IMG/VR virus record: IMGVR_UViG_3300015242_000020
Span: 71,565 to 135,564 of that record
Length of the DNA: 64,000 nucleotides
Source of the DNA: a virus
Reading direction: 5' to 3' (one strand)
Shown here: positions 1 to 64,000 of the stretch, piece after piece
Position numbering within the stretch: the first letter of the stretch is position 1
Layout: every line of letters starts with the position of its first letter
Program-made: the position numbers and the translations under genes
The notes under the pieces: model-generated
Told to the model about the DNA's origin: nothing
What the model saw: only the letters and a program-made list of their open reading frames with translations
The model's database searches: none

Positions 1-1494
1 GCCCTGAACCTGACCGGTCAGCTCACCATTACGCCAGGCCAGAATCCGCACTCCACCAGACTTCCGGATGTCCTTGGCCTTCCGACGTACATCGGTCCAA
101 GATGCCTGCACGTGAAAGAGGAAATCCGGCTCACCGGTATCCATGGCCTTGGTAGCGAATTTCATTGCTGAATCCCACAGCTTAGGCCACTCGAATTCTG
201 GATCTTTGACGGTCGCGACCACCTCAGGCTGGGATTGCACTGGCCGGACCATATCCTCACTCGATTCGAATACCCTGTTGCGGCCCTTGTTCGGAGTGAA
301 GCCAAACCCCCGGTAGAAATTCTGCAGCCGGGACTTGGTGCCGCCAAAGTCCGCTGAGGGGGTGAGGTCGACCCGCTTACCGTGTTGGTCAGCGTAATCG
401 AGCAGATCCCGCATGTAGGCAGATCCCTTGCCCTGACCGCGCCGGTCCTTGGGCACCACAATCTTGTTCAAAGTGAGCGAGTCGGGGCGTTCGGTCACGA
501 AATGTTCGAGACCAGGATGACGAGCATCGAGATACTCCATCACTCCGGAATTCGCTGCAACCTTTGCAGCTTTGGCATGCTGGACCGGAACCTTCGGACC
601 CCAGTACCCCTGCTCGGGGAGGTAATCGCCGGTCTGCTCGACATGCTCGGCCGGTACTTGGGCGGAGTAGACCGGCATGTCCTGGCTCGGGTCGGTCGGA
701 TGACGCCCAGCACTAGCGGCGTACTCCTTGGACAGTGAGACCCAATCCCCCGGATTGAAGTGTGTAGTGGATCCCGCCGGAGCGGACCGGTAAACCGTGA
801 CCATGCTGGAGCTGGGCTTCCCTCGCAGCTCGCGTAGTCGCTGCATGGTCTCGCCGATGCCGGGTTCGGATGTGTCGGCGTAATACTCCGGGTGGTCATA
901 GGTGTCGGCAGGCAGCGCACTCTCACCACTGGTGATGTCGGTGATCTTCGGACCGCGCTGTGGCCGATGGCTCATCCAGTATCCCTCGGCGGCCTGCTTG
1001 GCGGCAGTGTGCGGCATTGAGCTATTGAGGTTGTAGTGCACCCAGCCGTTGGCGTCGGCGGCAGGATGTGGCTCGTGCGGCCTCCAGGACACCCCCGTCA
1101 CCTGGACATCCCGCCCCTTGCGTACGGGCACCTCCTGCTCCCAGTGCTCGGGGCCGTGCACCTCGCGACGGTTCAGCATAAAGGGGCGCGTTTCAATGTC
1201 CTCGGGCGCCGGGTGCTCGGCGTGCAGGACGATCGGCAGATCGCTGCTGCCCGTGCGGGGGCTCTTGCTCGCGAACTCCCGCGCCTGACCGAGATCGGTT
1301 GACCAGTGCATACCGAGGGCACGCCGGGATGTCTGACTCAGAATCTTCTGGGCGATGTCCTCAGGAGATGCTGCGGGATCGTGGATGGCGTCATATGCCT
1401 TACCAGAGAGCCGGATAGAGATCCCCCGATGCACTGTTGGGGAAAACCCCTGCGCCCCGGTGATCAGCTCGGCGATGGCATCGATCTCGCTCAC
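1..1494 (-). CDS. Polyvalent head-region protein, partial (runs off the left edge): two ART-like domains, a GNAT acetyltransferase and the start of a further domain
   Basis: Absent from the ORF track. My translation from GTG 1494 (GTGA overlap with the upstream stop) is open for 498 codons to base 1. Motifs: VHRGIS...GMHWSTD...WEQEVPV; VTVYRSAP...GDWVSLSKEYA; IVVPKDRRGQGKGSAYM...LQNFYRGFGF. Confidence 0.8.
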   Translation of the reverse strand, partial: MSEIDAIAELITGAQGFSPTVHRGISIRLSGKAYDAIHDPAASPEDIAQKILSQTSRRALGMHWSTDLGQAREFASKSPRTGSSDLPIVLHAEHPAPEDIETRPFMLNRREVHGPEHWEQEVPVRKGRDVQVTGVSWRPHEPHPAADANGWVHYNLNSSMPHTAAKQAAEGYWMSHRPQRGPKITDITSGESALPADTYDHPEYYADTSEPGIGETMQRLRELRGKPSSSMVTVYRSAPAGSTTHFNPGDWVSLSKEYAASAGRHPTDPSQDMPVYSAQVPAEHVEQTGDYLPEQGYWGPKVPVQHAKAAKVAANSGVMEYLDARHPGLEHFVTERPDSLTLNKIVVPKDRRGQGKGSAYMRDLLDYADQHGKRVDLTPSADFGGTKSRLQNFYRGFGFTPNKGRNRVFESSEDMVRPVQSQPEVVATVKDPEFEWPKLWDSAMKFATKAMDTGEPDFLFHVQASWTDVRRKAKDIRKSGGVRILAWRNGELTGQVQG

Positions 1495-1799
1495 AGCACC
1501 GCCTCCACCGTCTTAATACTCGTGATCATGTCCGAGCCCACCACGATCCGACCGGGGAAGCCGACGCGCTGCTCACCGGTGGGATCCTCGCGGCGAATCT
1601 TGAAGTTGGACTCCAGCGACAGCGTGTCGGCCATGTCGAATGCCACCAACTCGGCTTCGATCTGATCCTCAGCTTCGACCCAGACGTACCGGGTGAACTT
1701 GTCGTAGTGCAGGTAGGGAGGCACGCAAGGACCGGCCTCGGGGGTCGCCATCCCGTGGCGACGTACCCCGAAGCCGATCTTCACGCAGTATCTCGACAC
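1491..1799 (-). CDS. Hypothetical protein
   Basis: 102-aa ORF packed between neighbours; its stop overlaps the next start. Confidence 0.6.
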   Translation of the reverse strand: MSRYCVKIGFGVRRHGMATPEAGPCVPPYLHYDKFTRYVWVEAEDQIEAELVAFDMADTLSLESNFKIRREDPTGEQRVGFPGRIVVGSDMITSIKTVEAVL

Positions 1800-1818
1800 C
1801 CACCTATCCTAAGCTTCC

Positions 1819-2103
1819 TTAGAGGTCTTCGTATACCTTTTCCGGCCAGTGCCAAGACCCGCCGTCGTAGGGCTCGCTGCTGCCCTCCGGCAGCGACTGC
1901 TGGTGGCAGCCACCTTCGGCCAGTGAGTGGAAGAAAAACCCAGTGGGGTTGAGCGCTACCAGACCGATGAGCCCAGGATCGTGCTCGTCCACCTCGGTGA
2001 TGACCGCCGCTCGACACTGCCGGGTGTACTGCTGCGTCCCATCCGCGCGCAACGGCGAGCCCACCGACACGTAGTGCACTATCCGACCCACGGATGGCTT
2101 CAT
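1819..2103 (-). CDS. Conserved phage hypothetical protein (KPSVGRIVHY type)
   Basis: MKPSVGRIVHYV...RAAVIT...WHWP pattern common in phages; ATGA overlap. Confidence 0.7.
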   Translation of the reverse strand: MKPSVGRIVHYVSVGSPLRADGTQQYTRQCRAAVITEVDEHDPGLIGLVALNPTGFFFHSLAEGGCHQQSLPEGSSEPYDGGSWHWPEKVYEDL

Positions 2104-4010
2104 TGACCCTCGATCCCTAGAAAGTCCAGCACGTCGTGCGGGTCGGCATCGGAGGCAAAGTAGGCCCGGCGCAGGCCGGCCTGAATGTAGACCGTCTTGC
2201 CCTCTCCGACGTCATACAGCGCGAGCTGGTGGGCATTGCGACCGACCTGCTTGGCCTTCTCGAAATCCGGATAGTGATGGCTGACGTCGAGATAGACCTT
2301 CTTCGACTCCGGGTCATGCCAGGCACCGAAGTAGGCGTTCGGTGAGGCCAGCTCCTTCTGATGCTGATCCAGGTAGCCCTGAATGTGCTGCGGGCCGAAT
2401 CCACCCTCCGGAAAGGCCTGCTCAGTGGACTTGTTCTTGCTGACCATGTAGCCGGCCTTGGGGCCATCCCCGAGGTGGTCCTTGACCGAGAATCCGCCGT
2501 TCTTGTGGATGGCGTCGATCAGCTCGCGCGGAGCCAACAGGGCCTCGACGGTTGCGTCGGGATCTTGGTCTCCACGGAGTGCCGCAATCTCGGCCTGCAG
2601 GATCGCGTGCGCCTTCCCAGCGTGAGCCGGCAGGATATGGAAGGTGATGCCGGGCTTACCTTCTGTCTCGGTGGATGCGCCAGTGGACCGGATGAACTCG
2701 ACCTCAGAGTCAGGGATCTCCTCGGGGCTCGGATAAGACTTCGACCGCGCCCGATGCGTCTGTACGTACCAACCGTCGTCGTCCTGCATCGGTCCACCGA
2801 CCTCAGCAAAACGCGGGTCCTTAGCGGCCACACCCAGCTGACGGGCGTTCGGGCCGGGCTCAGAGATCGGGCACTGAGACTGCTGATTCCAGTCCCGGCC
2901 GCAACGCCCCCGCATCTGGGGTACCCAGCGGGCCTGCCCGGTCTGCAAGGTCTTTTGGACGTCGAGATTCTTCGGGAATATGCAGCGCTGGTTGAAGCGG
3001 AATTTGCACCAGTCGTAATTCACTCCGGACGCGGGAGGATTACCAAAGAAACCGGACCAAAAACCGGCCTCTTTGCTGGCTGCGAGCTGCTGGTCGAACT
3101 GGTCTTCGGTCGTATCGGCCTCTGGGTCCTCTCCAGCCGACTCGTCATACTGCTCGCCCGCACCGGTGAGCGGGTAGTGCGTCCAGTCATCTCCCTGAGC
3201 CAGTACCAGGGACGGGATCTGAAACTGAGTCGGCTCGACCGGATCGGGGGCGGGCTCTCCCTCTAGCAGGTAGGTGCGGGTGCTGTGCGGAGTGAAACCG
3301 TGGTCATGGGCGACATCGACCCCGGCGGCCTCCAGCGCGGTCACCAGTGAGCCATGCAGCGACGGCAGCACGTCGCCGGGGGCGTCCACCGGAGCGTAAT
3401 GCGGCACACCATCCTCGCCGGCCGGAAACTGACCCGCACCTCCGACGGAGGCATCGATCGGGCCGAGCATGCCGGCGTGGTTGGCCACCACGTCATGGGC
3501 TGCGGCCAGCTGCTCGGGGCTGGGGCTGGGCAGATAGGCCAGCGTGACGTGCATCTGCTCCGGCGGCAGCCCACCAGGAACGGCAATCTTGCTGGCCACC
3601 TCCGGTGGGATGGGCAGCGCGACCATGGCCGAGTGGGAGTGATCTCCCCCGTCATCGGCCTGCTTGTGTAGCGCGGTCACCGCGCCGTAAAGCGCGTCGG
3701 CACCGGTGAGCAGACCGGCCAGGTATTCCACGGCGGAAATGGAGTGCGGTGGTGGTGGCTTGCGGTCCAGGATGTCGCCCAGCTCGGGGTAGGACTCTGT
3801 GGCCACCTCGGCAGTCTTGGATGCCGTGCGCGGTCGCAGCTCCTGCGAGGAGTACGTGCCACCACCGAGATTGTTGTCGAGGGTCACCTCGTAATGCTCA
3901 TTCCCGGGCCCTGGGCCGTCCAGGACGGCCTCCACGGTGCCGGGGTAGCCCTCTACCGTGGTGACGGCATCTCCGGGCCTGTGGCTCCACCACAACTCAC
4001 TGTTCACCAC
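2100..4010 (-). CDS. Modular head-region protein with 2H-phosphoesterase (2'-5' RNA ligase/Acb1-like) domain
   Basis: Two HxT/S motifs (MHVTLAYL; FTPHSTR) about 90 aa apart; SH3-like N-terminus; Cys-rich module; directly downstream of portal. Confidence 0.75.
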   Translation of the reverse strand: MVNSELWWSHRPGDAVTTVEGYPGTVEAVLDGPGPGNEHYEVTLDNNLGGGTYSSQELRPRTASKTAEVATESYPELGDILDRKPPPPHSISAVEYLAGLLTGADALYGAVTALHKQADDGGDHSHSAMVALPIPPEVASKIAVPGGLPPEQMHVTLAYLPSPSPEQLAAAHDVVANHAGMLGPIDASVGGAGQFPAGEDGVPHYAPVDAPGDVLPSLHGSLVTALEAAGVDVAHDHGFTPHSTRTYLLEGEPAPDPVEPTQFQIPSLVLAQGDDWTHYPLTGAGEQYDESAGEDPEADTTEDQFDQQLAASKEAGFWSGFFGNPPASGVNYDWCKFRFNQRCIFPKNLDVQKTLQTGQARWVPQMRGRCGRDWNQQSQCPISEPGPNARQLGVAAKDPRFAEVGGPMQDDDGWYVQTHRARSKSYPSPEEIPDSEVEFIRSTGASTETEGKPGITFHILPAHAGKAHAILQAEIAALRGDQDPDATVEALLAPRELIDAIHKNGGFSVKDHLGDGPKAGYMVSKNKSTEQAFPEGGFGPQHIQGYLDQHQKELASPNAYFGAWHDPESKKVYLDVSHHYPDFEKAKQVGRNAHQLALYDVGEGKTVYIQAGLRRAYFASDADPHDVLDFLGIEGQ

Positions 4011-6150
4011 TGGCCTGCTCCTGCTCTACGTCGTCCTCGGGGGTGAGGTGCCGAGGGTGCCGGCGGGATCCGAGATGCGTGGGATCACTAAGAAACCTTA
4101 GACTACCCGTCGGTCGGGGCATGCCGGCGCGCATCTCATCCGACTCTGGCGGGCGAGCCTGATTACGGGGCAGCGGGATCAGCTGACCACCTGCGGTGTC
4201 CTCCTGTGCTCCGCCCGGTCCGGCCGGTAGAGCCAGTGGCACCCCCGGAGGCTGCATCAGCTCACCCGGCGTCGCCGCCAGGTTGGGGGTGGTCGGGTCA
4301 TCCACCCCCAGCTGCGGCATCCGAGTGGGGTCAGAGGCGGGGGCGCCACCGGGCGGTGCCATGCCCATCTGCATGTCGGGCTGCAGGATGGCGTCTTGGG
4401 CCTGCTGCTGCTTTTCGATCTCGTCGTGGTTGATCACCTTGGGCTCGAAGTCCTGGGCCAAATCATCCGGCACCGGCAGACCCTTGGCGCGCAGCGTCAG
4501 GTAGGTCTCCTTGCGGGTCTCCTGCTCCTCCACCGCGAGCTGCACTCGCTCATCCCGGGATAGATCTATCTCATCCTGCAGGTTCAGTCCGGCCTGATTC
4601 ATGGCCTTCATCCGGGTCTGCATGGAGATCGGCACTCCGGCCGCACGCAGCGCCTCGATGAAACCGATCCGGTCAGTTTCGGACTTCATCGACATCGAAG
4701 CCATCTGCACATCGGGCACCAGCAGCTTGGGCTGCTCCTCGATCACCCGCTGGCCATCCTCGGTGATCACCAGGACCTCTTCGTTGATCACGTACCGCTT
4801 GCCGTTGCGCTCGTCGTAGTCGTAGTGCTCCTGGGCCTCGGCGACCACCGTCATGCGCTCTTTTAGGAAGCGCTTCAGCTTGCGCTGGTAGGTGGTCAGC
4901 AGCTGGCTGATCAGGTCCCGGTTCAGCGCATCGGCAGCATAGGTCTGACCCTGGGAGGCACCCGAGAGCATCGTCTCCGACAGCCCGAAGGTCTGCAGCT
5001 TCCGTTCCTTGAGCCGGTCGAAGTCATTGTCCAGGTTCGGCATGTTCTCCCGGCCGAAGACACTCGACATCTCCACCGCGAAGTGGGTGGCCAGCACCCG
5101 GAAGTCAGCGGCGAGGGCGGCATCGACGTCGGCCAGAAAGTTCTGCAGGTCCCCCTGGCTCGGCACCCATGGTCGCTCGGTCCCCAGGTCGGTGGCGCTG
5201 GCGCCGATCCGGGCGTGGATCAGCGGAGTGTAAAACCGGCTGGCAATGGCGTCCTGGGCGGCGTTGAGCATCTCCTCTTGGATGCAGGGGCGCAGCGCGC
5301 GCAGCAGGATCGGCAGGCCCCGGGGGTTGAACGTGTCACCGGTGAATTTGATCTGCTTCAGCAGGGTGTTGGAGACCGGCATCTTCCGGTCAATACCCAG
5401 GGCGAAATCCTTCAGCTCCGGGTAGGCCTGAATCAGCGACTCGTATTCCCATTTCGGGTCCTTGGTCTGCAGCACCCGACGAAAGGATTCCGGCAGTGTC
5501 ATAAAGAATCGAGGCTGCCGCAGAAACGGGCTTTTCTCCACCGTGATGTCATCGGGCTGAATCAGCTCGTCGGACTCCCAGATGCCGAGAGTCTCATCGA
5601 AGTACGCCATCGGCCATGCCTCACCGACGGTCCAGTATTCCCGGCCGATGGACTCCAGGTATTCCTCGTAATTGAGGTCGTCCTCGTCGAAGAGCAGCGA
5701 CGTGTAGAAATCCACCAGCTGGGAGGACTTGCAGTTCAGCTCGATCCCCAGCACCGGGTACTTGGAGTACACGTCGATGCAGGAGGCCAGGATCGGGTCC
5801 GACCGGTAGATAAACCGGCACCATTCGCGCAGCTCGATGAGTACCTTTTCGTCGTCGACGTCATAGGGCATGCCGGACTCGCGCCAGTAAAACATCGGGT
5901 CCAGCGGGCGCTGGGTGGCGAAGGAGTAGTTGGAGCCCGAGCCGGAGCTGGTCGCGGCGGCGAACTTCTGGTTGGTGCGCCGCACCTGGGCAGCATGGTG
6001 CAGCTCACCGGGGTCGGCCGAGATCGAGCCCTGCTTGCCCAGCTGCAGAGCGCGCTGTACGTCGGAGGCACCCCGAGCCACCAGGATCGAGGTCTCGGGG
6101 TTACTGCGCCGGCCCATGCCCCGGCGGTCGGTGACCTCAAAGTCAGCCAC
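3997..6150 (-). CDS. Portal protein
   Basis: 717 aa; DPILASCIDVYSKYP, REYWTVGEAWP, NPRGLPIL, ASRFYTPL resemble large-actinophage portals; Pro-rich tail. Confidence 0.75.
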   Translation of the reverse strand: MADFEVTDRRGMGRRSNPETSILVARGASDVQRALQLGKQGSISADPGELHHAAQVRRTNQKFAAATSSGSGSNYSFATQRPLDPMFYWRESGMPYDVDDEKVLIELREWCRFIYRSDPILASCIDVYSKYPVLGIELNCKSSQLVDFYTSLLFDEDDLNYEEYLESIGREYWTVGEAWPMAYFDETLGIWESDELIQPDDITVEKSPFLRQPRFFMTLPESFRRVLQTKDPKWEYESLIQAYPELKDFALGIDRKMPVSNTLLKQIKFTGDTFNPRGLPILLRALRPCIQEEMLNAAQDAIASRFYTPLIHARIGASATDLGTERPWVPSQGDLQNFLADVDAALAADFRVLATHFAVEMSSVFGRENMPNLDNDFDRLKERKLQTFGLSETMLSGASQGQTYAADALNRDLISQLLTTYQRKLKRFLKERMTVVAEAQEHYDYDERNGKRYVINEEVLVITEDGQRVIEEQPKLLVPDVQMASMSMKSETDRIGFIEALRAAGVPISMQTRMKAMNQAGLNLQDEIDLSRDERVQLAVEEQETRKETYLTLRAKGLPVPDDLAQDFEPKVINHDEIEKQQQAQDAILQPDMQMGMAPPGGAPASDPTRMPQLGVDDPTTPNLAATPGELMQPPGVPLALPAGPGGAQEDTAGGQLIPLPRNQARPPESDEMRAGMPRPTGSLRFLSDPTHLGSRRHPRHLTPEDDVEQEQASGEQ

Positions 6151-6652
6151 GCTGCCTCCGGGCCTTGACCCGGGCGATTACCCGGGCGCGGTCATGATCG
6201 GCGAAGTGGATGGCCAGGTGGTCCAGATAGTCCGGGAGCGCCAGCAGCGCACCGGTCTGGGTGCGCATCATCGGCGGGCCGTCCTGCGGCTCGTCAGACT
6301 CTCCCGGTGATTCCTCGGCGCCAGGATCACCCATGCCGTGATCGGCATCCGGACCGATCGGGCCCGCACCCCCGCCGGCAGAGGCAGCGTTGGGGTCGGC
6401 AGGAGCCGTGGGGTCTTGACCGGGCACCTGCTGGCCCTGGTCATTGAGCTGTGGCTCGCCAGCGTTGAGTTGGTCGGGCTCTTGCGGCATCGCCGGAAAC
6501 TGCGGCTGGATCCGGACCGTGTAGCTGCGCTGGCAGAAGCCACAGTGGATCGAGCCGTCGGAGGTGCCGTTCAGGTTGCCACTCCCGCACCATGGGCAGT
6601 GTGCAGTGACCGCATCGTCGTCGGATTCGTGCGCAATCTTGAGGCTAGCCAT
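6143..6652 (-). CDS. Zn-ribbon protein
   Basis: CPWC...CGFC pairs, low-complexity middle. Confidence 0.65.
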   Translation of the reverse strand: MASLKIAHESDDDAVTAHCPWCGSGNLNGTSDGSIHCGFCQRSYTVRIQPQFPAMPQEPDQLNAGEPQLNDQGQQVPGQDPTAPADPNAASAGGGAGPIGPDADHGMGDPGAEESPGESDEPQDGPPMMRTQTGALLALPDYLDHLAIHFADHDRARVIARVKARRQRG

Positions 6653-7139
6653 CGTCCCCGTCCGGGTCGTAGTGGGCGGCGTTGCGCAGCAGTAGTGCCG
6701 AGGCCAGGGAGACCACCTGGTCCTGCTCCTCGGTGTCCAGTACGGCCATCACCGGTGCCAGAGAGGGGTCAGAGCGCACCCGGCCGGCCACAAAGTCAGC
6801 GGCCTCCTCCGCGATCGTGGCCAGGTCATCGAGTACCCCGGCCTCCCCGAGCGCATGGATCAGGCCCTCCTCACCGGAGGAAGCCACCGTCTCCCGGACG
6901 GCAGTCACCGAGATCGGGGGTGGCGCATCCAGTGAGTCGGCCAGGAGCGAGCGCTCAACGGCCTCTGTGGCCATCAGCTGACCGAGGGAAAGGTATTGCA
7001 CCCGGCCGGCCGCTTTCCCGGTGGAAAACAGCACGTGGCCGCCATCCCCGGAGATGGACAGCAGCCGGCCGCAGTCGTTGGCCCGCAGCACTCCCTGCGG
7101 CCCTCCGACGTAGCGGACCCGGGCACCTTCGATGAGCAT
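6645..7139 (-). CDS. Hypothetical protein
   Basis: ATG 7139 in TGATG overlap with upstream stop. Confidence 0.65.
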   Translation of the reverse strand: MLIEGARVRYVGGPQGVLRANDCGRLLSISGDGGHVLFSTGKAAGRVQYLSLGQLMATEAVERSLLADSLDAPPPISVTAVRETVASSGEEGLIHALGEAGVLDDLATIAEEAADFVAGRVRSDPSLAPVMAVLDTEEQDQVVSLASALLLRNAAHYDPDGDDG

Positions 7140-9214
7140 CAGGCCCGTACCAGCTCCGGATGGGCCCGGATGGTCTGGGTGGCTACCGCGACGCACTGTC
7201 GCAGCGTCAGGCTGGGATTGGAGGCCAGCACGTCGGAGGCGATCTGGTCGATCTTCTCCATCGGGCTCTGGTACTTGGCTCCGGTGGTGGCCGGGGTGTT
7301 GGCCTGGGAGAAATCATCGGAGGGGGAGGGGAGTGGCGCCATCGAGGTGCCATCGGCTGCCGCACCGGACTCCAGCGCCGGATTCGGCAGCGCATCCCCG
7401 AGCTGCCCACCACTGGAGGTGTCGCCGAACTGGCTGGAGGCATCAGGGGTCAGACCCAGCTGGCCAGGGTCATCATCAGGGGAGGGCATCGTGCCCATGG
7501 AGGCCGGGTTGCCCGGACCGTTGACCGTGAACGGGTTGTCAGCGGTGATGGTCAGCGTGGTCGGCACCTGCCAGGTCAGGTTGGTGTTGCTGACGTTGGT
7601 CGCCGATCCGGTCATGATGGTGCTCACCACCGAGGGCTGACTGACCTTTAGCGACTCCTCGGCCACCAGCCACGGCGCGCTGGGCTTCAGCTCGTTGCCG
7701 TCGGCGGTGTTCTTCACCTCGGTGTCTCCCAGCGGTACCCGATTGGCGTCGGTGTACTCGTCATGGATCCAGCCAGGCGTGGCCGGTGGATCAACATGCT
7801 GGTACCGGTCGGCACCGAAGGCGTCCTCGTTGAGCGCGACCGGATGGAAGGCACCCTCCTTGTCGAGGTAGCCCCAGTTCATGCCGGAGTGCTTAGACCA
7901 CTCCATGGCCCGGAACGCCGCCTCGGCCTTCTCCTGCGAGTCGTGGTGGGAGAGCACTTTGCCGGTGCCCTTCTGGGTGATCACCCACTCATCGCCACGC
8001 TTCTCGATGTACTGATTGGCCGACTTCAGCAGCGCATGTACGAGGTTGCGGCCGACCAACTCCTCGACCCGGGCGCGGGCTTCCTCCTTCGTGGGGTGGG
8101 TGCCCATCACCTGCGGGATGCCATGCTCATTGATGATCGCCGAGTGCCAGCCATCGCCCGGCTTGGCCTCGGCCACCCGGGGGGCGCGACCCAGCTTGTT
8201 GCCGTGCACGTCGTAGAGGGCGTCCCCGTTCCAGGTCATCCAGTTCTCCGCTCGCGCGGTCTTGGTGGCCTGGCGTCCCTGCTCCTGCACGGCGGCCGGT
8301 GCCGGCTCTCCGTGGTGGCGTTCGGCCTTCTCGGCGGCATCGGGCACATTGGCGTACAGCGCCGCCTGCTGCGCGAGTGCCTGCGCCTTGGTCGGGTGGG
8401 TGCCCTTGACGTCACCGATCGCATTGACCACCTTGAACTTCCCGGCGTCCTCACGGACGTAGTACGGCGCGTTGTCTGAGGTGACCTGTAGCGAGCCCTG
8501 CACGTAGGGGTCGGGGTCGGCCGGCTCGGAGTGGTCGTCATACCAGCCCGGGTTCATCTTCTGATCCTGGGCGGCCTCCTGGCCCTTCTCTACGCCGCTC
8601 TGGTAGTCGGGGTGACCACCGTGCTCGGCCAGGCCGGCGTTGTCGTCGTAGAGACCGTCCTCGTAGCCGGAGTCATACCGGGCCTGGTCGAATGGATGCT
8701 GCACGTCGGAGGGATCGATCTCCCCGTCGGCCTCAACCGTAAAATTTGGCTCCCGCCCCAGCGCCAGGGAGTACAGCTCGGTGAGATCGGCCAGGTCGAC
8801 CGGGTCAGTGCTGGCCAGCGCCAGTGCCTCGATCTCCTCGGCGAGTGCCTCGGCAATCTCACCCCGAGTGGCGAGCTGATGCAGCGGCCCATCCTCATCG
8901 GCCCAGTCAGCGGCCAGGGTCTTGATCCGGGCGTCCACCTTGGCCTGCAGCAGCAGGCCGTGGTCCTCCTTCAGGGAGGTGCGCACCTGATCCAGTAGCG
9001 CGGTGTCCTCCGGGGAGACCTGTGCCACCGCCTCGGTGACCCGGTCGGCCACCAGCATGTACCGGGCGTCGTACTCTCCGGGCGATCCGGCGGCGGCCAG
9101 GAATGCCCACGCCACCTGCTGGGCGGCGACCTTGGCCATGGCGTACACGCGCTGGTTCTGCTCGGCGGCGACATCGGTGGCTGCCGTGCTCCACATCATC
9201 TCGCTGGCGTCCAT
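7139..9214 (-). CDS. Large modular acidic head-region protein
   Basis: 691 aa; three short repeats ending (G/S)(T/H)H-x-(T/S)-x-x-x-A; located in portal operon. Confidence 0.75.
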   Translation of the reverse strand: MDASEMMWSTAATDVAAEQNQRVYAMAKVAAQQVAWAFLAAAGSPGEYDARYMLVADRVTEAVAQVSPEDTALLDQVRTSLKEDHGLLLQAKVDARIKTLAADWADEDGPLHQLATRGEIAEALAEEIEALALASTDPVDLADLTELYSLALGREPNFTVEADGEIDPSDVQHPFDQARYDSGYEDGLYDDNAGLAEHGGHPDYQSGVEKGQEAAQDQKMNPGWYDDHSEPADPDPYVQGSLQVTSDNAPYYVREDAGKFKVVNAIGDVKGTHPTKAQALAQQAALYANVPDAAEKAERHHGEPAPAAVQEQGRQATKTARAENWMTWNGDALYDVHGNKLGRAPRVAEAKPGDGWHSAIINEHGIPQVMGTHPTKEEARARVEELVGRNLVHALLKSANQYIEKRGDEWVITQKGTGKVLSHHDSQEKAEAAFRAMEWSKHSGMNWGYLDKEGAFHPVALNEDAFGADRYQHVDPPATPGWIHDEYTDANRVPLGDTEVKNTADGNELKPSAPWLVAEESLKVSQPSVVSTIMTGSATNVSNTNLTWQVPTTLTITADNPFTVNGPGNPASMGTMPSPDDDPGQLGLTPDASSQFGDTSSGGQLGDALPNPALESGAAADGTSMAPLPSPSDDFSQANTPATTGAKYQSPMEKIDQIASDVLASNPSLTLRQCVAVATQTIRAHPELVRA

Positions 9215-9243
9215 GCGGGGTTACTCCTTGTGTGATGTGGGGA

Positions 9244-11265
9244 TCAGGCGTCCATGCCGACGTAGACCTCGCGTACCGGGGTCTGTACGTAGTCCTCGCT
9301 GGCGATCTCGGCGGCGATGACCATCAGGTCGCCATCCACCCAGATCGTGCCGCTACGGCTCGCTGAAGCCGCCAGCTCGTGGTCCCGGGAAGCGGTGGCG
9401 ATCATCTGGTCGGTGCGGGCGTCATACAGGCTGGCCTTGGTGGCTCCGGGGGTTTCCGGGCTGCTCATCGTCTGCGGGTCGCCATCAGGGGCGTCGGGCC
9501 ACTCACCCTCATCGCCGGGCCCGAGGGAGACCGAGTCGTTGGGGTCTGCGATCGGGGTGAAGTCCACACCGGAATTCAGTCCATCGGGCTCCGGGGTGAC
9601 GGCGGTCTTCGCGCTGTTGTTGCGAATGGACTCGTTGTTGGCCTGCCCGCTCCAGGGCGACGACGCCATATCGACCTTCCAGTTCGCGTTAGCTGCCTCA
9701 TCGGCGTTGCGGAACTGGCTGCGCACCTTCTGGATCGCATGCTCAGGACCGTGTCCGGCCGGTACGGAGACTGTCTCGGAGTGCTTGGCGCCGGAGGGAT
9801 GGGTGAACGAGACCTGGTACTGGCGACCGGCACCACTGGGACTGTTGGCGCTGACTTCCTCATCGTTGGCCTCACCGCTCCACGGAGAGGCAGCGGCGGC
9901 CTTCGGCGCCGACATCGACTGGGTGGCCTTGACGAACCGGCCGGAGTCGAACTTGGGGTTTCCCTGGGCGAAGTGATCGGCGAAGTGCTTGGCGACGGAG
10001 TCCTTGTCGCCCGGGTAGGAGGCGATCGCGTTCGCCACGTGCTGGTAGTGGCCCCGGCTGTAGTTGGCCGTGCCAACGCCGCCACGCACCTGGTATCCCT
10101 TGGACCCGGCGGCCTGCTGAAACTGGTCGCGGCGGTAGTGCGGGTTGGTGCCCATCAGGTGGTCAGCGAAGTGCTTGGCCAGCTGGTCGCGCTCGGGGTG
10201 GGTGGCAATCGTCGAGGCCAGGTCCTCGTAGTGCCGGCGAGCCCAGGCCACGGCGAGCCGCTCCATCAAGGCTTGGCGCTTGGCGCCCATCGAACGCACC
10301 GTGCCCGAGGGAGGCAGCACGGTCGGGCTGGCTGGGGTGTTGTCCACCGTCGGGGTGGCATCGCCGGAGTCACCGGCGTTGTTCTCCACGGCCGAGTCCG
10401 AGATCGGGTCGCCGCCACCGTCACCGGCCGGTTCGTTGCCCTCACCGAGGGAGAGGTTGTCGCTCGGGTCGGAGTGGGCCACCTCAGCGTCACCGGTGGG
10501 GGCCGGTGCGTTGATGTCATCCATCGGCTCGGATTCCACCAGCGGGGCGGTGATGGTGTCGTTGTTCGGGGTGGTGAGCATGTCGTTGGCGACCGTGTGG
10601 CCGGCCAGGTGACCCACGTGGTCCAGAAAGGTGCGCTGGGCAACCCCGGCGTCCTCACCGAACTGGCTGGCCAAGTGCGCAGACATGCCGATCGCCTGGA
10701 TAGCGAACTCCTCATGGTCGTCCCGGATCGCCTGGGCGGTGCGGGTGAACCACATGCTGGCCTCGGCGACCATCTTCTGGTCGCGCTCCATCGCGGTGTG
10801 CTCCGGCGCCTCCACATCCATGATCCAGTCCGAGGCCATCGAGGTGCGGATGGTGCCCGGGTTGGGGTTGTGGCTCCAGCGGTCCTGCGGCGCCTGGCTT
10901 TCGAAGTTCAGGCTGGCCTCATACCGCTGGGTGCTGATCCGCTCACTGCGGAGGTTCTCCAGCTCGGCGGCCAGGGTGCGCTGGGTCTGCAGGGTGGACG
11001 CGGCGGCCATGGCCTGCAGCAGGTCTACCTCCCGCTGCCGTGGCGAGATAGTTGTATCCGCCGCCTGCTCGGTGGACGCGGTCTTCTGCGGGGCACTTTG
11101 CATGCTCTGCTCCTGAGATTGAGCCATCTGCCGGCGGATTTTCTTCTGGTCACTGGAGGGGGCCCGACGGATGACCGACGGCAGCCGGCCACCCATGGGC
11201 TCGAACGTGGGCTCGTCCTCGGGGTCGACCCGCTTGGAGCGCGCTGCCACGTGGTGCTTGCCCAC
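9244..11265 (-). CDS. Large modular head-region protein with tandem NP(K/H)F/Y domains
   Basis: 673 aa; HYEDLA...HFADH...NPHYRRDQF and HYQHVA...HFADH...NPKFDSGRF; SPWSGxAN duplicated. Confidence 0.75.
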   Translation of the reverse strand: MGKHHVAARSKRVDPEDEPTFEPMGGRLPSVIRRAPSSDQKKIRRQMAQSQEQSMQSAPQKTASTEQAADTTISPRQREVDLLQAMAAASTLQTQRTLAAELENLRSERISTQRYEASLNFESQAPQDRWSHNPNPGTIRTSMASDWIMDVEAPEHTAMERDQKMVAEASMWFTRTAQAIRDDHEEFAIQAIGMSAHLASQFGEDAGVAQRTFLDHVGHLAGHTVANDMLTTPNNDTITAPLVESEPMDDINAPAPTGDAEVAHSDPSDNLSLGEGNEPAGDGGGDPISDSAVENNAGDSGDATPTVDNTPASPTVLPPSGTVRSMGAKRQALMERLAVAWARRHYEDLASTIATHPERDQLAKHFADHLMGTNPHYRRDQFQQAAGSKGYQVRGGVGTANYSRGHYQHVANAIASYPGDKDSVAKHFADHFAQGNPKFDSGRFVKATQSMSAPKAAAASPWSGEANDEEVSANSPSGAGRQYQVSFTHPSGAKHSETVSVPAGHGPEHAIQKVRSQFRNADEAANANWKVDMASSPWSGQANNESIRNNSAKTAVTPEPDGLNSGVDFTPIADPNDSVSLGPGDEGEWPDAPDGDPQTMSSPETPGATKASLYDARTDQMIATASRDHELAASASRSGTIWVDGDLMVIAAEIASEDYVQTPVREVYVGMDA

Positions 11266-11364
11266 AAACCCTCCATCCCGAGCCGCCTCTTACCTCTTAC
11301 GACCAGCAGCCCCGCTACCCAACAGGGCAACGGGGCTGCTGATGCGAGAGGCGCTTCGACGGCA

Positions 11365-11583
11365 TTACCTCTTCAGGGTGTGCGGGGCGAACTCCATCAG
11401 CCTGTAGTAGGCCCGTAACAGCTGCCGCTCATGGGTAGTGAACGCGGAGAAGCCGTCCTCCCGCTCGGCGTGGGAGACATAGGCGTTGGACCGCCGAAGG
11501 ATCCAGGCGGCCTCGTTGACGGTGAGATGCAGCGACTTGCGCTGGTCACGCAGGCTCGGCTTGGCAACGAGAGTGGTGGGCAT
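11365..11583 (-). CDS. Xre/Cro-like HTH protein
   Basis: LRDQRKSLHLTVNEAAWILRRSNAYVSHAER fits Xre HTH; GGAGA RBS. Confidence 0.65.
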   Translation of the reverse strand: MPTTLVAKPSLRDQRKSLHLTVNEAAWILRRSNAYVSHAEREDGFSAFTTHERQLLRAYYRLMEFAPHTLKR

Positions 11584-11649
11584 GAATATCTCCTCCAGGG
11601 GATTGGTTTCTCCCCGACACTCTACCAGAACGTTATAAGAATCCTTAGG

Positions 11650-12036
11650 TTAGTGTCGGTCGGGGATCAGTCCTCGGTGGTAAAACTCCCGGCCCTGCAG
11701 AGCGAGCAGGTAGAGCCGGTTGCGGGAGGACGGATCGGCGAGCCGGTACTGCACACCCATGTCCTTGTTCGGGTGCTTGCGGTCCCTAGGCCGGAACACA
11801 TAGCCGGTGGAGTTCTCCACGAAGCAGTAGATGGTGCCGCCGTGCTCAGCGAAGGATCCCTCCGGGGTGAGCGGTACCCGAGCGATCCGGGTGAACTTTC
11901 CCGGGTGTGGATCCGGCAAGTAGCGATACATCGGACTGCCGGTAGCGGACCAGCACACCCTGATCGCGACCTCGGTGTTGAGATGACCGATGAAGTGCTC
12001 CACCACCTCCTCAACAGCCAGCACCCGGGAGGTCAC
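11650..12036 (-). CDS. Hypothetical protein
   Basis: GTG start in GTGA overlap with upstream stop. Confidence 0.55.
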   Translation of the reverse strand: MTSRVLAVEEVVEHFIGHLNTEVAIRVCWSATGSPMYRYLPDPHPGKFTRIARVPLTPEGSFAEHGGTIYCFVENSTGYVFRPRDRKHPNKDMGVQYRLADPSSRNRLYLLALQGREFYHRGLIPDRH

Positions 12037-12452
12037 AGCTCCTCCCACATCGTGGGTCGTTGGGTGTCCACCAGCACAGGCGCGCCGAAGGAGTCGGGGA
12101 GCTGCACGCCGGCCTCCGGAAACAGTCGATCTCGGTCGAAGCTCACCGTCACCTGCAGAGTGCGCACCGCCATCCTTGGCGGCCACCGGCGAGCAATCCT
12201 CCGACCCCACCAGCGATCGGCGTTGCGGTGTTTCCACATCTGCCAGGTCGTGGCCGGAGTCTCCACTGTGGTCGACTCAGTGGTGCTGGCTCGCGCAAGG
12301 TGATCGGAGAGCACGTAGGCCCGCATCTGCAGCCGCAGCCGGCCCAGCTCATGACCCACCGTCTCCACCTTGATGTTTCTCAGCCCGGCCGGCAGGTCCA
12401 CCTCGGCGCCCACTCGAACCTGGTTCATCAGGTGGGGTGAATCAAGATCCAT
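12033..12452 (-). CDS. Hypothetical protein
   Basis: ATG 12452 preceded by GAGGA. Confidence 0.55.
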   Translation of the reverse strand: MDLDSPHLMNQVRVGAEVDLPAGLRNIKVETVGHELGRLRLQMRAYVLSDHLARASTTESTTVETPATTWQMWKHRNADRWWGRRIARRWPPRMAVRTLQVTVSFDRDRLFPEAGVQLPDSFGAPVLVDTQRPTMWEEL

Positions 12453-12660
12453 AGATCGGCCCGTCCTCTCGTGGAAGTGGCTCCATCTCGATCGTGAGGG
12501 CGCCAGTCTGGAATTCGATAGTGACGGAGCGCACCTTGCCGACCAGAGCCACCTGCACGCCATCGGCAACCATGTTGACGCTCAGCTTCCGGCCGACGAT
12601 CTCTTCTCGGGTCTGGTGGGCGGCCTCGACCTGCTGCAGAGAGATCCCGCCATCAGTCAT
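12442..12660 (-). CDS. Hypothetical protein
   Basis: Tightly packed ORF. Confidence 0.55.
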   Translation of the reverse strand: MTDGGISLQQVEAAHQTREEIVGRKLSVNMVADGVQVALVGKVRSVTIEFQTGALTIEMEPLPREDGPIYGS

Positions 12661-12899
12661 CAGGGAGACCGCTTCGGGAGGCCGTCGGTGGAGTACCGCG
12701 CGGTGGAGGCCCGGCGGGCATGGGAGGCGATCTCCCGGGCGCGAGAGAGCGGCTCACCGTCCCGGCGGCGGTCATGAGTCCGGATGATCGAGGCGTTGGG
12801 CCAAGTCCGGCCGGCCGCATCGAGATGATCCAGGTGCTCCTGCATCTCCGGCAGCAGGCAGACCGAGTCGTTGGTGGACTCCGCTCCGCAGCGCTTCAT
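12660..12899 (-). CDS. Hypothetical protein
   Basis: ATGA overlap with upstream stop. Confidence 0.5.
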   Translation of the reverse strand: MKRCGAESTNDSVCLLPEMQEHLDHLDAAGRTWPNASIIRTHDRRRDGEPLSRAREIASHARRASTARYSTDGLPKRSP

Positions 12900-13244
12900 G
12901 GCAGCCGCTCGAAGTGATAGTTCGGACCGCCCCAAGTCATTCCCCTCAAAACGACTCGATACCTTCCCAGGGCCACTGGCGGGCCAGCACCGGCTGCCAG
13001 GTCAGCATGGATCGAGCACTCCATCAGAGCGTCATCCAGGCGCTCCCGCAGCGGGTGCCGGAGGGTGAACTCGGTGTCGGTGAAGGTCACGATGTGCTCG
13101 GTCTCTCGATCGGCCAGGATCTCTGCGGCAGCACTCGGCCGAGGGCACTCAGGAGCAGCACAGACGATCAGACCCGTTGCCGGCCGAGATCTCCAGGGTC
13201 GGACCACAGCCGAGCGGGCACTCGCCCTCGATCGGGAAGCTCAT
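12896..13244 (-). pseudogene. DUF6085-like Cys-rich phage protein interrupted by a 1-nt frameshift
   Basis: ATG 13244 gives MSFPIEGECPLGCGPTLEIS then stops at 13149; the continuation ATGLIVCAAPECPRP...HPLRERLDD is in another frame. Confidence 0.6.
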
Positions 13245-13246
13245 GT

Positions 13247-13525
13247 CTATGTCCTCCACATCGGCGCCGAGGCGCGATAGCGGTAGTAGCCGATGTGTCC
13301 CGTGATGCCATCGTCATCGACACCGATGTCACTGTCTCCTTGGGCCACCTCGGTGCGGGTAACGACACCCTCACCGAGGGTGCAGTCGTTCTCCTGAGCG
13401 AACCTCACCAGCTCGTCGCGCACTAGATCCCGGTAGTGGGCGTCGGGATCGACCCGATCGGTGAACGCTAGATCCTTCGGGTCGATGATGCGCTGGCTGT
13501 AGGCCACGTCCGACATGCCCTTCAC
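13247..13525 (-). CDS. Hypothetical protein
   Basis: Packed ORF. Confidence 0.55.
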   Translation of the reverse strand: MKGMSDVAYSQRIIDPKDLAFTDRVDPDAHYRDLVRDELVRFAQENDCTLGEGVVTRTEVAQGDSDIGVDDDGITGHIGYYRYRASAPMWRT

Positions 13526-13785
13526 AGAATGTCTCTTTCCTTGCGCTGGGTGCGCCTGTTGAACTCGGCCAGGATGCTGGCCACCATCGAGCGACTGGCC
13601 CGACGACGTAGCTCCCGAGCTGCGGGGGTGCCCAGCGAGGTCCTCTCGATCAGCTCGGCGGTGCGAGAGATCACCCGGCGCAGACAGGCGCGCTCATTGA
13701 GGCAGGTCCAGCCGTAGTCACCCTCGGGGGCGAAGGCCTTCACGCCAACCCGATGACATTTGCCGCACTCCCGGGCTTCAGCCAT
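13522..13785 (-). CDS. Cys-containing hypothetical protein
   Basis: CGKC...C...C. Confidence 0.55.
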   Translation of the reverse strand: MAEARECGKCHRVGVKAFAPEGDYGWTCLNERACLRRVISRTAELIERTSLGTPAARELRRRASRSMVASILAEFNRRTQRKERDIL

Positions 13786-13956
13786 TGCCCTCATCCGCCC
13801 CCTCCACAATCAGATTCACGCAGCACGCCAGGCCCTCGCTGTGCGCGGCGCACATAGCATTTCCGCCGGGTGGATGAGTTGCCCGGAGGATGTCGATGAC
13901 CTCCGGAGGCAAGGTTGTACCCAGGGCTCTCAATCTCTCGTCGAGGTCTTCAACGA

Positions 13957-14283
13957 TCATTGCTGTCGCCACCAGTCCAGGAATACCGCCGAAGCTTCGC
14001 CCATCGTGCGCTCGCGTTCAGCCGGATCGCGACTAGTCAGGTAGGCAATCACCTCGGGGTCGGCGTGATCGGGGTTGAAGGATAGATCTATGACCTCATC
14101 CTGGTTCGGCAGACCGAGCATGAATGGCCCGGCCGGATAGCCAGCGGAGAGCAGGCGCTGATAGAGGCCGTGTGCCTCGATGACATCGGTGATCGCACCG
14201 TCAGGCGCGAATACCTCGACTCGGTCGGTCGGAGAGATCACGAAGCCAATCCAGTGCTCGGACTCGACATATTCAGTGGTCAT
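13957..14283 (-). CDS. Hypothetical protein
   Basis: Packed ORF, TGATG overlap. Confidence 0.6.
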   Translation of the reverse strand: MTTEYVESEHWIGFVISPTDRVEVFAPDGAITDVIEAHGLYQRLLSAGYPAGPFMLGLPNQDEVIDLSFNPDHADPEVIAYLTSRDPAERERTMGEASAVFLDWWRQQ

Positions 14284-14408
14284 CAGTAGTCACCGCGCCG
14301 GATAGCCAAGAGGAGCCCCACGACGATGTAGATGAGCATCCCGAGCACCAGTAAGTCCCCACCGTAGACGAGCGCCTGCTGCACCCACAGTGGCGGCAGC
14401 GTGGTCAT
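14283..14408 (-). CDS. Small single-TM membrane protein (41 aa)
   Basis: MTTLPPLWVQQALVYGGDLLVLGMLIYIVVGLLLAIRRGDY; overlaps both neighbours; below ORF-track cutoff. Confidence 0.55.
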   Translation of the reverse strand: MTTLPPLWVQQALVYGGDLLVLGMLIYIVVGLLLAIRRGDY

Positions 14409-14686
14409 TTGGTGATCGCCGCGACCATGGCGGTCATCAGGCCAATCAGAAAGGTGGCACCGAAGATGAACAGCAGGCCGACGAATACAGTGCCGGCCGC
14501 CTCGAACGCGCTCCGCAGACCGGACTCACCCTCGTCGCGCCCCCGCGAGCCCACTCCGGCGATGAGCACCTTGGCTCCGATGATAATCAGTATGACGGCG
14601 CCGAACGCACCGCCCAGGCCGATCAGGTAGTGGCTGACGGTGGTCAGAAAGTGGTTCGGATCGGCGGTGGCGGCGAGGTAGCGCAT
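14405..14686 (-). CDS. Two-TM membrane protein, TrbC/VirB2 pilin-like pattern
   Basis: Two hydrophobic helices split by a short charged loop (GSRGRDEGESGLRSA); GGAG RBS. Confidence 0.6.
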   Translation of the reverse strand: MRYLAATADPNHFLTTVSHYLIGLGGAFGAVILIIIGAKVLIAGVGSRGRDEGESGLRSAFEAAGTVFVGLLFIFGATFLIGLMTAMVAAITK

Positions 14687-14803
14687 GGTGTGCTCCAGTC
14701 ATCAGGGTGTTACGAGGGATTCTAAGGATTCTCAGTAGCGCTGTCTACTGCCTTGGGTCGCCACCACTGCGGGTCATCGGGACTCGGCGTACGGGTCGGT
14801 CAT

Positions 14804-15520
14804 CTACACCCTCCACATCTCGGCGCGGACGCTCAGCAGCCACGCCTGGGCCGCATCATCGTCGGGGTACTCAGGTAGTGGACTGGACAGCCCAAAGTCC
14901 CGCTCGGCGGCCCTGAACTCCGGCAACGCCGCGTTGGGATCGGAGGCCACCGCCCGACCGAAGTCGAAGTACCTCTGCTGGTCGGACACCCGGATGATGA
15001 GCTGGCCGGTCTGGTACAGCATGGTGCCCTGATCGAGCAGCCGCAGCAGGTGTCGGGCGTGCTTTTGGATCCGGGACACCGGGACGTCTGGAAACCGGCC
15101 GGAGCGCTGCAGTCGCTCGTACTGCTGACTGGCATATCCGAGATAGGCGGAGCGGATCCGGGGTGCCGACAGCAGCTTCTCTCTCATGTCGATCAGCCGC
15201 ACGCCGGCAGGGGAGAGGGTCTCGTAGCGCTCCAGCCACAGCAGCTCGACGATCGTGGGGTTGCCCTTCAGCGCGAGCAGCAGATATTTCCGGGCCTCGT
15301 GCAGCGTGACATCCGGGGTGTGCTGGACCAGGGTGGCGTACCGATCGATCGGCAGGTCGAAGCCGTGAAACAAGCTGGTCGGAGCGGCCCAGATGCCGAG
15401 CCGATCTGTGTCGGACTCCGGAGTGTCCATGCCGTAGGCCCTGGAGCCGATGATGCCCGAGAGCAGCACCTGAGATCCGTAAGGCAGCTCGGGGATGGTG
15501 GTCTCCTGCTCGTCCGTCAT
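14804..15520 (-). CDS. Nucleotidyltransferase, Pol-beta superfamily (YcgL/RlaP-like)
   Basis: GSRAYGMDTPESDTD motif, GNPTIVELL, KHARHLLRLL. Confidence 0.85.
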   Translation of the reverse strand: MTDEQETTIPELPYGSQVLLSGIIGSRAYGMDTPESDTDRLGIWAAPTSLFHGFDLPIDRYATLVQHTPDVTLHEARKYLLLALKGNPTIVELLWLERYETLSPAGVRLIDMREKLLSAPRIRSAYLGYASQQYERLQRSGRFPDVPVSRIQKHARHLLRLLDQGTMLYQTGQLIIRVSDQQRYFDFGRAVASDPNAALPEFRAAERDFGLSSPLPEYPDDDAAQAWLLSVRAEMWRV

Positions 15521-15762
15521 CAGGACACATCCTGGGTGAATTCGTGGCTCCAGTCCGGGCCGGCCAGCGAGACGGCATCCTCGGGGATGACCGCACCCTC
15601 CCAACGATCCGCTGAGCTGTCGTTCGCCATCATGAACAGGACCAGAGATTCCAGCATCTCGTCGAGGTTCCCATGCCACCACTCATCGGCCTGGGCCTGC
15701 CAGTCAAAGGAGTCGCTGAAGGTGACCTCGCCGATCACCTCGTAGGTGTAGACCTTCTGCAT
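15520..15762 (-). CDS. Acidic hypothetical protein
   Basis: Packed ORF. Confidence 0.55.
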   Translation of the reverse strand: MQKVYTYEVIGEVTFSDSFDWQAQADEWWHGNLDEMLESLVLFMMANDSSADRWEGAVIPEDAVSLAGPDWSHEFTQDVS

Positions 15763-15771
15763 CAGGGATTC

Positions 15772-16248
15772 CTAGCTGTAGTAGGACGCGAGGAACAGCT
15801 TGGGCGTCCGGTCATCGGCGTATTCGATCCTGTCGAGCACGGCGGCGAACTGGTCCAAAGACTCAGCGGACAGCGGGATGAACATGGGTGTCTTGACTGG
15901 CTCCGCGTCCCAGTCCACGCATTGCACGTCGCCCACGACCAGCAGATAGCCGGGGTAGTCCGCCGAGCAGTAGGGCTCGATCTTCACGAACACGTGAGAG
16001 CCGGTGAAGGCTTGCTCGGCCTTCCAGTACTCGTGCCAGGCTGCTCTATCGGCGACCACCGGGATTCCAGGCTCAGATTCGGTGAAGCCAGCGACATCCA
16101 GGATCACCTTTCTCAGGTAGTCCCCCTCGACCTCCTTGGCCCACTCCTTGCTGAGGCGCCACTCCTTTTCTGCACCACCGAGGTCAACACCCCAGGCCAG
16201 CTTGGCGTACGGATCCATTCCCATGGTCTGCGCTCCTTTGTGGTTCAA
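15772..16248 (-). CDS. Hypothetical protein
   Basis: Start possibly ATG 16224 after AAGGAG. Confidence 0.6.
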   Translation of the reverse strand: MNHKGAQTMGMDPYAKLAWGVDLGGAEKEWRLSKEWAKEVEGDYLRKVILDVAGFTESEPGIPVVADRAAWHEYWKAEQAFTGSHVFVKIEPYCSADYPGYLLVVGDVQCVDWDAEPVKTPMFIPLSAESLDQFAAVLDRIEYADDRTPKLFLASYYS

Positions 16249-16295
16249 GGGAAAAGCGCCCCGTGGATATCGGCCGGGGCCACGCCGATGATTGC

Positions 16296-17129
16296 CTAGC
16301 TCGGGCAGACCGCCGTGACATTGCCGTCAGCGACACTCTGGCCGTCATTGCCTGGGTTGATGCCGTCCCGCCACGTCTGAGCCGCACAACCAGCGTTGTA
16401 CGTCCACAGGTAGGTGGTCAGATTGAAGCTGGCACCAAATGTGACCCCACTGGTTGGGAAGAATCCCTTCACCCAGTCCGAGGTACCGAACGGAACGCTG
16501 GCCCGACTATTCGCAGTGGCCGGAACCAGCGAACCATTCGGCGCATTCGAGCTGGCATAGAACTCGACCTTGGCGCCGCCGATGAAAGAGCCGGTCGGGT
16601 TACCGGTGATGGTGCCACCGACCGTGGCGTTCGGTGCTGGCTTTCCATTGATCGCGGTGAAGGTGCCGTTATCCGTCAGAGTCGCGGTGTAGAAGTAGCA
16701 GGTCGGCGCTCCACCGCATTTGCTGGATTCCGCAGCACCTTGGCGGGTGACATTTACGGTGCGGATCATATTGTCAGTCGCCCAGCCCGAGGTCTCGGCC
16801 CAGTTGGTGATTGAGGTCTGTGCGGTGGCAGTCGCGGGGACGAGCGCATCCGCGCTCTTGTTGTTTCCCTGCTGGCTCCACCAGACCTTGTCGTAATTTG
16901 TTGAGCAACCCGGGTAAGTGCTGCTCCCGCCGGTGTAGACATGGATGCCATTGACCGGCTGATGCGTGGTCTTGTTCAGACAGCTCCAGTACGTCGGATT
17001 GGCCGTACTTCCTGTGATGGACTGTGCGGCCGAGACCGCATTGACCAGTGCGACGCTGCCTGCCCCCACCGCAGCAAGGACAACCACCCCCGCGATGGCC
17101 TTCTTCAGACCGATTGTTTTGAAAATCAC
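16296..17129 (-). CDS. Secreted Thr/Ser/Gly/Asn-rich protein
   Basis: N-terminal KK + hydrophobic stretch + AxA; several Cys; GAAAGGA RBS. Confidence 0.7.
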   Translation of the reverse strand: MIFKTIGLKKAIAGVVVLAAVGAGSVALVNAVSAAQSITGSTANPTYWSCLNKTTHQPVNGIHVYTGGSSTYPGCSTNYDKVWWSQQGNNKSADALVPATATAQTSITNWAETSGWATDNMIRTVNVTRQGAAESSKCGGAPTCYFYTATLTDNGTFTAINGKPAPNATVGGTITGNPTGSFIGGAKVEFYASSNAPNGSLVPATANSRASVPFGTSDWVKGFFPTSGVTFGASFNLTTYLWTYNAGCAAQTWRDGINPGNDGQSVADGNVTAVCPS

Positions 17130-17153
17130 TTGGTGGTTCCTTTCAGGGTTGGC

Positions 17154-17378
17154 CTAGTCGGTAGGTTTACCGAGCAGGATTCGATCGATCACGCGCTTCC
17201 GGATATCGGAGGGAATTCCCTCCAGCTCCATCGCACGCTCGGCCATCTTGATCACCATCATCTGGTATTTCTCGATGGCCTCGACAAAAGCATTCTGAGG
17301 TGGAGCTTGCGGGTGGTCGGTGGAATGCCGGTCGATTATCTGCTGGGCATACATCGACCGCTCGCGCCCCTCAGCCAT
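17154..17378 (-). CDS. Hypothetical protein
   Basis: Packed ORF. Confidence 0.5.
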   Translation of the reverse strand: MAEGRERSMYAQQIIDRHSTDHPQAPPQNAFVEAIEKYQMMVIKMAERAMELEGIPSDIRKRVIDRILLGKPTD

Positions 17379-17640
17379 GGTCGTCCTGGTAGTGGTTGTC
17401 GATCAGGTAGGTGAGCTGGTCACGCAGCAAGACTGCATTCTCCAGCGAAAGATGCGCAGCGATATAGGGCGCATTACCGCGCTCGGCCGGCATCACATAG
17501 CCGGCGGCGGTGACCCAGATGGCCGGTTCGGTGGCGAGACTGGATTCGTATGCCTGCACCTCATCTCGACCGTCGATGCTCTTGATCGGATCCAGGCGCT
17601 TGAATCCGCGATCGGTAGTCGTAGGGACGATGTCAGCCAT
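17371..17640 (-). CDS. Hypothetical protein
   Basis: ATG 17640 after AGGAG. Confidence 0.6.
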   Translation of the reverse strand: MADIVPTTTDRGFKRLDPIKSIDGRDEVQAYESSLATEPAIWVTAAGYVMPAERGNAPYIAAHLSLENAVLLRDQLTYLIDNHYQDDHG

Positions 17641-17680
17641 GGGATAGCTCCTGTCCAGATTCATCCGCTAAGGTAACTAC

Positions 17681-18280
17681 ATGTCGAGGCCACCATGTCT
17701 CATGGAAGAATGTGATGACCCGTCGGTAGGGCTTGGTCTCTGTCGATTCCACTGGGGCAGGAACCATCGTTATGGCGACCCTCTGGCTGGTCCTCCGCGT
17801 AGGAAACGGCGAGATAACTCGCCGGGACCGTGTGAAGTCCCCGAGTGCACTAACGATCGATCCAAAGGGACCTATTGCTCCGGCCACTACGCCAGGATTC
17901 GGCAGACTGGGGATCTCCGAGCCGGCGTCATGCTCCGATCCACGAACGCCATGACTCTTGAGGAGCGAATATGGCGCAAGGTCGATAGAAACGGACCTCG
18001 GCCGGCTTTTGCTCCGAACCTCGGAAACTGCTGGCTCTGGACGCCCCGGCCCCGAAGTGCGGGAGGATATGCCCGAGTCCAACCCGGAGACGGAGGACCG
18101 GTAATCAGGGTCCATGTGTGGACCTACGAGAGCGTCTATGGACCTGTCCCTCCCGGTCATGAACTGGATCATCTCTGTCGTATCCGACACTGCGTTCGCC
18201 CTACCCACCTTGAAGCGGTGGTGCATCAGGTCAACGTGAAACGCGGGCGAGCTGGCGAACTGAGGGGGATGAATGTCTAG
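17681..18280 (+). CDS. Free-standing HNH homing endonuclease
   Basis: CWLWT...RVHVWTYE...GHELDHLCRIRHCVRPTHLE; two N-terminal C-x4-C...C-x2-H repeats; only plus-strand gene called. Confidence 0.9.
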   Translation: MSRPPCLMEECDDPSVGLGLCRFHWGRNHRYGDPLAGPPRRKRRDNSPGPCEVPECTNDRSKGTYCSGHYARIRQTGDLRAGVMLRSTNAMTLEERIWRKVDRNGPRPAFAPNLGNCWLWTPRPRSAGGYARVQPGDGGPVIRVHVWTYESVYGPVPPGHELDHLCRIRHCVRPTHLEAVVHQVNVKRGRAGELRGMNV

Positions 18281-18957
18281 CATGACGCCAGCCGCTTAGA
18301 CATCGTCTGCTTATCGGATGAATCAATCGAGAGGTGATACCTCACCAACACATCCACGAATTTGCTGTCATAGAGGCAGGCGTAGTCCTTATTGGGCGGC
18401 ATCCACTCAGTAGGCCCCTTATCACCTTTGGCCTCATTCGAGGGGCCACTGACCGCTCTAAGGTTGATCGGATCGTTTGCGAATCGCTCGCGCTGAGCAG
18501 AAGACCAGGATTGAGCACCATGAGTCCAAGCCCAGGCAAGAGGGACACGGTGGTCTATTTGGACCAGATTGGAGGTCTTGATCCCCCGGGTGAAGTGAAT
18601 GCTGGTGCCGGTGTAGGGATCGGCCAGCACACCGGAGAGCACGGTGCAGCGGTTGGTCGCACGCTTGATGTCTTTGAGGTCGCGGGCCAGCACATCGTCG
18701 CGGGTGTCGCAGTAGTTCTTATTGACGTCGGCCCAGGCCGGGCCGAACTGTGCACGGGAGTAACCCGAGATAGAAGTACCTTGCCGAACAGAGACCTTGG
18801 CCAGCGCGACGGCTGCTGCGCCCGAGCCGGCATCCGCCGGTGGGGTCTTCTTGTCGTGCATGCCCTGCACCACCAGGATTGCCACGAAGCCGATCCCGGC
18901 GGCCCAGATCCAGCCCCGTAGGGAGCCGACAGAGCGTTCCGCACCGAAGATAGGCAT
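18277..18957 (-). CDS. Membrane-anchored/secreted DUF1524-type HNH nuclease
   Basis: YSRAQFGPAW, CDTRDDVL, DPYTG, IDHRVPL, FANDPINL, NEAKGD; N-terminal TM. Confidence 0.85.
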   Translation of the reverse strand: MPIFGAERSVGSLRGWIWAAGIGFVAILVVQGMHDKKTPPADAGSGAAAVALAKVSVRQGTSISGYSRAQFGPAWADVNKNYCDTRDDVLARDLKDIKRATNRCTVLSGVLADPYTGTSIHFTRGIKTSNLVQIDHRVPLAWAWTHGAQSWSSAQRERFANDPINLRAVSGPSNEAKGDKGPTEWMPPNKDYACLYDSKFVDVLVRYHLSIDSSDKQTMSKRLASC

Positions 18958-19030
18958 CAGGGTCTCCAGCTGGTCGGGGGATCAAAGACTGAGCCGACCG
19001 TACAAGGTTTCTTAGAACCACGCAACTGGC

Positions 19031-19066
19031 GAGGCCCCGGACTGAATGGGGCCAGTCCGGGGCCTC
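19031..19066. terminator. Hairpin, putative terminator
   Basis: 14-bp perfect stem GAGGCCCCGGACTG/CAGTCCGGGGCCTC in an intergenic gap. Confidence 0.65.
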
Positions 19067-19136
19067 TATGGCGAGAGTCCCTTGGATTCCTCTCGGCCGG
19101 GAGTGTGGCACAGCGGCCGAGAAGTCCGCAGTCGAA

Positions 19137-19469
19137 TCAGGTAGAGGCCCGGCGCCGGCCCACACCAGACACGACATGAGGGTGCAGATAGGTGACGTTC
19201 AGTTCATTGCGGGCGGCCACCAACGGGGCCGGCGCCAGCTGGCGCTCATCCAGCAGCTGATCGAGGTGAGTGCGCGCCACATCCATCCGGATCTGGGCAT
19301 CGGTGATGTCCTCGGTGTTCTCCTCGACCTGCTCCGCCAGCCGGTGGATCGTCGAGGTCTGCTGAGCGATGATCTTGCTCTGGGCGCGGAACCACGACCA
19401 GATACCCCACGTCACGACCACGTAGATCAACAGGACGAGGCCGAGGACGAGACGATCGGTGGGACTCAT
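19137..19469 (-). CDS. Membrane protein with coiled coil
   Basis: N-terminal TM followed by heptad-like region. Confidence 0.6.
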   Translation of the reverse strand: MSPTDRLVLGLVLLIYVVVTWGIWSWFRAQSKIIAQQTSTIHRLAEQVEENTEDITDAQIRMDVARTHLDQLLDERQLAPAPLVAARNELNVTYLHPHVVSGVGRRRAST

Positions 19470-19525
19470 GGCTCACCCGCCTCGCTTCATTGGCGACTGA
19501 CAGTAGCAGGGGTTACCCAGCGCGC

Positions 19526-19762
19526 CTAGGTAGCTCGACGCCACATCAGCACCGCGAGGGTGAGCCAACCGCACTGATGACCGATATCGAGCAGAGTGTT
19601 CTCCCCCAGGATCAACGATTCCACGTTGAGGGCCTGCACGACCACCACGAGGGAAAAGAAGCCGCGCCAAGACAGCTTGCCGGAGAGCCCCAGGATAGCC
19701 GCCATAACCCAGATGGCCGTGGCGGCATCTGCCCAGACCGCTTCCATCAGAACCGGGCTCAT
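19526..19762 (-). CDS. Small membrane protein
   Basis: Mostly hydrophobic 78 aa. Confidence 0.5.
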   Translation of the reverse strand: MSPVLMEAVWADAATAIWVMAAILGLSGKLSWRGFFSLVVVVQALNVESLILGENTLLDIGHQCGWLTLAVLMWRRAT

Positions 19763-19952
19763 GAGGACTCTAGGAGTCGGATAGAGATCGGCAGCAGCGC
19801 CGGATCCTCAGCGGCGTTCTGCCGCCACAAGGCACAGCAGGACACGCACAGCAGCCGACTGCGCCCGCCGGGACTGACCCACTCGTAGGCTGCGGGCTCA
19901 TCCGGCACCGGCGGGTCACGGAAGAGGGCGTGGCAGCAGTCGCAGGGCATCG

Positions 19953-20261
19953 CTAGGCGATCTGGGCGATCAGCTCGGCCCAGGGTCGAAACCTGCAGGA
20001 GCCGGAGTGATCGGCGACCCGGCTGCAGACATACTGCCCAGCCAGCAGGCCGTACTGCTCCAGCGAGGCATCCCGCAAACAGCGCTGGTCGGAACCAGCG
20101 GCGGTGGGGTGCTCGTAGGCATCCACTGCATCGATGAGGGAGTTGTCGATCGGGGTGGTCCAGTCGTGCAGTCCCGCATCGGTCACATCCCCCACCCAGG
20201 CCCGTGCCGCTGCGACCACGATCAGCAGCCGCTGCATCTCCTTATCGGAGGCCGGGCTCAT
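19953..20261 (-). CDS. Hypothetical protein
   Basis: ATG 20261 in ATGA overlap; the longer ORF call overlaps the upstream gene. Confidence 0.5.
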   Translation of the reverse strand: MSPASDKEMQRLLIVVAAARAWVGDVTDAGLHDWTTPIDNSLIDAVDAYEHPTAAGSDQRCLRDASLEQYGLLAGQYVCSRVADHSGSCRFRPWAELIAQIA

Positions 20262-20524
20262 CGCTCGTAGCGGTGCTTGAGGAAGGCAACCTCGGTGCGG
20301 GCGGAGGTGAGGTCTCCGGTGAGGCTGAGGATCTGCTCGTCGTCGTGGGCGAGCTTCTCCTCCTGGATGTGGATCACGCCGGCAAGCCGACCGATCTCGG
20401 TCTGCAGCTTGGCCACGTACTCGGCCGGCTTGAATGTCTCGGTTCGGGTGAGTGCTGGCTCGTAGTCCGGAGAGAGGATCAGATGTCCTCCGGATTTGCG
20501 GGCCAACTCGGTCAGGGGTGACAT
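20258..20524 (-). CDS. Coiled-coil hypothetical protein
   Basis: GAGGAG RBS. Confidence 0.6.
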   Translation of the reverse strand: MSPLTELARKSGGHLILSPDYEPALTRTETFKPAEYVAKLQTEIGRLAGVIHIQEEKLAHDDEQILSLTGDLTSARTEVAFLKHRYER

Positions 20525-20631
20525 GTGTGCTCCTCGGGAGCAGTCCAGGGACTAAAGGCTCACGATAGGTCCAAAAATCCCTGGAATCAACTACTCCCTG
20601 TAAGAGACTATGGCAGAAACTGTTACCGGAA

Positions 20632-21090
20632 TTATTGCTGGTCACGGGGATACGGCCTGGGTCGGGGGCGTGCGGGCGCCGGTACGGGAGCCTCTCCCAC
20701 GATCACCTCACCAGTGGGCAGTGTCGCAGTGAAGCCCTTGGTGCCGGCATCGAACGCTGCCTGCACCTCTTCCACGGGCTCCTCCGGGCCGCCAGGATCC
20801 ACGGAGACGACCTGGGAGTCTTCCGGTGACTCCTGAGATACCACAGTGCTGCTGAACTCGCCTGTGGCCTGCTCAGCGAAGCTCACCATGCGCTCGGGGA
20901 GCGGGATACCCAGCTCCTCGTTGACGTGGGCCTCGATATCGGCCAGGTCCAGCGAGCACGGCAGTGCGGTGTCCACCTCCCGGAACGGGTTGCCCAGCTC
21001 GGCGGTCAACTCCCCGTTGGTCGGGGTGGGATTCCAGCCGTCGTGACCCAGCTCGGTCTGTTGCTCCTCGGTGGTCTCGGTCGTCGTCAT
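20632..21090 (-). CDS. Acidic hypothetical protein
   Basis: ATGA overlap with vWA gene. Confidence 0.55.
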   Translation of the reverse strand: MTTTETTEEQQTELGHDGWNPTPTNGELTAELGNPFREVDTALPCSLDLADIEAHVNEELGIPLPERMVSFAEQATGEFSSTVVSQESPEDSQVVSVDPGGPEEPVEEVQAAFDAGTKGFTATLPTGEVIVGEAPVPAPARPRPRPYPRDQQ

Positions 21091-21722
21091 GACTGGTCAC
21101 CCTTGGCCGCGTCCCGATCGGACTGACTGAAGGCCGCCTTGCTGCCACCCCGAGTACGAGTGACGTAGTTGGAGACCGACCGCATGGTGCTGGTGACCTG
21201 GGCACCGGAGGCGGCATAGGCCATCGCGGAGCCGGCGTCGATCCCCATGCCCTGCGCGACGTTGAGTGCATCCAGGTTGGCGCCCAGGAAAATGAACTCC
21301 CAGCCGTAGTGCTCCCGCTGCTCGGTGACCAGCTTCTTCACCGCGTCGACCTTCCACTCCTTGCTGGAGTTCTCGTAGCCGTCGGTAAGGATCACCATGA
21401 TCACCTTGGCTGGCCGGTCATCCTCAGCCAGCGCGGCCAGGCTGACGCCGACACTGGTGATGGTCTTGCCCACCGCGTCCAGCAGCGCGGTCATGCCGCG
21501 CGGGATCAGGGTCAGCGGGGGCACGTCGAAGATCGGCTTGTTCTCGTACACGATCTCGTACTGGTCGTCGAACTGCGCCAGGGTCACCAGCGCATCACCG
21601 GGCTGCTTGCGCTGTTCGGTGATGAAGGTGTCGAAGCCACCCTCGGTGTCGGTACGGATGCTGGCCATTGAGCCGGAGCGATCCAGCACCGCGACAATGA
21701 GCGACTTGTCTTGATCCGTCAT
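21087..21722 (-). CDS. von Willebrand factor A domain protein
   Basis: MIDAS DRSGSM, GMTALLD, ILTDGYEN. Confidence 0.9.
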   Translation of the reverse strand: MTDQDKSLIVAVLDRSGSMASIRTDTEGGFDTFITEQRKQPGDALVTLAQFDDQYEIVYENKPIFDVPPLTLIPRGMTALLDAVGKTITSVGVSLAALAEDDRPAKVIMVILTDGYENSSKEWKVDAVKKLVTEQREHYGWEFIFLGANLDALNVAQGMGIDAGSAMAYAASGAQVTSTMRSVSNYVTRTRGGSKAAFSQSDRDAAKGDQS

Positions 21723-21792
21723 AGAACTATCTCCTAGTCACAGTGAATGGGATGTGGAGCTGACCCTAGCAGCGTTCTAAGGAACTCTGAAG

Positions 21793-22041
21793 TCAACCCT
21801 GAGCGTGGGCCGGCCGGTTACCGGCGGCGTGCCGACCATAGTGCTCGACCTGCCACTCCACCTCGGCCTCGGCGACGAAAGCCAGCCACGGAGCGGGCAT
21901 GTGCTTGGCCCGCAGGTGCCGGGGCAGCAGCTCGGGGTGGTGCAGCATCCGGTTGACCCGGCGGACTCGCCATGTCGTCCAGGCGGCGATCAGCCACACC
22001 ACGATGGCGGCGGCGGCAAGGATACTGATCAAGGTGATCAT
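21793..22041 (-). CDS. Small membrane protein
   Basis: N-terminal TM; AGGAG RBS. Confidence 0.55.
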   Translation of the reverse strand: MITLISILAAAAIVVWLIAAWTTWRVRRVNRMLHHPELLPRHLRAKHMPAPWLAFVAEAEVEWQVEHYGRHAAGNRPAHAQG

Positions 22042-22372
22042 GGGGTGTTGCTCCTGTCAGGGGAGGCAGCCAAAGATGCGCCGCTGCAGTTACCGGGCAG
22101 TATGCGCCTGTGGAACACTAAAGCCCCTCTCCCCGCGCAGATCGGTTGTCAGGGGCCGCTGCGCGGGGAGAGCTTTATCTGGGGGGGTTGGAAACAGCCG
22201 GGGTCGTGGAGCGTCAGGGTCTCCTCGATCCCGGCTGTGGCTTTTGGTTAGGCGCAGTCGGCGTGCACCCACTGACCGTCATCGTCATCGCAGACGATCA
22301 TGTCGGCGCCGGCCTCAATCTGCTCTCCGCACTCCGGGCACCAGCCGTCGTACTGAGCCAGTATCGGTTCCA

Positions 22373-22555
22373 TCAGGTCTCCCTCCGATCGTGTAGCGGG
22401 CAGCCACCGGTGATGTACCAACCACCCTCACCCCACGGCGGAAACCGGCCGTGGTTGTTGTCCAGGACGGCGCAGCGACAGCCCTGCTCGCCGGCCTCAC
22501 GGCTGCCTGGGTTGGGCGGGTTCGGGAGCGAGGGAGTTTCCTGGTCCATGGTCAC
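22373..22555 (-). CDS. Small Cys/His phage protein
   Basis: PNPGS.EA...GCRCAVLDN...CPLH. Confidence 0.6.
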   Translation of the reverse strand: MTMDQETPSLPNPPNPGSREAGEQGCRCAVLDNNHGRFPPWGEGGWYITGGCPLHDRRET

Positions 22556-22896
22556 GCACGCTCCTCTCCACGTACCTTGGCGTAGGTGGTGTCGGTGATC
22601 TCGATTAGCTTCAGGACGGTATTCAGGGAGGGATGCTCCCTGCGCTCACCGGAGAGCTTGTGGGTGGCCTGCCAGCGGGTTTCATAGGGCCCCGTGAAGT
22701 GCAGGAAGTCCCAGCCCGGGTGCTGCTCGGATAGAGCCTTCAGCGTCTGATGTACCCACTCGGCGCTGGTGGGCGGAGTTGTCTCTCCAGCCGGGGCAAG
22801 GACCTCAAAGCGGGGCTTGCTGGGTGTGCTCATCAGGGGCTCCAGGGGGTGCATGGGAGGGGGTAGAACCATACTGCTGTGATCAGACACTGTTTG

Positions 22897-23316
22897 TCAA
22901 GAAAGCCTAGAAGGCGGGAAGTCGCTGGCGGTGAGCCTGAAGCGCTCCCGTAGCCGGCGGGCGGTGTTGATGTCCGCCACCGGTTCAGCCAGCGGGGAGT
23001 ACAAGGACAGTGGGTCACCCCACCGGATCGCCCACAGCTTGGTGAACTCTCGTGGTGGATCACGGATCTTGAACACATGGGCCTTGCGGGGTTCGCGCTG
23101 GGCGGCCTGATGCACCAACGCGGCCTGCAGCGCACCGGCATGGGAGTGATACCGGGGGAGACCTCGGTACTGCGCCGCGACCGGTTGAGGATGGCCCAGA
23201 TGCAGGCAGGCGTGCTTTTCGCAGAAATAGATGTTCATGCTCTGATCACGCTGGCGGCGACGGACAGCGAGCGCCTCAGCCACCGTGGCGAAGGGGACCT
23301 TCTTGCCACAGTCCAT
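22897..23316 (-). CDS. Zn-finger-like hypothetical protein
   Basis: CGKKVPF...YFCEKHACLHLGH. Confidence 0.55.
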   Translation of the reverse strand: MDCGKKVPFATVAEALAVRRRQRDQSMNIYFCEKHACLHLGHPQPVAAQYRGLPRYHSHAGALQAALVHQAAQREPRKAHVFKIRDPPREFTKLWAIRWGDPLSLYSPLAEPVADINTARRLRERFRLTASDFPPSRLS

Positions 23317-23555
23317 CTCTTAGGCTCCCGGCATTTCGACCATCGTGCAGAGATGGAGATCGGCGATGTAGCAGAGCAGGCAGTACACCGGGCTGAACCG
23401 ACCGGTATGACTGTCGCAGTACCGCTCGGTCAGGACGTGCTCGTGCACGCAGACCCAAGTCTGCACTGTTAGTCCGGGGGACGGGCAGACCTGGCAGAGG
23501 CCAGCACCAGCACGATCGAACCGAACGGTGATGGTGTGCGGAGACTCGATCGTCA

Positions 23556-23915
23556 TCAGTCCGGCCACTCCATCAGGTAGGCGTCGACCTCAGGGCAGTA
23601 GTCGGTGATCCGGTAGACCACCTTGCGCTTCACGGATTGCAGGATCAGTGACCAACCGAGGGCCTCCTCCCAGTGCATCACGATGGCGCAGCCGGGCAGG
23701 GTGTCCTTGGAGAGGGTGAGGTCCAGCTCGAACGGGGGCTCGATGTCGCGCAGGTAGGCGGCCATCGTGGAGGACAGTCGAGCATCTAAGAATCGGCAAT
23801 GCAGCCACGCCTTGGGATCAGCCCGCTGGATCTCGCCGGTCTCCCAGCTGAGGGTCATCTCTCCGACCTTGCCGGCGCAGGACTCGGTGATGATCGGTAC
23901 GTCGAAGTACTCCAT
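23556..23915 (-). CDS. Hypothetical protein
   Basis: ATG 23915 in TGATG overlap. Confidence 0.55.
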   Translation of the reverse strand: MEYFDVPIITESCAGKVGEMTLSWETGEIQRADPKAWLHCRFLDARLSSTMAAYLRDIEPPFELDLTLSKDTLPGCAIVMHWEEALGWSLILQSVKRKVVYRITDYCPEVDAYLMEWPD

Positions 23916-24011
23916 CAGTGCATCACGATCGCCAGGAAAAGTACGGCGCCCACGACCACGCACACCGCGAGTACCGCGCCCATGACGAAGCCGATGACGA
24001 TGTCGGCACGG

Positions 24012-24509
24012 TCACTGGTGTCTCTCACCGAGCAACTCCCGTGCTAGTGCAGCAGTCTGGGGGCCCAGCTGAGCAACAGGAATGCCAAACACCATGAGCA
24101 GTTGAACGTCGGCCTCCACAACATCCTGGACGGCCTGATCCAACCCGTTGGCAGAATCGGGCTCGGGAGGGACTGGCGGCGCCTCGACCTCGGAGTGCTG
24201 TGGGCTGGGCACGTCGAACCAGAGCTTGGCCAGTCCGTAAACCACCGCACTCACGATGAACGCCACGACCAGAGGTATGCCCTCGGCGTTCATGAGCAAG
24301 GTGCCAGCGCTCAGCGTCAGAATCCCCAAGACGGTCTCGAAAGTCGCCACTGCCGTCCAGACCCTCTTCGCCCGGCTGGGTGGTATCGGAGGGATCGGGG
24401 GTGGGGTCCAGTCCGGATCCCACTGCCAGCTGATCAGCTCGATCTGGTCGGCTTCGGTGAGGCATTGCAGAGGATCGAGATCCATCGGGTCGATGTCGTC
24501 GTCGATCAT
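24012..24509 (-). CDS. Membrane protein
   Basis: Two TM segments. Confidence 0.55.
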   Translation of the reverse strand: MIDDDIDPMDLDPLQCLTEADQIELISWQWDPDWTPPPIPPIPPSRAKRVWTAVATFETVLGILTLSAGTLLMNAEGIPLVVAFIVSAVVYGLAKLWFDVPSPQHSEVEAPPVPPEPDSANGLDQAVQDVVEADVQLLMVFGIPVAQLGPQTAALARELLGERHQ

Positions 24510-24775
24510 GACGCTCTCCTCAGTTCGACCCAGCGGATACCCGCCTCGGTCAAGGTGTAAGCGGCTCGACCAGACCGCCCGGGTCGAGGCACTACGAGGT
24601 CGCGGGAGACCCAGCCCTCGTTGATCAGCTGGTTCAACAGTTTATGCAGGGCGGCATACCTGATCTTGGTCTCGTCCTGCAGGTCGCCATAGATATAGCG
24701 CGGCCCCGGATCGCGCTCGAACGCATCCAGCAGACGCTCGGTGTTGCGTTGTCGCCGACGAGCAAGCCAGCTCAT
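24506..24775 (-). CDS. PadR-like winged-helix protein
   Basis: YGDLQDETKI..AALHKLLNQLINEGWV...YTLTEAG. Confidence 0.7.
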   Translation of the reverse strand: MSWLARRRQRNTERLLDAFERDPGPRYIYGDLQDETKIRYAALHKLLNQLINEGWVSRDLVVPRPGRSGRAAYTLTEAGIRWVELRRAS

Positions 24776-25035
24776 GAGGCTCTCCGCTCACTCCGGGCCC
24801 TGACATCAGCCTGCCGGCAGGAGTAGCAGGGCTTCTCCCCGAGACGGTAGTGCCGTCGCCACGCGGCCAGGGTGCCATGGGGCTGGTAGTCGTAGTCCTT
24901 CCACGGGGTGGCACCGGCTCGGGCGGCACCGGCTACGTAGGCACCACGGACACACAGCCGGGAGCAGAAGCGGCTCTGCTTCTCGGTGAGCCGATCGGCA
25001 CACCAGGCACAGCGCCGACGATGGGTCAGGGCCAT
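24772..25035 (-). CDS. Zn-finger protein
   Basis: CAWC...FCSRLC; HGT..W..H...EKPCYSCR. Confidence 0.65.
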   Translation of the reverse strand: MALTHRRRCAWCADRLTEKQSRFCSRLCVRGAYVAGAARAGATPWKDYDYQPHGTLAAWRRHYRLGEKPCYSCRQADVRARSERRAS

Positions 25036-25360
25036 CGCAGGAGATCCTTTCTAGGACGGAGGGGCAGCCAGTCCTTGCACGCTGAGCCGGGCCTGCTCGG
25101 AGGCATCCAGCTGCATGGAAACCAGCACCTCGGCGGTCAGCGTGAGGTAGCCGTACTTTTGGTAGGACTGAGCGGCGTACCAGGTCGCACTCTGAGCCGG
25201 CAGCGTCGGAAACTCCCGCATCAGGTTCAGCGCGATGAAGCCGACCACCACCGGGATGAGCGGATCCATGATCACCGATCCCGCTCGGCGTGAGCCCAGG
25301 TCAGCACCACAGCAGCGATGACCAGCAGCTCCACCATGCCGACGTTGAGGAGCAGATCGA

Positions 25361-25600
25361 TCATGAAACGTCCTCATACAGCGTGTGGTACCGGATGAAT
25401 GGCGCCCGGGAGACCACGTTGCCCCGACGCACCTTGGGCTGGCCGGCGCGCTCGTCCTCATGGGTGACGTAGGCGATGGTCTCCTCGGTGACCGCCACAA
25501 TCCGCAGCAACCGCTTGCGCCGGGCTGCCCGCAGCCGGGAGGGCCGAGTCATCCAGATCTGTCCGGACACCGGGTCCGGCTTGGTCCTGATGTAGGTCAT
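25361..25600 (-). CDS. Hypothetical protein
   Basis: Packed ORF. Confidence 0.5.
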   Translation of the reverse strand: MTYIRTKPDPVSGQIWMTRPSRLRAARRKRLLRIVAVTEETIAYVTHEDERAGQPKVRRGNVVSRAPFIRYHTLYEDVS

Positions 25601-25860
25601 GTGTGCATTCCCAGGTCACTGAGCAGCGGACGCTCGGCCATCACGAACGCTCCATCCGACGGCCGCATGATGGCCGAGAGGTGCAGGACCACCGGAATCC
25701 CCTCGAACTCGGTGGTCTCTCCCAGCTGGTAGCGCACCGCCGGATCCAGGTCGGGGGAGACGCAGACGACGAACCGCTCAATCTCATCCCGAGCGCCCCG
25801 GCTCATGTCGTAGAGCACGCCCTCGACCAGGCTCTGGGGGTCAGTGGTGTTCGCCATCAT
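25597..25860 (-). CDS. Hypothetical protein
   Basis: Packed ORF. Confidence 0.5.
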   Translation of the reverse strand: MMANTTDPQSLVEGVLYDMSRGARDEIERFVVCVSPDLDPAVRYQLGETTEFEGIPVVLHLSAIMRPSDGAFVMAERPLLSDLGMHT

Positions 25861-26125
25861 CGGCCGCCTTCTGTTGGGTGGGAGGACGCCACTGCTGGTC
25901 ATAGTCCAGATGGCTGGTGTAGTGCAGTGCCTCGGTGAGCAGGCCGATCCGGATGCCCTCGATCAGGCCGTGGGCATAACCGACCGGGATGCGCTCCAGG
26001 GTGCCGTGCGCGTTATCCCACTCATCGAGCAGGATCTGCAGTGTCTGGGTCGAGCCGGCACCGTTGCGGGCCGCCTCGTTGACCCGAGCTGTCAGGAATT
26101 CCACCAAGGTCAGCGGGTGGCTCAT
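25841..26125 (-). CDS. Hypothetical protein
   Basis: LVEFLTARV...ALHYTSHLDYDQQWRP pattern seen in actinophage small proteins. Confidence 0.55.
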   Translation of the reverse strand: MSHPLTLVEFLTARVNEAARNGAGSTQTLQILLDEWDNAHGTLERIPVGYAHGLIEGIRIGLLTEALHYTSHLDYDQQWRPPTQQKAADDGEHH

Positions 26126-26317
26126 CGCAGCCCCCGCACCCAGACCTGAGTGACTCCCCAGCCGAGGATAAAGGCTTGCATGTGTGGCCAGACGCACTGC
26201 GCCAGCAGCAATGCCAGATACAGCAGGGACACCAGGCCAAAGGTGGCGAGGGCGAGGAGTACCAACTCGGCGGGAGACATGCCTGCACTCTAAGCTTCCT
26301 TAGCGGATCAGGTCAAG

Positions 26318-26776
26318 TCAGGGAGTCGCTGCCGCCGTCGGCAAGGTGGTTGGAATGGCCTGGCAGTAGGTGTTTCGGCGCCACGCCGCCACATCGAAGT
26401 CCTTCAGGATCTCGCACGAGATACTACGACTCTCGAATCCGGTCTGCCGGTTCTTCAGAGTGTCGGTCTCGTTCTGGGCCAGCGCGGTCTTCAGCTTGGC
26501 CACCTGAGTGCGCAGGACCCCGTTCTGGGTGGTGAGATCGGCGTTCTGGCCCTTGAGGATCTCGATCTGCTTGCGGTTCTTCACCGTGTTGGCGTCGGAG
26601 TGTTTGGCCGAGGCGATCGTGTAGGCGCTGGCGCCGATCAGCGCGAGCACCAAGAACATCAGGATCATCTCGCGGCGATAGAGCCGAGCCTGCATGCGCT
26701 CGGTACGCCGAACGGCACCGAGGATGCGCCGAGTCGGGGAGTCCTCGTCGGTCGAATCCGCCGGTGTCGAGGGCAT
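26318..26776 (-). CDS. Membrane-anchored coiled-coil protein
   Basis: One TM, long heptad region, two C-terminal Cys. Confidence 0.65.
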   Translation of the reverse strand: MPSTPADSTDEDSPTRRILGAVRRTERMQARLYRREMILMFLVLALIGASAYTIASAKHSDANTVKNRKQIEILKGQNADLTTQNGVLRTQVAKLKTALAQNETDTLKNRQTGFESRSISCEILKDFDVAAWRRNTYCQAIPTTLPTAAATP

Positions 26777-27145
26777 AAAAGGTCAGGGATGCCTTCCGGT
26801 GAGATAGAAGTATCTGGCGTTAGTGAGCCAGAACAGCACCCTTCTTGGCGGTGCTCCAGTGGCCACACTTGCATCCGACCGCCGTGCACACCTGGGTGAC
26901 GTTGCCCTCGGCATCCTCCCGGCTCGGGTGGAAGGAGAGCGGGTGGTTGCAGATCTTGCCCTCGACCCGGGTGCCACATTGGGGCTGGTGGCCACGCGGG
27001 TAAGGAATGGGGCGGCGTACGGCGCCGTCTTTCACAGTTGCACTCCGTGTCTGAGTCATGGTTTATCGCATCCCTTGGTTGCATCCCTGATTGCGGAGCA
27101 TACGGGCTTTCCAATCAATTCTATAGGGACCGTGATCGTTTTCGC

Positions 27146-29284
27146 TCAGCGACGACGACCGGCAATGCCCCGTGCGGGAGAGGAAACGGTCTGCGGTGCC
27201 CCCCGGCTGGACCGGGAGAAAGCGTCGGAGATCTCCCCGAGATCGTTATTACCGGCACCGTGACTCGTCATGCTGGAGTACGCATTGGTGCCACCTCGCT
27301 GACCACCGGCGATACCGAGCGCGGCCAGCTCCATCCCGATCTCTTCGGCCACCTCGCGGCCGATCAGCTTCCACACTATCTCGCAGACCGCGTCGAAGGT
27401 GTCCTTGGACTGCACCGGACCGGAGGAGGGGTGATCCACCCGGCGTCCCTTCATCTGCAGGAAGCGCATCTCCAGCTCCGCCCGCGCGCTGGGCTCGTGC
27501 GGCTGGCCATGCTGATCGAGCATCGGAGCGTGCACCCGGCCCAGGTTGATCGCGGACTTGAAGATCTCCGCCTTGACCCAGTTGGTCTTCTCGGTGACCT
27601 GCACCTCATAGACATCGGTGCGCTTGGGCTTCTTCGCCTCCACCACATGCCGGCGGATGTGGGCGATCGAGCTGGCCGAGTTCCACGGGTCGAAGGTCTG
27701 CTCGATCGGCAGGAAGCTGTCTACGTACTGACAGATCTGGTCTTCCACCTGCAGGTAGTCGATCCGGTGATCCTCAAACGTGGCCGGCTCCCAGCAGTCG
27801 ATCACATCGATGACCACATGCTTGGTCAGATCTGTCTTGATACTGCCGTCGGGCAGCGTACGGAGGGACTCAGCGATCTCGACGTGCCCGATGGCGTAGC
27901 CGAAGGCGTCGTTAACCAGCCCAGGATCGCCATGGGCGACATAATCGATGCTCATCGGTCCCTGGAGCTGGATGCGTAGCTCCTCGCCCTGCCACGGGCC
28001 AAACACGGCCGAGACCATCTTCTCATCCAGGTAGGAGTCCAGGATGGCTGCCCAACGGGATCTGCGCTCTACCCGGAAATTATCCGGGTTGGACTTCTCC
28101 AGCTGCTGCATGTTGCCGTCATAGGACTGGATCGCCGATCGCTTGTGTGCGAAGTGTGGGGTGGGCATCTCCACCTCGACCGGCACCTTCTTGCGCACGA
28201 ACGCGGAGATGTCCTCCTCGATGTAGACCATCATCGTGCGGGCCGGCCGGGTAATGATCTTCTCGGCACGCTCCCAGTCCTGATAGGGGTCCCAGGACTC
28301 CAGCTGGACCATGAACTTCTCGGGAAAGCTCGGGGAGCCATCAGCCTCCTTGGCGATCGACTCCTCCCACATCTCGTAGTACCGGCCGGCCATCTGCCAC
28401 GGGCTGGAGCCGGCGAAGATGAACGCGTCCACACCGAACTGGTCCAGAGACGGGGTCGCGCTGGCGTAGACCTCACCAGCGGACCTATTCACGCCGGTGG
28501 CCACCACGTGGGCCATCTCGTCGTAGTGCTGCATATAGGCCGCCGGGCCACGAGCAGCCATCAGGCTCGACTCGCGCGGCACAATCTCAAAGGTAGCCTG
28601 ATCCGAGTCAGACTCCACCCCGCGCAGTGCCTGGCGCTGAGCGCGCAGGATGTCACTGGGCGCGTAGATGGTGAGGATCTCCCCGAGCTGCCGGGAGATG
28701 TAGGGACCGAAGCAGGGTGCACCGGAGACCACCGAGACGATGTCGCGCCACTGGTTCTCCTTGGCCTGCTGCCGCTTGCCAGCGAAGGTGATCGCCATCA
28801 GCTTCTTGGATCGCTCGATGCCGTAGTACGCCTGCGGGCCGCCGGGCTTGTGCATGTAGTGCCAGGTCACATACGAGCCACTCAGCGCCCCGAGGTAGCC
28901 CTTGGAGCCACGGCGGCCGACCACGGCCACGATCTCCCGGAACCACGGCCGGCCCTGGGCCTTACAGATCTTGATGCGCTCCAGCAGGTCGGGCTGACAG
29001 CCGTGGTATCCGGTTCGGGCGAAGTCCTCTCCCCACTGTCCGATGACGTCGTAGTCGAACGGGGTGAACAGCTCGTCCTGCAGGAACATCGCCTTGAGCA
29101 TGGTGGCTTGGCGTGGGTAGATGCCCGGCTGATCGAGGTAGGTGTCGGAGAGGATGAACTCCATGACGTCCGGGATCCGCTGCGAAGATAGAAATATCTC
29201 CGACACCTGCAGCGGATCAAGCAGCGCGAGCGGAGCCTTGGCCCCGCGCCGCCGCAGGTTACGGACGGCGAGCGGCCCGCTCAT
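27146..29284 (-). CDS. terL: Terminase large subunit
   Basis: YPRQ motif; Walker A VGRRGSKG; Walker B HYDEMAH; nuclease VAHGDPG, TFDPWN, KDTFDA. Confidence 0.88.
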   Translation of the reverse strand: MSGPLAVRNLRRRGAKAPLALLDPLQVSEIFLSSQRIPDVMEFILSDTYLDQPGIYPRQATMLKAMFLQDELFTPFDYDVIGQWGEDFARTGYHGCQPDLLERIKICKAQGRPWFREIVAVVGRRGSKGYLGALSGSYVTWHYMHKPGGPQAYYGIERSKKLMAITFAGKRQQAKENQWRDIVSVVSGAPCFGPYISRQLGEILTIYAPSDILRAQRQALRGVESDSDQATFEIVPRESSLMAARGPAAYMQHYDEMAHVVATGVNRSAGEVYASATPSLDQFGVDAFIFAGSSPWQMAGRYYEMWEESIAKEADGSPSFPEKFMVQLESWDPYQDWERAEKIITRPARTMMVYIEEDISAFVRKKVPVEVEMPTPHFAHKRSAIQSYDGNMQQLEKSNPDNFRVERRSRWAAILDSYLDEKMVSAVFGPWQGEELRIQLQGPMSIDYVAHGDPGLVNDAFGYAIGHVEIAESLRTLPDGSIKTDLTKHVVIDVIDCWEPATFEDHRIDYLQVEDQICQYVDSFLPIEQTFDPWNSASSIAHIRRHVVEAKKPKRTDVYEVQVTEKTNWVKAEIFKSAINLGRVHAPMLDQHGQPHEPSARAELEMRFLQMKGRRVDHPSSGPVQSKDTFDAVCEIVWKLIGREVAEEIGMELAALGIAGGQRGGTNAYSSMTSHGAGNNDLGEISDAFSRSSRGAPQTVSSPARGIAGRRR

Positions 29285-29510
29285 TGGAAGATGATCGCGA
29301 CCGCAAACTCGGCCGAGTCCTCTAGATCGAGGGTGGCGATGATGTGGGTCCGGGTGGCGTCATAGAGCGGAGTCCACGGGTCCTCCTGCTCGGACACACC
29401 CACCACCGGGAAAGGCTCGCCCACGTCGGTGACCGTGACCTCCCACGAGGTGGGCACCTTGCGGTCCTTGCGCGCCCATGCCGTGTAGCTAGGGAACGGA
29501 TTCTCCTCGG

Positions 29511-29918
29511 TCATGCCGATCCCTTCGGCGTCCACAGCGGGCTGGACGCGGCAGTCCCCGGCATCGCCACCGGAACCGCGTCGGTGCCCAGCGGCTGGTC
29601 CTTGCCGAGGATGTTGCGCTGGACCTCCCAGCGGTGCTGGTCGTGGTCGTGCTCAGACTCCGGGCTGATCCGGCCATCGATGCGGATCTCTGGTCCCCAG
29701 GCCGGCGTGCCGTCGGCGGCCACGTAGGGCTGGATCGCCACCAGGCTGGCCCGCAGGCCGATCTCGGCGAACCGGTCGATGATCTCGGACTCGATGCGCT
29801 CCCAGTCCTTCATGCCGTGGGTCATCTGCCCGACCTTGGCGTTCAGCGCCGGCAGCACGTAGTTGTTGATCCTCACCAGGTCGCTGTCATACAGATCTAC
29901 ATCCACAGTCACGCTCAA
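29511..29918 (-). CDS. Conserved hypothetical protein
   Basis: 135-aa ORF upstream of terminase. Confidence 0.6.
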   Translation of the reverse strand: MSVTVDVDLYDSDLVRINNYVLPALNAKVGQMTHGMKDWERIESEIIDRFAEIGLRASLVAIQPYVAADGTPAWGPEIRIDGRISPESEHDHDQHRWEVQRNILGKDQPLGTDAVPVAMPGTAASSPLWTPKGSA

Positions 29919-29976
29919 CGTGCACCCCTGTCTCAGAACTATCTCTGCAATCTTTAGGGCGCCGTCTCAGACATGC

Positions 29977-30008
29977 AGAGAGGGCCCGAGTTGCCCCGGG
30001 CCCTCTCT
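29977..30008. terminator. Hairpin, putative terminator
   Basis: 12-bp stem AGAGAGGGCCCG/CGGGCCCTCTCT downstream of the DUF932 gene. Confidence 0.65.
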
Positions 30009-30038
30009 CGTACTTCCCCTGATGTAATTCAGACTACC

Positions 30039-31073
30039 TTAGTGATCAGTCCGGCTGCGGCAATGGCCACAACGCGGCTCGGCGGACAGGATCACCGCAC
30101 CACCCACCCGCTCCAGCGCAAGCCGGCCACCGTCGTTACGGATCCGGGGGTCGTTGGCGAAGTTGGTGATCAGGTTGACCAGGTCGAACTGGGTCGGCTC
30201 GTCAACCAGCTCCTCTGAGGCGGCCAGCGTCTCCAGCGCGTCCAGGGAGCGCTGCGGAATGCCGTAGTCCCGGGCGAAGGCACGCAGCGCCCGCTCCGGA
30301 TTCTCCACCCGCTCCTCACGCAGGTTGTAGAAGTGCTGGATCTGACGCTCGACCCGGGAGAAGGCCAGCTCGGCGGCGGCCTCCAGCTCGGCGAGCACCT
30401 CTTCCAGTGACTGGCCCCGCGCGTCGACCTTGAGGCCGGCATCGCGGGAGCGCATCCCGTTGGTGCATTCCAGCCGATAGAGGTAAGTCTCCACCGACGG
30501 GGCGTGGTTCAGCTTGCGGTTGTGGGTGAAGGAGACCCCGCCGGCCGTGATGTCGCCGACCTTGAGGTCCCCGCCGATGCCCTGGTCGTAGCCGGTGGGC
30601 ACGTGTACGTCGAAGGCGAACTCGCTGGGCTGGTCGATCAGCCGGACCACCTCAGCGTCGGTGGTGCCCAGGACGCGCTCGGCGACATCGACCAACTGCA
30701 GCGGCTCGATGGTCTGCTGGGAGGGGGAGTGCACGCTCAGGATCCGGGCGTCGTTGAAGCCGACGCGGATCGCTCCGCGTGTGGCCTGCACCCACTGCTG
30801 CAGGATCTCACCCTGAGACCCCACGCCGAAGGTCTCACCGACCCGGTTGAAGTACGGGATCGGGATCCGGAAGTAGTCGGCCCAGACGCTCAGGCCGCCG
30901 TCGCTGGCAGGGATGTCCTTGCCGCTGATGGTGAAGTGCGGGTCGGCATCACCGAGGTGAAAGCCGACGTCATCGAGCGAAAGATCTTCGTAGGTCACCC
31001 CCTTGGTCTTCTCCCGAAGGTCGTCCTTCAGCTGGGAGATCGTGATGGAGGTGGTCGAGCGCTGCATGGGCAT
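30039..31073 (-). CDS. DUF932-family protein
   Basis: ETYLYRLECTNGM signature; ATG 31073 after GAAGGGA. Confidence 0.75.
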   Translation of the reverse strand: MPMQRSTTSITISQLKDDLREKTKGVTYEDLSLDDVGFHLGDADPHFTISGKDIPASDGGLSVWADYFRIPIPYFNRVGETFGVGSQGEILQQWVQATRGAIRVGFNDARILSVHSPSQQTIEPLQLVDVAERVLGTTDAEVVRLIDQPSEFAFDVHVPTGYDQGIGGDLKVGDITAGGVSFTHNRKLNHAPSVETYLYRLECTNGMRSRDAGLKVDARGQSLEEVLAELEAAAELAFSRVERQIQHFYNLREERVENPERALRAFARDYGIPQRSLDALETLAASEELVDEPTQFDLVNLITNFANDPRIRNDGGRLALERVGGAVILSAEPRCGHCRSRTDH

Positions 31074-31151
31074 GGGTGCATCCCTTCGGGGTGGTGAAGC
31101 TGGCATAGTTCTATCACCATGTGCAGTTATAGGCAAGCTTAGAGCTACAGG

Positions 31152-31766
31152 TTAGCTTATAGAGCCGACACTCTGCGACCGGTACCGCTGCACCAGACCC
31201 TGCAGCACCGCGTTGGAGGACAGCGACTGCCCGAACGCGGCGAACTGCTCGGGGCTCATCATGGCCTGCGCGGTCTCCATGTAGACGATGAACGCCTCGA
31301 CGTAGGAGGCCTTATCGGTCTGCTCGTCATTGACGCCGGTCTGCTGCAGGATCTTGGCCGCCGCGATGCCATCGGCCACCGTGGGCTCCAGCTTGCCCTC
31401 AGCGATCGCCTGGAAGGAGCGCTGCACCACCACCCGGGCCAGCGCCACGCCGTCGGCAATCTGATCGGCACCGTCCTCGATGGCCTGCCCCAGCTCGACC
31501 TGACGATCCTCGATGATCTTGCGGATTGCGGCCTGCCGCAGCGGCATGTGGTTGCCCCGAAAGTGCGCCGAGAGGTGCTTGCCCTCCAGCTCGGCATCCT
31601 CCGGCAGGCCGGCAGCGATCGTGGAGTAGTGCTGGCCGGTGGAGATCGCAGCCTCCACCTCGGCCCGGTACGGGCTGGCGCAGACCACGCAGTTGGCCCG
31701 GAATTTCCGGGGGTAGACGTTGCCCCCGATCCGGTAGGCCATCAGGCCCAGCGACGGATCACTCAT
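31152..31766 (-). CDS. Zn/HTH protein, possible terminase small subunit
   Basis: CVVC.SP.R.E.E...YSTIA...LSAH...H; function inferred only. Confidence 0.5.
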   Translation of the reverse strand: MSDPSLGLMAYRIGGNVYPRKFRANCVVCASPYRAEVEAAISTGQHYSTIAAGLPEDAELEGKHLSAHFRGNHMPLRQAAIRKIIEDRQVELGQAIEDGADQIADGVALARVVVQRSFQAIAEGKLEPTVADGIAAAKILQQTGVNDEQTDKASYVEAFIVYMETAQAMMSPEQFAAFGQSLSSNAVLQGLVQRYRSQSVGSIS

Positions 31767-32181
31767 CGCCTTCCCGCCGATCCCAGCCCTCAGACGCAAT
31801 GAACGCGTGCAGTGAGTCACCGGGCTGGCCCAGGTTGGCGCCGGGAGGCCACGCCATGTCGGTGTTGGTCGAGGGAGACTGTGACTTGGGCATCCGGGAC
31901 TGCAGGCCCCGGGAGACACCCTCGCGGCTGTTCATCTCCGGCCGGCCCGGATTGGTGGCTCGGTGATAGATACCCAACCGGTTGGCCGAGTCCGGTACGC
32001 CGCCGGGCACATAGATCTCGTGCCGACGCCGGTCCTTTTCTTTCCACGGGGTGAGGATGTCGTTCTCGGAGTGTCGTTTGATCTTGCGCACCTCGGCGTA
32101 GATGATCTCATCGGCCGCGTCCTCCAGCGGCCGGTGCACGCCGTAGCGCATCCGCATGTTCTTGCGCTCGGGACCGGTCAT
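31759..32181 (-). CDS. Hypothetical protein
   Basis: ATGA overlap. Confidence 0.55.
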   Translation of the reverse strand: MTGPERKNMRMRYGVHRPLEDAADEIIYAEVRKIKRHSENDILTPWKEKDRRRHEIYVPGGVPDSANRLGIYHRATNPGRPEMNSREGVSRGLQSRMPKSQSPSTNTDMAWPPGANLGQPGDSLHAFIASEGWDRREGDE

Positions 32182-32765
32182 GGTGCCATCGCCTCCTGAG
32201 GCTGGGCGAGGAGCGGATAGTCCAGCACCACGGGAGTGCCCTCGATGATGTAGGTGACCTGCACGGTGATCTGCGGTGAGGACACCGGCGCCACGATCTC
32301 GATGTGGAGGGGTACCAGGTCGGGCTCGGGCATGTCGACGTCGAACTCGAAGTCACAGCCGGGCAGCTCGCGATTACGGGCCATGGACAGCAATTTGATC
32401 AGGCCGACCGTGGCGTAGATGGCTACCGAGGTGTGCTTGCCTCGGCCGACCCCCAGCGCCTGGGCGGTCTCGCGCTCGAAAAGGTTGCCGTATAGGAAGA
32501 GTTCAATGCAGCGGCGCTGCTGCTCGGGCAGCAGCCGGCGGTAGTCGTAGAACCGCTCAATGTCCCACAGCACCCAGTCCCGGCCATCGACGGACGGCAA
32601 GATCTCCAGGGTGGAGTCCTCCTCGTAGGAGGAGCGCCATTGCTGCAGGTTCCGGATTAGCCGACGGAACTGGTCGACGGTCCTGCCGCAGGGCTCGCAG
32701 GTGCCTTTACCGTCGTTGTCCCCCCCGCAGATCGGGCATCCATCCGGGTACGAGAAGTGCCCCAA
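32178..32765 (-). CDS. Sigma-70 region-4-like DNA-binding protein with N-terminal Zn finger
   Basis: LPEQQRRCIELF...ERETAQALGV...SV; CPIC...CEPC. Confidence 0.65.
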   Translation of the reverse strand: MGHFSYPDGCPICGGDNDGKGTCEPCGRTVDQFRRLIRNLQQWRSSYEEDSTLEILPSVDGRDWVLWDIERFYDYRRLLPEQQRRCIELFLYGNLFERETAQALGVGRGKHTSVAIYATVGLIKLLSMARNRELPGCDFEFDVDMPEPDLVPLHIEIVAPVSSPQITVQVTYIIEGTPVVLDYPLLAQPQEAMAP

Positions 32766-32906
32766 GGTCTACTGCCTGTCACTCTCCCCGGCGATTGAGC
32801 TGCCCCCTGTAGGCGGGGGGATCACGTTCAGTGATCTTTCGGCGAGGTTAGATCGGACAGGGCGGTACAAGCAAGCTTTCCTGGAGTTACGGGTGTGTCT
32901 CGTGTG

Positions 32907-33593
32907 TCAGGACTGCAGTGTCTCAGCGAGGCGACGGCTCAACATCTCCATTGACCGAACTATTGCTTCGGCCTTTCGAGAAATAGCAGCCATATATACC
33001 GCGAAATATCTTTCCTCGGCAGACTTTCGGTTGGCGTGGGCGGTCCGATCATCCACAGTGCCGCCGATTCCCTCGGTGTAGCCGATCGCATGCGCCTCGG
33101 TCCACTCCGCCTTGGCGAACATCGACTCGGCCCACAGATTGGCGGAGTACTGGCTCCATTCGAAGACCTGGGTGGTGATCCGGAAGAGGAAATTCTCCTT
33201 CTCCCGGCTGGTCAACCTCGTCCAGTCCTCGATCGGCGCGCCAGAGCGAGTGCGCTTCCAGACCGGCAGCCCGTTGATGTCCTTGCGGAACTCACCGGTT
33301 TTCTCGTCCACCTCCTGCTCGCGAACCAGGACGTAGAGATCGAACATCACCGCGTAGGCCCCGGCGAAGTCCTCCTGCAGCTTCTGATCGACCGCGATCC
33401 GCAGCGCCGTCATCTGCATGACGTCTTCCTTGGTCCAGTCGATGCGCATGCGGCTGAACGAGAGCCTGCCGTACCGGGCGTCCTCCTCCGGCAGGTCATT
33501 GTCGGGCTCGGCCAACAGCTCCTCGGCGGCCTCCTCAGCGGCCTCGTTGGCCCCGGTCTTGCCGCTCTTACGGACCCGATCCAGCGTGGGCAT
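32907..33593 (-). CDS. Conserved helical protein in recombination block
   Basis: 228-aa ORF; GAGGA RBS. Confidence 0.65.
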   Translation of the reverse strand: MPTLDRVRKSGKTGANEAAEEAAEELLAEPDNDLPEEDARYGRLSFSRMRIDWTKEDVMQMTALRIAVDQKLQEDFAGAYAVMFDLYVLVREQEVDEKTGEFRKDINGLPVWKRTRSGAPIEDWTRLTSREKENFLFRITTQVFEWSQYSANLWAESMFAKAEWTEAHAIGYTEGIGGTVDDRTAHANRKSAEERYFAVYMAAISRKAEAIVRSMEMLSRRLAETLQS

Positions 33594-33595
33594 CC

Positions 33596-34186
33596 TCAGT
33601 CCTCTCCCCGAGCCAGCGCGGTGATCGCCAGCGCCAGTGCGTCGTATTGGTGTTCGCGGTAGGTACTGGACTCAATCACGTCCAGGCCGGCGATCCAGCT
33701 GGCGCCCTTCAGCGCGGCCGGAATCCGGTCTTTCTTGGCGTTCGGATTGCCGGTCAGGGTGTTGGCCGCCCGCTGCTTGGAGATCATCCAGATCGGTACC
33801 TCCGGACAGAGCAGCAGGTTCAAGATCCGCACCGACATGCCGGCCATGATCGAGGCGTCGGGTCGGGACAGACCCTTGGTGCTCGGCATCTCGTGCACGA
33901 TCACGTCGAACTCGCCGGCATGCTCCAGCAGGATCGGGATCATGTGCTCGGCCATCTGGACCTGGCCGGCGTAGTTGCTGCGCCAGCCGGTCTGCTGTCC
34001 CGCCTTGGTGCGCAGCGTGATGGAGTGCCGAATCTCGGGGATCTCCTCACGCCCATCGAGCAGCACCACTCCGGTGTTGCGTAGCCCCTGGTCGAACGCC
34101 AGCACCCGGATGCGTCGGGTCAGCTTCGGGATGAACTCTCCCGGCGAGACATAGCCGGGGGCGCGGAAATCAGCCAGCTGCGACAT
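33596..34186 (-). CDS. RuvC-like Holliday junction resolvase
   Basis: VLAFDQGLRNTG, VHEMP, TGNPNAKK, HQYDALALA. Confidence 0.8.
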   Translation of the reverse strand: MSQLADFRAPGYVSPGEFIPKLTRRIRVLAFDQGLRNTGVVLLDGREEIPEIRHSITLRTKAGQQTGWRSNYAGQVQMAEHMIPILLEHAGEFDVIVHEMPSTKGLSRPDASIMAGMSVRILNLLLCPEVPIWMISKQRAANTLTGNPNAKKDRIPAALKGASWIAGLDVIESSTYREHQYDALALAITALARGED

Positions 34187-35018
34187 TGGTGCCTCCGCAC
34201 AGGAATCGGGCCCGGCACTTGGTGCGCTCCTTGGAGCTGCACCAGCAGTGTCCAGGGGACTGGTCGGCCACCGCCTGGCGGACAGCGGCGAGCTTCTCCC
34301 AGATCTTGTCCACGTAGCTAGGGTCGTAGGGGACATGGAACTCTCGGGTCTCCCAGGGGTAGCCCAGGATGATGAACACGACGATGGTGCGCCGCCGACC
34401 GGACATTTTCATGTAGCACTGGTCCTGGGCGTAGTACTCGGGAAACTTGACCTTGAAGCCCTCGGTGTCCAGGTCCTCTAGGCCGCGCACCTTCATGCCG
34501 CCGAATTCTCCAGCCGTCTTCAGCTCGAAGAGGTCGCCGCCGCGCGGCTCACCGGGTAGCGCCAGGATCCCGTCCATGTGTCCACGCATGCCGACCTCTT
34601 CGTCGATCACACCGGGCTCGGCGCAGCGAAGAGCCGGCGGGCAGACGGTGCATTTCTGCAGGTCCTTGGGCAGCAGGCCCAGCTCGGCCAGCGCGCTCTG
34701 CACATAGACGTGCCCCATCGAGCCGAAATCCCGGGACATGGTCAGGGCATAGTGCGGCTTGTCCGGGGTGAGGTTTTCCGGCTCGGCCAGGTAGTGATAG
34801 AGCGACCGCTCACTCCACAGTGGATGGGTGGAGGGGTGAAACCAGCCATCACCCGGAGCTTTGTCCAGTGGGTGCGGACGGAGTTTGACGTTGACTCGGG
34901 GGGTGTTGCCGGCGTCGAAGTAGTTGCGGAGCTGCGGGGTGAGTAGCAGTCCACTATGGACCTGTTTGAGGACCTGGGTGAGGTCCATCCCGGCCCTGAT
35001 CTCATCAACGCTGGTCAC
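34170..35018 (-). CDS. Cas4/RecB-like PD-(D/E)XK exonuclease
   Basis: FHPS, GSMGH, GHMDG...FELKT, QxQCY, C-terminal Cys cluster. Confidence 0.8.
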   Translation of the reverse strand: MTSVDEIRAGMDLTQVLKQVHSGLLLTPQLRNYFDAGNTPRVNVKLRPHPLDKAPGDGWFHPSTHPLWSERSLYHYLAEPENLTPDKPHYALTMSRDFGSMGHVYVQSALAELGLLPKDLQKCTVCPPALRCAEPGVIDEEVGMRGHMDGILALPGEPRGGDLFELKTAGEFGGMKVRGLEDLDTEGFKVKFPEYYAQDQCYMKMSGRRRTIVVFIILGYPWETREFHVPYDPSYVDKIWEKLAAVRQAVADQSPGHCWCSSKERTKCRARFLCGGTNVAAG

Positions 35019-35394
35019 GGAGAGCCTCCAGCTCTACCCGCAGGGAGACAGCCTCATTGGCGGCGGCCTGCATCTCGGCGAAGTCATCGAGACTGCAGAC
35101 CACCAGGTCCAGGGATTCGGTTAGCCGGGCGTTGAGATAAAACCGGATCGGGATCAGCGGCTTGGCCCAGTGCGCCTGTTCGATGATCTTGTCCCACATC
35201 GCCCGCGAGATCGAGATGCTGGATGCGCCGGTGCTTTTCCCGTCCCAGGAGTAGACCCATTCTCCTGAGCCGTAGGCCTGCTTGCCGTCGGTCTGATCGC
35301 TCCAGTGGCTGCCGGATCCCTTGGTCTTGCGACCATCGAGCACCGAGGCGAGATGGTCCTCGTGACGTGAACTCATATCGCGGGTCGTCTTCAT
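35005..35394 (-). CDS. Small PD-(D/E)XK nuclease / Hjc-like resolvase
   Basis: HEDHLA...GRKTKGSG...DGK...WDGKST; ATG 35394. Confidence 0.7.
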   Translation of the reverse strand: MKTTRDMSSRHEDHLASVLDGRKTKGSGSHWSDQTDGKQAYGSGEWVYSWDGKSTGASSISISRAMWDKIIEQAHWAKPLIPIRFYLNARLTESLDLVVCSLDDFAEMQAAANEAVSLRVELEALRDQR

Positions 35395-36098
35395 CAGAAT
35401 GCGGCCGAAGCGGTGAGCACCGCGTTGACGTAATCGGCGATCGCGGTGTTGGGTGGAGTGGTTTTGGCGTACCAGGAGGCCGCCGAGGTGGGGGAATTGT
35501 GCTGGGCGATCGAACAGGCGATCTGCAGCTTGGCGCCCTTGCCGGCATAGTTCTGCCAGGCGGTGGCGAATCTGGCGGCGGTCTGTGGGATCGACCAGTG
35601 ATAGTCGAACGCCTCGTCGTACGGCGTGCTGTTCCACTGGTCCAGGCCCTTGTCGCCGGGGGTGGTGTAGCCGACCGCGCCCGGGTCGTATCCGGACTCG
35701 TGGAACATGATGCCGCCGGTGTAGTTGCCGGACAGACCATGCGCAGCCTCGCTGAGGACCACCAGAGGCCGCCAGAACGCCTTGGCGGTGGCTGGACCTA
35801 CAGCACCGTCCACGGCGAGGTGCAGCTTCGCCTGGGCGTACCGCACGGCCGAGTCGGTGAGAGTCCCGAACCAGCCGTCGACCACCAGCTTGCTGTTGAC
35901 CAGCTCGTTGCATCGGGACTGGATGGCCTTCACGCCCCAGTTGACCGCCCGGAAGTTGTTGCAGGACTGATCCAGGTGGGCATCCTGGACGGCGTTGCTG
36001 CCCACGTAGGGGGTGTTGGCCGGCGGCAACTGGTAGTAGACGCCGGGGTATCCCATGCCGGTCTGGCTCCAGGCCCCGCGTCCGGTGGTGATCGTCAT
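35394..36098 (-). CDS. Endolysin-like protein: peptidoglycan-binding domain + lytic transglycosylase-like domain
   Basis: LVVDGWFGTLTDSAV...LAVDGAVGPAT; HESGYDPGAV...KGLDQ...AQHN. Confidence 0.8.
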   Translation of the reverse strand: MTITTGRGAWSQTGMGYPGVYYQLPPANTPYVGSNAVQDAHLDQSCNNFRAVNWGVKAIQSRCNELVNSKLVVDGWFGTLTDSAVRYAQAKLHLAVDGAVGPATAKAFWRPLVVLSEAAHGLSGNYTGGIMFHESGYDPGAVGYTTPGDKGLDQWNSTPYDEAFDYHWSIPQTAARFATAWQNYAGKGAKLQIACSIAQHNSPTSAASWYAKTTPPNTAIADYVNAVLTASAAF

Positions 36099-36424
36099 GA
36101 TGGGTCCTCTACTAGGGGGATTGCAACGGGGAGTGTTTTCAGGGCGTAGCGCATCTGCTGGTGATTGATCCAGCCGTATGCCTGCCGGATCGCTTCTTCT
36201 CGGGTCGATGCATTGCCCAGGAAAAGCGGATGATTCCTGGGCGCGTGGTCCTGCCAGATGTTCCATCGCCAGCGCATCTCAGGATCTGTTTCCTCGCCGA
36301 AATAGATAATCTCGACCTCACACTGCAGTGCATAAATGGTGTGTCGGTCCTCGTGATCCTGCTGTTCCTTGACCGCCATCGCGATCTGGGCCCGCAGTCC
36401 CCGATCGGTGATCAATCGGATCAC
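36095..36424 (-). CDS. Hypothetical protein
   Basis: Overlaps both neighbours. Confidence 0.55.
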   Translation of the reverse strand: MIRLITDRGLRAQIAMAVKEQQDHEDRHTIYALQCEVEIIYFGEETDPEMRWRWNIWQDHAPRNHPLFLGNASTREEAIRQAYGWINHQQMRYALKTLPVAIPLVEDPS

Positions 36425-37563
36425 TTCTCGCCGTCCAGGATGGCGGCCATCTCCTCGGAATAGTCGGCCTCGGCGAAGTCACCGCCGGGCTGCTCCACCA
36501 GGCCGTCCTTGTTGGCCAGCATTGCGGTGCGGATTAGCTCGACCTGCTCGGGGTGCGCCCGGAAGTGCGCCACCACCGCGTCCTTGCCGACCAGCTTGAG
36601 CGGCTCCTCGGTACCGTTCGGCACGGTGTAACGACCACCGCCCCCAGTGCCCAGGAGGTCGAGGTCACGGGCGACCTTGAACGCCTCGGCGGCCTTGTCG
36701 ATACCGACCGGCCCGTACTTCTCGGTGGCCTGATTGATCAGGAAAAAGTTGGCCACGTAGCCGGCGGGGGCGAGCTTGTTCTTCTCCACCTTGGCCACGA
36801 TCTCGTGCCCGACCGGGATGTCGATGCCGTCGACCTTGATGGTGAGCTTCTCCCGACCGGCCCGAAGGTTGAGCCGCATCGCGGTCACGTGGGTGAGGGC
36901 AAAGCCGCCGGTGCGGGTGATGGTGCCGCCATACGTGCCGATGTTGGCGCGCACCTGGTTGATGATCATCAGGGTGGTGCCGTTGGCCTTGCACATCGCC
37001 GAGCACTGTTTGACCAGCCGGGTGACCACGCGGGCGACGGCGGCCACGGTGGCCTCGTCGGATTCCTTCTCGTATTCCGAGCGAGTGATCATGGCGCCGA
37101 CCGAGTCGACTACCACCAGGGAGAAGATCCCCCGATGCACCATCCGCTTGGTGATGTCGGAGACGTCCTCAGCGGTGTGCGGATTGGGCACCAACACCAG
37201 CCGCTTGAGGTCGACCCCGAGCGTCTCGGCCCAGACCGCGTCAAAGGTCTGCTCCATGTCGATCCAGCCGGCGACCTGATCGGGAAAGACGCGCTGGGCG
37301 TTGGCCACCGCGAGCATGGCAGTGGTGGTCTTGCCTGCGTCTGAGGGCCCCCAGATCTCCACGATCTGGCTGGTCGGGTAGCCACCGATCTGGGTGGCGG
37401 CATCCAGGGCCAGGGAGCCGGTGGGAATGACCGTACGAGTCGGCTTGCTGGAGGTCCGCAGAATCTCCAGGCCCATGTCCTTCGCCAGGCCGGCCTGAAA
37501 CTCTTCGAGCGCCTTGGCGGAGGCCTTATTCGACTTCCAACCGGTGCTGTATGAGGTGGGCAT
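36421..37563 (-). CDS. recA: RecA recombinase
   Basis: IPTGSLALD, EIWGPSDAGKTT, VVVDSV, INQVR, VEKNK. Confidence 0.95.
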   Translation of the reverse strand: MPTSYSTGWKSNKASAKALEEFQAGLAKDMGLEILRTSSKPTRTVIPTGSLALDAATQIGGYPTSQIVEIWGPSDAGKTTTAMLAVANAQRVFPDQVAGWIDMEQTFDAVWAETLGVDLKRLVLVPNPHTAEDVSDITKRMVHRGIFSLVVVDSVGAMITRSEYEKESDEATVAAVARVVTRLVKQCSAMCKANGTTLMIINQVRANIGTYGGTITRTGGFALTHVTAMRLNLRAGREKLTIKVDGIDIPVGHEIVAKVEKNKLAPAGYVANFFLINQATEKYGPVGIDKAAEAFKVARDLDLLGTGGGGRYTVPNGTEEPLKLVGKDAVVAHFRAHPEQVELIRTAMLANKDGLVEQPGGDFAEADYSEEMAAILDGEK

Positions 37564-37611
37564 ACTTCTATCTCCTAGCGAGGGGTGGGTATCAAACTAG
37601 CTTAGACGACT

Positions 37612-40600
37612 CTAGGCGGGAGCCAGGTCGTCCAGGACGAGTCCTCTCTCCGCCTTGCGCAGGACCATGACCAACAGTGCATCGGTGGCCAGATCCTGGC
37701 GATGTTTGGCGTACTCCTCCGGAAATACCGCCACGTCCAGGTCGCCGTCCTGGGCGAGGATCCCGAGAAACGCCATCCGGTTGCCGCTCTTCGTGGTGTG
37801 CGGCCGGATGCGGTTGACCAGACCGACCGTGATGTAGCGCCCGTACGGTCCGGCCTCGATCTCACTGGCTTTGTGCAGGGTCTTCAGGTCTTCCGGGTCG
37901 ATCCGATCAAACGGAGTCGAGGTGAGATAAACACCGAGCAGCTCTTTCTCCCGGTTGATGATGTCATCGGCGGTGTAGGGCCGGATCAGCTCGATCTGCA
38001 GCGGCTCGGGTGGTGTGTAATTCCGGCAGGCCACGGTGCATCGTTTTGGTGGAGACTTGGGGGCTTGGGTCGGCCCACCGGGGATCTGGTCTTTCCTGGG
38101 AATCCGGACCATAGGCGGATCGATCTCGGCAGACCAGTCAAATCCGCAAGGGAGCCCACCGGGACCAGTGGTGGTCTCGATCTTGTGCTGGCAGCAGATC
38201 GACTCATCCGAGGTCGCCCACTCCAGCTGGCTCTCCAGCGCGCGCCGGTTGGGATAGAGAGAGTCGAAGGAGCCGACGGCGGCCAGCGTCTTGGTGATTC
38301 CGGTATTGGCGCCGGAGGTCTCCTGGAAGCGTTCGATCGAGTCGTACGGCTGCCGGGCCACGATCTTTTGGGCAGTCGGCTTTCCGACCCCCTTGACCGA
38401 GGACAGGCCATAGCGGACGCCCTCAGTTGTGGAGCTAAAGTCCACCCCGGAGATATTGATATCCGGAGGGAGCACTCGATATCCCAGCCGGCGAGTCTCT
38501 CGGACGAAGTCGGGAATGCGATCGTCGTCCACTGTGGAAAGGACGGCGGTCATGAATTCCACCTCGAAGTGGAACTTCAGCCATGCCGTCCAGGTACCGA
38601 TAATGGCGTAGCCGTAGGAGTGGGCTTTCCCAAAGGAGTATTTGGCGAACTCCTCCATCTGCGCCCAGAGAGACTCGGCCACCTGCATATCGGTGCCGCA
38701 CTCGACCGCGCGCCGCTTGAATTCCTGGCCGGCCGGGCCGATCTTCTCCACCAGCTTCTTGCCGAGGATCTTGCGGACCCCGTCGGCCTCGGTCTCGTCA
38801 TAGCCGGCCAGCGTCATGGTGGTCGCCAGGATCTGCTCCTGGAAAATGATGCAGCCGAGGGTCGTCTTGAGGAAGGACTCCATCCGGGGGTCCGGATAGG
38901 TGACCACCTCATTGCCGGCCCGGCGCCGCAGATACATCTCAGTCAGACCCGAGCGCATGGGGCCCGGTCGCACGATGGCGCCGATGATGGCGAGGTCATC
39001 CACACTGGCCGGCCGCAGCTGCTTGGTCAGCTTGGTTCCGGCGGCCGTCTCGATCTGAAAGATGCCCAGGGTATGACCGTCGGAGACCTGATCCCAGATC
39101 TCTGGGTCGTCCAGCTCCTCCTGCAGCTCGTAGAGGTTGATCCGCTTGCCGTAGCGGCGCTCGATCTCATCCAGTGCGACCTGGATGGTGTCCAGGGTGC
39201 GTAGGGTCAGCAGGTCGAACTTCACATACCCCAGCTCGGCCAGAGCGTTCATATCGAACTGGGTGGTCATGTGGCCGTCATCGCCGAGCCGTAGCGGCAG
39301 GTCGGTCAGCGGCTTGTCTGTGGAGATCACCATGCCGGCGGCGTGTTTTCCGTAGGACTTCAGCCGGCCGACCATCTGATCAGCGGCGGCGAAAACCTCC
39401 GGGTACTTGTCACGGTAGGCCCCGAGCAGCTCACCAAACTGGGTCCACAGGTCCTCCCAGGAGGTGTGCTTGCCGGCCAGCGGACGGTCGATCTCATCGA
39501 TAATCTTGGAGACCAGCTTGAGGTCGTTGTAGTCCACGGGAGTACGCAGCACCGGCTTCAGCGCGCGCTGGGCGCTGTCGATCGCGCCCTTGGACTGCAG
39601 CCGCAGCTGGGTGCCGATCGAGATGGCGTTGTCCTCGCCCCAGCGCTTGCGCAGGTAGTCCTTGATCCAGTCCCGTTTGCTGGCCGGAAAGTCCATGTCG
39701 AAGTCGGGCAGCTCGTTGCGGCCCTCGGTGAGGAACCGCTCGAACATCAAGTCGTAGTAGATCGGGTCGATCTCCTCGATCCCGGCCAGGTAGGCAACCA
39801 GAGATCCACCGCCAGAGCCTCGGCAGGGGCCGGCCAGAATGCCCTCTCGCTTGGCTGCACTGACGTAGTCCTCCACCACGAGGAAATAGCCGCAAAACTG
39901 CTTTCGGACCAGCAGGTCCATCTCCCGCTCGAACCGGGCCCGGTAGATCTCCTCAGGGTCCCGGCGGCCAGTGGCCTTCTTGACCCAGTTGGTCTGGCAG
40001 ATCTCTCGGAGCCGGCGCTCGTCATCGGCGATCGCGTTCTCGCCCTTGCTGTAGGTCGGGGCCGTGGGGACGCCTGAGATCAACGCTGTGCAGCGATTAG
40101 CCACCACCACGGTGTTCGCCATGGCCTCGGCCACCACACCGGAGGGCAGGTAGCTCAGGGCCTGCTCGACCTCATCGGCGGTGTGCATGTAGTAGTCGGC
40201 CGCTCCGCCGAACAGCGACGAGTCCTCGGTGACATCCTTGTTGGTCTGCACCGCCAGCCAGGTGTGGTGCGCCTGGGCGTCCTCGTGGTGGGTGTAGTGC
40301 GAGTCGGTGCAGGCGATCAGCGGGATGTTGTACTCCATGGCGTAGCCGACCGACGCCTGATTGACCTTGACCTGGTCGGGCAGCGTGTTGGTGTGCAGCT
40401 CGATGTAGAGCCGGTCATCGAAGATGTCCAGCAGCCGGCCGAGCACCATCCGGGCGGCCATGTCGTCGCCAGCCAGGATGGCCTGAGCGAGCGGTCCACG
40501 CAGGCAGCCAGTGGAAGCCATGACGCCCTCATTCAGGCGATCCAAGGTCTCCCAATCCAGCCGGGGGTAGTAGTAGAAGCCTTCCCGGAATGCCTCGGTG

Positions 40601-41403
40601 GACATGGCCCACAGATTGCGCAGACCGGCATCGGTCATGGCCCACAGCGTCATGTGCTGGTAGTCACGGACCTCGGCCGTATCGGACTTGGCTACCTCCT
40701 TGCCGTCCTCCATCTCGGTCCACTTCTTGGGCCGGCGGTGCCGGTCGGCGACGAAGTATGCCTCCATGCCGAAGATCGGTTTGATGCCGGCCTGCTGACA
40801 GATCGCCTGCAGCTCGGGGTGACTCACACAGTTGCCGTGGTCAGATGCAGCAAGGGCACCCTGACCGTCGGCCACCGCGAAGTCGACCATCTCTTGGATC
40901 CGGGAGAAACCGTCTAGTGCGCTGTATTCGGTGTGTGTGTGGAGCGAGACGAATCGTCCCTCCACTGTGGAGGGCTCCTGAGCCAGCTCGGTCTTGGTGT
41001 AGGTGTCGTCGTTGGTGAACATCTCCGGCGGGAAGTAGCCGACCAGATCGGTGAACGTCCACTCTTGGTGTGGGTAGGCCACCCAGCCGGACGGAATCCC
41101 GTATGCGGCCTGGGCGGGCAGCTCTGTGCGCTCGGCAATGAACTGCTGGGCGCCCAGCAGGAGCCACGCACCACCAGGGTCACGAGCCAGCAGCGCACAG
41201 GCACCGGATTCATAGGCCTTGACCCAGGTACGTACCGGGATGGTCTGGCCGGCACCCAGCAGCAGATAACGAAAGCCCTCCTCGTCCTGGACTAAGGCCG
41301 GGACGGGAATGATCTCGTCATCAATGACGACCGGGATCTCTGTTTCCGATTCGGTGGCGAAGCTTTCGACGAGCTGCATCAGGGGGTCCTTGAGAAAGAC
41401 CAC
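37612..41403 (-). CDS. dnaE: DNA polymerase III alpha subunit
   Basis: PHP LHTHTEYSALDG; RGSGGGSL; PDFDMDF; HAAG; KFDLLTL; KYSFGKAHS; C-terminal OB fold. Confidence 0.95.
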   Translation of the reverse strand: MVFLKDPLMQLVESFATESETEIPVVIDDEIIPVPALVQDEEGFRYLLLGAGQTIPVRTWVKAYESGACALLARDPGGAWLLLGAQQFIAERTELPAQAAYGIPSGWVAYPHQEWTFTDLVGYFPPEMFTNDDTYTKTELAQEPSTVEGRFVSLHTHTEYSALDGFSRIQEMVDFAVADGQGALAASDHGNCVSHPELQAICQQAGIKPIFGMEAYFVADRHRRPKKWTEMEDGKEVAKSDTAEVRDYQHMTLWAMTDAGLRNLWAMSTEAFREGFYYYPRLDWETLDRLNEGVMASTGCLRGPLAQAILAGDDMAARMVLGRLLDIFDDRLYIELHTNTLPDQVKVNQASVGYAMEYNIPLIACTDSHYTHHEDAQAHHTWLAVQTNKDVTEDSSLFGGAADYYMHTADEVEQALSYLPSGVVAEAMANTVVVANRCTALISGVPTAPTYSKGENAIADDERRLREICQTNWVKKATGRRDPEEIYRARFEREMDLLVRKQFCGYFLVVEDYVSAAKREGILAGPCRGSGGGSLVAYLAGIEEIDPIYYDLMFERFLTEGRNELPDFDMDFPASKRDWIKDYLRKRWGEDNAISIGTQLRLQSKGAIDSAQRALKPVLRTPVDYNDLKLVSKIIDEIDRPLAGKHTSWEDLWTQFGELLGAYRDKYPEVFAAADQMVGRLKSYGKHAAGMVISTDKPLTDLPLRLGDDGHMTTQFDMNALAELGYVKFDLLTLRTLDTIQVALDEIERRYGKRINLYELQEELDDPEIWDQVSDGHTLGIFQIETAAGTKLTKQLRPASVDDLAIIGAIVRPGPMRSGLTEMYLRRRAGNEVVTYPDPRMESFLKTTLGCIIFQEQILATTMTLAGYDETEADGVRKILGKKLVEKIGPAGQEFKRRAVECGTDMQVAESLWAQMEEFAKYSFGKAHSYGYAIIGTWTAWLKFHFEVEFMTAVLSTVDDDRIPDFVRETRRLGYRVLPPDINISGVDFSSTTEGVRYGLSSVKGVGKPTAQKIVARQPYDSIERFQETSGANTGITKTLAAVGSFDSLYPNRRALESQLEWATSDESICCQHKIETTTGPGGLPCGFDWSAEIDPPMVRIPRKDQIPGGPTQAPKSPPKRCTVACRNYTPPEPLQIELIRPYTADDIINREKELLGVYLTSTPFDRIDPEDLKTLHKASEIEAGPYGRYITVGLVNRIRPHTTKSGNRMAFLGILAQDGDLDVAVFPEEYAKHRQDLATDALLVMVLRKAERGLVLDDLAPA

Positions 41404-41462
41404 GGCAGGTCGGTGTGCCTCTCGGGGGGAGGAGGTCCGACCTGCCGTGGGGCTAGTGATGG

Positions 41463-42473
41463 TTACTTGTAGTACGTCTTCTGGGCAGGCGATTCCGGCT
41501 TCGGCTCAGCCGCAGCATCCTCGGAGTCCTTGTTGACGTACTTCTCGAAGACCTTTTCCCTAATAGCAGCGTGCTGCTCGGCCGTGACGTCATTCGACGG
41601 TGCCGAGACTGCATTGGCCGACTTGTCGTCATCATCGGTGGGGATGAAGAACCGCTCATAGTGCTCGGGGCTGGCATTTTCTGCCGCCATCCGAAGCAGA
41701 TCCGGTACGAGAGCCTTGGGGTAGTACTCCTCCATGATCTCCGGAATACGCAGATCGAGAGAAGCCTGCTGACCCGAGCCCACTGGCCATTCGATCGCGT
41801 AGGGGTCTTCCGGAGCGAACCTGTACTCGGTGTCGTCCCTCTCCTTGCCGCTGCGCTGGATCCAGTAATCCCGATCCAATACCGTCTGGCGACGCATCGC
41901 GGTGCCCTGCAGAATGCCAAAGAAGTTCTTACGCCCCTGCTTGACCCAGCGGATATCGGGGACCACCTCGGTGATCTCTTTGTCATCCACGGTGCGGGTG
42001 ATCTCTTTCATCACCGTACGGAAGCCCAGATTCTTCCCGGTCTTTTCGTCCAGCACCTCTTCGCGCATCGCGACAAGTGCCCAAATACGGGCCTTGGCGA
42101 ATGCTTTCTTCCCGTCGGAGTCCGTCACGTTCTGGCAGATCCAGCACGGGGAGAGCTTGCCCTTAAAGAGCCGGTCATCCTGGCATACCGCTGACATCCG
42201 GGCCGGCCAGTTGTCGCCCTTGAAATCCGCCGGCTTCGGCTTGGTGTCGACGAAGTGCTCTTTCACCGTCAGCCATGCGATGTACGGGCCGGATCCGGGA
42301 TTCATGTCATTGAGAAACCGGACGAGGACCTTGTCGCCATCTTGGAGGGTAAAAAAATCGGCCCGATTGAACTTCGAGCCCTTGCGCTTCGTGAGCTGTT
42401 CGGCGGCCTCAGCCCCGGTCGAGCCCTCGACATCCATCCACTGGAGGTCTTCGTCAATCTGGGTGGTGGTCAT
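41463..42473 (-). CDS. Single-stranded DNA-binding protein (gp32-like)
   Basis: FFTLQDGDKVLVRFL, CWIC, RSGKERDDTEY, acidic tail; replication operon. Confidence 0.7.
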   Translation of the reverse strand: MTTTQIDEDLQWMDVEGSTGAEAAEQLTKRKGSKFNRADFFTLQDGDKVLVRFLNDMNPGSGPYIAWLTVKEHFVDTKPKPADFKGDNWPARMSAVCQDDRLFKGKLSPCWICQNVTDSDGKKAFAKARIWALVAMREEVLDEKTGKNLGFRTVMKEITRTVDDKEITEVVPDIRWVKQGRKNFFGILQGTAMRRQTVLDRDYWIQRSGKERDDTEYRFAPEDPYAIEWPVGSGQQASLDLRIPEIMEEYYPKALVPDLLRMAAENASPEHYERFFIPTDDDDKSANAVSAPSNDVTAEQHAAIREKVFEKYVNKDSEDAAAEPKPESPAQKTYYK

Positions 42474-43228
42474 GCGGCGGTTGTCCTTTGCAGTAGGGCG
42501 ATGTAGTTGGCTGCATCTTCGGCGTAAACGGCATCAGGGAGGCGATCTTCGTGGAGAAATACGACGGTGTGGTACCCAACCTGCTGGACGAGCCACGGGA
42601 TCAAGGCGACGCGGTGGAATCCGAGGGCGATAGATACTTCTATCCCTCGGTCCCGACATGCCTGGATGAGGAGACTCTGCCAGTGGGGCAGGTGTTCAGT
42701 TTGACCAGCGGTGCTGCGATACAGGTAGTGGGAGTAGGGGAAGCCGGTGTCCGGCGATGCCTCCCCATCTTGCACATCAACTGAAGAGTCGTCAAGGGAA
42801 GCTTGGAACTTGTCGTCGGGCAGGGACATAATGAACTTCTCTATTTCCGAGATCTGTTCCAGTGTTTCTTCCGAAGCATCTTCGCGTATCTTCCTGCGAA
42901 ATTGCTCGACCACATATCGATCGCTCATCGGAGGTCCGAGCGGTCGGAGGTCATAGACCGCCCGGGTATCAGCATCGAGCAGCTGAGAGAGCACGTAGGT
43001 CAGGTACGGGGAGTCCTGCCCGCCTTGGCGCTGGTAGCCCTCCCGTAGCTCTTTACGTGTCGCCTCGGGACGCACCCCCAGGGCACGGTAGTAGCCGTTG
43101 ACGTCCCAGCAAATGCGCGCCACCGAGACCAACGTGGTGCAGGTCGAAAAGACCGGAGGGCCGAAGCCGATCCGGTACGGCCGGTCGTGGTCGACCAGCT
43201 CAGTCGTCGGTGTCGTCGTTATCGTCAT
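42470..43228 (-). CDS. DnaJ-like domain protein (degenerate J domain)
   Basis: YYRALGVRPEATRKELREGY...LLD..TRAVYD; no HPD. Confidence 0.7.
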   Translation of the reverse strand: MTITTTPTTELVDHDRPYRIGFGPPVFSTCTTLVSVARICWDVNGYYRALGVRPEATRKELREGYQRQGGQDSPYLTYVLSQLLDADTRAVYDLRPLGPPMSDRYVVEQFRRKIREDASEETLEQISEIEKFIMSLPDDKFQASLDDSSVDVQDGEASPDTGFPYSHYLYRSTAGQTEHLPHWQSLLIQACRDRGIEVSIALGFHRVALIPWLVQQVGYHTVVFLHEDRLPDAVYAEDAANYIALLQRTTAA

Positions 43229-43363
43229 CGGGGTAGGGCAGTTCCGGCTGGCTTTCCTCGGCGGTACGCCTGGCGGTTGCCGAGGCGAGATCCTGCGTCA
43301 TCTCTTCCTGGGTCTCGGGGTCTCGAACGACCTGGCCGCGACCATGCTTAATCATCACTGGAA

Positions 43364-44440
43364 TTATTCTCCTTCCCATTTCTTCAATGATTCTGGCTGG
43401 GGTCTAGTCCACACCGCGAACGGTACGGCAGTCTCCACCAGTTCTCGCACGATGTCATCACCCATGTCACCGGGGTCTGCGGCCCACGGGTTATCCACCA
43501 CCCGGATATCGCAGTAGCCCTGCAGCCGCTCCACGATCCCCTTCGAGATCTGCTTGGGCGGCCCGTACTTCTGGTCCTCCCAATGCCCGTCCACCGCACG
43601 CCAGCCGGCCAGGTCGTTATCCATAAACAGGACCACCCGCTCGTGTCGGGCCAGCTGCTTGATCTGGGCATCGGTTACCGCCGCGCCGAAGGTCGCCTCG
43701 ATCGGCAGGTGATGGCAGTGCCGCAGCGCCGAAAAAGGAGACTCGACGATGACGGCAGTCTTAGCCCACGGGTCGAAGTTGTAGATAGTTCTATCTGCCG
43801 GGAATCCTTCGGTGCTCAGATACTTGGGGGTGCCGTCTTTGACCAGCCTGCGGCTCTGCCAGCCCACCAGACGGCCCTTCCAGATGTGCGGCAGGATGAT
43901 GCGCTCACTGGTGCGGTCCTGGCTGATCTGCAGCGCCTCGGCGTAGCCGGCCTGCATCCGGATGATGTTCTGTCTCGGGATGTGCCGGACCTCGGTGAGG
44001 TAGGGATGGATGACCCGCCACGGATCCAGCACCCGTGTGCTCATGGACGGGATCGGCACTACCGCCCTGCTCTTGGGGGTGGCGTAGATGGCATCGAGCA
44101 GGTTGAGCAGCGCCGGCAGGTTGGACTCGGCCCCGAATCCGGTCTGCCCGTCCAGCCACTTACGGGCCTCCCTCTCCTGCAGCCCCCGACAGGAGGCAAT
44201 GAACCACAGAATCCCGCCACCTGAGTCGCACGAGAGACACCGAAAGACCAGCTTCCGGTAATTCAGCGCGGCGCTGGGATGCCGGTCATCGTGCCAAGGC
44301 AGCGGGCAACAGCAAATCAGCTCACCATCGGGCTCACGGGCATGAATCTTGGTCACGCCAAACTCAGCCAGTAGCTCCCGACAGAATTGCTCCTTCACCG
44401 AGTCCGGAAGGGAGGTCTGGGCTAGGACTGAGGTAGGCAC
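43364..44440 (-). CDS. dnaG: DNA primase
   Basis: CPLPWH.D..PS...CLSC zinc finger; GTPKYL; TOPRIM VES...FMDNDLAG; DPGD. Confidence 0.9.
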   Translation of the reverse strand: MPTSVLAQTSLPDSVKEQFCRELLAEFGVTKIHAREPDGELICCCPLPWHDDRHPSAALNYRKLVFRCLSCDSGGGILWFIASCRGLQEREARKWLDGQTGFGAESNLPALLNLLDAIYATPKSRAVVPIPSMSTRVLDPWRVIHPYLTEVRHIPRQNIIRMQAGYAEALQISQDRTSERIILPHIWKGRLVGWQSRRLVKDGTPKYLSTEGFPADRTIYNFDPWAKTAVIVESPFSALRHCHHLPIEATFGAAVTDAQIKQLARHERVVLFMDNDLAGWRAVDGHWEDQKYGPPKQISKGIVERLQGYCDIRVVDNPWAADPGDMGDDIVRELVETAVPFAVWTRPQPESLKKWEGE

Positions 44441-44610
44441 GCCGGGGCCAGACTCAGGCGATCGTAGCGGTCCGGAAACAGCATCGTTCGGATCTCCGGG
44501 TCATCGATCTGAAAGTCAAGGAGGACCTCCGTGCCATCGTCGGATATCTCGTAGGTTGCCGAGCCGATGAGGCGATCGAAGTTCCATTTCAGCGGGACAG
44601 TTTTGGTCAT
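44422..44610 (-). CDS. Hypothetical protein
   Basis: ATGA overlap with dnaB stop. Confidence 0.45.
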   Translation of the reverse strand: MTKTVPLKWNFDRLIGSATYEISDDGTEVLLDFQIDDPEIRTMLFPDRYDRLSLAPACLPQS

Positions 44611-45908
44611 TGGATGATCTCCTGGTGCACAGAGATATTGCCGGTGTCGATGAGCCACTGCAGCTCGAAGTTGCGCATATCCGCCGCTCGACGGGTGGCC
44701 AGTGTTTGCAGCTCCATCAGGTGGATGGCACGCTGTTCGGCCGAGGCGAACATGCCAAACTGCCAGTCCACGGTGCGCTCGGTCTCGGAGGAGTTGGCGC
44801 CCTTGTTCGCCGAGACCCGGCCGGTCTTCTCGGCGATCTCGATGCCGTCCCGGTTGAGCTGATGCGCCATCAGGCACGGCATCTGGTTGCGGCCGGTGGA
44901 GATGAGAGTCTTGGTGTCGTGCAGCATCCGGCCAACCGACTCATCCTGGCGCTCCCGGGAGCGGCCCTTGACCGCCTCCATGAACGTCAGCTGGTCGATG
45001 TAGAGATCATCGGCGCCGACCGCGCGGGCCTGCTGCACGATCGCCTGCGGGGTCCGCATCGAGGCCGAGGGGTTGAAGATGTGCAGCGGCACCTGTGAGG
45101 CGGGCAGCACATCATGCACCCACCAGCGCAGCTTCTCGGTGTCCTCGGCGTCCAGGGTGCCGTGCATGAGCTGGGTCAGGGAGATGTGCAGCGCCATGCA
45201 GCCGATCCTCTGCAGGGTCAGCTCGATGGAGTTCTCCAGGGTGAACAGCGCGCCGATGCGGTCGCGCTCCCAGCTCTTGGCGGCCACGAAGTCCAGGGCG
45301 AACGATTTTCCGCTCTTCTGACCGGCCAGGATCATGGCCAGCTCACCGTCGTGGATGCCCCGGGTGTAGTCGTCGACCTCGGGTAAGCCGAAGAGCATGC
45401 CGTGCGGTGCCCCACCGGAGGCCACGACGGACTGGTAGCCCTCCCAGAGGTCTTTACCGCCGGATCGGATGTCGACCCGGCTACGGCGCGGTGAGACGGT
45501 CTGCACGATGGCCGCCAGCTCGGCCGCCTTCTCGGCCAGGATGTCGACCCGGTCCTCGTCATCGGCCTCGGCGATCGCGGTGGCCAGCTCCCGGGAGAAG
45601 GTGTGGGCCTGGCGCTGGGCGAAGAGGGAGTGCAGCTTGGTCAGCGCCCACTCGATGGTGCCATCGATCTCCTCCTCATCGTCGAGGTCGATCTCGTTGT
45701 CGTTGAGGACGTCCTCGAACCGGTCGATCAGCACGTGCGGGGTGGGAGCCTTGCCGCCCTCGGTGCGGTAGGCCAGCGCCCACTCCACCATGTCGCGCAG
45801 CTCTTCGGTTGGCAGGACTTCGATCTCGATGCCTTCCTTGGCCAGGAAGGTCAAGGAGTCGTTGTCGCTCAGCAGCCGGATCAGGGTGTGCTCGGCATGA
45901 ACGCTCAT
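44607..45908 (-). CDS. dnaB: Replicative DNA helicase
   Basis: ILAGQKSGKS, FTLEN, YIDQL, HQLNR. Confidence 0.9.
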   Translation of the reverse strand: MSVHAEHTLIRLLSDNDSLTFLAKEGIEIEVLPTEELRDMVEWALAYRTEGGKAPTPHVLIDRFEDVLNDNEIDLDDEEEIDGTIEWALTKLHSLFAQRQAHTFSRELATAIAEADDEDRVDILAEKAAELAAIVQTVSPRRSRVDIRSGGKDLWEGYQSVVASGGAPHGMLFGLPEVDDYTRGIHDGELAMILAGQKSGKSFALDFVAAKSWERDRIGALFTLENSIELTLQRIGCMALHISLTQLMHGTLDAEDTEKLRWWVHDVLPASQVPLHIFNPSASMRTPQAIVQQARAVGADDLYIDQLTFMEAVKGRSRERQDESVGRMLHDTKTLISTGRNQMPCLMAHQLNRDGIEIAEKTGRVSANKGANSSETERTVDWQFGMFASAEQRAIHLMELQTLATRRAADMRNFELQWLIDTGNISVHQEIIQ

Positions 45909-46798
45909 CAGGATTCGAAATAGAAGATGGGCCGGGTGATACCGATCTTGGTCTCGGTCGCGGTGCGCGACATCATCGCCGGCCGGCCGTTATCGCCGGT
46001 GAAGTTCACCACGAACGAGCATTCCTCCAGCACGTTCATGACGTGGCTGGGGTAAGCCTCGTGCAATTCACTGGTGCTTTTGTTCGTGGAGATAATGGTC
46101 GGCAGGCAAGCCTGGGTGCGCGCGCGGAGAACATCTTCCAGCGCGGCCTCCCCCAGCGACCTGCTGTTCTTGTCGGTGGAGGAGCTGCTGCGCCATTCCC
46201 GAGAGAGATCGTCGATGGCCAGGATCCCCGTCATGCGGAATTCCCGATCGAATTTCTGTTGCGCATTCACGCTGCCGGTACGGTTCCACTGATTGGTGTA
46301 CTCGTTGATCAGCTTCGGTACACCGACCATGCGGCAGCCGATACCACGACCGATCATTTTCTTCAGGATCAGCGCGGTGAGCATGGATTTACCGGTGCCC
46401 GGCTCTCCGGTGAGAATAAGCCCGACACCAGCGTGCAAATACTTCCGGTAATTGTCGAGGTAATCAGAGAGCACTTCATCCCGGTGTGCATCCACGGTGT
46501 GGAGATCACTCCAGGTCTGGCGTTGATAGCGCAATTCCACGCCGCAGCGGAGGAATTCCCGATGCGCAATGAATTGGTCATTGCACGGGCAGGCGTAATC
46601 AATGATTTCCGAGTCGTACGGCTCGTTCTTATACCAGCGAAAAGTCTTCTCTCCCGAGCAGGTGATGCACTGCGCCGGGGACTTGGGCAGGTTGGGATGC
46701 TCGACCTCGAACTGAGCTATTTCATCGTTGCTGCGGGAGGGCCGGATACCGGCGGGAAGCGGGGGGAGCAGATCGGGGTAGGCGTCAGGGGAGGTCAT
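45908..46798 (-). CDS. DnaC/IstB-like helicase loader ATPase
   Basis: CITC...CPC; GEPGTGKS; LAIDDL; TIISTN. Confidence 0.85.
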   Translation of the reverse strand: MTSPDAYPDLLPPLPAGIRPSRSNDEIAQFEVEHPNLPKSPAQCITCSGEKTFRWYKNEPYDSEIIDYACPCNDQFIAHREFLRCGVELRYQRQTWSDLHTVDAHRDEVLSDYLDNYRKYLHAGVGLILTGEPGTGKSMLTALILKKMIGRGIGCRMVGVPKLINEYTNQWNRTGSVNAQQKFDREFRMTGILAIDDLSREWRSSSSTDKNSRSLGEAALEDVLRARTQACLPTIISTNKSTSELHEAYPSHVMNVLEECSFVVNFTGDNGRPAMMSRTATETKIGITRPIFYFES

Positions 46799-46801
46799 GG
46801 C

Positions 46802-47221
46802 CTACGTCCGGGCGGCAAGCCGGTCGACGATGGGCTGGGCAAAATACGGATCCGAGCCCTTCGTGAAGCGATTCACGGATATCGGCGCGTTCTTCCACCA
46901 GCCGTCGCACACGGTGAAGGCGTGCTCGGCGATGGGGCCGGCCTGCTCGCCCCACTGGGTGAGGAACCGCCGGAAAATGGCAGCCTCTTTCACCGCGTCA
47001 CGCGGGATGGATCCACCACGCCGGGTCTCGATCTGGGCGATCACGTAGTCGCGGAGCTGACTCCAAGACCACGAGGTCGAGTCAGTGGCCACGTAGTCGC
47101 GGCGCTCGGAGACCGCCACCGCCACGGTCTGGGTGACTTGAGGGGTGACCTCCGTGGTGGCGGTCTGGCTCTGTTGCCGCCGGACCGAGTAGGGGACGTC
47201 AAAACAACGCAGCTGCGTCAT
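46802..47221 (-). CDS. Conserved hypothetical protein upstream of loader
   Basis: 139-aa ORF in replication operon. Confidence 0.65.
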   Translation of the reverse strand: MTQLRCFDVPYSVRRQQSQTATTEVTPQVTQTVAVAVSERRDYVATDSTSWSWSQLRDYVIAQIETRRGGSIPRDAVKEAAIFRRFLTQWGEQAGPIAEHAFTVCDGWWKNAPISVNRFTKGSDPYFAQPIVDRLAART

Positions 47222-47250
47222 GATCAGGGGCCTTTCAAGGGAAGTCGGGC

Positions 47251-47592
47251 CTACAGTGTTTTGTTGTGGTCGTGCTGCTCGATGCTCTTCCGGAACGGCC
47301 CGACCGCTGAGTCGATGACCTTCCGGAGTTCTTCTGGTTCACTACTCAAGAGATCTTCGTGGAATATCCGTATGGTTATATTCCCCTTAGGGAACAGAAC
47401 ACTTTGATCTGGATGATCCCGGGGAATCAAGGCTATGTGGTAATCATCTAATCCGCAAACAAATCCTAGAACTTCTTCGCTGCCGGCCTGGGTGATGCTC
47501 ACCAGCCGTCCTTTGAGGACAGCAATCCGGATGTGTTTGTCGGATACTCCCGACCCACGCCGTGGGCTGGCCACCGTGACTGTCATCGACAC
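47251..47592 (-). CDS. Sm/Hfq-like fold protein
   Basis: VSITQAGSEEVLGFVCGLDDYHIAL...VLFPKGNI parallels Hfq [25 protein letters not shown]...MVYKHAI. Confidence 0.55.
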   Translation of the reverse strand: MSMTVTVASPRRGSGVSDKHIRIAVLKGRLVSITQAGSEEVLGFVCGLDDYHIALIPRDHPDQSVLFPKGNITIRIFHEDLLSSEPEELRKVIDSAVGPFRKSIEQHDHNKTL

Positions 47593-47765
47593 CCCTCTCG
47601 AATTGCCAAGATACTTCTACCTCCATCGAGGGGTCCGGCCAGTTTTAGGGCGTAAAAAATCCCCGTCCGTGCCGAGCCGGACTGGTCGTGACGGGGGCTA
47701 AAACGTACTTCACGTGCGATTGGCGGTGACGGTACTCACTGAAGAGTGCCGTTGCAAGCGTGGTC

Positions 47766-48644
47766 TCAGACCGTAGTCGTTTGGTTCCACAATCGGCCGG
47801 ATTCCAGCCGATCGAGCACGGTCTGCATTTGCAGGCTACGCAAAAACATCACCAGGTTCCGGTAGGCCTCCGACGGCGGGGCAACCGGCTGGTAGTCCCT
47901 CGGGACCCGCAGCACGTATCCCATGGACTGCTCGGGGTGCCGCAGATCCACCAGTGCATAGGCCAGCGCGGCCGTGGCGCGATCTTCAGGGCTGAGTGAG
48001 CCTAGGAGGGCCGGCCAGTCGAATTCGTGGCTCAGCAGCATCTTCAGCCCCCTTTTCGGCCCGATCTTCTCCAAGCCCTTGACTCCGTCGCCTGGATCTC
48101 CCATGAGTGCCATCAGGTAGGGCAACTGAGCCGGCGTGCAGCCGTACTTGGTCTGGACAGCCTCCGGGGTCCACACCGCGAAGGAGTCGGCTGAGACCGG
48201 AACCTGGATCACCCGATCGGAGACCAGCTGGCGCAGGTCATGGTCATCGGAGACGATGACGATCTCCTCCGCATCCGACCAGAGCGCGTGGCCGGCAATG
48301 AGGTCATCGGCCTCGTAACCGGCCAACCGCTGCTGGGCGATACCGGCCAGGTCAAGGAAGACATCCATCAGCCGAAACTGCTCGGCGTGATCCTCACCCG
48401 GAGGACGGTTGGCCTTGTAGGTGGAGGAGAGGCCCAGTCGGTGGGTGGAGCGGCCCCCATCCCAGCAGGCCATTACCTGATCGGGGGCGTGTTCGCGGAT
48501 ATGCCGGCTGATGGAGTTGATGAAGAAAAACAGCGCGGCGGTGGGCAGACCGTTGACGCTCAGCTCGCCGACGTTCCCGTTGAACGCGACCTTGATCGCT
48601 TTGACCGCGATGTTATTGGCGTCAAAGATCAGCAGCTTGCTCAT
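47766..48644 (-). CDS. 5'-3' exonuclease / flap endonuclease (PolI N-terminal type)
   Basis: LIFDANN, WDG, YKANR, YEADDLI, SDDHDL, LMGDPGDG..G..KIGPK. Confidence 0.92.
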   Translation of the reverse strand: MSKLLIFDANNIAVKAIKVAFNGNVGELSVNGLPTAALFFFINSISRHIREHAPDQVMACWDGGRSTHRLGLSSTYKANRPPGEDHAEQFRLMDVFLDLAGIAQQRLAGYEADDLIAGHALWSDAEEIVIVSDDHDLRQLVSDRVIQVPVSADSFAVWTPEAVQTKYGCTPAQLPYLMALMGDPGDGVKGLEKIGPKRGLKMLLSHEFDWPALLGSLSPEDRATAALAYALVDLRHPEQSMGYVLRVPRDYQPVAPPSEAYRNLVMFLRSLQMQTVLDRLESGRLWNQTTTV

Positions 48645-49324
48645 TCGGTCTCGACCACCCTCATCACCGTGAGCCCAGGTATGTTGCCGTGCTCGTCCTC
48701 GTCGTCGAACTCGGCGATGTAGTCCCCCAGGTCCAGCTCGTGCAGCCCGGAGATATGCACCGGTCGGGTGGCGTTGAACAGCATCGGAGTGTAGGCGGCG
48801 GGGTGTACCTCGGCGGCACGCTCATCCTGTTCAGCCGAGTGCTGGGTCCGCTGGGCAGCGGGGTAGCCGTGCCGGTCGTTGGGGTCTTCGGCCGGGGCGA
48901 TGACAGCCTGCTGCTGGCTCTCCCGGATCTTGGCCTGGGCACCGGTGGCGGCGGAAAACTGCTCGGCCACCAGGTCCGGCTCGGGGATCTCGGGGACGTC
49001 CTCGACCGACCGCACGTCACCGCAGCCGGGAACCGAGCAGGCGATCTTGGTGTGGGTGGAGTTCATGACGTAGCGGTGCTGGTGGACCGAGGAGGGCTCA
49101 GGCGCCGGATGAGAGCCGGCCTGTGCGGCGGCCCATTGCTGCCACTCCCGGATGGAGCGGGGGCTCTCCATGGCGTAGCAGGGCTCGCCGGTGCCGCTGT
49201 CCAGATGCCCCTGGGGTCGACTACAGGGCCACAGTGCTCCGGCGATCTCCACCTCATGGCCGCACTTGGGCACACCATGGGCGACCGGCGCCGGCTGGAG
49301 GGTCGAGGGGTCTAGTGAGGTCAT
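48641..49324 (-). CDS. Cys/His-containing hypothetical protein
   Basis: 227-aa ORF. Confidence 0.6.
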   Translation of the reverse strand: MTSLDPSTLQPAPVAHGVPKCGHEVEIAGALWPCSRPQGHLDSGTGEPCYAMESPRSIREWQQWAAAQAGSHPAPEPSSVHQHRYVMNSTHTKIACSVPGCGDVRSVEDVPEIPEPDLVAEQFSAATGAQAKIRESQQQAVIAPAEDPNDRHGYPAAQRTQHSAEQDERAAEVHPAAYTPMLFNATRPVHISGLHELDLGDYIAEFDDEDEHGNIPGLTVMRVVETE

Positions 49325-49328
49325 ACTT

Positions 49329-49793
49329 CTATCTCTCCATCGTGAGGGCTAGTGGTCCACCGGACTCCAGGTGGGGCCGCATGATGTCGCCGACGGTACG
49401 GCCGTCATTGGTAACTATGTCGCTGAGAAACTCGCGGTCGATCGTGCTGATCCCGTCCTCGATCGCCACCAGCTTGGCCTTGATCACCATGACCAGCGAG
49501 CGCCAGCGCCGACGGACCTCCTGCTCGTAGGCCTGCTGGGCCTGCGCGGTGCCCCGCCGCTGCCGGGTCGGGGTCAGGGTGAACTTCGGGTCATCTCGGG
49601 CGGGCATGGGGATCGCCATCCGGATGCTGCGGCCACCGACCTGAAAGGCGATCACCTGCTGGTAGCGGTCGGCGTCCGGGCCGTGCTCCCAGATGTAGCC
49701 GAAGGAGGTGGCGCCGTACTTCTGCAGGATCTTCTCCAGCTCGGCGCGAGACCGCTCGGCCGGCACCGAGGTCCCGGAGGCGTAGGAGGACAT
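49329..49793 (-). CDS. Conserved phage hypothetical protein
   Basis: TSVPAERSRAELE..L.KYGA...RRWR...IKAKL..IE.GI. Confidence 0.7.
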   Translation of the reverse strand: MSSYASGTSVPAERSRAELEKILQKYGATSFGYIWEHGPDADRYQQVIAFQVGGRSIRMAIPMPARDDPKFTLTPTRQRRGTAQAQQAYEQEVRRRWRSLVMVIKAKLVAIEDGISTIDREFLSDIVTNDGRTVGDIMRPHLESGGPLALTMER

Positions 49794-49811
49794 TTCTAGG
49801 GATTCTTAGAA

Positions 49812-50354
49812 TCAGTCGTCCGACGGGAGGTAGCCGTGGATCTTTCCGATCGCGTTCAGCGCGGTGAGAGCGTGCACGGCGGTCTGCCCGGAGATCCGGT
49901 GGTTTTGCACCAGCGCGTGGGTGAGCCGCTCGATGGTGCCCAGGTCATACACCCGGAATGAGGATTCCGAGCGCCGGACCTCGATGGGCTCCCCGTTGTA
50001 GGTGAGGTTCTTCTCCCGCATCCGAAGCCAGTGATCGGTCATCCCGTAGAAGGTCTTGGCCACCTCCTTTACCGAAAACGTCGGCAGCACCGTGGTATCG
50101 ATGTCGGCGAACATCAGCCTGTCGGGATCCAGCCCGGCCGGGGTGACCTCGATGGTCTCCACCGGCTGGGCGTGCTTGTGTTGCGCCGGCTTGCGGACGG
50201 CCCTCTTGGTGGTCTTCACCGGTGCCGTACGGGGAGCCTTGGGCGCGGCCTTCTTGGCCGTCTTACGGGCGGTCGGGGGGGCTTCCTTCACCGGCTCGAC
50301 GAAGGTCAGATCAGCCGGTCCTCTCCGGCGGGCGGGGGTCTTGGCTCGGGTCAT
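49812..50354 (-). CDS. MerR-like HTH DNA-binding protein with basic N-terminal tail
   Basis: FSVKEVAK...WLR..E...RVYDL..IE; KTAKKAA-rich N-terminus; GAAAGG RBS. Confidence 0.7.
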   Translation of the reverse strand: MTRAKTPARRRGPADLTFVEPVKEAPPTARKTAKKAAPKAPRTAPVKTTKRAVRKPAQHKHAQPVETIEVTPAGLDPDRLMFADIDTTVLPTFSVKEVAKTFYGMTDHWLRMREKNLTYNGEPIEVRRSESSFRVYDLGTIERLTHALVQNHRISGQTAVHALTALNAIGKIHGYLPSDD

Positions 50355-50468
50355 GTCGCACCTTTCACGGTGGTCGAGGTTGGGTCGTTGCGCCGTGGAG
50401 GGCAGACAGCATCCCGCCACGGAGAAGCGATCTCCGTGGCGGGATGAAGCGCTATGCGGGGCACGGCA

Positions 50469-51197
50469 TCACCCCCGGGAGCGCTTCTTGATCGTGATCT
50501 GGCTCTGCTTGCGGCCAGGTGAGGTGCCGTACTTGGCCAGGATGCCCAGCAGCTCGGGGTCTTTCGCGATGGCCTTGGCTGCCTTGGCCGGCTCTATGAC
50601 CCGCTTGACCTCAGGGGTCCCAGTCAGGGCGAAGTACTGGTCCTTGGAGATCAGACCGGCCTCAAACGCCCGGAATAGGGTCACCGAGTTGTAGGTGGGG
50701 GCGAAGTTCTGGAGCGTGCGGGCGATCTCTCGGTCGGTGCCGTCGATGGCGTCGGAGTTCTTCACCAGCAGGTGGCCGTTGGCGTCCTTGTCCTGCCCCT
50801 CGGCTAGGCCGGACTTCTCCGCGACCCGGTCCAGGTGGTTGTGCAGGATGTGTCGTAGCGCCTCCTTGCGGTCGCCCACCAGCTTCTCGATCGTGGTGAT
50901 CGCGCTGCGCTCGGAGTCGACGGACTTCTTCTCCGGTGCAGTCAGGGCGCGCGCGGCGCTGGGGTTGACCACACCGAATAGCTCCGGCAGCGCCTTGAGC
51001 GCAGCCAGGTGCTGCTCGGTGATCTGCTGTGGCTCCGGGACGGTGCCTTCGACCTTCTCCGGAGCGGGGGCCAGGCCAACGACCTTGAGGATCTCGATCA
51101 GGTCGGTGCCAGACAGGATCAGCCGTCGCGCGATCTCCGCTGTCTCGGCGGTGATCTCGATGGCGGTGGTGGGGGTGGCAGTGCCGGTCGCGGTCAT
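50469..51197 (-). CDS. Hypothetical protein
   Basis: 242 aa; AGGAG RBS. Confidence 0.7.
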   Translation of the reverse strand: MTATGTATPTTAIEITAETAEIARRLILSGTDLIEILKVVGLAPAPEKVEGTVPEPQQITEQHLAALKALPELFGVVNPSAARALTAPEKKSVDSERSAITTIEKLVGDRKEALRHILHNHLDRVAEKSGLAEGQDKDANGHLLVKNSDAIDGTDREIARTLQNFAPTYNSVTLFRAFEAGLISKDQYFALTGTPEVKRVIEPAKAAKAIAKDPELLGILAKYGTSPGRKQSQITIKKRSRG

Positions 51198-51280
51198 GGC
51201 GTGCTCCTAAGGAAGTTGAAGTGACCGTGGACATGGTCAGCATACAGGGATTCTTAGAAGCTCCACAAGGGGGTCCGACA

Positions 51281-51314
51281 CACGAAACCCCCGCCGTGGG
51301 GGCGGGGGCTCGTG
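51281..51314 (-). terminator. Intrinsic terminator
   Basis: CCCCCGCC/GGCGGGGG stem followed by TTT on the minus strand, downstream of holin-like gene. Confidence 0.7.
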
Positions 51315-51370
51315 GTGTTCGCTGCAGCGATTATCGATCGGTTTCTTGACGGAGGAGACTCCAACATACC

Positions 51371-52021
51371 TCAGACGCGGGGGCCAGGGCCCCAGCTTCC
51401 GCGCCACGGCCCGAAGATCAGCGCCAGGATCACACCGACCACCAGCAACACGATGCCGGGGGTGAGCATCCAGTGCGCCGAGGCCAGCGAGGTCACGTGC
51501 GGGGCGATCAGGCCGATTACGAGCCCGACGATGCCGAGCACGATCAGGAGGTAGGCCAGCGAGCCCACCGGAGCAGCTCCACCGTCACCCTTGGGTGGGG
51601 TGATGACGTTTCCGGTCGGTGGGGTCTGGTCGGCCGGGAGCGGGTCGCCGACGGCGTGCTTGGGGCCGGCGTCGGTGGGGAGGTTCTTGGTGATGTCCAT
51701 GATCAGGCTCTTACCCAGATTTAGCCCGGACTGCTCCAGCTGAGGACCACCAATGTGCTTGGTGATCGCGATGTAGGAGACCACCGAGGCCGTCAGCGCG
51801 CTCAGGATGGCCTGCACGAACGCCTGCCAGTCATAGCCACCATCAGTGGCCACCAGGACGCCAATGGCGCCAGTGAGGGCCGCCAGTACAGCATTGAGGC
51901 CGCCCTTGAACCAGCTGGGGGCGTTGGCGTGGGCTAGCCACGCCACCACGAGGGGAACCAGCAGGCCGACGAGCTGCACCACCTCCGAGGCGGTGAGACT
52001 CAAACCGTGAATCTGAAACAT
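51371..52021 (-). CDS. Holin-like multi-TM protein
   Basis: Three N-terminal TMs (GLLVPLVVAWL...K..LNAVL) plus two C-terminal TMs; AGGAG RBS. Confidence 0.65.
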   Translation of the reverse strand: MFQIHGLSLTASEVVQLVGLLVPLVVAWLAHANAPSWFKGGLNAVLAALTGAIGVLVATDGGYDWQAFVQAILSALTASVVSYIAITKHIGGPQLEQSGLNLGKSLIMDITKNLPTDAGPKHAVGDPLPADQTPPTGNVITPPKGDGGAAPVGSLAYLLIVLGIVGLVIGLIAPHVTSLASAHWMLTPGIVLLVVGVILALIFGPWRGSWGPGPRV

Positions 52022-52035
52022 AGTTCTATCTCCTG

Positions 52036-53187
52036 TCAGGGGATCGGGGACGGGGATGCGCAGACTGCCCACATCTGCGAGGTGTCGTACGGCATCGGGG
52101 CGGGCTCGGTGGTCAAGGTGTAGCCATCGGGACAGTTAGGGCCAGCCGGTCCCGAGGGGCCAACGGGACCGGGGGAGCCGGTATCACCGGTGGGACCTTG
52201 CGCCCCGGGATCGCCCTGGTCTCCCTTTGGCCCCTGCTCACCCTGGGCGCCGACCACGTGGCCGACGTCCTTGGAGGTGTCGTTGCCGGCGGCGTCCTCG
52301 GTGGTGATGATCAGGTCGCCGGAGGTGCCATCGATCTTGGTGCCGACGATAGAGGTGCCGTTGGCGCCCACCACCTGACCCAGGTCAGCGGTGGTGTTGT
52401 CGCTGTAGACCACGATCAGATGACCGGCCTGGATGGTGGTGCTGGTCACGCCTCGGCCGGCGGCGCCGGTATCCCCGGTGGCGCCCTTGGGTCCGACGAT
52501 CGGGCCGAGATTCTTGTCGGTTCCGTCGTCGTAGTTGATCACCAGGTCGGTGCCGGAGATCGAGGTGTCGGAGATCCCCCGGCCGGCGTCGCCCTTGTCT
52601 CCCTGCCGGCCCCGGGCGCCGTGATTGCCCTGCGGCCCCCGGATGTTGCCGACGTCCTCGGTGGATCCGTCGGTGTAGGAGACCAGCAGCTCACCGGTGG
52701 AGTCGACCTGGGTCTTGATGATGCCCTTGCCGGGGACGCCGGGTGCTCCCGGGGAGCCGGGAGCACCGGGGAGCGCGGTCTGCCCGGTGATCTTCTTGAT
52801 GGTCTCGCCGGGGCTCTGCACCGGACAGGCGTGATGCAGCCGCTTCAGCTCCTTGCAGAGCGTGTCCACGTCGGTGGCCACCGCCTGGGCGGCCTGCCCA
52901 TTCTTGGTCGCGGTGGCCTTGGCCTGGGCCTGCCCGGTCTGGGCGGTGTCTCGGGCCTTGTACGCCCGGTCGGATCGGGCGTAGGCCAGCAGAGAGAGGA
53001 CTAGCACCAGCAGCAGCACACAGACCGCGAGTAGCAGACCGGTACGCCGGACGATCAAGCCGACGAGCTTGGCTCGCGGCGTGGCATGGACCGGCGGACT
53101 GCTCACAGATTCGAGCCTCTGATTGCGGAAGGATCCCTCACTGCTTAGGGACCCGATGCGCAAGCCGACCACAGGGTCGTAGGACAT
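52036..53187 (-). CDS. Membrane-anchored collagen-like protein
   Basis: TM; G-x-y tracts alternating with four GRGI...G.L...Y.DG...G..VG repeats; CPDGY tail. Confidence 0.8.
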   Translation of the reverse strand: MSYDPVVGLRIGSLSSEGSFRNQRLESVSSPPVHATPRAKLVGLIVRRTGLLLAVCVLLLVLVLSLLAYARSDRAYKARDTAQTGQAQAKATATKNGQAAQAVATDVDTLCKELKRLHHACPVQSPGETIKKITGQTALPGAPGSPGAPGVPGKGIIKTQVDSTGELLVSYTDGSTEDVGNIRGPQGNHGARGRQGDKGDAGRGISDTSISGTDLVINYDDGTDKNLGPIVGPKGATGDTGAAGRGVTSTTIQAGHLIVVYSDNTTADLGQVVGANGTSIVGTKIDGTSGDLIITTEDAAGNDTSKDVGHVVGAQGEQGPKGDQGDPGAQGPTGDTGSPGPVGPSGPAGPNCPDGYTLTTEPAPMPYDTSQMWAVCASPSPIP

Positions 53188-53190
53188 AGA

Positions 53191-53215
53191 GACGGCCCCC
53201 GTAGAGGGGGCCGTC
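53191..53215. terminator. Hairpin, putative terminator
   Basis: GACGGCCCCC/GGGGGCCGTC 10-bp stem downstream of dinG. Confidence 0.6.
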
Positions 53216-53259
53216 GGGCCGAGACTTCTAGCCCCGGCGGGGTATCACGCGAGTGTAGC

Positions 53260-55344
53260 TCAGTGGTTGGCGAAGAACTGCTCCACCGTGGCGAAGTCCT
53301 TGGTCAGCGGGAACGGCGGCAGATCTCGCAGGATCTGCTTCCCGTAATACTTTTCCGTTATGCGCCGATCTAGTATAGCAACGACACCGATGTCCTCGGT
53401 GTGCCGAATCAGCCGGCCGGCAGCCTGCTGGATGATCAGGCTCATGAACGGCATCGTGTAGTCGGGGAAGCTCTTGCCGCCCTTGGCCTCGATCCGCTGG
53501 CACTTGGCCTCGGTGATCGGCTCGCCGGGCACCGGGAACGGCAGCTTGTCTATCACCAAAAGCGACAAAGCATCTCCCGGCGCATCAAAACCCGTCATAA
53601 AGGACTTCAGGCCGAACAGCACCGAGGACACATCGGCCTTGAACTCCGCCGCGAGCGCCGCGACCGGTGCCTCCCCCTGCACCAGCAACTGGTAGGGGAA
53701 ACCGCGCCGGCTCCGAATGGATTCTGCGCAGGCCAGCATCCGCTTCTTGGAGGTGAACAGCACCAGCGCGCGGCCCTTGGAGGTCTTGATCAGCTCGTAG
53801 ATCTCTTCGGTAGCGCCGGCCTCGAATGCGGTGGTGTCCTGCCCTTGCGGGATAGCCAGGTGCTGCGGGACGTAGAGGGTGGCCTGGGTGCTGAAGTCGA
53901 ACGGGGAGTCCACAGCCAGGGTGGTGGCCCGGGTGATGCCGAGCTGCTCCTTGAGGTAGTCGAAGCTGCTCTTGACCACCAGGGTGGCCGAGACCAGCAC
54001 GGTCGGCAGCTGGCTCCACAGGAAAGCGTCGAGGAACTCCGCGACGCTGACCGGGGAGGTCTTCAGCACCAGTCGCTTCTCACTGCGCCACACCTCCACC
54101 TCCAGCCACCGCACCAGGTCCAGCTGGCTGGAGCCGACCACCCGACGCAGTTTGTTGAGGGTATTGCGAAGCTGGGAGTCCAGCCGTTGCTTGCGCAGCC
54201 GCTCCCGGTGATCGGAGTAGCTGAAGTCCAGCGAGTCCCAGGCGGTGGTCAGCCGGCCGAGGGCATCCATCAGCGCGATGAACGGTGCAGAGGTGTCCAC
54301 CAGCAGGTCATCAGTCAACCGCAGAGTAGCGCCAGCCGGCCGCCGGGAGATCGGCTCTGCCTTCCCTCGGAAGACCTCCACCTCCAGCTCGGCGATTGCG
54401 GCGAAGAGGTCGTCGGCGGCGAACTGCACATCGGCGCAGTCGGCATTGATGTTGCCGGCGTCCTCCGCGACACCCCCGGCGAAGGCAGCGACGCCATCAA
54501 TCAACGAGGAGAAGGTGCCGGGCTTGAGGTCGAAGCCGATCACGTTGGAGATCGAATCAGCGAACTCGTGTGCCTCATCGCAGATCACCAGGTCGACGGT
54601 GTCGAGCATGCTGGGGATACCGATCTCCGACAGCACCAGCTCGGTGCCGAGGAGGGCATGGTTGACGATCACCAGGTCGACCTCGGCGGCGTGCCGGCGG
54701 GCCTTGGTGGCGTAGCAGCCCTCTTCCCCGATCGGGTCCTTAGAGCAGTTGCAGTCTCGGCAGGCCTCGGACTCGGCGTGGATCTGGGTCCACTCCCGGT
54801 CGGCCACCTCGAACGGCAGGCTCTCCCGCAGGCCGTTCCACTCCGGGGTCTGTTCGGCATAGGCCCGGATCCGGGGCAGCGACTCCAGCGAGCCGGGGTC
54901 CTTGGAGGCATCCGCGACATTGGAGCAGTAATAGTTGGCCCGGCCGCGTAGCTCGGCCCAGCTGAAGTACGCCGGCAGGTGCTCCTCCAGGAACGGCACA
55001 TCCTTGACCACCAGTTGCGACTGGAGTGCCTTGGTAGTGACCGAGACGACGACCCGCTTGTGGGACAGGATCGCCGGGATCAGGTAGCCCAGCGACTTGC
55101 CGATGCCGCAGGGTGCCTGTCCCAGCAGGGTGCCGGGCCGGTAGTCACCGTCATTGTTGAGTGCCTCACGTCGGGCATCGGTCTGCTCGGTGATGAAGTC
55201 CTCGATGCGGGAGGCAAGGAGCTGCTGGCCGGCGCGGGGCTGGTAGCCCGGCAGGGTGGTGGCCAAGACGGCCTCGGCCTGGGCGAAGGTGGCCGGGAGG
55301 ACCTCGGGAGTAGGGATCTCGATGATCTCGGGGATCTCAGTCAA
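53260..55344 (-). CDS. dinG: DinG-family helicase
   Basis: RAGQ; APCGIGKS; Cys cluster; VNHALL; DEAH; SATL; QAAGRLIR. Confidence 0.92.
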   Translation of the reverse strand: MTEIPEIIEIPTPEVLPATFAQAEAVLATTLPGYQPRAGQQLLASRIEDFITEQTDARREALNNDGDYRPGTLLGQAPCGIGKSLGYLIPAILSHKRVVVSVTTKALQSQLVVKDVPFLEEHLPAYFSWAELRGRANYYCSNVADASKDPGSLESLPRIRAYAEQTPEWNGLRESLPFEVADREWTQIHAESEACRDCNCSKDPIGEEGCYATKARRHAAEVDLVIVNHALLGTELVLSEIGIPSMLDTVDLVICDEAHEFADSISNVIGFDLKPGTFSSLIDGVAAFAGGVAEDAGNINADCADVQFAADDLFAAIAELEVEVFRGKAEPISRRPAGATLRLTDDLLVDTSAPFIALMDALGRLTTAWDSLDFSYSDHRERLRKQRLDSQLRNTLNKLRRVVGSSQLDLVRWLEVEVWRSEKRLVLKTSPVSVAEFLDAFLWSQLPTVLVSATLVVKSSFDYLKEQLGITRATTLAVDSPFDFSTQATLYVPQHLAIPQGQDTTAFEAGATEEIYELIKTSKGRALVLFTSKKRMLACAESIRSRRGFPYQLLVQGEAPVAALAAEFKADVSSVLFGLKSFMTGFDAPGDALSLLVIDKLPFPVPGEPITEAKCQRIEAKGGKSFPDYTMPFMSLIIQQAAGRLIRHTEDIGVVAILDRRITEKYYGKQILRDLPPFPLTKDFATVEQFFANH

Positions 55345-55404
55345 CGGATGCTCCTTGAGGAATGGCGTGCGCGATGTCCCACCCTACCACGCGTATAGGG
55401 ATCC

Positions 55405-56085
55405 TTATACGGCATGAGCAATAATCTGCCCCGCCTGCGACCACAGTGGCAGGCTCGCCATCCACAGCAGCGCGGCACCCTCAGCAGCGTGCGACCACAC
55501 GCCGGGAATGAGCAACACCGAGGCCGGCACGAAGATCCACTTGACGATCTCGGCCTCATCGGCGGTGCCGGTGGTCAACCGCAGCTTTTCTGGCAGTAGG
55601 TGACAGCGGTACCAGCGCTGGCCCTTGATCTTGATAGGCCACCACAGCGGCACCCCGGACTCGGTCATGTCATCGCCGAGGCAGTGCGTCAGATTGCCCA
55701 GGAACATCGTGCCGGCCAGCAGCAGGGTGATCTTGAGGGAGACACCGGCCAGAGCCAGCAGCGTGCCTATCAGGGCTCCGCAGGCCAACGCCCAGACCAT
55801 CGTGTGAGTGAGGTAGCGATGTGTGCCCTCGGCCTTGCGGTCCTTCGGTGTCTTGGTGGTGAGGTAGGCGATCCGGCTCAGGTGGCGCACCAGCCAGGAG
55901 AACACCGTGGTCAGCGGCGGCAGCGCCTTGGAGAACAGCGAGCCCGGAGCGTCGGAGTCCGGCAGCAACACCACCGCACCGGTCATCACGCCGACCCCGA
56001 TCCGCAATACCGGGTTACCGGAGTCCACAGCGGCAGTCAGTCCCGCGCCGGTAATCCAGCCCGTAAGCATGTGACTTTTCCCCAT
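55405..56085 (-). CDS. YdjM-like membrane metal-dependent hydrolase
   Basis: MGKSH, LLPDSD, HRYLTHT, HCLGDDMT.SGVPLWWP. Confidence 0.85.
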   Translation of the reverse strand: MGKSHMLTGWITGAGLTAAVDSGNPVLRIGVGVMTGAVVLLPDSDAPGSLFSKALPPLTTVFSWLVRHLSRIAYLTTKTPKDRKAEGTHRYLTHTMVWALACGALIGTLLALAGVSLKITLLLAGTMFLGNLTHCLGDDMTESGVPLWWPIKIKGQRWYRCHLLPEKLRLTTGTADEAEIVKWIFVPASVLLIPGVWSHAAEGAALLWMASLPLWSQAGQIIAHAV

Positions 56086-56094
56086 CAAATGGGG

Positions 56095-58215
56095 TCAGTC
56101 CCCGGCCACGGTGTAGGACACCGACGGACCGGCGCCCTCCCTGTCAATGTGCTTGAGGCTGACCAGGTTGCGCAGCGGGTCGGAGATACTGCGCGGGGCC
56201 AGAGACAGGAAGTCTGCGATCTTTTGCGGGGTGTCATGGCCCTTGGCCACAGCGATGAAGACGCGCTTTTCGGTGTCGGAGATGTCGGTGGGCACATCCG
56301 GTAGGTGCTCGGCCGGGACCTGGGCGGCGGGGGAGTCCGGCTTGAACTCCGGGATCGGGGGCAACCCCAGGCTGCTGGTCACCACCGGTGTCTTGGCCGG
56401 CCTGGTCATCACCTGACCACCTTCGACCTGCGACTTCAGCCGCTCGTGCTGCCTGCGGGCGATCTCGTGCCGGTTGAGGTAGGAGTCTCCGGCATGATTG
56501 GCCGAGCCGGCATCCAGCTCGATGTGCGGCCACATCTCGAAGAACTCCTCCACCGCCGGGTGCAGCGCCTCCGGATGCTTGAGCTTCTCGTTCTTCATCA
56601 GCAGCCAACGCCCCCGGAACGGCGCGGTGCGGACCTTGTTGCCGTCGGCGTCGATCGTGCCCACGGTGTAGCCGTAGCCGGGGATCTTGGGCAGCTTGGT
56701 CGGGTCCAGAGTCAGCTCCGGGATCAGCATGGCGGCGATCCGGGACTTCAGCCGAAGCACGATCACGTTGCCCTCCTGGATGGTGGAGCGCAGCCGCTCC
56801 AGGCCACCGAAGATCCGCAGGTCAGAGTGCTGGGAGGAGAACAGGAACGCGATACCGAGCTTGCGGGTGGTGGCGGCCAGGTCCTCCAGCCGCTGCGCCC
56901 ACTCCTTGTTGCGGGCCATCACATGCGACTCGTCCAGGATCACCATGATGCCGGGGTAGTCCGGAGTCGGGGTGAAGCCGGGCACACCATCGACGATTAG
57001 CTTGTTCTGCCGGAAATGCGCGATGGCCTCCAGCGCGTCAAGCATGATCTCGAACTGATCGGAGCGCACGAACCAGTCAGCGGAGTTCTTCAGCGGCGCA
57101 GAGGAGGCACCGTTCTGTCCGTCGCAGTACCAGATGGTGGTGTCTCCCCGCGACCGCAGGCTGATCGCGATCTGGTCGATCATCCGGGACTTACCCGAGC
57201 CGGTGGATCCGACGATGAAGCCGCCCCACATGCCGTTCTCGGTGTAGGTCCGCCACAGAGCCTCCCCCTTGCCATCGGCGTAGGGGCCCAACAGGACCTG
57301 GCCCTCATCGATCCGGGGTAGATCAAAAAAGACCGGCTTCTTGATCGGGGAGTTGTTCACCACTTGCAGGACCCCGGCGTACTGCAGCTTCGGGTGCTGC
57401 TCCCAGATCAGGTCCTCCATCGGCTTGTTCAGTGCGTGCTTCAGCCGATCGAGCAGGCCATACACCGACTGCACCGTGATGGTGCCTTGGCGGGGCAGCG
57501 GGACCGTCCAGGCCTCGGTGTGGTTGGTGCGCTGGTAGTCCCCCAGCGGGATCCCCTCCAGCGTGCCGCTCTTGCAGGAGACGTAACGGGCCCACGCCAC
57601 CGGAATGGTCTCCCCCGGCGGGCGAACCTCCTCGGTCGCGGTGGGGTAGGGGTGACGGTGCCGGGGCCACCAGCGCAGGGCCACGGTCATCTCTGCAATC
57701 AGCAGGTAAAACGCCAGGGTCCAGTCCAGGCCGCGTACCGTGCACCAGCACAGCCATAGGCCGCCGAGCACCACCGCGAGGTCAGCCCATAGTCGCTCGT
57801 GGGAGCGGGCCTTCTTGGCCACCAGGTGGATCAGGGCCGCCAGGACGCCGCCGACCAGGGTGACCACCAGCAGGGTCAGCTCCGGGACGCTGTGGGAGAG
57901 CTGGCGGGCGTAGTAGAGCCCCTCTCCCAGACCGGCCAGTCCTCCGGCGATCAGGTGCGGATAGGCGGATTTACGGCATCGGTATAGCGCCGACTGCCGC
58001 TGCGCCCAGGAGAGCTTGACGACCTGCTGGGCAGGCGCGGCGGCCTGCTGCAGTGCAGCGACCGGCTTCTTGGTCTTGGGATCGATGTAGGTACCGGCCC
58101 GACGGTTGTCCCGAATCAGCTGCCGGGTCCCGTTCTTGACGATCTTGCGCTGGGCCGCCGCCACCTGGGCCGGAGAGAGCTTGGGAGACGCCTTGGTCCT
58201 GGGCTTGTTGGCCAC
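56095..58215 (-). CDS. TraB-like FtsK/SpoIIIE DNA translocase
   Basis: About four N-terminal TMs; Walker A GSTGSGKS; Walker B VILDESH; RKLGI...SQ; PGYGY; C-terminal winged helix. Confidence 0.85.
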   Translation of the reverse strand: MANKPRTKASPKLSPAQVAAAQRKIVKNGTRQLIRDNRRAGTYIDPKTKKPVAALQQAAAPAQQVVKLSWAQRQSALYRCRKSAYPHLIAGGLAGLGEGLYYARQLSHSVPELTLLVVTLVGGVLAALIHLVAKKARSHERLWADLAVVLGGLWLCWCTVRGLDWTLAFYLLIAEMTVALRWWPRHRHPYPTATEEVRPPGETIPVAWARYVSCKSGTLEGIPLGDYQRTNHTEAWTVPLPRQGTITVQSVYGLLDRLKHALNKPMEDLIWEQHPKLQYAGVLQVVNNSPIKKPVFFDLPRIDEGQVLLGPYADGKGEALWRTYTENGMWGGFIVGSTGSGKSRMIDQIAISLRSRGDTTIWYCDGQNGASSAPLKNSADWFVRSDQFEIMLDALEAIAHFRQNKLIVDGVPGFTPTPDYPGIMVILDESHVMARNKEWAQRLEDLAATTRKLGIAFLFSSQHSDLRIFGGLERLRSTIQEGNVIVLRLKSRIAAMLIPELTLDPTKLPKIPGYGYTVGTIDADGNKVRTAPFRGRWLLMKNEKLKHPEALHPAVEEFFEMWPHIELDAGSANHAGDSYLNRHEIARRQHERLKSQVEGGQVMTRPAKTPVVTSSLGLPPIPEFKPDSPAAQVPAEHLPDVPTDISDTEKRVFIAVAKGHDTPQKIADFLSLAPRSISDPLRNLVSLKHIDREGAGPSVSYTVAGD

Positions 58216-58267
58216 GCGTTATCCCTCCCTGGTGCTCTCTCCGGCTGTGGTGCGGTGTGCTGTGGGG

Positions 58268-59827
58268 CTACTCGCCCCGGATGAAATCCTCGCGACCCAC
58301 CGCTCCCGCCACGGCGTTCATCGAGTCGGCGACCGGTCCGCGAGTAGCCAGCTCGTCGTAGACGTCAGACGCGGCGGCGGTGGATGCCGCAAGCAGGTCC
58401 TGCAACTTGGCCAGGTGCTCGTGCACCGGACCGCCGACCTCGTTCTGCGAGAGACTGGCGGCGAACTGCTCGACTTTCTGGGCCAGCTCCGGGAAGTAGT
58501 TCTTCAGTTCCTCGGCGTGGTCGAGTGCGGTGGAGAGGCCGGTGACCTCTCCGGTTGATGTGGTCATGGAGCGTGTCCTTTCGGCGGACGGTTGTACTGC
58601 ATCCCGAGGTCCGTCCTCGGAAGTCTGTGAGCGCACCACTCCGTCGTAATCGGGAGTGTCATCGCGGGTGACTATCTGGGTGTGATGTCGGCCGAGGTAC
58701 CCCTCGTCGCCATCGTCGGTGGTGATCCAGGTGCCCTCGTCATCGTGATGCACCTCGGTGATGAATGTTCCGTCGCTGAGCTGATCTCCCTGCCGCAGCT
58801 CGGCGACGGGGACTCGGATCTTGCCGGCGGCGGCCAGGAAGCGCTCGGGATTGAACCTAGGGACCGAGTTCTGCAGGTGATCGATCAGATCATGGGCCAG
58901 CGGGGTGCCGTGTTCGGCCTCGTATGCACGCGTGGCCTCGGCCAGGAAGGTGAGCTTTCCTCCGGTGTACTTCGGGGACGCGGTGCCACCCCGGACCTGG
59001 TAGTCCGGCGTTGAGGCGGCCTCGATGAACTGCTGTGGCCGGAATGCCGCGTTGCCGCTGTCGCGCAACTCGGCGGCGAAGAATCGGCCGAGCAGCTCGC
59101 GATCTTGGCGCCGGGAGATGAACGCGGCGAGGTCCTCGTACTCCTTGCGCCCCCAGCCACTGCCGGGACGTACCAGGACTTGCGCGCCGGAGGGCTCGAC
59201 CGCTACCCGCCCGCGCTTCTCGTACTCCTCATCCCATAGCCCCGGCCAGCCAATCAGGGCCGGCCGAACGCCGTGCTTGCGGACGTAGTTACGCAGCTCT
59301 GTGAGCTGCTCGTGCTCGATGGTGCCGGGGGTCTGATGGCGCAGCTCGGCGACGATCTCGTCCTCGGTGTGCGCGCCGATGTATCCGGAGGAAGCCAGCG
59401 CCTCCAGCGCCCGATGGGTGGAGGGTCCCTGCCACTGAGCGGCGGCGACCCGAGCCTGGGCGTCGGGGGGCGTGTTCACGCCGGAGAGAGGGGCTTGCTT
59501 GAGCTTGACCGTCCGGTCGTACACGGCCAGCGCCTCGTCCTCGGTGAAGTCCTTCAGGAACGCTGAGTACTCATCCCGGGTCGCGGTGTAGGGATCCTCG
59601 TAGCCGTCGGGATCGGAGTACCAGCCGTGGGTGCCGTCGAAGTCGGAGGAGGAGTAGCTGGTGAGGCCACGCTGGGACAGCTCGTGGTGCACCGCCTCGG
59701 CGAGGGTCTCGTCTTCGTCGGGATCGATCTCGATGTCCTCGTCGAACTCGCGGATCTTGGTCGGCTCGTCGGCGTCCTCTTCCCAGGGCGCATACCGGTC
59801 GGTGTGCAGATGCAGGGTGCGACTCAT
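58268..59827 (-). CDS. Mosaic multi-module protein ending in a TGEV helical domain
   Basis: Open frame from ATG 59827; modules shared with 7139-9214, 9244-11265 and 59863-60768; internal RBS+ATG at 58567. Confidence 0.75.
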   Translation of the reverse strand: MSRTLHLHTDRYAPWEEDADEPTKIREFDEDIEIDPDEDETLAEAVHHELSQRGLTSYSSSDFDGTHGWYSDPDGYEDPYTATRDEYSAFLKDFTEDEALAVYDRTVKLKQAPLSGVNTPPDAQARVAAAQWQGPSTHRALEALASSGYIGAHTEDEIVAELRHQTPGTIEHEQLTELRNYVRKHGVRPALIGWPGLWDEEYEKRGRVAVEPSGAQVLVRPGSGWGRKEYEDLAAFISRRQDRELLGRFFAAELRDSGNAAFRPQQFIEAASTPDYQVRGGTASPKYTGGKLTFLAEATRAYEAEHGTPLAHDLIDHLQNSVPRFNPERFLAAAGKIRVPVAELRQGDQLSDGTFITEVHHDDEGTWITTDDGDEGYLGRHHTQIVTRDDTPDYDGVVRSQTSEDGPRDAVQPSAERTRSMTTSTGEVTGLSTALDHAEELKNYFPELAQKVEQFAASLSQNEVGGPVHEHLAKLQDLLAASTAAASDVYDELATRGPVADSMNAVAGAVGREDFIRGE

Positions 59828-59862
59828 CAGGGACTCCAACACACGTCAGGGTTTGGATACAT

Positions 59863-60768
59863 CTATCCAGCCTTGTCCTGCAGGAATCCCTGAGTGCCGG
59901 CTGGACCCTCGACATTACTATAAGAATCCTTGACAACCAACCGCGTGCCCAGCTCCTTGCCTGCTGCCTGCGCCTCGTACTCGGCGGCGTTGGTCGCGCT
60001 CCAGGTCTCCCCCAGATGCTCCAGCACCGGACCGTCGACCTTGTAGGTGGTGTGCAGGGTGTCGTAGAGGGCCTCGATCCTGCGACAGGTGTTGTGCAGG
60101 GTCTGCGCGAGCAGCTCGCAGTAGTCGATGGCCTGGGTCAGGGAGAAGACCTCACCAGTCGGAGCCGACTCCGGCAGCTGGCTCTCGGTGGCACCAGATA
60201 CTTCTATCCGATCCGGTGAGATAGAAGTATCTGACTCATCGGAGAGGTCCGTCTGAGCGGTCCGGTGTGGGATCGCCACCGGGACCGACCGGACCGCCTG
60301 CGGGTCACCCTCGATGGTCTCCGGGAATCCGGTCCGCTCCGCTGCCGCGTTTCGCTGATCCAGCGAGCTGTCCTCGTAGTCGTCCTCGATCGGGGTGTAG
60401 TCCGGGTCTGACCCTCCACCGGACCGGCGAGCCTTGCGGTCCGCCTGTCGAGCGGTCCGGCGCTCCATCCGGTCCCTGGTCCGGTCCTCGGCCTTTTGGA
60501 CCTTATAGGGCCGCTTGACCTGGTGCTTGGCGGACCGCTTGGCGTGGGCCTGCTCGGAGGCGTCGTGCAGCAGACCGGAGAAGTACCGGCCCACCCCGGT
60601 CCGGGGGACCGACTTGCCGCCGTTGCCGGCCCGCTGGCGCAGCTTGGCCATCCGGTACTCGTGGCTCGGCGGGTACTTCCCCCGCAGCGTGAAGGGCAGG
60701 TCGATCAGGTCCTTCAGCGAGCCCTTGGCCGCGATATAGACGATCAGCCACCACAGTGCGATCTCCAT
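59863..60768 (-). CDS. Transfer-module protein (N-terminal hydrophobic, basic middle, TGEV helical C-terminus)
   Basis: C-terminal TGEVFSL...VDGPVLEHL...GF matches 58268-58567. Confidence 0.7.
   Translation of the reverse strand: MEIALWWLIVYIAAKGSLKDLIDLPFTLRGKYPPSHEYRMAKLRQRAGNGGKSVPRTGVGRYFSGLLHDASEQAHAKRSAKHQVKRPYKVQKAEDRTRDRMERRTARQADRKARRSGGGSDPDYTPIEDDYEDSSLDQRNAAAERTGFPETIEGDPQAVRSVPVAIPHRTAQTDLSDESDTSISPDRIEVSGATESQLPESAPTGEVFSLTQAIDYCELLAQTLHNTCRRIEALYDTLHTTYKVDGPVLEHLGETWSATNAAEYEAQAAGKELGTRLVVKDSYSNVEGPAGTQGFLQDKAG
60258..60611. repeat. Cluster of GGACCG/CGGTCC hexamers (candidate clt-like site)
   Basis: 12 copies in 354 bp, counted by eye. Confidence 0.55.
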
Positions 60769-60771
60769 GGC

Positions 60772-61206
60772 CTACCAGCCCGCTGCCAGGTCTTGGACGG
60801 TCTGGATGACCGTGTTCATGATCGAGGTGGTGGCGTGGTTGGCGTCCACCGACAGCAGCGCCCAGGAACCCCCGGCGGCCGTCAGGATGGCCGGCAGGAT
60901 GAACATCAGGAAGTCGGCGGCATTGTGGCCACTGGCGCCCTTGGGGATCAGCTTGAAGAACAGCCAGATCGCCAGTCCGAGCAGCAGCAGCAACGGGGTC
61001 GCGGTGCCGAAGAACTTGGCGCTGGTGACGTCGGTGGCGTGCTCCAGCAGGTGCACCACCTTCAGCACGATCTTATCGATCGCGCCGAGGCCGAGAGTGG
61101 CGCCGGCACCGAAAAACATCCAGGCCCGGATCCGAGGGATCTTGCCCTCGAACCGGGCGATGAGGGCGGCCACAAAGAGCACCGCGCCGATAGAGGCAAC
61201 AGGCAT
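60772..61206 (-). CDS. Multi-TM membrane protein (Spd-like)
   Basis: About four TMs; GAAGGA RBS. Confidence 0.7.
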   Translation of the reverse strand: MPVASIGAVLFVAALIARFEGKIPRIRAWMFFGAGATLGLGAIDKIVLKVVHLLEHATDVTSAKFFGTATPLLLLLGLAIWLFFKLIPKGASGHNAADFLMFILPAILTAAGGSWALLSVDANHATTSIMNTVIQTVQDLAAGW

Positions 61207-61230
61207 CAGGGGAATCCTTCCGTACGTGCG

Positions 61231-61632
61231 TTACCAGGGGTGAGGGAGAAAGCGGCCAAAGGGGGTCAGGGACAGCACCGCCCACAGCGCCCAGGTCGCC
61301 AGCAGCCGGGTGGGCCGCTCCACGATCCAGTCGGCGTAGGCCAGCAGGGCCCGTACCGGCAGTGCCAGCACGGCGTAGACGAGCAGCGCGAGCCGGGCCA
61401 GTCCCTCCGGCGGGGCGGAGCCACCGTGGTGCAGGTAGCGCCAGGTGTCGGCCAGTCCGGGGCGACCCTTGGCGACCACTTCGGGCGGACGGAACTCGGA
61501 GGTGAACCAGGCCAGCAGGTCTCTATACGCGCGCGTGCGTGACGGGCTGGTGCGTTGGCCCAGAAATCCGACTTCCGAGTTGGCTTCCTCCGCCGAGTTG
61601 CCGAGTTGCTCGTGCATGGTCAGATCAGTCAT
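61231..61632 (-). CDS. Membrane protein (AICE transfer-region type)
   Basis: RPP...LA..W.Y...ALPV...WIVERPTRL; two TMs. Confidence 0.65.
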   Translation of the reverse strand: MTDLTMHEQLGNSAEEANSEVGFLGQRTSPSRTRAYRDLLAWFTSEFRPPEVVAKGRPGLADTWRYLHHGGSAPPEGLARLALLVYAVLALPVRALLAYADWIVERPTRLLATWALWAVLSLTPFGRFLPHPW

Positions 61633-61865
61633 GCCCGCTCCTTCGCTATCCGCCAGGCCATCAGCCGGGCTGCTGAGTCGGCGAGCTGGGTCACGATGAT
61701 GTCGGCCTCGGTCGCTATGGCCTCCTCGCTGGACACCGCGATGGCGGCCCTGAGGTGGTCATAGGCGACCGCGATCCGGGCCTTGGGGGTCTTGGCCAGG
61801 GGGAGCCGTTCGGTGAACGCCAAGGTGCGCCTACGGGCTCGGCCGGCCGGGGAGATGCCGGGCAT
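61629..61865 (-). CDS. Small hypothetical protein
   Basis: R.AVAYDHLRA; translationally coupled. Confidence 0.6.
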   Translation of the reverse strand: MPGISPAGRARRRTLAFTERLPLAKTPKARIAVAYDHLRAAIAVSSEEAIATEADIIVTQLADSAARLMAWRIAKERA

Positions 61866-62098
61866 TACTTGGCCGCCCGGAAGTTCATGAGCACAGCCCG
61901 GTTACCCCGGTTGCGCAGCCGCAGCTCATACCGACTCAACGCGTGCTCCTTGTCGCCGTTGAAGCTCTTCATCGCATCCAGCAAGATCTGCCGCAGATCC
62001 TTGGCGTTGTTCGGGTCGACGTAGGACTGGAAGGTCTTGCGCACTCCGCCGCGCCAGGCCAGGTCGATGTCGTAGATGCCGGGCTTGAGAGTGGCCAT
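61865..62098 (-). CDS. Small hypothetical protein
   Basis: Coupled on both sides (TGATG/TAATG). Confidence 0.6.
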   Translation of the reverse strand: MATLKPGIYDIDLAWRGGVRKTFQSYVDPNNAKDLRQILLDAMKSFNGDKEHALSRYELRLRNRGNRAVLMNFRAAK

Positions 62099-62985
62099 CA
62101 GGCGCCTCCCACCACGTGCAGGCCGCGCTGGTCGCGCTCGTGCTTGAGCACCGCCACCAGCTTGTTGGCGCGGTCGGTGGAGATCGAGATGTTGTTGCCC
62201 CGGAACTCCGCGAGCAGCTTGTTCCGGGAGAGGTTGCCGTTCAGCTTCCGGGAGACCTCCCGGCCGGCGTCTTTGACGTCCTCCAGGCCAGCCCAGCTGG
62301 GTGTCTCCGGTGCCGCGTGCCGGGCCGGGTAGGGCTCGACCGGAGCGGTCTTGGGTGCCGGCCGGACCGGCAGCGTGTCCGGCAGCGGGTCACCAGTGAC
62401 CGGAGTGGGCAGGACCGAGGCGGGGACCGGGCTCGGGTGGACCTCGCTGGTCCGGTCCGGCTCGGCGGCCACTCGCCCGATCGTGGCGGTCAGGGCGTTG
62501 CGCAGTCGGGGAGCAGAGGACACCACCAGGAAGACACCCACCACTGGGACCGAGTGCAGCAGGACCAGTCGAGCGTTGAGGTCCGACCAGGCGGACCAGG
62601 TGTTCATCAGATAGGTCATAGTCAGCGCTCCCCACTTGACCGCCAGACCGGCGGTCGGGGTCCGGCCCCCGTGGGAGGAGATGATCTGGTCCACCAGCAG
62701 GACCGCCACTAGAGGCAGCGCCACGGTGGGGTCCAGTCCCCAGGCGAACCACCAGGTCAGGGAGCCGACCGGGGCGCCGTGAGCGGCGAACTGCTGCACG
62801 TTGGAGGCGGTGTAGGACAGGCCGATGACCACGGCCGTCCAGATCACCAGGTTGAAGAGGGTGCGCTGCCGCTCGATGGTGAGGGCCCGGACGTGCGGGC
62901 TCTGCTGGGCGGTGCGCACCTCGGCGGCCTCGGCGGCAGCGCTCTTCAGCCGGGCGGCACGGGTGGGAGACACACTCTCGGTCAC
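62098..62985 (-). CDS. SpdA/DUF2637-like membrane protein with C-terminal DNA-binding-like helices
   Basis: Four TMs, AWGLDP, LHSVP, Pro-rich linker, LSRNKL...ISTDRANKL; GTG 62985 after GAGAGGG. Confidence 0.65.
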   Translation of the reverse strand: MTESVSPTRAARLKSAAAEAAEVRTAQQSPHVRALTIERQRTLFNLVIWTAVVIGLSYTASNVQQFAAHGAPVGSLTWWFAWGLDPTVALPLVAVLLVDQIISSHGGRTPTAGLAVKWGALTMTYLMNTWSAWSDLNARLVLLHSVPVVGVFLVVSSAPRLRNALTATIGRVAAEPDRTSEVHPSPVPASVLPTPVTGDPLPDTLPVRPAPKTAPVEPYPARHAAPETPSWAGLEDVKDAGREVSRKLNGNLSRNKLLAEFRGNNISISTDRANKLVAVLKHERDQRGLHVVGGA

Positions 62986-63098
62986 CGTTCGGTCCCTCTC
63001 GGTTGTCGGACAGCGGAAAGCTGATGGTACGACCCGAGAGTGGAGATTGATCGGCTTGGTTCGAAGTTTTCCTCGAACTATTCCGGGCAAGTATAGCG

Positions 63099-63135
63099 GA
63101 CCGGACCGGTCCAAGGATGTTGGACCGGTCCGGTC
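63099..63135. promoter_or_regulatory. Perfect 16-bp inverted repeat upstream of the transfer operon
   Basis: GACCGGACCGGTCCAA-ggatg-TTGGACCGGTCCGGTC; TATACT on the minus strand at 63090-63095. Confidence 0.65.
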
Positions 63136-63180
63136 TTCTGAGCGTGGAGAGATAGAAGTATGCGCTGCCTCCCGGTCATG

Positions 63181-63966
63181 TCACCTACGTATGTCGAGCT
63201 TCCTTTGCAACTTGACCATCTCCAGACCACTCATCTTGCGTCCGCTCGGCAGAGTGAATTCCTGCTTCAGATCCACATTGGTCGCACCGACCCACATCAG
63301 GTACTTGACGTCTTCCTGGCGGATGTCCTCCGACCGATCAGACTGAACCCTCTCTTCGGGCTCGGACGACAAACCGAAGGCCTGGTCGAGTGATTCGAGG
63401 ACAACCCGGGTGTGCTCCTTGGCGGACAGACCGGAGACCTCGACCTCGACCTGGATCCGATTCTGCTCGATCCGCCTCCACTTGGCCGCGATCGCAGCGA
63501 TCCCCTCGACACAGTCCTTGAGCGGGTCGGAGGTGGTCCGAACATGCTGATGAGGACCGGACGTGCCCTCCAGAACGGCCAGCCGTTTGGCCTCCACCCA
63601 GAGCGTCTCAGCGGTGGATCGGCTCTCGGCGGGAATGGAGTAGTACTCCCGGCGGGCCTTCTCCATCAGTCCGGCCAGTGATCCGTGCAACGTGATGCGA
63701 GCCCGGTAGCTGGCAATGCGCAGGCCGAGCAATGTCAGGAAGATCGCGGCATAGGCCACTGCCACGATGAGATGAAAAGGCTGCGGCGGCACCGGGACAA
63801 GCAGAGATGACATCAGGCCACCGACGCCGTAGAGGAGAAATATCCACGGCCAGGCGTCCTTCGGCACAGCAGCACCGGCTCGGACGAACCGGCCCGCGTT
63901 CGGCTTGGTGAGCTGGTACCTGTCCGGACTGCTCCCCGGTCGGGGGATGGATCCTCGATAGCCCAT
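63181..63966 (-). CDS. Membrane protein
   Basis: Two TMs then a helical region. Confidence 0.65.
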   Translation of the reverse strand: MGYRGSIPRPGSSPDRYQLTKPNAGRFVRAGAAVPKDAWPWIFLLYGVGGLMSSLLVPVPPQPFHLIVAVAYAAIFLTLLGLRIASYRARITLHGSLAGLMEKARREYYSIPAESRSTAETLWVEAKRLAVLEGTSGPHQHVRTTSDPLKDCVEGIAAIAAKWRRIEQNRIQVEVEVSGLSAKEHTRVVLESLDQAFGLSSEPEERVQSDRSEDIRQEDVKYLMWVGATNVDLKQEFTLPSGRKMSGLEMVKLQRKLDIRR

Positions 63967-64000
63967 GATCAGGACCTCCAGGTCAGAGATAGAAGTATCT

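What the first reader, a model, noticed from the sequence alone, without database searches (positions are those of the whole stretch)
58268..59827. Protein next to TraB is a mosaic of modules also found in head-region proteins
Seen: (a) WGRKEYEDLA...FRPQQFIEAA..DYQVRGG....Y...PRFNPERFLAAAG (about 58825-59160) matches WARRHYEDLA...YRRDQFQQAA..GYQVRGG....Y...NPKFDSGRFVKA (about 9925-10250), including the YQVRGG linker. (b) ARVAAAQW...LEALASSGYI...EI...LTEL (about 59285-59460) resembles ARIKTLAADW...LHQLATRGEI...EI...LTEL (about 8770-8935). (c) Its last 99 aa match the end of 59863-60768. Inference: the same cargo domains are attached to both virion-region and transfer-region carriers, suggesting two delivery routes and long co-residence of the transfer module with the phage.
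Basis: partly seen in the sequence, partly recalled or inferred. Interest (0 to 1): 0.75.

Follow-up and report, generated by a model that had tools for sequence, protein, structure and literature searches.

The report
Mosaic protein beside a phage TraB
A soil phage carries a plasmid-style DNA-transfer gene cluster, and the protein next to its TraB motor is a chain of five small modules, some of which also occur in large proteins encoded near the phage's head genes.

Summary
The ORF (window 58268-59842, minus strand, 524 aa) is real. Match (a) to the 673-aa head-region ORF (E 6e-17) and match (c) to the 301-aa neighbour (E 4e-10) are confirmed. Match (b) to the 691-aa ORF is weak and partial: it appears only in profile searches.

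A search of 1.84 billion proteins splits the ORF into five modules, N-B-A-D-C. Each also exists elsewhere as a small stand-alone protein, and none has a Pfam family. A close relative of the phage lacks module N.

Module C is a helical hairpin. It marks the gene immediately upstream of TraB-like translocases in actinomycete plasmids and genomes. The phage's 301-aa ORF is that conserved neighbour, and the 524-aa ORF is an extra, cargo-bearing paralogue. A third copy of C lies inside a 1769-aa head-region protein.

The 706-aa neighbour is a plasmid-type TraB relative: 128 plasmid records match it and none of 50,697 phage records does. It sits in a syntenic Tra/Spd-like cluster.

My reading is that C docks its bearer to the TraB membrane complex. 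This is inferred, not shown. Delivery by two routes is untested.

The parts
58268..59842 (-). 524-aa mosaic ORF (519 aa from the ATG at 59827), with modules N-B-A-D-C
   Evidence: (GC3 0.83)
59489..59842 (-). Module N (aa 1-118). It is found alone as 100-125-aa proteins, and is absent from the close relative.
59201..59488 (-). Module B (aa 119-214). It is found alone as 93-102-aa proteins.
58808..59200 (-). Module A (aa 215-345): a tandem duplication of a ~55-aa three-helix unit joined by the Y-Q-V-R-G-G linker
58649..58825 (-). Module D (aa ~340-398). It is found alone as 50-59-aa proteins.
58271..58648 (-). Module C (aa 399-524): a disordered linker, then a helical hairpin and a conserved C-terminal tail
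59863..60768 (-). 301-aa ORF: an N-terminal hydrophobic helix, a basic region and module C. It is the phage's copy of the conserved TraB-upstream gene.
56095..58215 (-). 706-aa TraB-like FtsK-family ATPase
9898..10269 (-). Module A copy inside the 673-aa head-region ORF (9244-11265)
8774..8935 (-). Weak, partial module-B-like stretch (aa 94-147) of the 691-aa ORF (7139-9214)
1..1494 (-). 5' part of the 1769-aa ORF (genome 67749-73058). Its module C copy (aa ~1290-1411) lies left of the window.
60772..63966 (-). Upstream genes of the Tra/Spd-like cluster: 144-aa, 133-aa, 77-aa, 338-aa and 261-aa ORFs, mostly with predicted membrane helices
55405..56088 (-). YdjM-family membrane hydrolase downstream of TraB. 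Homologues lie in the same plasmid and genome loci.

Best explanation
The window is the right half of a 135.6-kb actinobacterial myophage. Its right end carries a plasmid-type Tra/Spd-like cluster: membrane proteins, a 301-aa protein with a C-terminal hairpin, a TraB-like FtsK-family ATPase and a YdjM hydrolase.

The 524-aa ORF lies between the 301-aa gene and TraB. It is a genuine fusion of four small accessory modules (N, B, A, D), each encoded elsewhere as a separate small gene. These are attached to module C, the helical hairpin that characterises the gene immediately upstream of TraB-like genes in actinomycete plasmids.

Shown:
- The modular make-up of the ORF.
- That each module occurs on its own elsewhere.
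- The gain or loss of module N between close relatives.
- The link between module C and TraB neighbourhoods.
- Further copies of A, C and (weakly) part of B in large mosaic proteins around the portal gene.

Inferred:
- The hairpin is an adaptor that docks its bearer to the TraB/Spd membrane complex. It could do so by bundling with the hairpin of the membrane-associated 301-aa paralogue or by binding TraB. That would place the N-B-A-D modules where DNA crosses the membrane.
- The head-region proteins use the same modules inside polyvalent-type proteins that are probably packaged in the virion.

The activity of the modules is unknown. My guess is that they act on host takeover or on protection of incoming DNA.
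For: Modularity
- phmmer against 1.84e9 representatives gave 53 hits at E<=1e-3. They tile the query as five separate blocks, each with stand-alone hits, and iterated local profiles give clean block boundaries.
- P0002 (85% identical, 414 aa) starts at module B. Contigs of 59,442 and 93,717 bases in runs X3/X4 replace 657 bases (59236-59894) with 317 other letters, while the 301-aa gene and the start of TraB stay in place.
- In viral contig L014, a module B gene lies ~500 bases after a module N gene.

Module C and TraB
- The ORF just upstream of the TraB-like gene matches the C profile at E 2.6e-13 (L009), 2.6e-11 (L012), 1.2e-6 (L019) and 4.5e-6 (L026).
- It matches weakly at 3e-3 (L011), 0.014 (L021), 0.026 (L022) and 0.059 (L010).
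- The N-terminus of the 301-aa ORF matches the same upstream ORFs in L009 (E 1e-15) and L019 (E 1.5e-8).
- The 133-aa, 338-aa and YdjM ORFs also have homologues in these loci.
- The AlphaFold2 model of C is a hairpin (helices 38-68 and 74-102) with block pLDDT 89-94.

TraB
- NCBIfam plasmid_TraB matches at E 3e-15.
- tblastn finds 128 actinomycete plasmid records and 0 of 50,697 phage records.
- The Walker A and B motifs are conserved, and there are two hydrophobic helices near the N-terminus.

Head region
- The portal is at 3997-6150.
- The 636-aa ORF has a 2H phosphoesterase domain, and the 1769-aa ORF has weak GNAT and ParB-like hits.
- P0010 (1406 aa) joins the two ends of the 691-aa ORF to the module A of the 673-aa ORF.
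- L025 has module A in a 921-aa ORF beside homologues of the 673-aa and 636-aa ORFs.
- Iyer et al. 2017 (PMC5512222, passages read) describe the same domains used both in capsid-packaged and in conjugation-delivered polyvalent proteins.
Against: - No result shows that the hairpin binds anything. The one complex prediction I planned could not be run.
- A helical hairpin is a generic fold. Four of the eight upstream-gene matches are weak (E 0.003-0.06) and could partly reflect alanine-rich helices.
- The upstream gene in L024 and all ORFs of the seven distant short contigs L027-L033 gave no C match.
- The annotated TraA of a Streptomyces traA-traB plasmid shows no similarity to C (hhalign probability 0.8%).
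- None of the modules has a known family or fold. Pfam gave nothing for the 524-aa ORF, and only one sub-threshold, unrelated Pfam match appeared among its 51 homologues. Module A has no fold match. The 'accessory/takeover' role therefore rests on context alone.
- No evidence shows that the 673-, 691- or 1769-aa proteins are in the virion.
- No RNA data are available.
- The host is unknown.
- Match (b) is weak.
Confidence: 0.55

Rival explanations
1. The shared modules are cargo sent into cells by two routes: inside the virion on the head-region proteins, and through the TraB channel on the 524-aa protein, so that the same effectors arrive by either route.
For: - The same modules (A, partly B, C) occur in both gene regions.
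- Polyvalent proteins of phages and of conjugative elements are proposed to travel with the DNA (PMC5512222, passages).
- The head-region ORFs carry 2H and GNAT-like domains typical of that class.
Against: - To my knowledge (recalled, and consistent with the abstract of PMC4447253), TraB-type systems move double-stranded DNA and are not known to export proteins.
- No virion or recipient proteomics exist.
- Module C looks like a resident of the Tra complex rather than cargo.
Confidence: 0.15
2. The 524-aa protein is simply a structural or accessory subunit of the TraB/Spd complex, a second copy of the TraB-upstream protein. The sharing of modules with head-region proteins is a by-product of the free shuffling of small domains in actinophage gene pools and has no functional link between the two regions.
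For: - Most pSVH1 transfer proteins interact in one complex (PMC4447253, abstract).
- The plasmid upstream proteins are 440-610 aa, with variable middles and module C at the end.
- The intragenomic copies are only 26-33% identical and do not group together.
Against: - Modules N, B, A and D were found in none of the plasmid or genome Tra loci scanned: 0 of 4 plasmid and 0 of 6 genome loci. Stand-alone N genes lie among small unknown genes of viral contigs.
- Four of the six paralogous pairs in the whole genome link these two regions.
Confidence: 0.22
3. The TraB-like ATPase works like the FtsK-family ATPases of type VII secretion (EccC/EssC), and the hairpin proteins are its substrates. They would be recognised through the hairpin and its conserved C-terminal tail, so that the 524-aa protein is secreted.
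For: - Module C is a ~90-residue helix-turn-helix hairpin with a conserved tail.
- Two adjacent genes carry it.
- Foldseek lists WXG100 and ESAT-6 structures among many hairpins (E 3.2-3.6).
- NCBIfam gives faint P-loop matches to EccCa and EssC (E 0.003-0.03).
Against: - There is no W-x-G motif; the turn reads V-G-G-P.
- The fold matches are not significant.
- The best family match of the ATPase is plasmid TraB, and its relatives are annotated with winged-helix DNA-binding ends.
- It has one ATPase domain, whereas EccC/EssC have several (recalled).
Confidence: 0.06
4. The fusion is an artefact: a chimeric assembly, or several small genes run together by sequencing errors.
For: - The record is a metagenome assembly.
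- Each module exists elsewhere as a separate gene.
Against: - The frame is open, with uniform GC3 of 0.83.
- One contig of X1 spans 58573-60621 with 2 differences, and X2 from another study agrees where it covers the stretch.
- P0002 and P0003 from other assemblies keep B-A-D-C and N-B-...-C in one protein.
Confidence: 0.02

Closest known systems
Polyvalent proteins of phages and conjugative elements (Iyer, Burroughs, Anand, de Souza, Aravind 2017; PMC5512222)
   Same: - Several unrelated domains sit in one polypeptide.
- Each domain also occurs alone.
- They are encoded beside a packaging or transfer apparatus.
- The same domains are used in phage-head and in conjugation contexts.
   Different: - None of that class's signature domains was detected in the 524-aa ORF.
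- The transfer context here is the actinomycete TraB double-stranded-DNA system, not a type IV secretion system.
- Both contexts lie in one phage genome.
- I did not see the paper's supplementary domain lists, which may or may not include these modules.
TraB / Spd conjugation apparatus of Streptomyces plasmids (e.g. pSVH1; PMC4447253, abstract)
   Same: - An FtsK-like ATPase with N-terminal membrane helices sits in a cluster of small membrane proteins.
- The gene order is shared with Amycolatopsis, Saccharothrix and Pseudonocardia plasmids.
   Different: - The cluster sits in a 135-kb myophage.
- The ATPase is only 22-31% identical to plasmid homologues and scores far below NCBIfam's TraB cut-off (55.8 against 800 bits).
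- No convincing clt-like repeat set was found.
- An extra cargo-bearing hairpin gene lies between the conserved upstream gene and TraB.
Plasmid transfer protein TraA (the gene upstream of traB in Streptomyces plasmids)
   Same: - It occupies the same position, immediately upstream of traB (L034).
- An ESM Atlas feature search listed a 'TraA-like' cluster at score 0.79, which is a lead only.
   Different: - There is no detectable sequence similarity (hhalign probability 0.8%).
- NCBIfam gave no TraA match.
MuF-type and other capsid-internal fusion proteins of tailed phages
   Same: Large mosaic proteins are encoded next to the portal, with conserved ends and exchangeable inner modules (Finch gp12/gp13).
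   Different: - No MuF domain was detected.
- Packaging of these proteins is not shown.

Membership tests
Polyvalent proteins (Iyer et al. 2017) | Two or more unrelated domains in one polypeptide, each also found alone | tested here: met
   Five blocks, each with stand-alone hits
Polyvalent proteins (Iyer et al. 2017) | Encoded by a phage or conjugative element next to its packaging or transfer genes | tested here: met
   It is adjacent to the TraB-like gene in a phage record
Polyvalent proteins (Iyer et al. 2017) | Carries the class's recurrent domains (ArdC-N, metallopeptidase, methylase, helicase, ART and others) | tested here: not met
   Pfam, PHROGs and NCBIfam gave no family for the 524-aa ORF. 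The paper's own domain models were not available.
Polyvalent proteins (Iyer et al. 2017) | Delivered into the recipient together with the DNA | not testable with these tools
   Needs proteomics or transfer assays
Plasmid TraB (NCBIfam NF041214), for the 706-aa neighbour | Score above the curated cut-off | tested here: not met
   55.8 bits against a cut-off of 800; E 3e-15 over aa 243-518
Plasmid TraB (NCBIfam NF041214), for the 706-aa neighbour | FtsK-like P-loop ATPase with Walker A and B motifs | tested here: met
   The G-x-x-G-x-G-K-S and D-E columns are invariant in an alignment with 4 plasmid homologues
Plasmid TraB (NCBIfam NF041214), for the 706-aa neighbour | N-terminal membrane helices and a C-terminal winged-helix DNA-binding domain | tested here: inconclusive
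   A crude hydropathy scan finds two hydrophobic segments at aa 108-160. The C-terminal region aligns with homologues annotated as winged-helix or sigma-70-like, but no domain model matched it.
Plasmid TraB (NCBIfam NF041214), for the 706-aa neighbour | A cis-acting clt locus of short repeats recognised by TraB | tested here: inconclusive
   A cluster of the 9-mer CCGGACCGC lies at 60027-60634. However, 2 of 25 simulated genomes reach the same exact-8-mer clustering.
TraA of Streptomyces plasmids / Pfam TraA-like (PF28214), for module C | Sequence similarity to TraA | tested here: not met
   hhalign of the C profile against the annotated TraA of L034 gives probability 0.8%. NCBIfam gave no hit. 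PF28214 itself does not seem to be in the Pfam copy held.
TraA of Streptomyces plasmids / Pfam TraA-like (PF28214), for module C | Gene immediately upstream of traB | tested here: met
WXG100 / ESAT-6-like proteins, for module C | A ~100-residue helix-turn-helix hairpin | tested here: met
   AlphaFold2 model
WXG100 / ESAT-6-like proteins, for module C | W-x-G motif in the turn, and significant fold or sequence match | tested here: not met
   The turn is V-G-G-P in most members. Foldseek E values are 3.2-3.6, and a profile search of PDB sequences listed no WXG100 entry.

The most novel reading that the evidence does not exclude
The phage has domesticated a TraB/Spd-type double-stranded-DNA translocon to push its own genome from one hyphal compartment to the next without making virions. 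Module C would then be an address tag that brings protein modules to sites of DNA passage: to the TraB channel on the 301- and 524-aa proteins, and to the capsid or ejected DNA on the 1769-aa protein. The same helper modules would accompany the genome whichever way it enters a cell.
Probability: 0.1. Interest if true: 0.9.

Novelty: new variant of a known kind. Interest (0 to 1): 0.6.

Why it matters
Shuffling of domains among phage proteins is ordinary, and the idea that phages and conjugative elements reuse the same domains in multidomain proteins is in print. Three things are unusual here.

- A complete plasmid-type TraB cluster lies in a large lytic-looking myophage. The TraB protein found no relative in 50,697 phage records. 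My literature searches turned up only generic 'FtsK-like' mentions in actinophages.
- A previously unnamed hairpin domain marks the gene upstream of TraB across several actinomycete genera.
- That domain, and other unnamed modules, link the transfer cluster with the head-region proteins of the same phage.

If the hairpin proves to be an adaptor for the TraB complex, two things follow. It gives a handle on how accessory proteins are recruited to the poorly understood actinomycete conjugation apparatus. It also makes testable the question of what a phage does with such an apparatus.

Tried and rejected
Complex prediction
- The job was the hairpin of the 301-aa ORF with the hairpin of the 524-aa ORF, from alignments A9 and A1. 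I handed it in 13 times. It was never queued because the queue was full, so there is no result.

Fold and structure searches
- Module C: Foldseek against PDB found nothing at E<=1e-3, only generic hairpins. A profile search of PDB sequences gave a best E of 0.008, to PduA, which I judge meaningless.
- Module A: nothing from Foldseek against PDB (best E 0.68), VIA wide (best Z 5.3, far below the level that means anything for helical bundles) or BFVD (best E 0.37, to 51-86-aa unnamed phage proteins).
- Profile searches of PDB sequences found nothing for modules N and A. For module D they gave only insignificant SH3-domain rows (E 0.03).
- Modules N, B and D were not folded.

ESM Atlas
- The search with module C gave a 'TraA-like' cluster at score 0.79, which is only a lead.
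- The search with the 301-aa ORF gave no usable hit.

Searches for relatives
- tblastn of the 524-aa ORF found nothing in phages, even at E<=1, and nothing in plasmids at E<=0.01.
- blastn of 56000-61000 against phages found nothing.
- The 691-aa ORF found nothing in phages.
- The search for related loci found nothing in viral contigs for TraB, P0003 or P0005, and nothing in metagenome contigs for the 524-aa ORF.
- Alignments A1 and A2 were too variable to search with.
- Relatives cannot be drawn for a virus record.

Other steps
- The full-length alignment A7 was misaligned, so I did not use it.
- The clt-like repeat idea: the 8-mer clustering is reached by 2 of 25 simulated genomes, so I keep it only as a lead.
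- No RNA holder was listed among the sequencing runs.
- Earlier findings of this scan: none by place, by sequence or by words.
I stopped that step, so the alignment used for the module A fold has 8 rows.
Full report
WHAT THE WINDOW IS

The window is bases 71565-135564 of a 135,564-base virus record rated 93% complete. A gene call based on GC3 gives 130 ORFs, nearly all on the minus strand. PHROG matches identify:
- a contractile-tail set (sheath, baseplate, tape measure), a major head protein and a protease fusion, all left of the window;
- a portal at window 3997-6150 (phrog_2833, E 3e-128);
- a replication block at about 34-48 kb.

The portal's nearest cultured relatives are large actinobacterial myophages: Gordonia phage Pupper, Rhodococcus phages Finch and E3, and Mycobacterium phages such as Phrappuccino, Caravan and McWolfish. 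Identity is only 29-35%. This is therefore a distant new lineage, and its host is unknown.

CHECK OF THE OBSERVATION

The ORF at 58268-59842 (-) is 524 aa.
- Match (a), to the 673-aa ORF, is real: 33% identity over 117 residues, E 6e-17.
- Match (c), to the 301-aa neighbour, is real: 31% over 119 residues, E 4e-10.
- Match (b), to the 691-aa ORF, fails in BLASTP, with best E 1.9.

For (b), a profile of eight module-B homologues built without the 691-aa ORF finds aa 94-147 of that ORF. It is the only other hit among 130 ORFs (E 8.4e-6, 19 bits; next best 0.38). A shallower profile-profile comparison gives E 0.002 but probability only 13.5%. I count (b) as a weak, partial resemblance.

A further copy of the C-terminal module lies at aa ~1290-1411 of a 1769-aa ORF whose 5' end is in the window. 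In the whole genome only six paralogous pairs reach E<=1e-3, and four of them are these.

THE PROTEIN IS A CHAIN OF FIVE INDEPENDENT MODULES

phmmer against 1.84 billion representative proteins gave 53 hits at E<=1e-3, which fall into five non-overlapping blocks. Local iterated profiles confirm the boundaries.

| Module | Residues | Stand-alone or other forms found |
|---|---|---|
| N | ~1-118 | about 20 small proteins of 102-125 aa, and a few longer proteins that also hold the module |
| B | ~119-214 | proteins of 93-102 aa |
| A | ~215-345 | 116- and 191-aa proteins; also inside proteins of 528, 664, 673 and 1406 aa |
| D | ~340-398 | eight proteins of 50-59 aa |
| C | ~399-524 | a 102-aa protein; also the C-terminus of proteins of 191-516 aa |

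The 524-aa ORF has no Pfam family. Among its 51 homologues the only Pfam row is one sub-threshold, unrelated match, and only 4 of 51 have any PHROG match.

Module A is an internal duplication of a ~55-residue unit (hhalign of the two halves: probability 98%, E 8e-14). It folds with confidence into 2 x 3 helices (pLDDT 83.5, pTM 0.80), and no structural relative was found.

Module C folds into a helical hairpin, with core pLDDT around 90. Its only structural matches are generic hairpins.

THE FUSION IS REAL AND THE MODULES MOVE

- A 2049-base contig of run X1 covers 58573-60621 with two differences.
- Run X2, from another study, agrees exactly where it covers the stretch.
- Runs X3 and X4, from a third study, hold a relative on contigs of 59,442 and 93,717 bases. 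It aligns at 58058-59236 and 59894-61000 but has 317 other letters in place of 59236-59894.

This fits P0002 (414 aa, 85% identical), which begins at module B. Two closely related phages therefore differ by the presence of module N, while keeping the order 301-aa gene, mosaic gene, start of TraB.

P0003 has N, B, a different middle and C. P0005 has B, other sequence and C. In viral contig L014 a module B gene lies about 500 bases after a module N gene.

Stand-alone N genes in five viral contigs sit among small unnamed genes. One is near a serine recombinase and another near a WhiB gene.

THE NEIGHBOUR AND ITS CLUSTER

The 706-aa ORF matches NCBIfam plasmid_TraB at E 3e-15. At 55.8 bits it is far below the curated cut-off of 800.

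tblastn finds relatives in 128 actinomycete plasmid records, 109 of them Streptomyces. The best are from Amycolatopsis, Saccharothrix and Pseudonocardia, at 24-31% identity and E down to 6e-45. One match is annotated traB. None of 50,697 phage records matches.

The Walker motifs are conserved, and two hydrophobic segments lie near the N-terminus.

I fetched 5 of the 128 plasmid loci, 6 genome loci and 8 metagenome loci. Matches of the ORF immediately upstream of the TraB-like gene to the module C profile were:

| Locus | E-value |
|---|---|
| L009 | 2.6e-13 |
| L012 | 2.6e-11 |
| L019 | 1.2e-6 |
| L026 (only its last 36 residues are on the contig) | 4.5e-6 |
| L011 | 3e-3 |
| L021 | 0.014 |
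| L022 | 0.026 |
| L010 | 0.059 |

There was no match in L024, and none in any ORF of the seven short, distant contigs L027-L033. L020 and L023 have no upstream flank.

Other genes of the cluster have homologues in the same loci:
- The N-terminal part of the 301-aa ORF matches the same upstream ORFs in L009 (E 1e-15) and L019 (E 1.5e-8).
- The 133-aa ORF has homologues in L009, L010, L011 and L021.
- The 338-aa ORF has a homologue in L012.
- The YdjM hydrolase has homologues in L010 and L021.

Five full-length unnamed homologues of the 301-aa ORF (291-312 aa, 36-76% identical) exist in metagenomes. One is on the 93,717-base contig of the relative.

The 301-aa ORF is thus the phage's copy of a conserved TraB-upstream gene, and module C is that gene's hallmark. 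In a classical Streptomyces plasmid the gene in this position is annotated traA. The C profile shows no similarity to that TraA (probability 0.8%), so I claim only a positional analogy.

THE HEAD-REGION PARTNERS

The 673- and 691-aa ORFs lie just upstream of the portal. The 636-aa ORF (2H phosphoesterase domain) and the 1769-aa ORF (weak GNAT and ParB-like matches) lie just downstream of it. Rhodococcus phage Finch has large unnamed genes in the same positions.

P0010 (1406 aa) unites the N- and C-terminal ends of the 691-aa ORF with a module A that is 49% identical to that of the 673-aa ORF. It also carries a Lar-like zinc ribbon. Viral contig L025 has module A in a 921-aa ORF beside homologues of the 673- and 636-aa ORFs.

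These are mosaic proteins with conserved ends and exchangeable middles. They are of the kind described as capsid-packaged polyvalent proteins (PMC5512222, passages read). Whether they are packaged here is not shown.

HOW IT MOST LIKELY WORKS

Shown:
- the modular anatomy of the protein;
- the independence and mobility of the modules;
- the tie between module C and TraB neighbourhoods;
- the reuse of A, C and perhaps part of B in head-region proteins.

Inferred: module C is an adaptor. In pSVH1, TraB and the Spd proteins interact in one DNA-translocation complex (PMC4447253, abstract). Here a hairpin is present both on a protein with an N-terminal hydrophobic helix (301 aa) and on a soluble multi-module protein (524 aa) encoded side by side. 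The simplest explanation is hairpin bundling or binding to TraB, which would hold the N-B-A-D modules at the translocon.

I could not test this, because the complex prediction was never accepted by the queue. What the modules do is unknown. Their occurrence as small genes among small unnamed genes of viral contigs, and inside head-region mosaic proteins, suggests roles early after DNA entry. That is a guess.

CO-RESIDENCE

The Tra region has the same GC3 as the rest of the genome (0.845 against 0.823 +/- 0.046). Its tetranucleotide distance is unremarkable: 14 of 64 equal-sized segments are further from the genome mean. The cluster is also kept in the relative.

The three intragenomic copies of C are 26-31% identical to one another, and the two module A copies are 33% identical. 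In a poorly resolved tree (2 of 12 inner branches well supported), the C module of the 524-aa ORF groups with those of other soluble cargo-bearing proteins, not with the phage's own 301- or 1769-aa copies. The copies are therefore old, or were acquired separately.

NOVELTY

Domain shuffling and polyvalent proteins are known, and FtsK-like genes are mentioned in Streptomyces phages (10.1101/2024.02.16.580700 and PMC13587820, passages).

I found no report of a plasmid-type TraB cluster in a phage, or of this hairpin domain. This rests on three full-text searches, whose listings I scanned, and on the papers named above. Subscription journals and supplementary files were not covered.

I rate the finding a new variant of a known kind, of moderate to good interest. 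The interest lies mainly in the phage-borne TraB cluster and its unnamed adaptor-like domain, rather than in the mosaicism itself.

Noticed in passing
window 60027-60634 (inside the 301-aa ORF): This stretch holds a cluster of the 9-mer CCGGACCGC on both strands: 10 of the window's 69 matches (up to 1 mismatch) lie within ~610 bases, including 3 of the 5 exact copies. It was the top 8-mer cluster in the whole genome. However, 2 of 25 order-3 Markov simulations reach the same exact-8-mer clustering. It is a possible clt-like TraB recognition site, kept as a lead only.
   Followed up: partly
window 55405-63966 and the contig end at 64000: The whole Tra/Spd-like cluster sits at the extreme right end of the linear record and at the head of the long minus-strand gene array. 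It may therefore be among the first genes transcribed. Whether the record's ends are true genome ends is unknown.
   Followed up: no
genome 67749-73058 (window 1-1494 and to the left): A 1769-aa ORF downstream of the portal combines a ParB-C-like stretch (phrog_2579, E 1e-24), a weak GNAT match, other PHROG blocks and an internal copy of the TraB-neighbour hairpin. It is a candidate giant polyvalent protein.
   Followed up: partly
window 2100-4010 (-): A 636-aa ORF right after the portal carries a 2H phosphoesterase (2'-5' RNA ligase superfamily) domain: Pfam E 2e-8, above the cut-off. A homologue lies next to the module-A protein in viral contig L025.
   Followed up: partly
genome 55004-56194 (left of the window) and 64420-64752: The phage encodes an RtcB-type RNA ligase (phrog_1075, E 2e-135) and an Lsr2-like nucleoid protein (phrog_1223, E 1e-19).
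   Followed up: no
window 52036-53187 (-): A 383-aa ORF with collagen-like repeats (Pfam Collagen, E 1e-10) lies between the replication block and the DinG-like helicase, far from the tail genes.
   Followed up: no
window 27146-29284 (-): A 712-aa ORF has no PHROG or Pfam match. No terminase large subunit was recognised anywhere in the record by the PHROG scans of ORFs of 90 aa or more.
   Followed up: no
P0001 compared with window 58268-58300: A 99%-identical database variant of the protein ends differently in its last ~10 residues, so the conserved C-terminal tail of module C is altered in that copy. This may be a sequencing error or a real variant.
   Followed up: no
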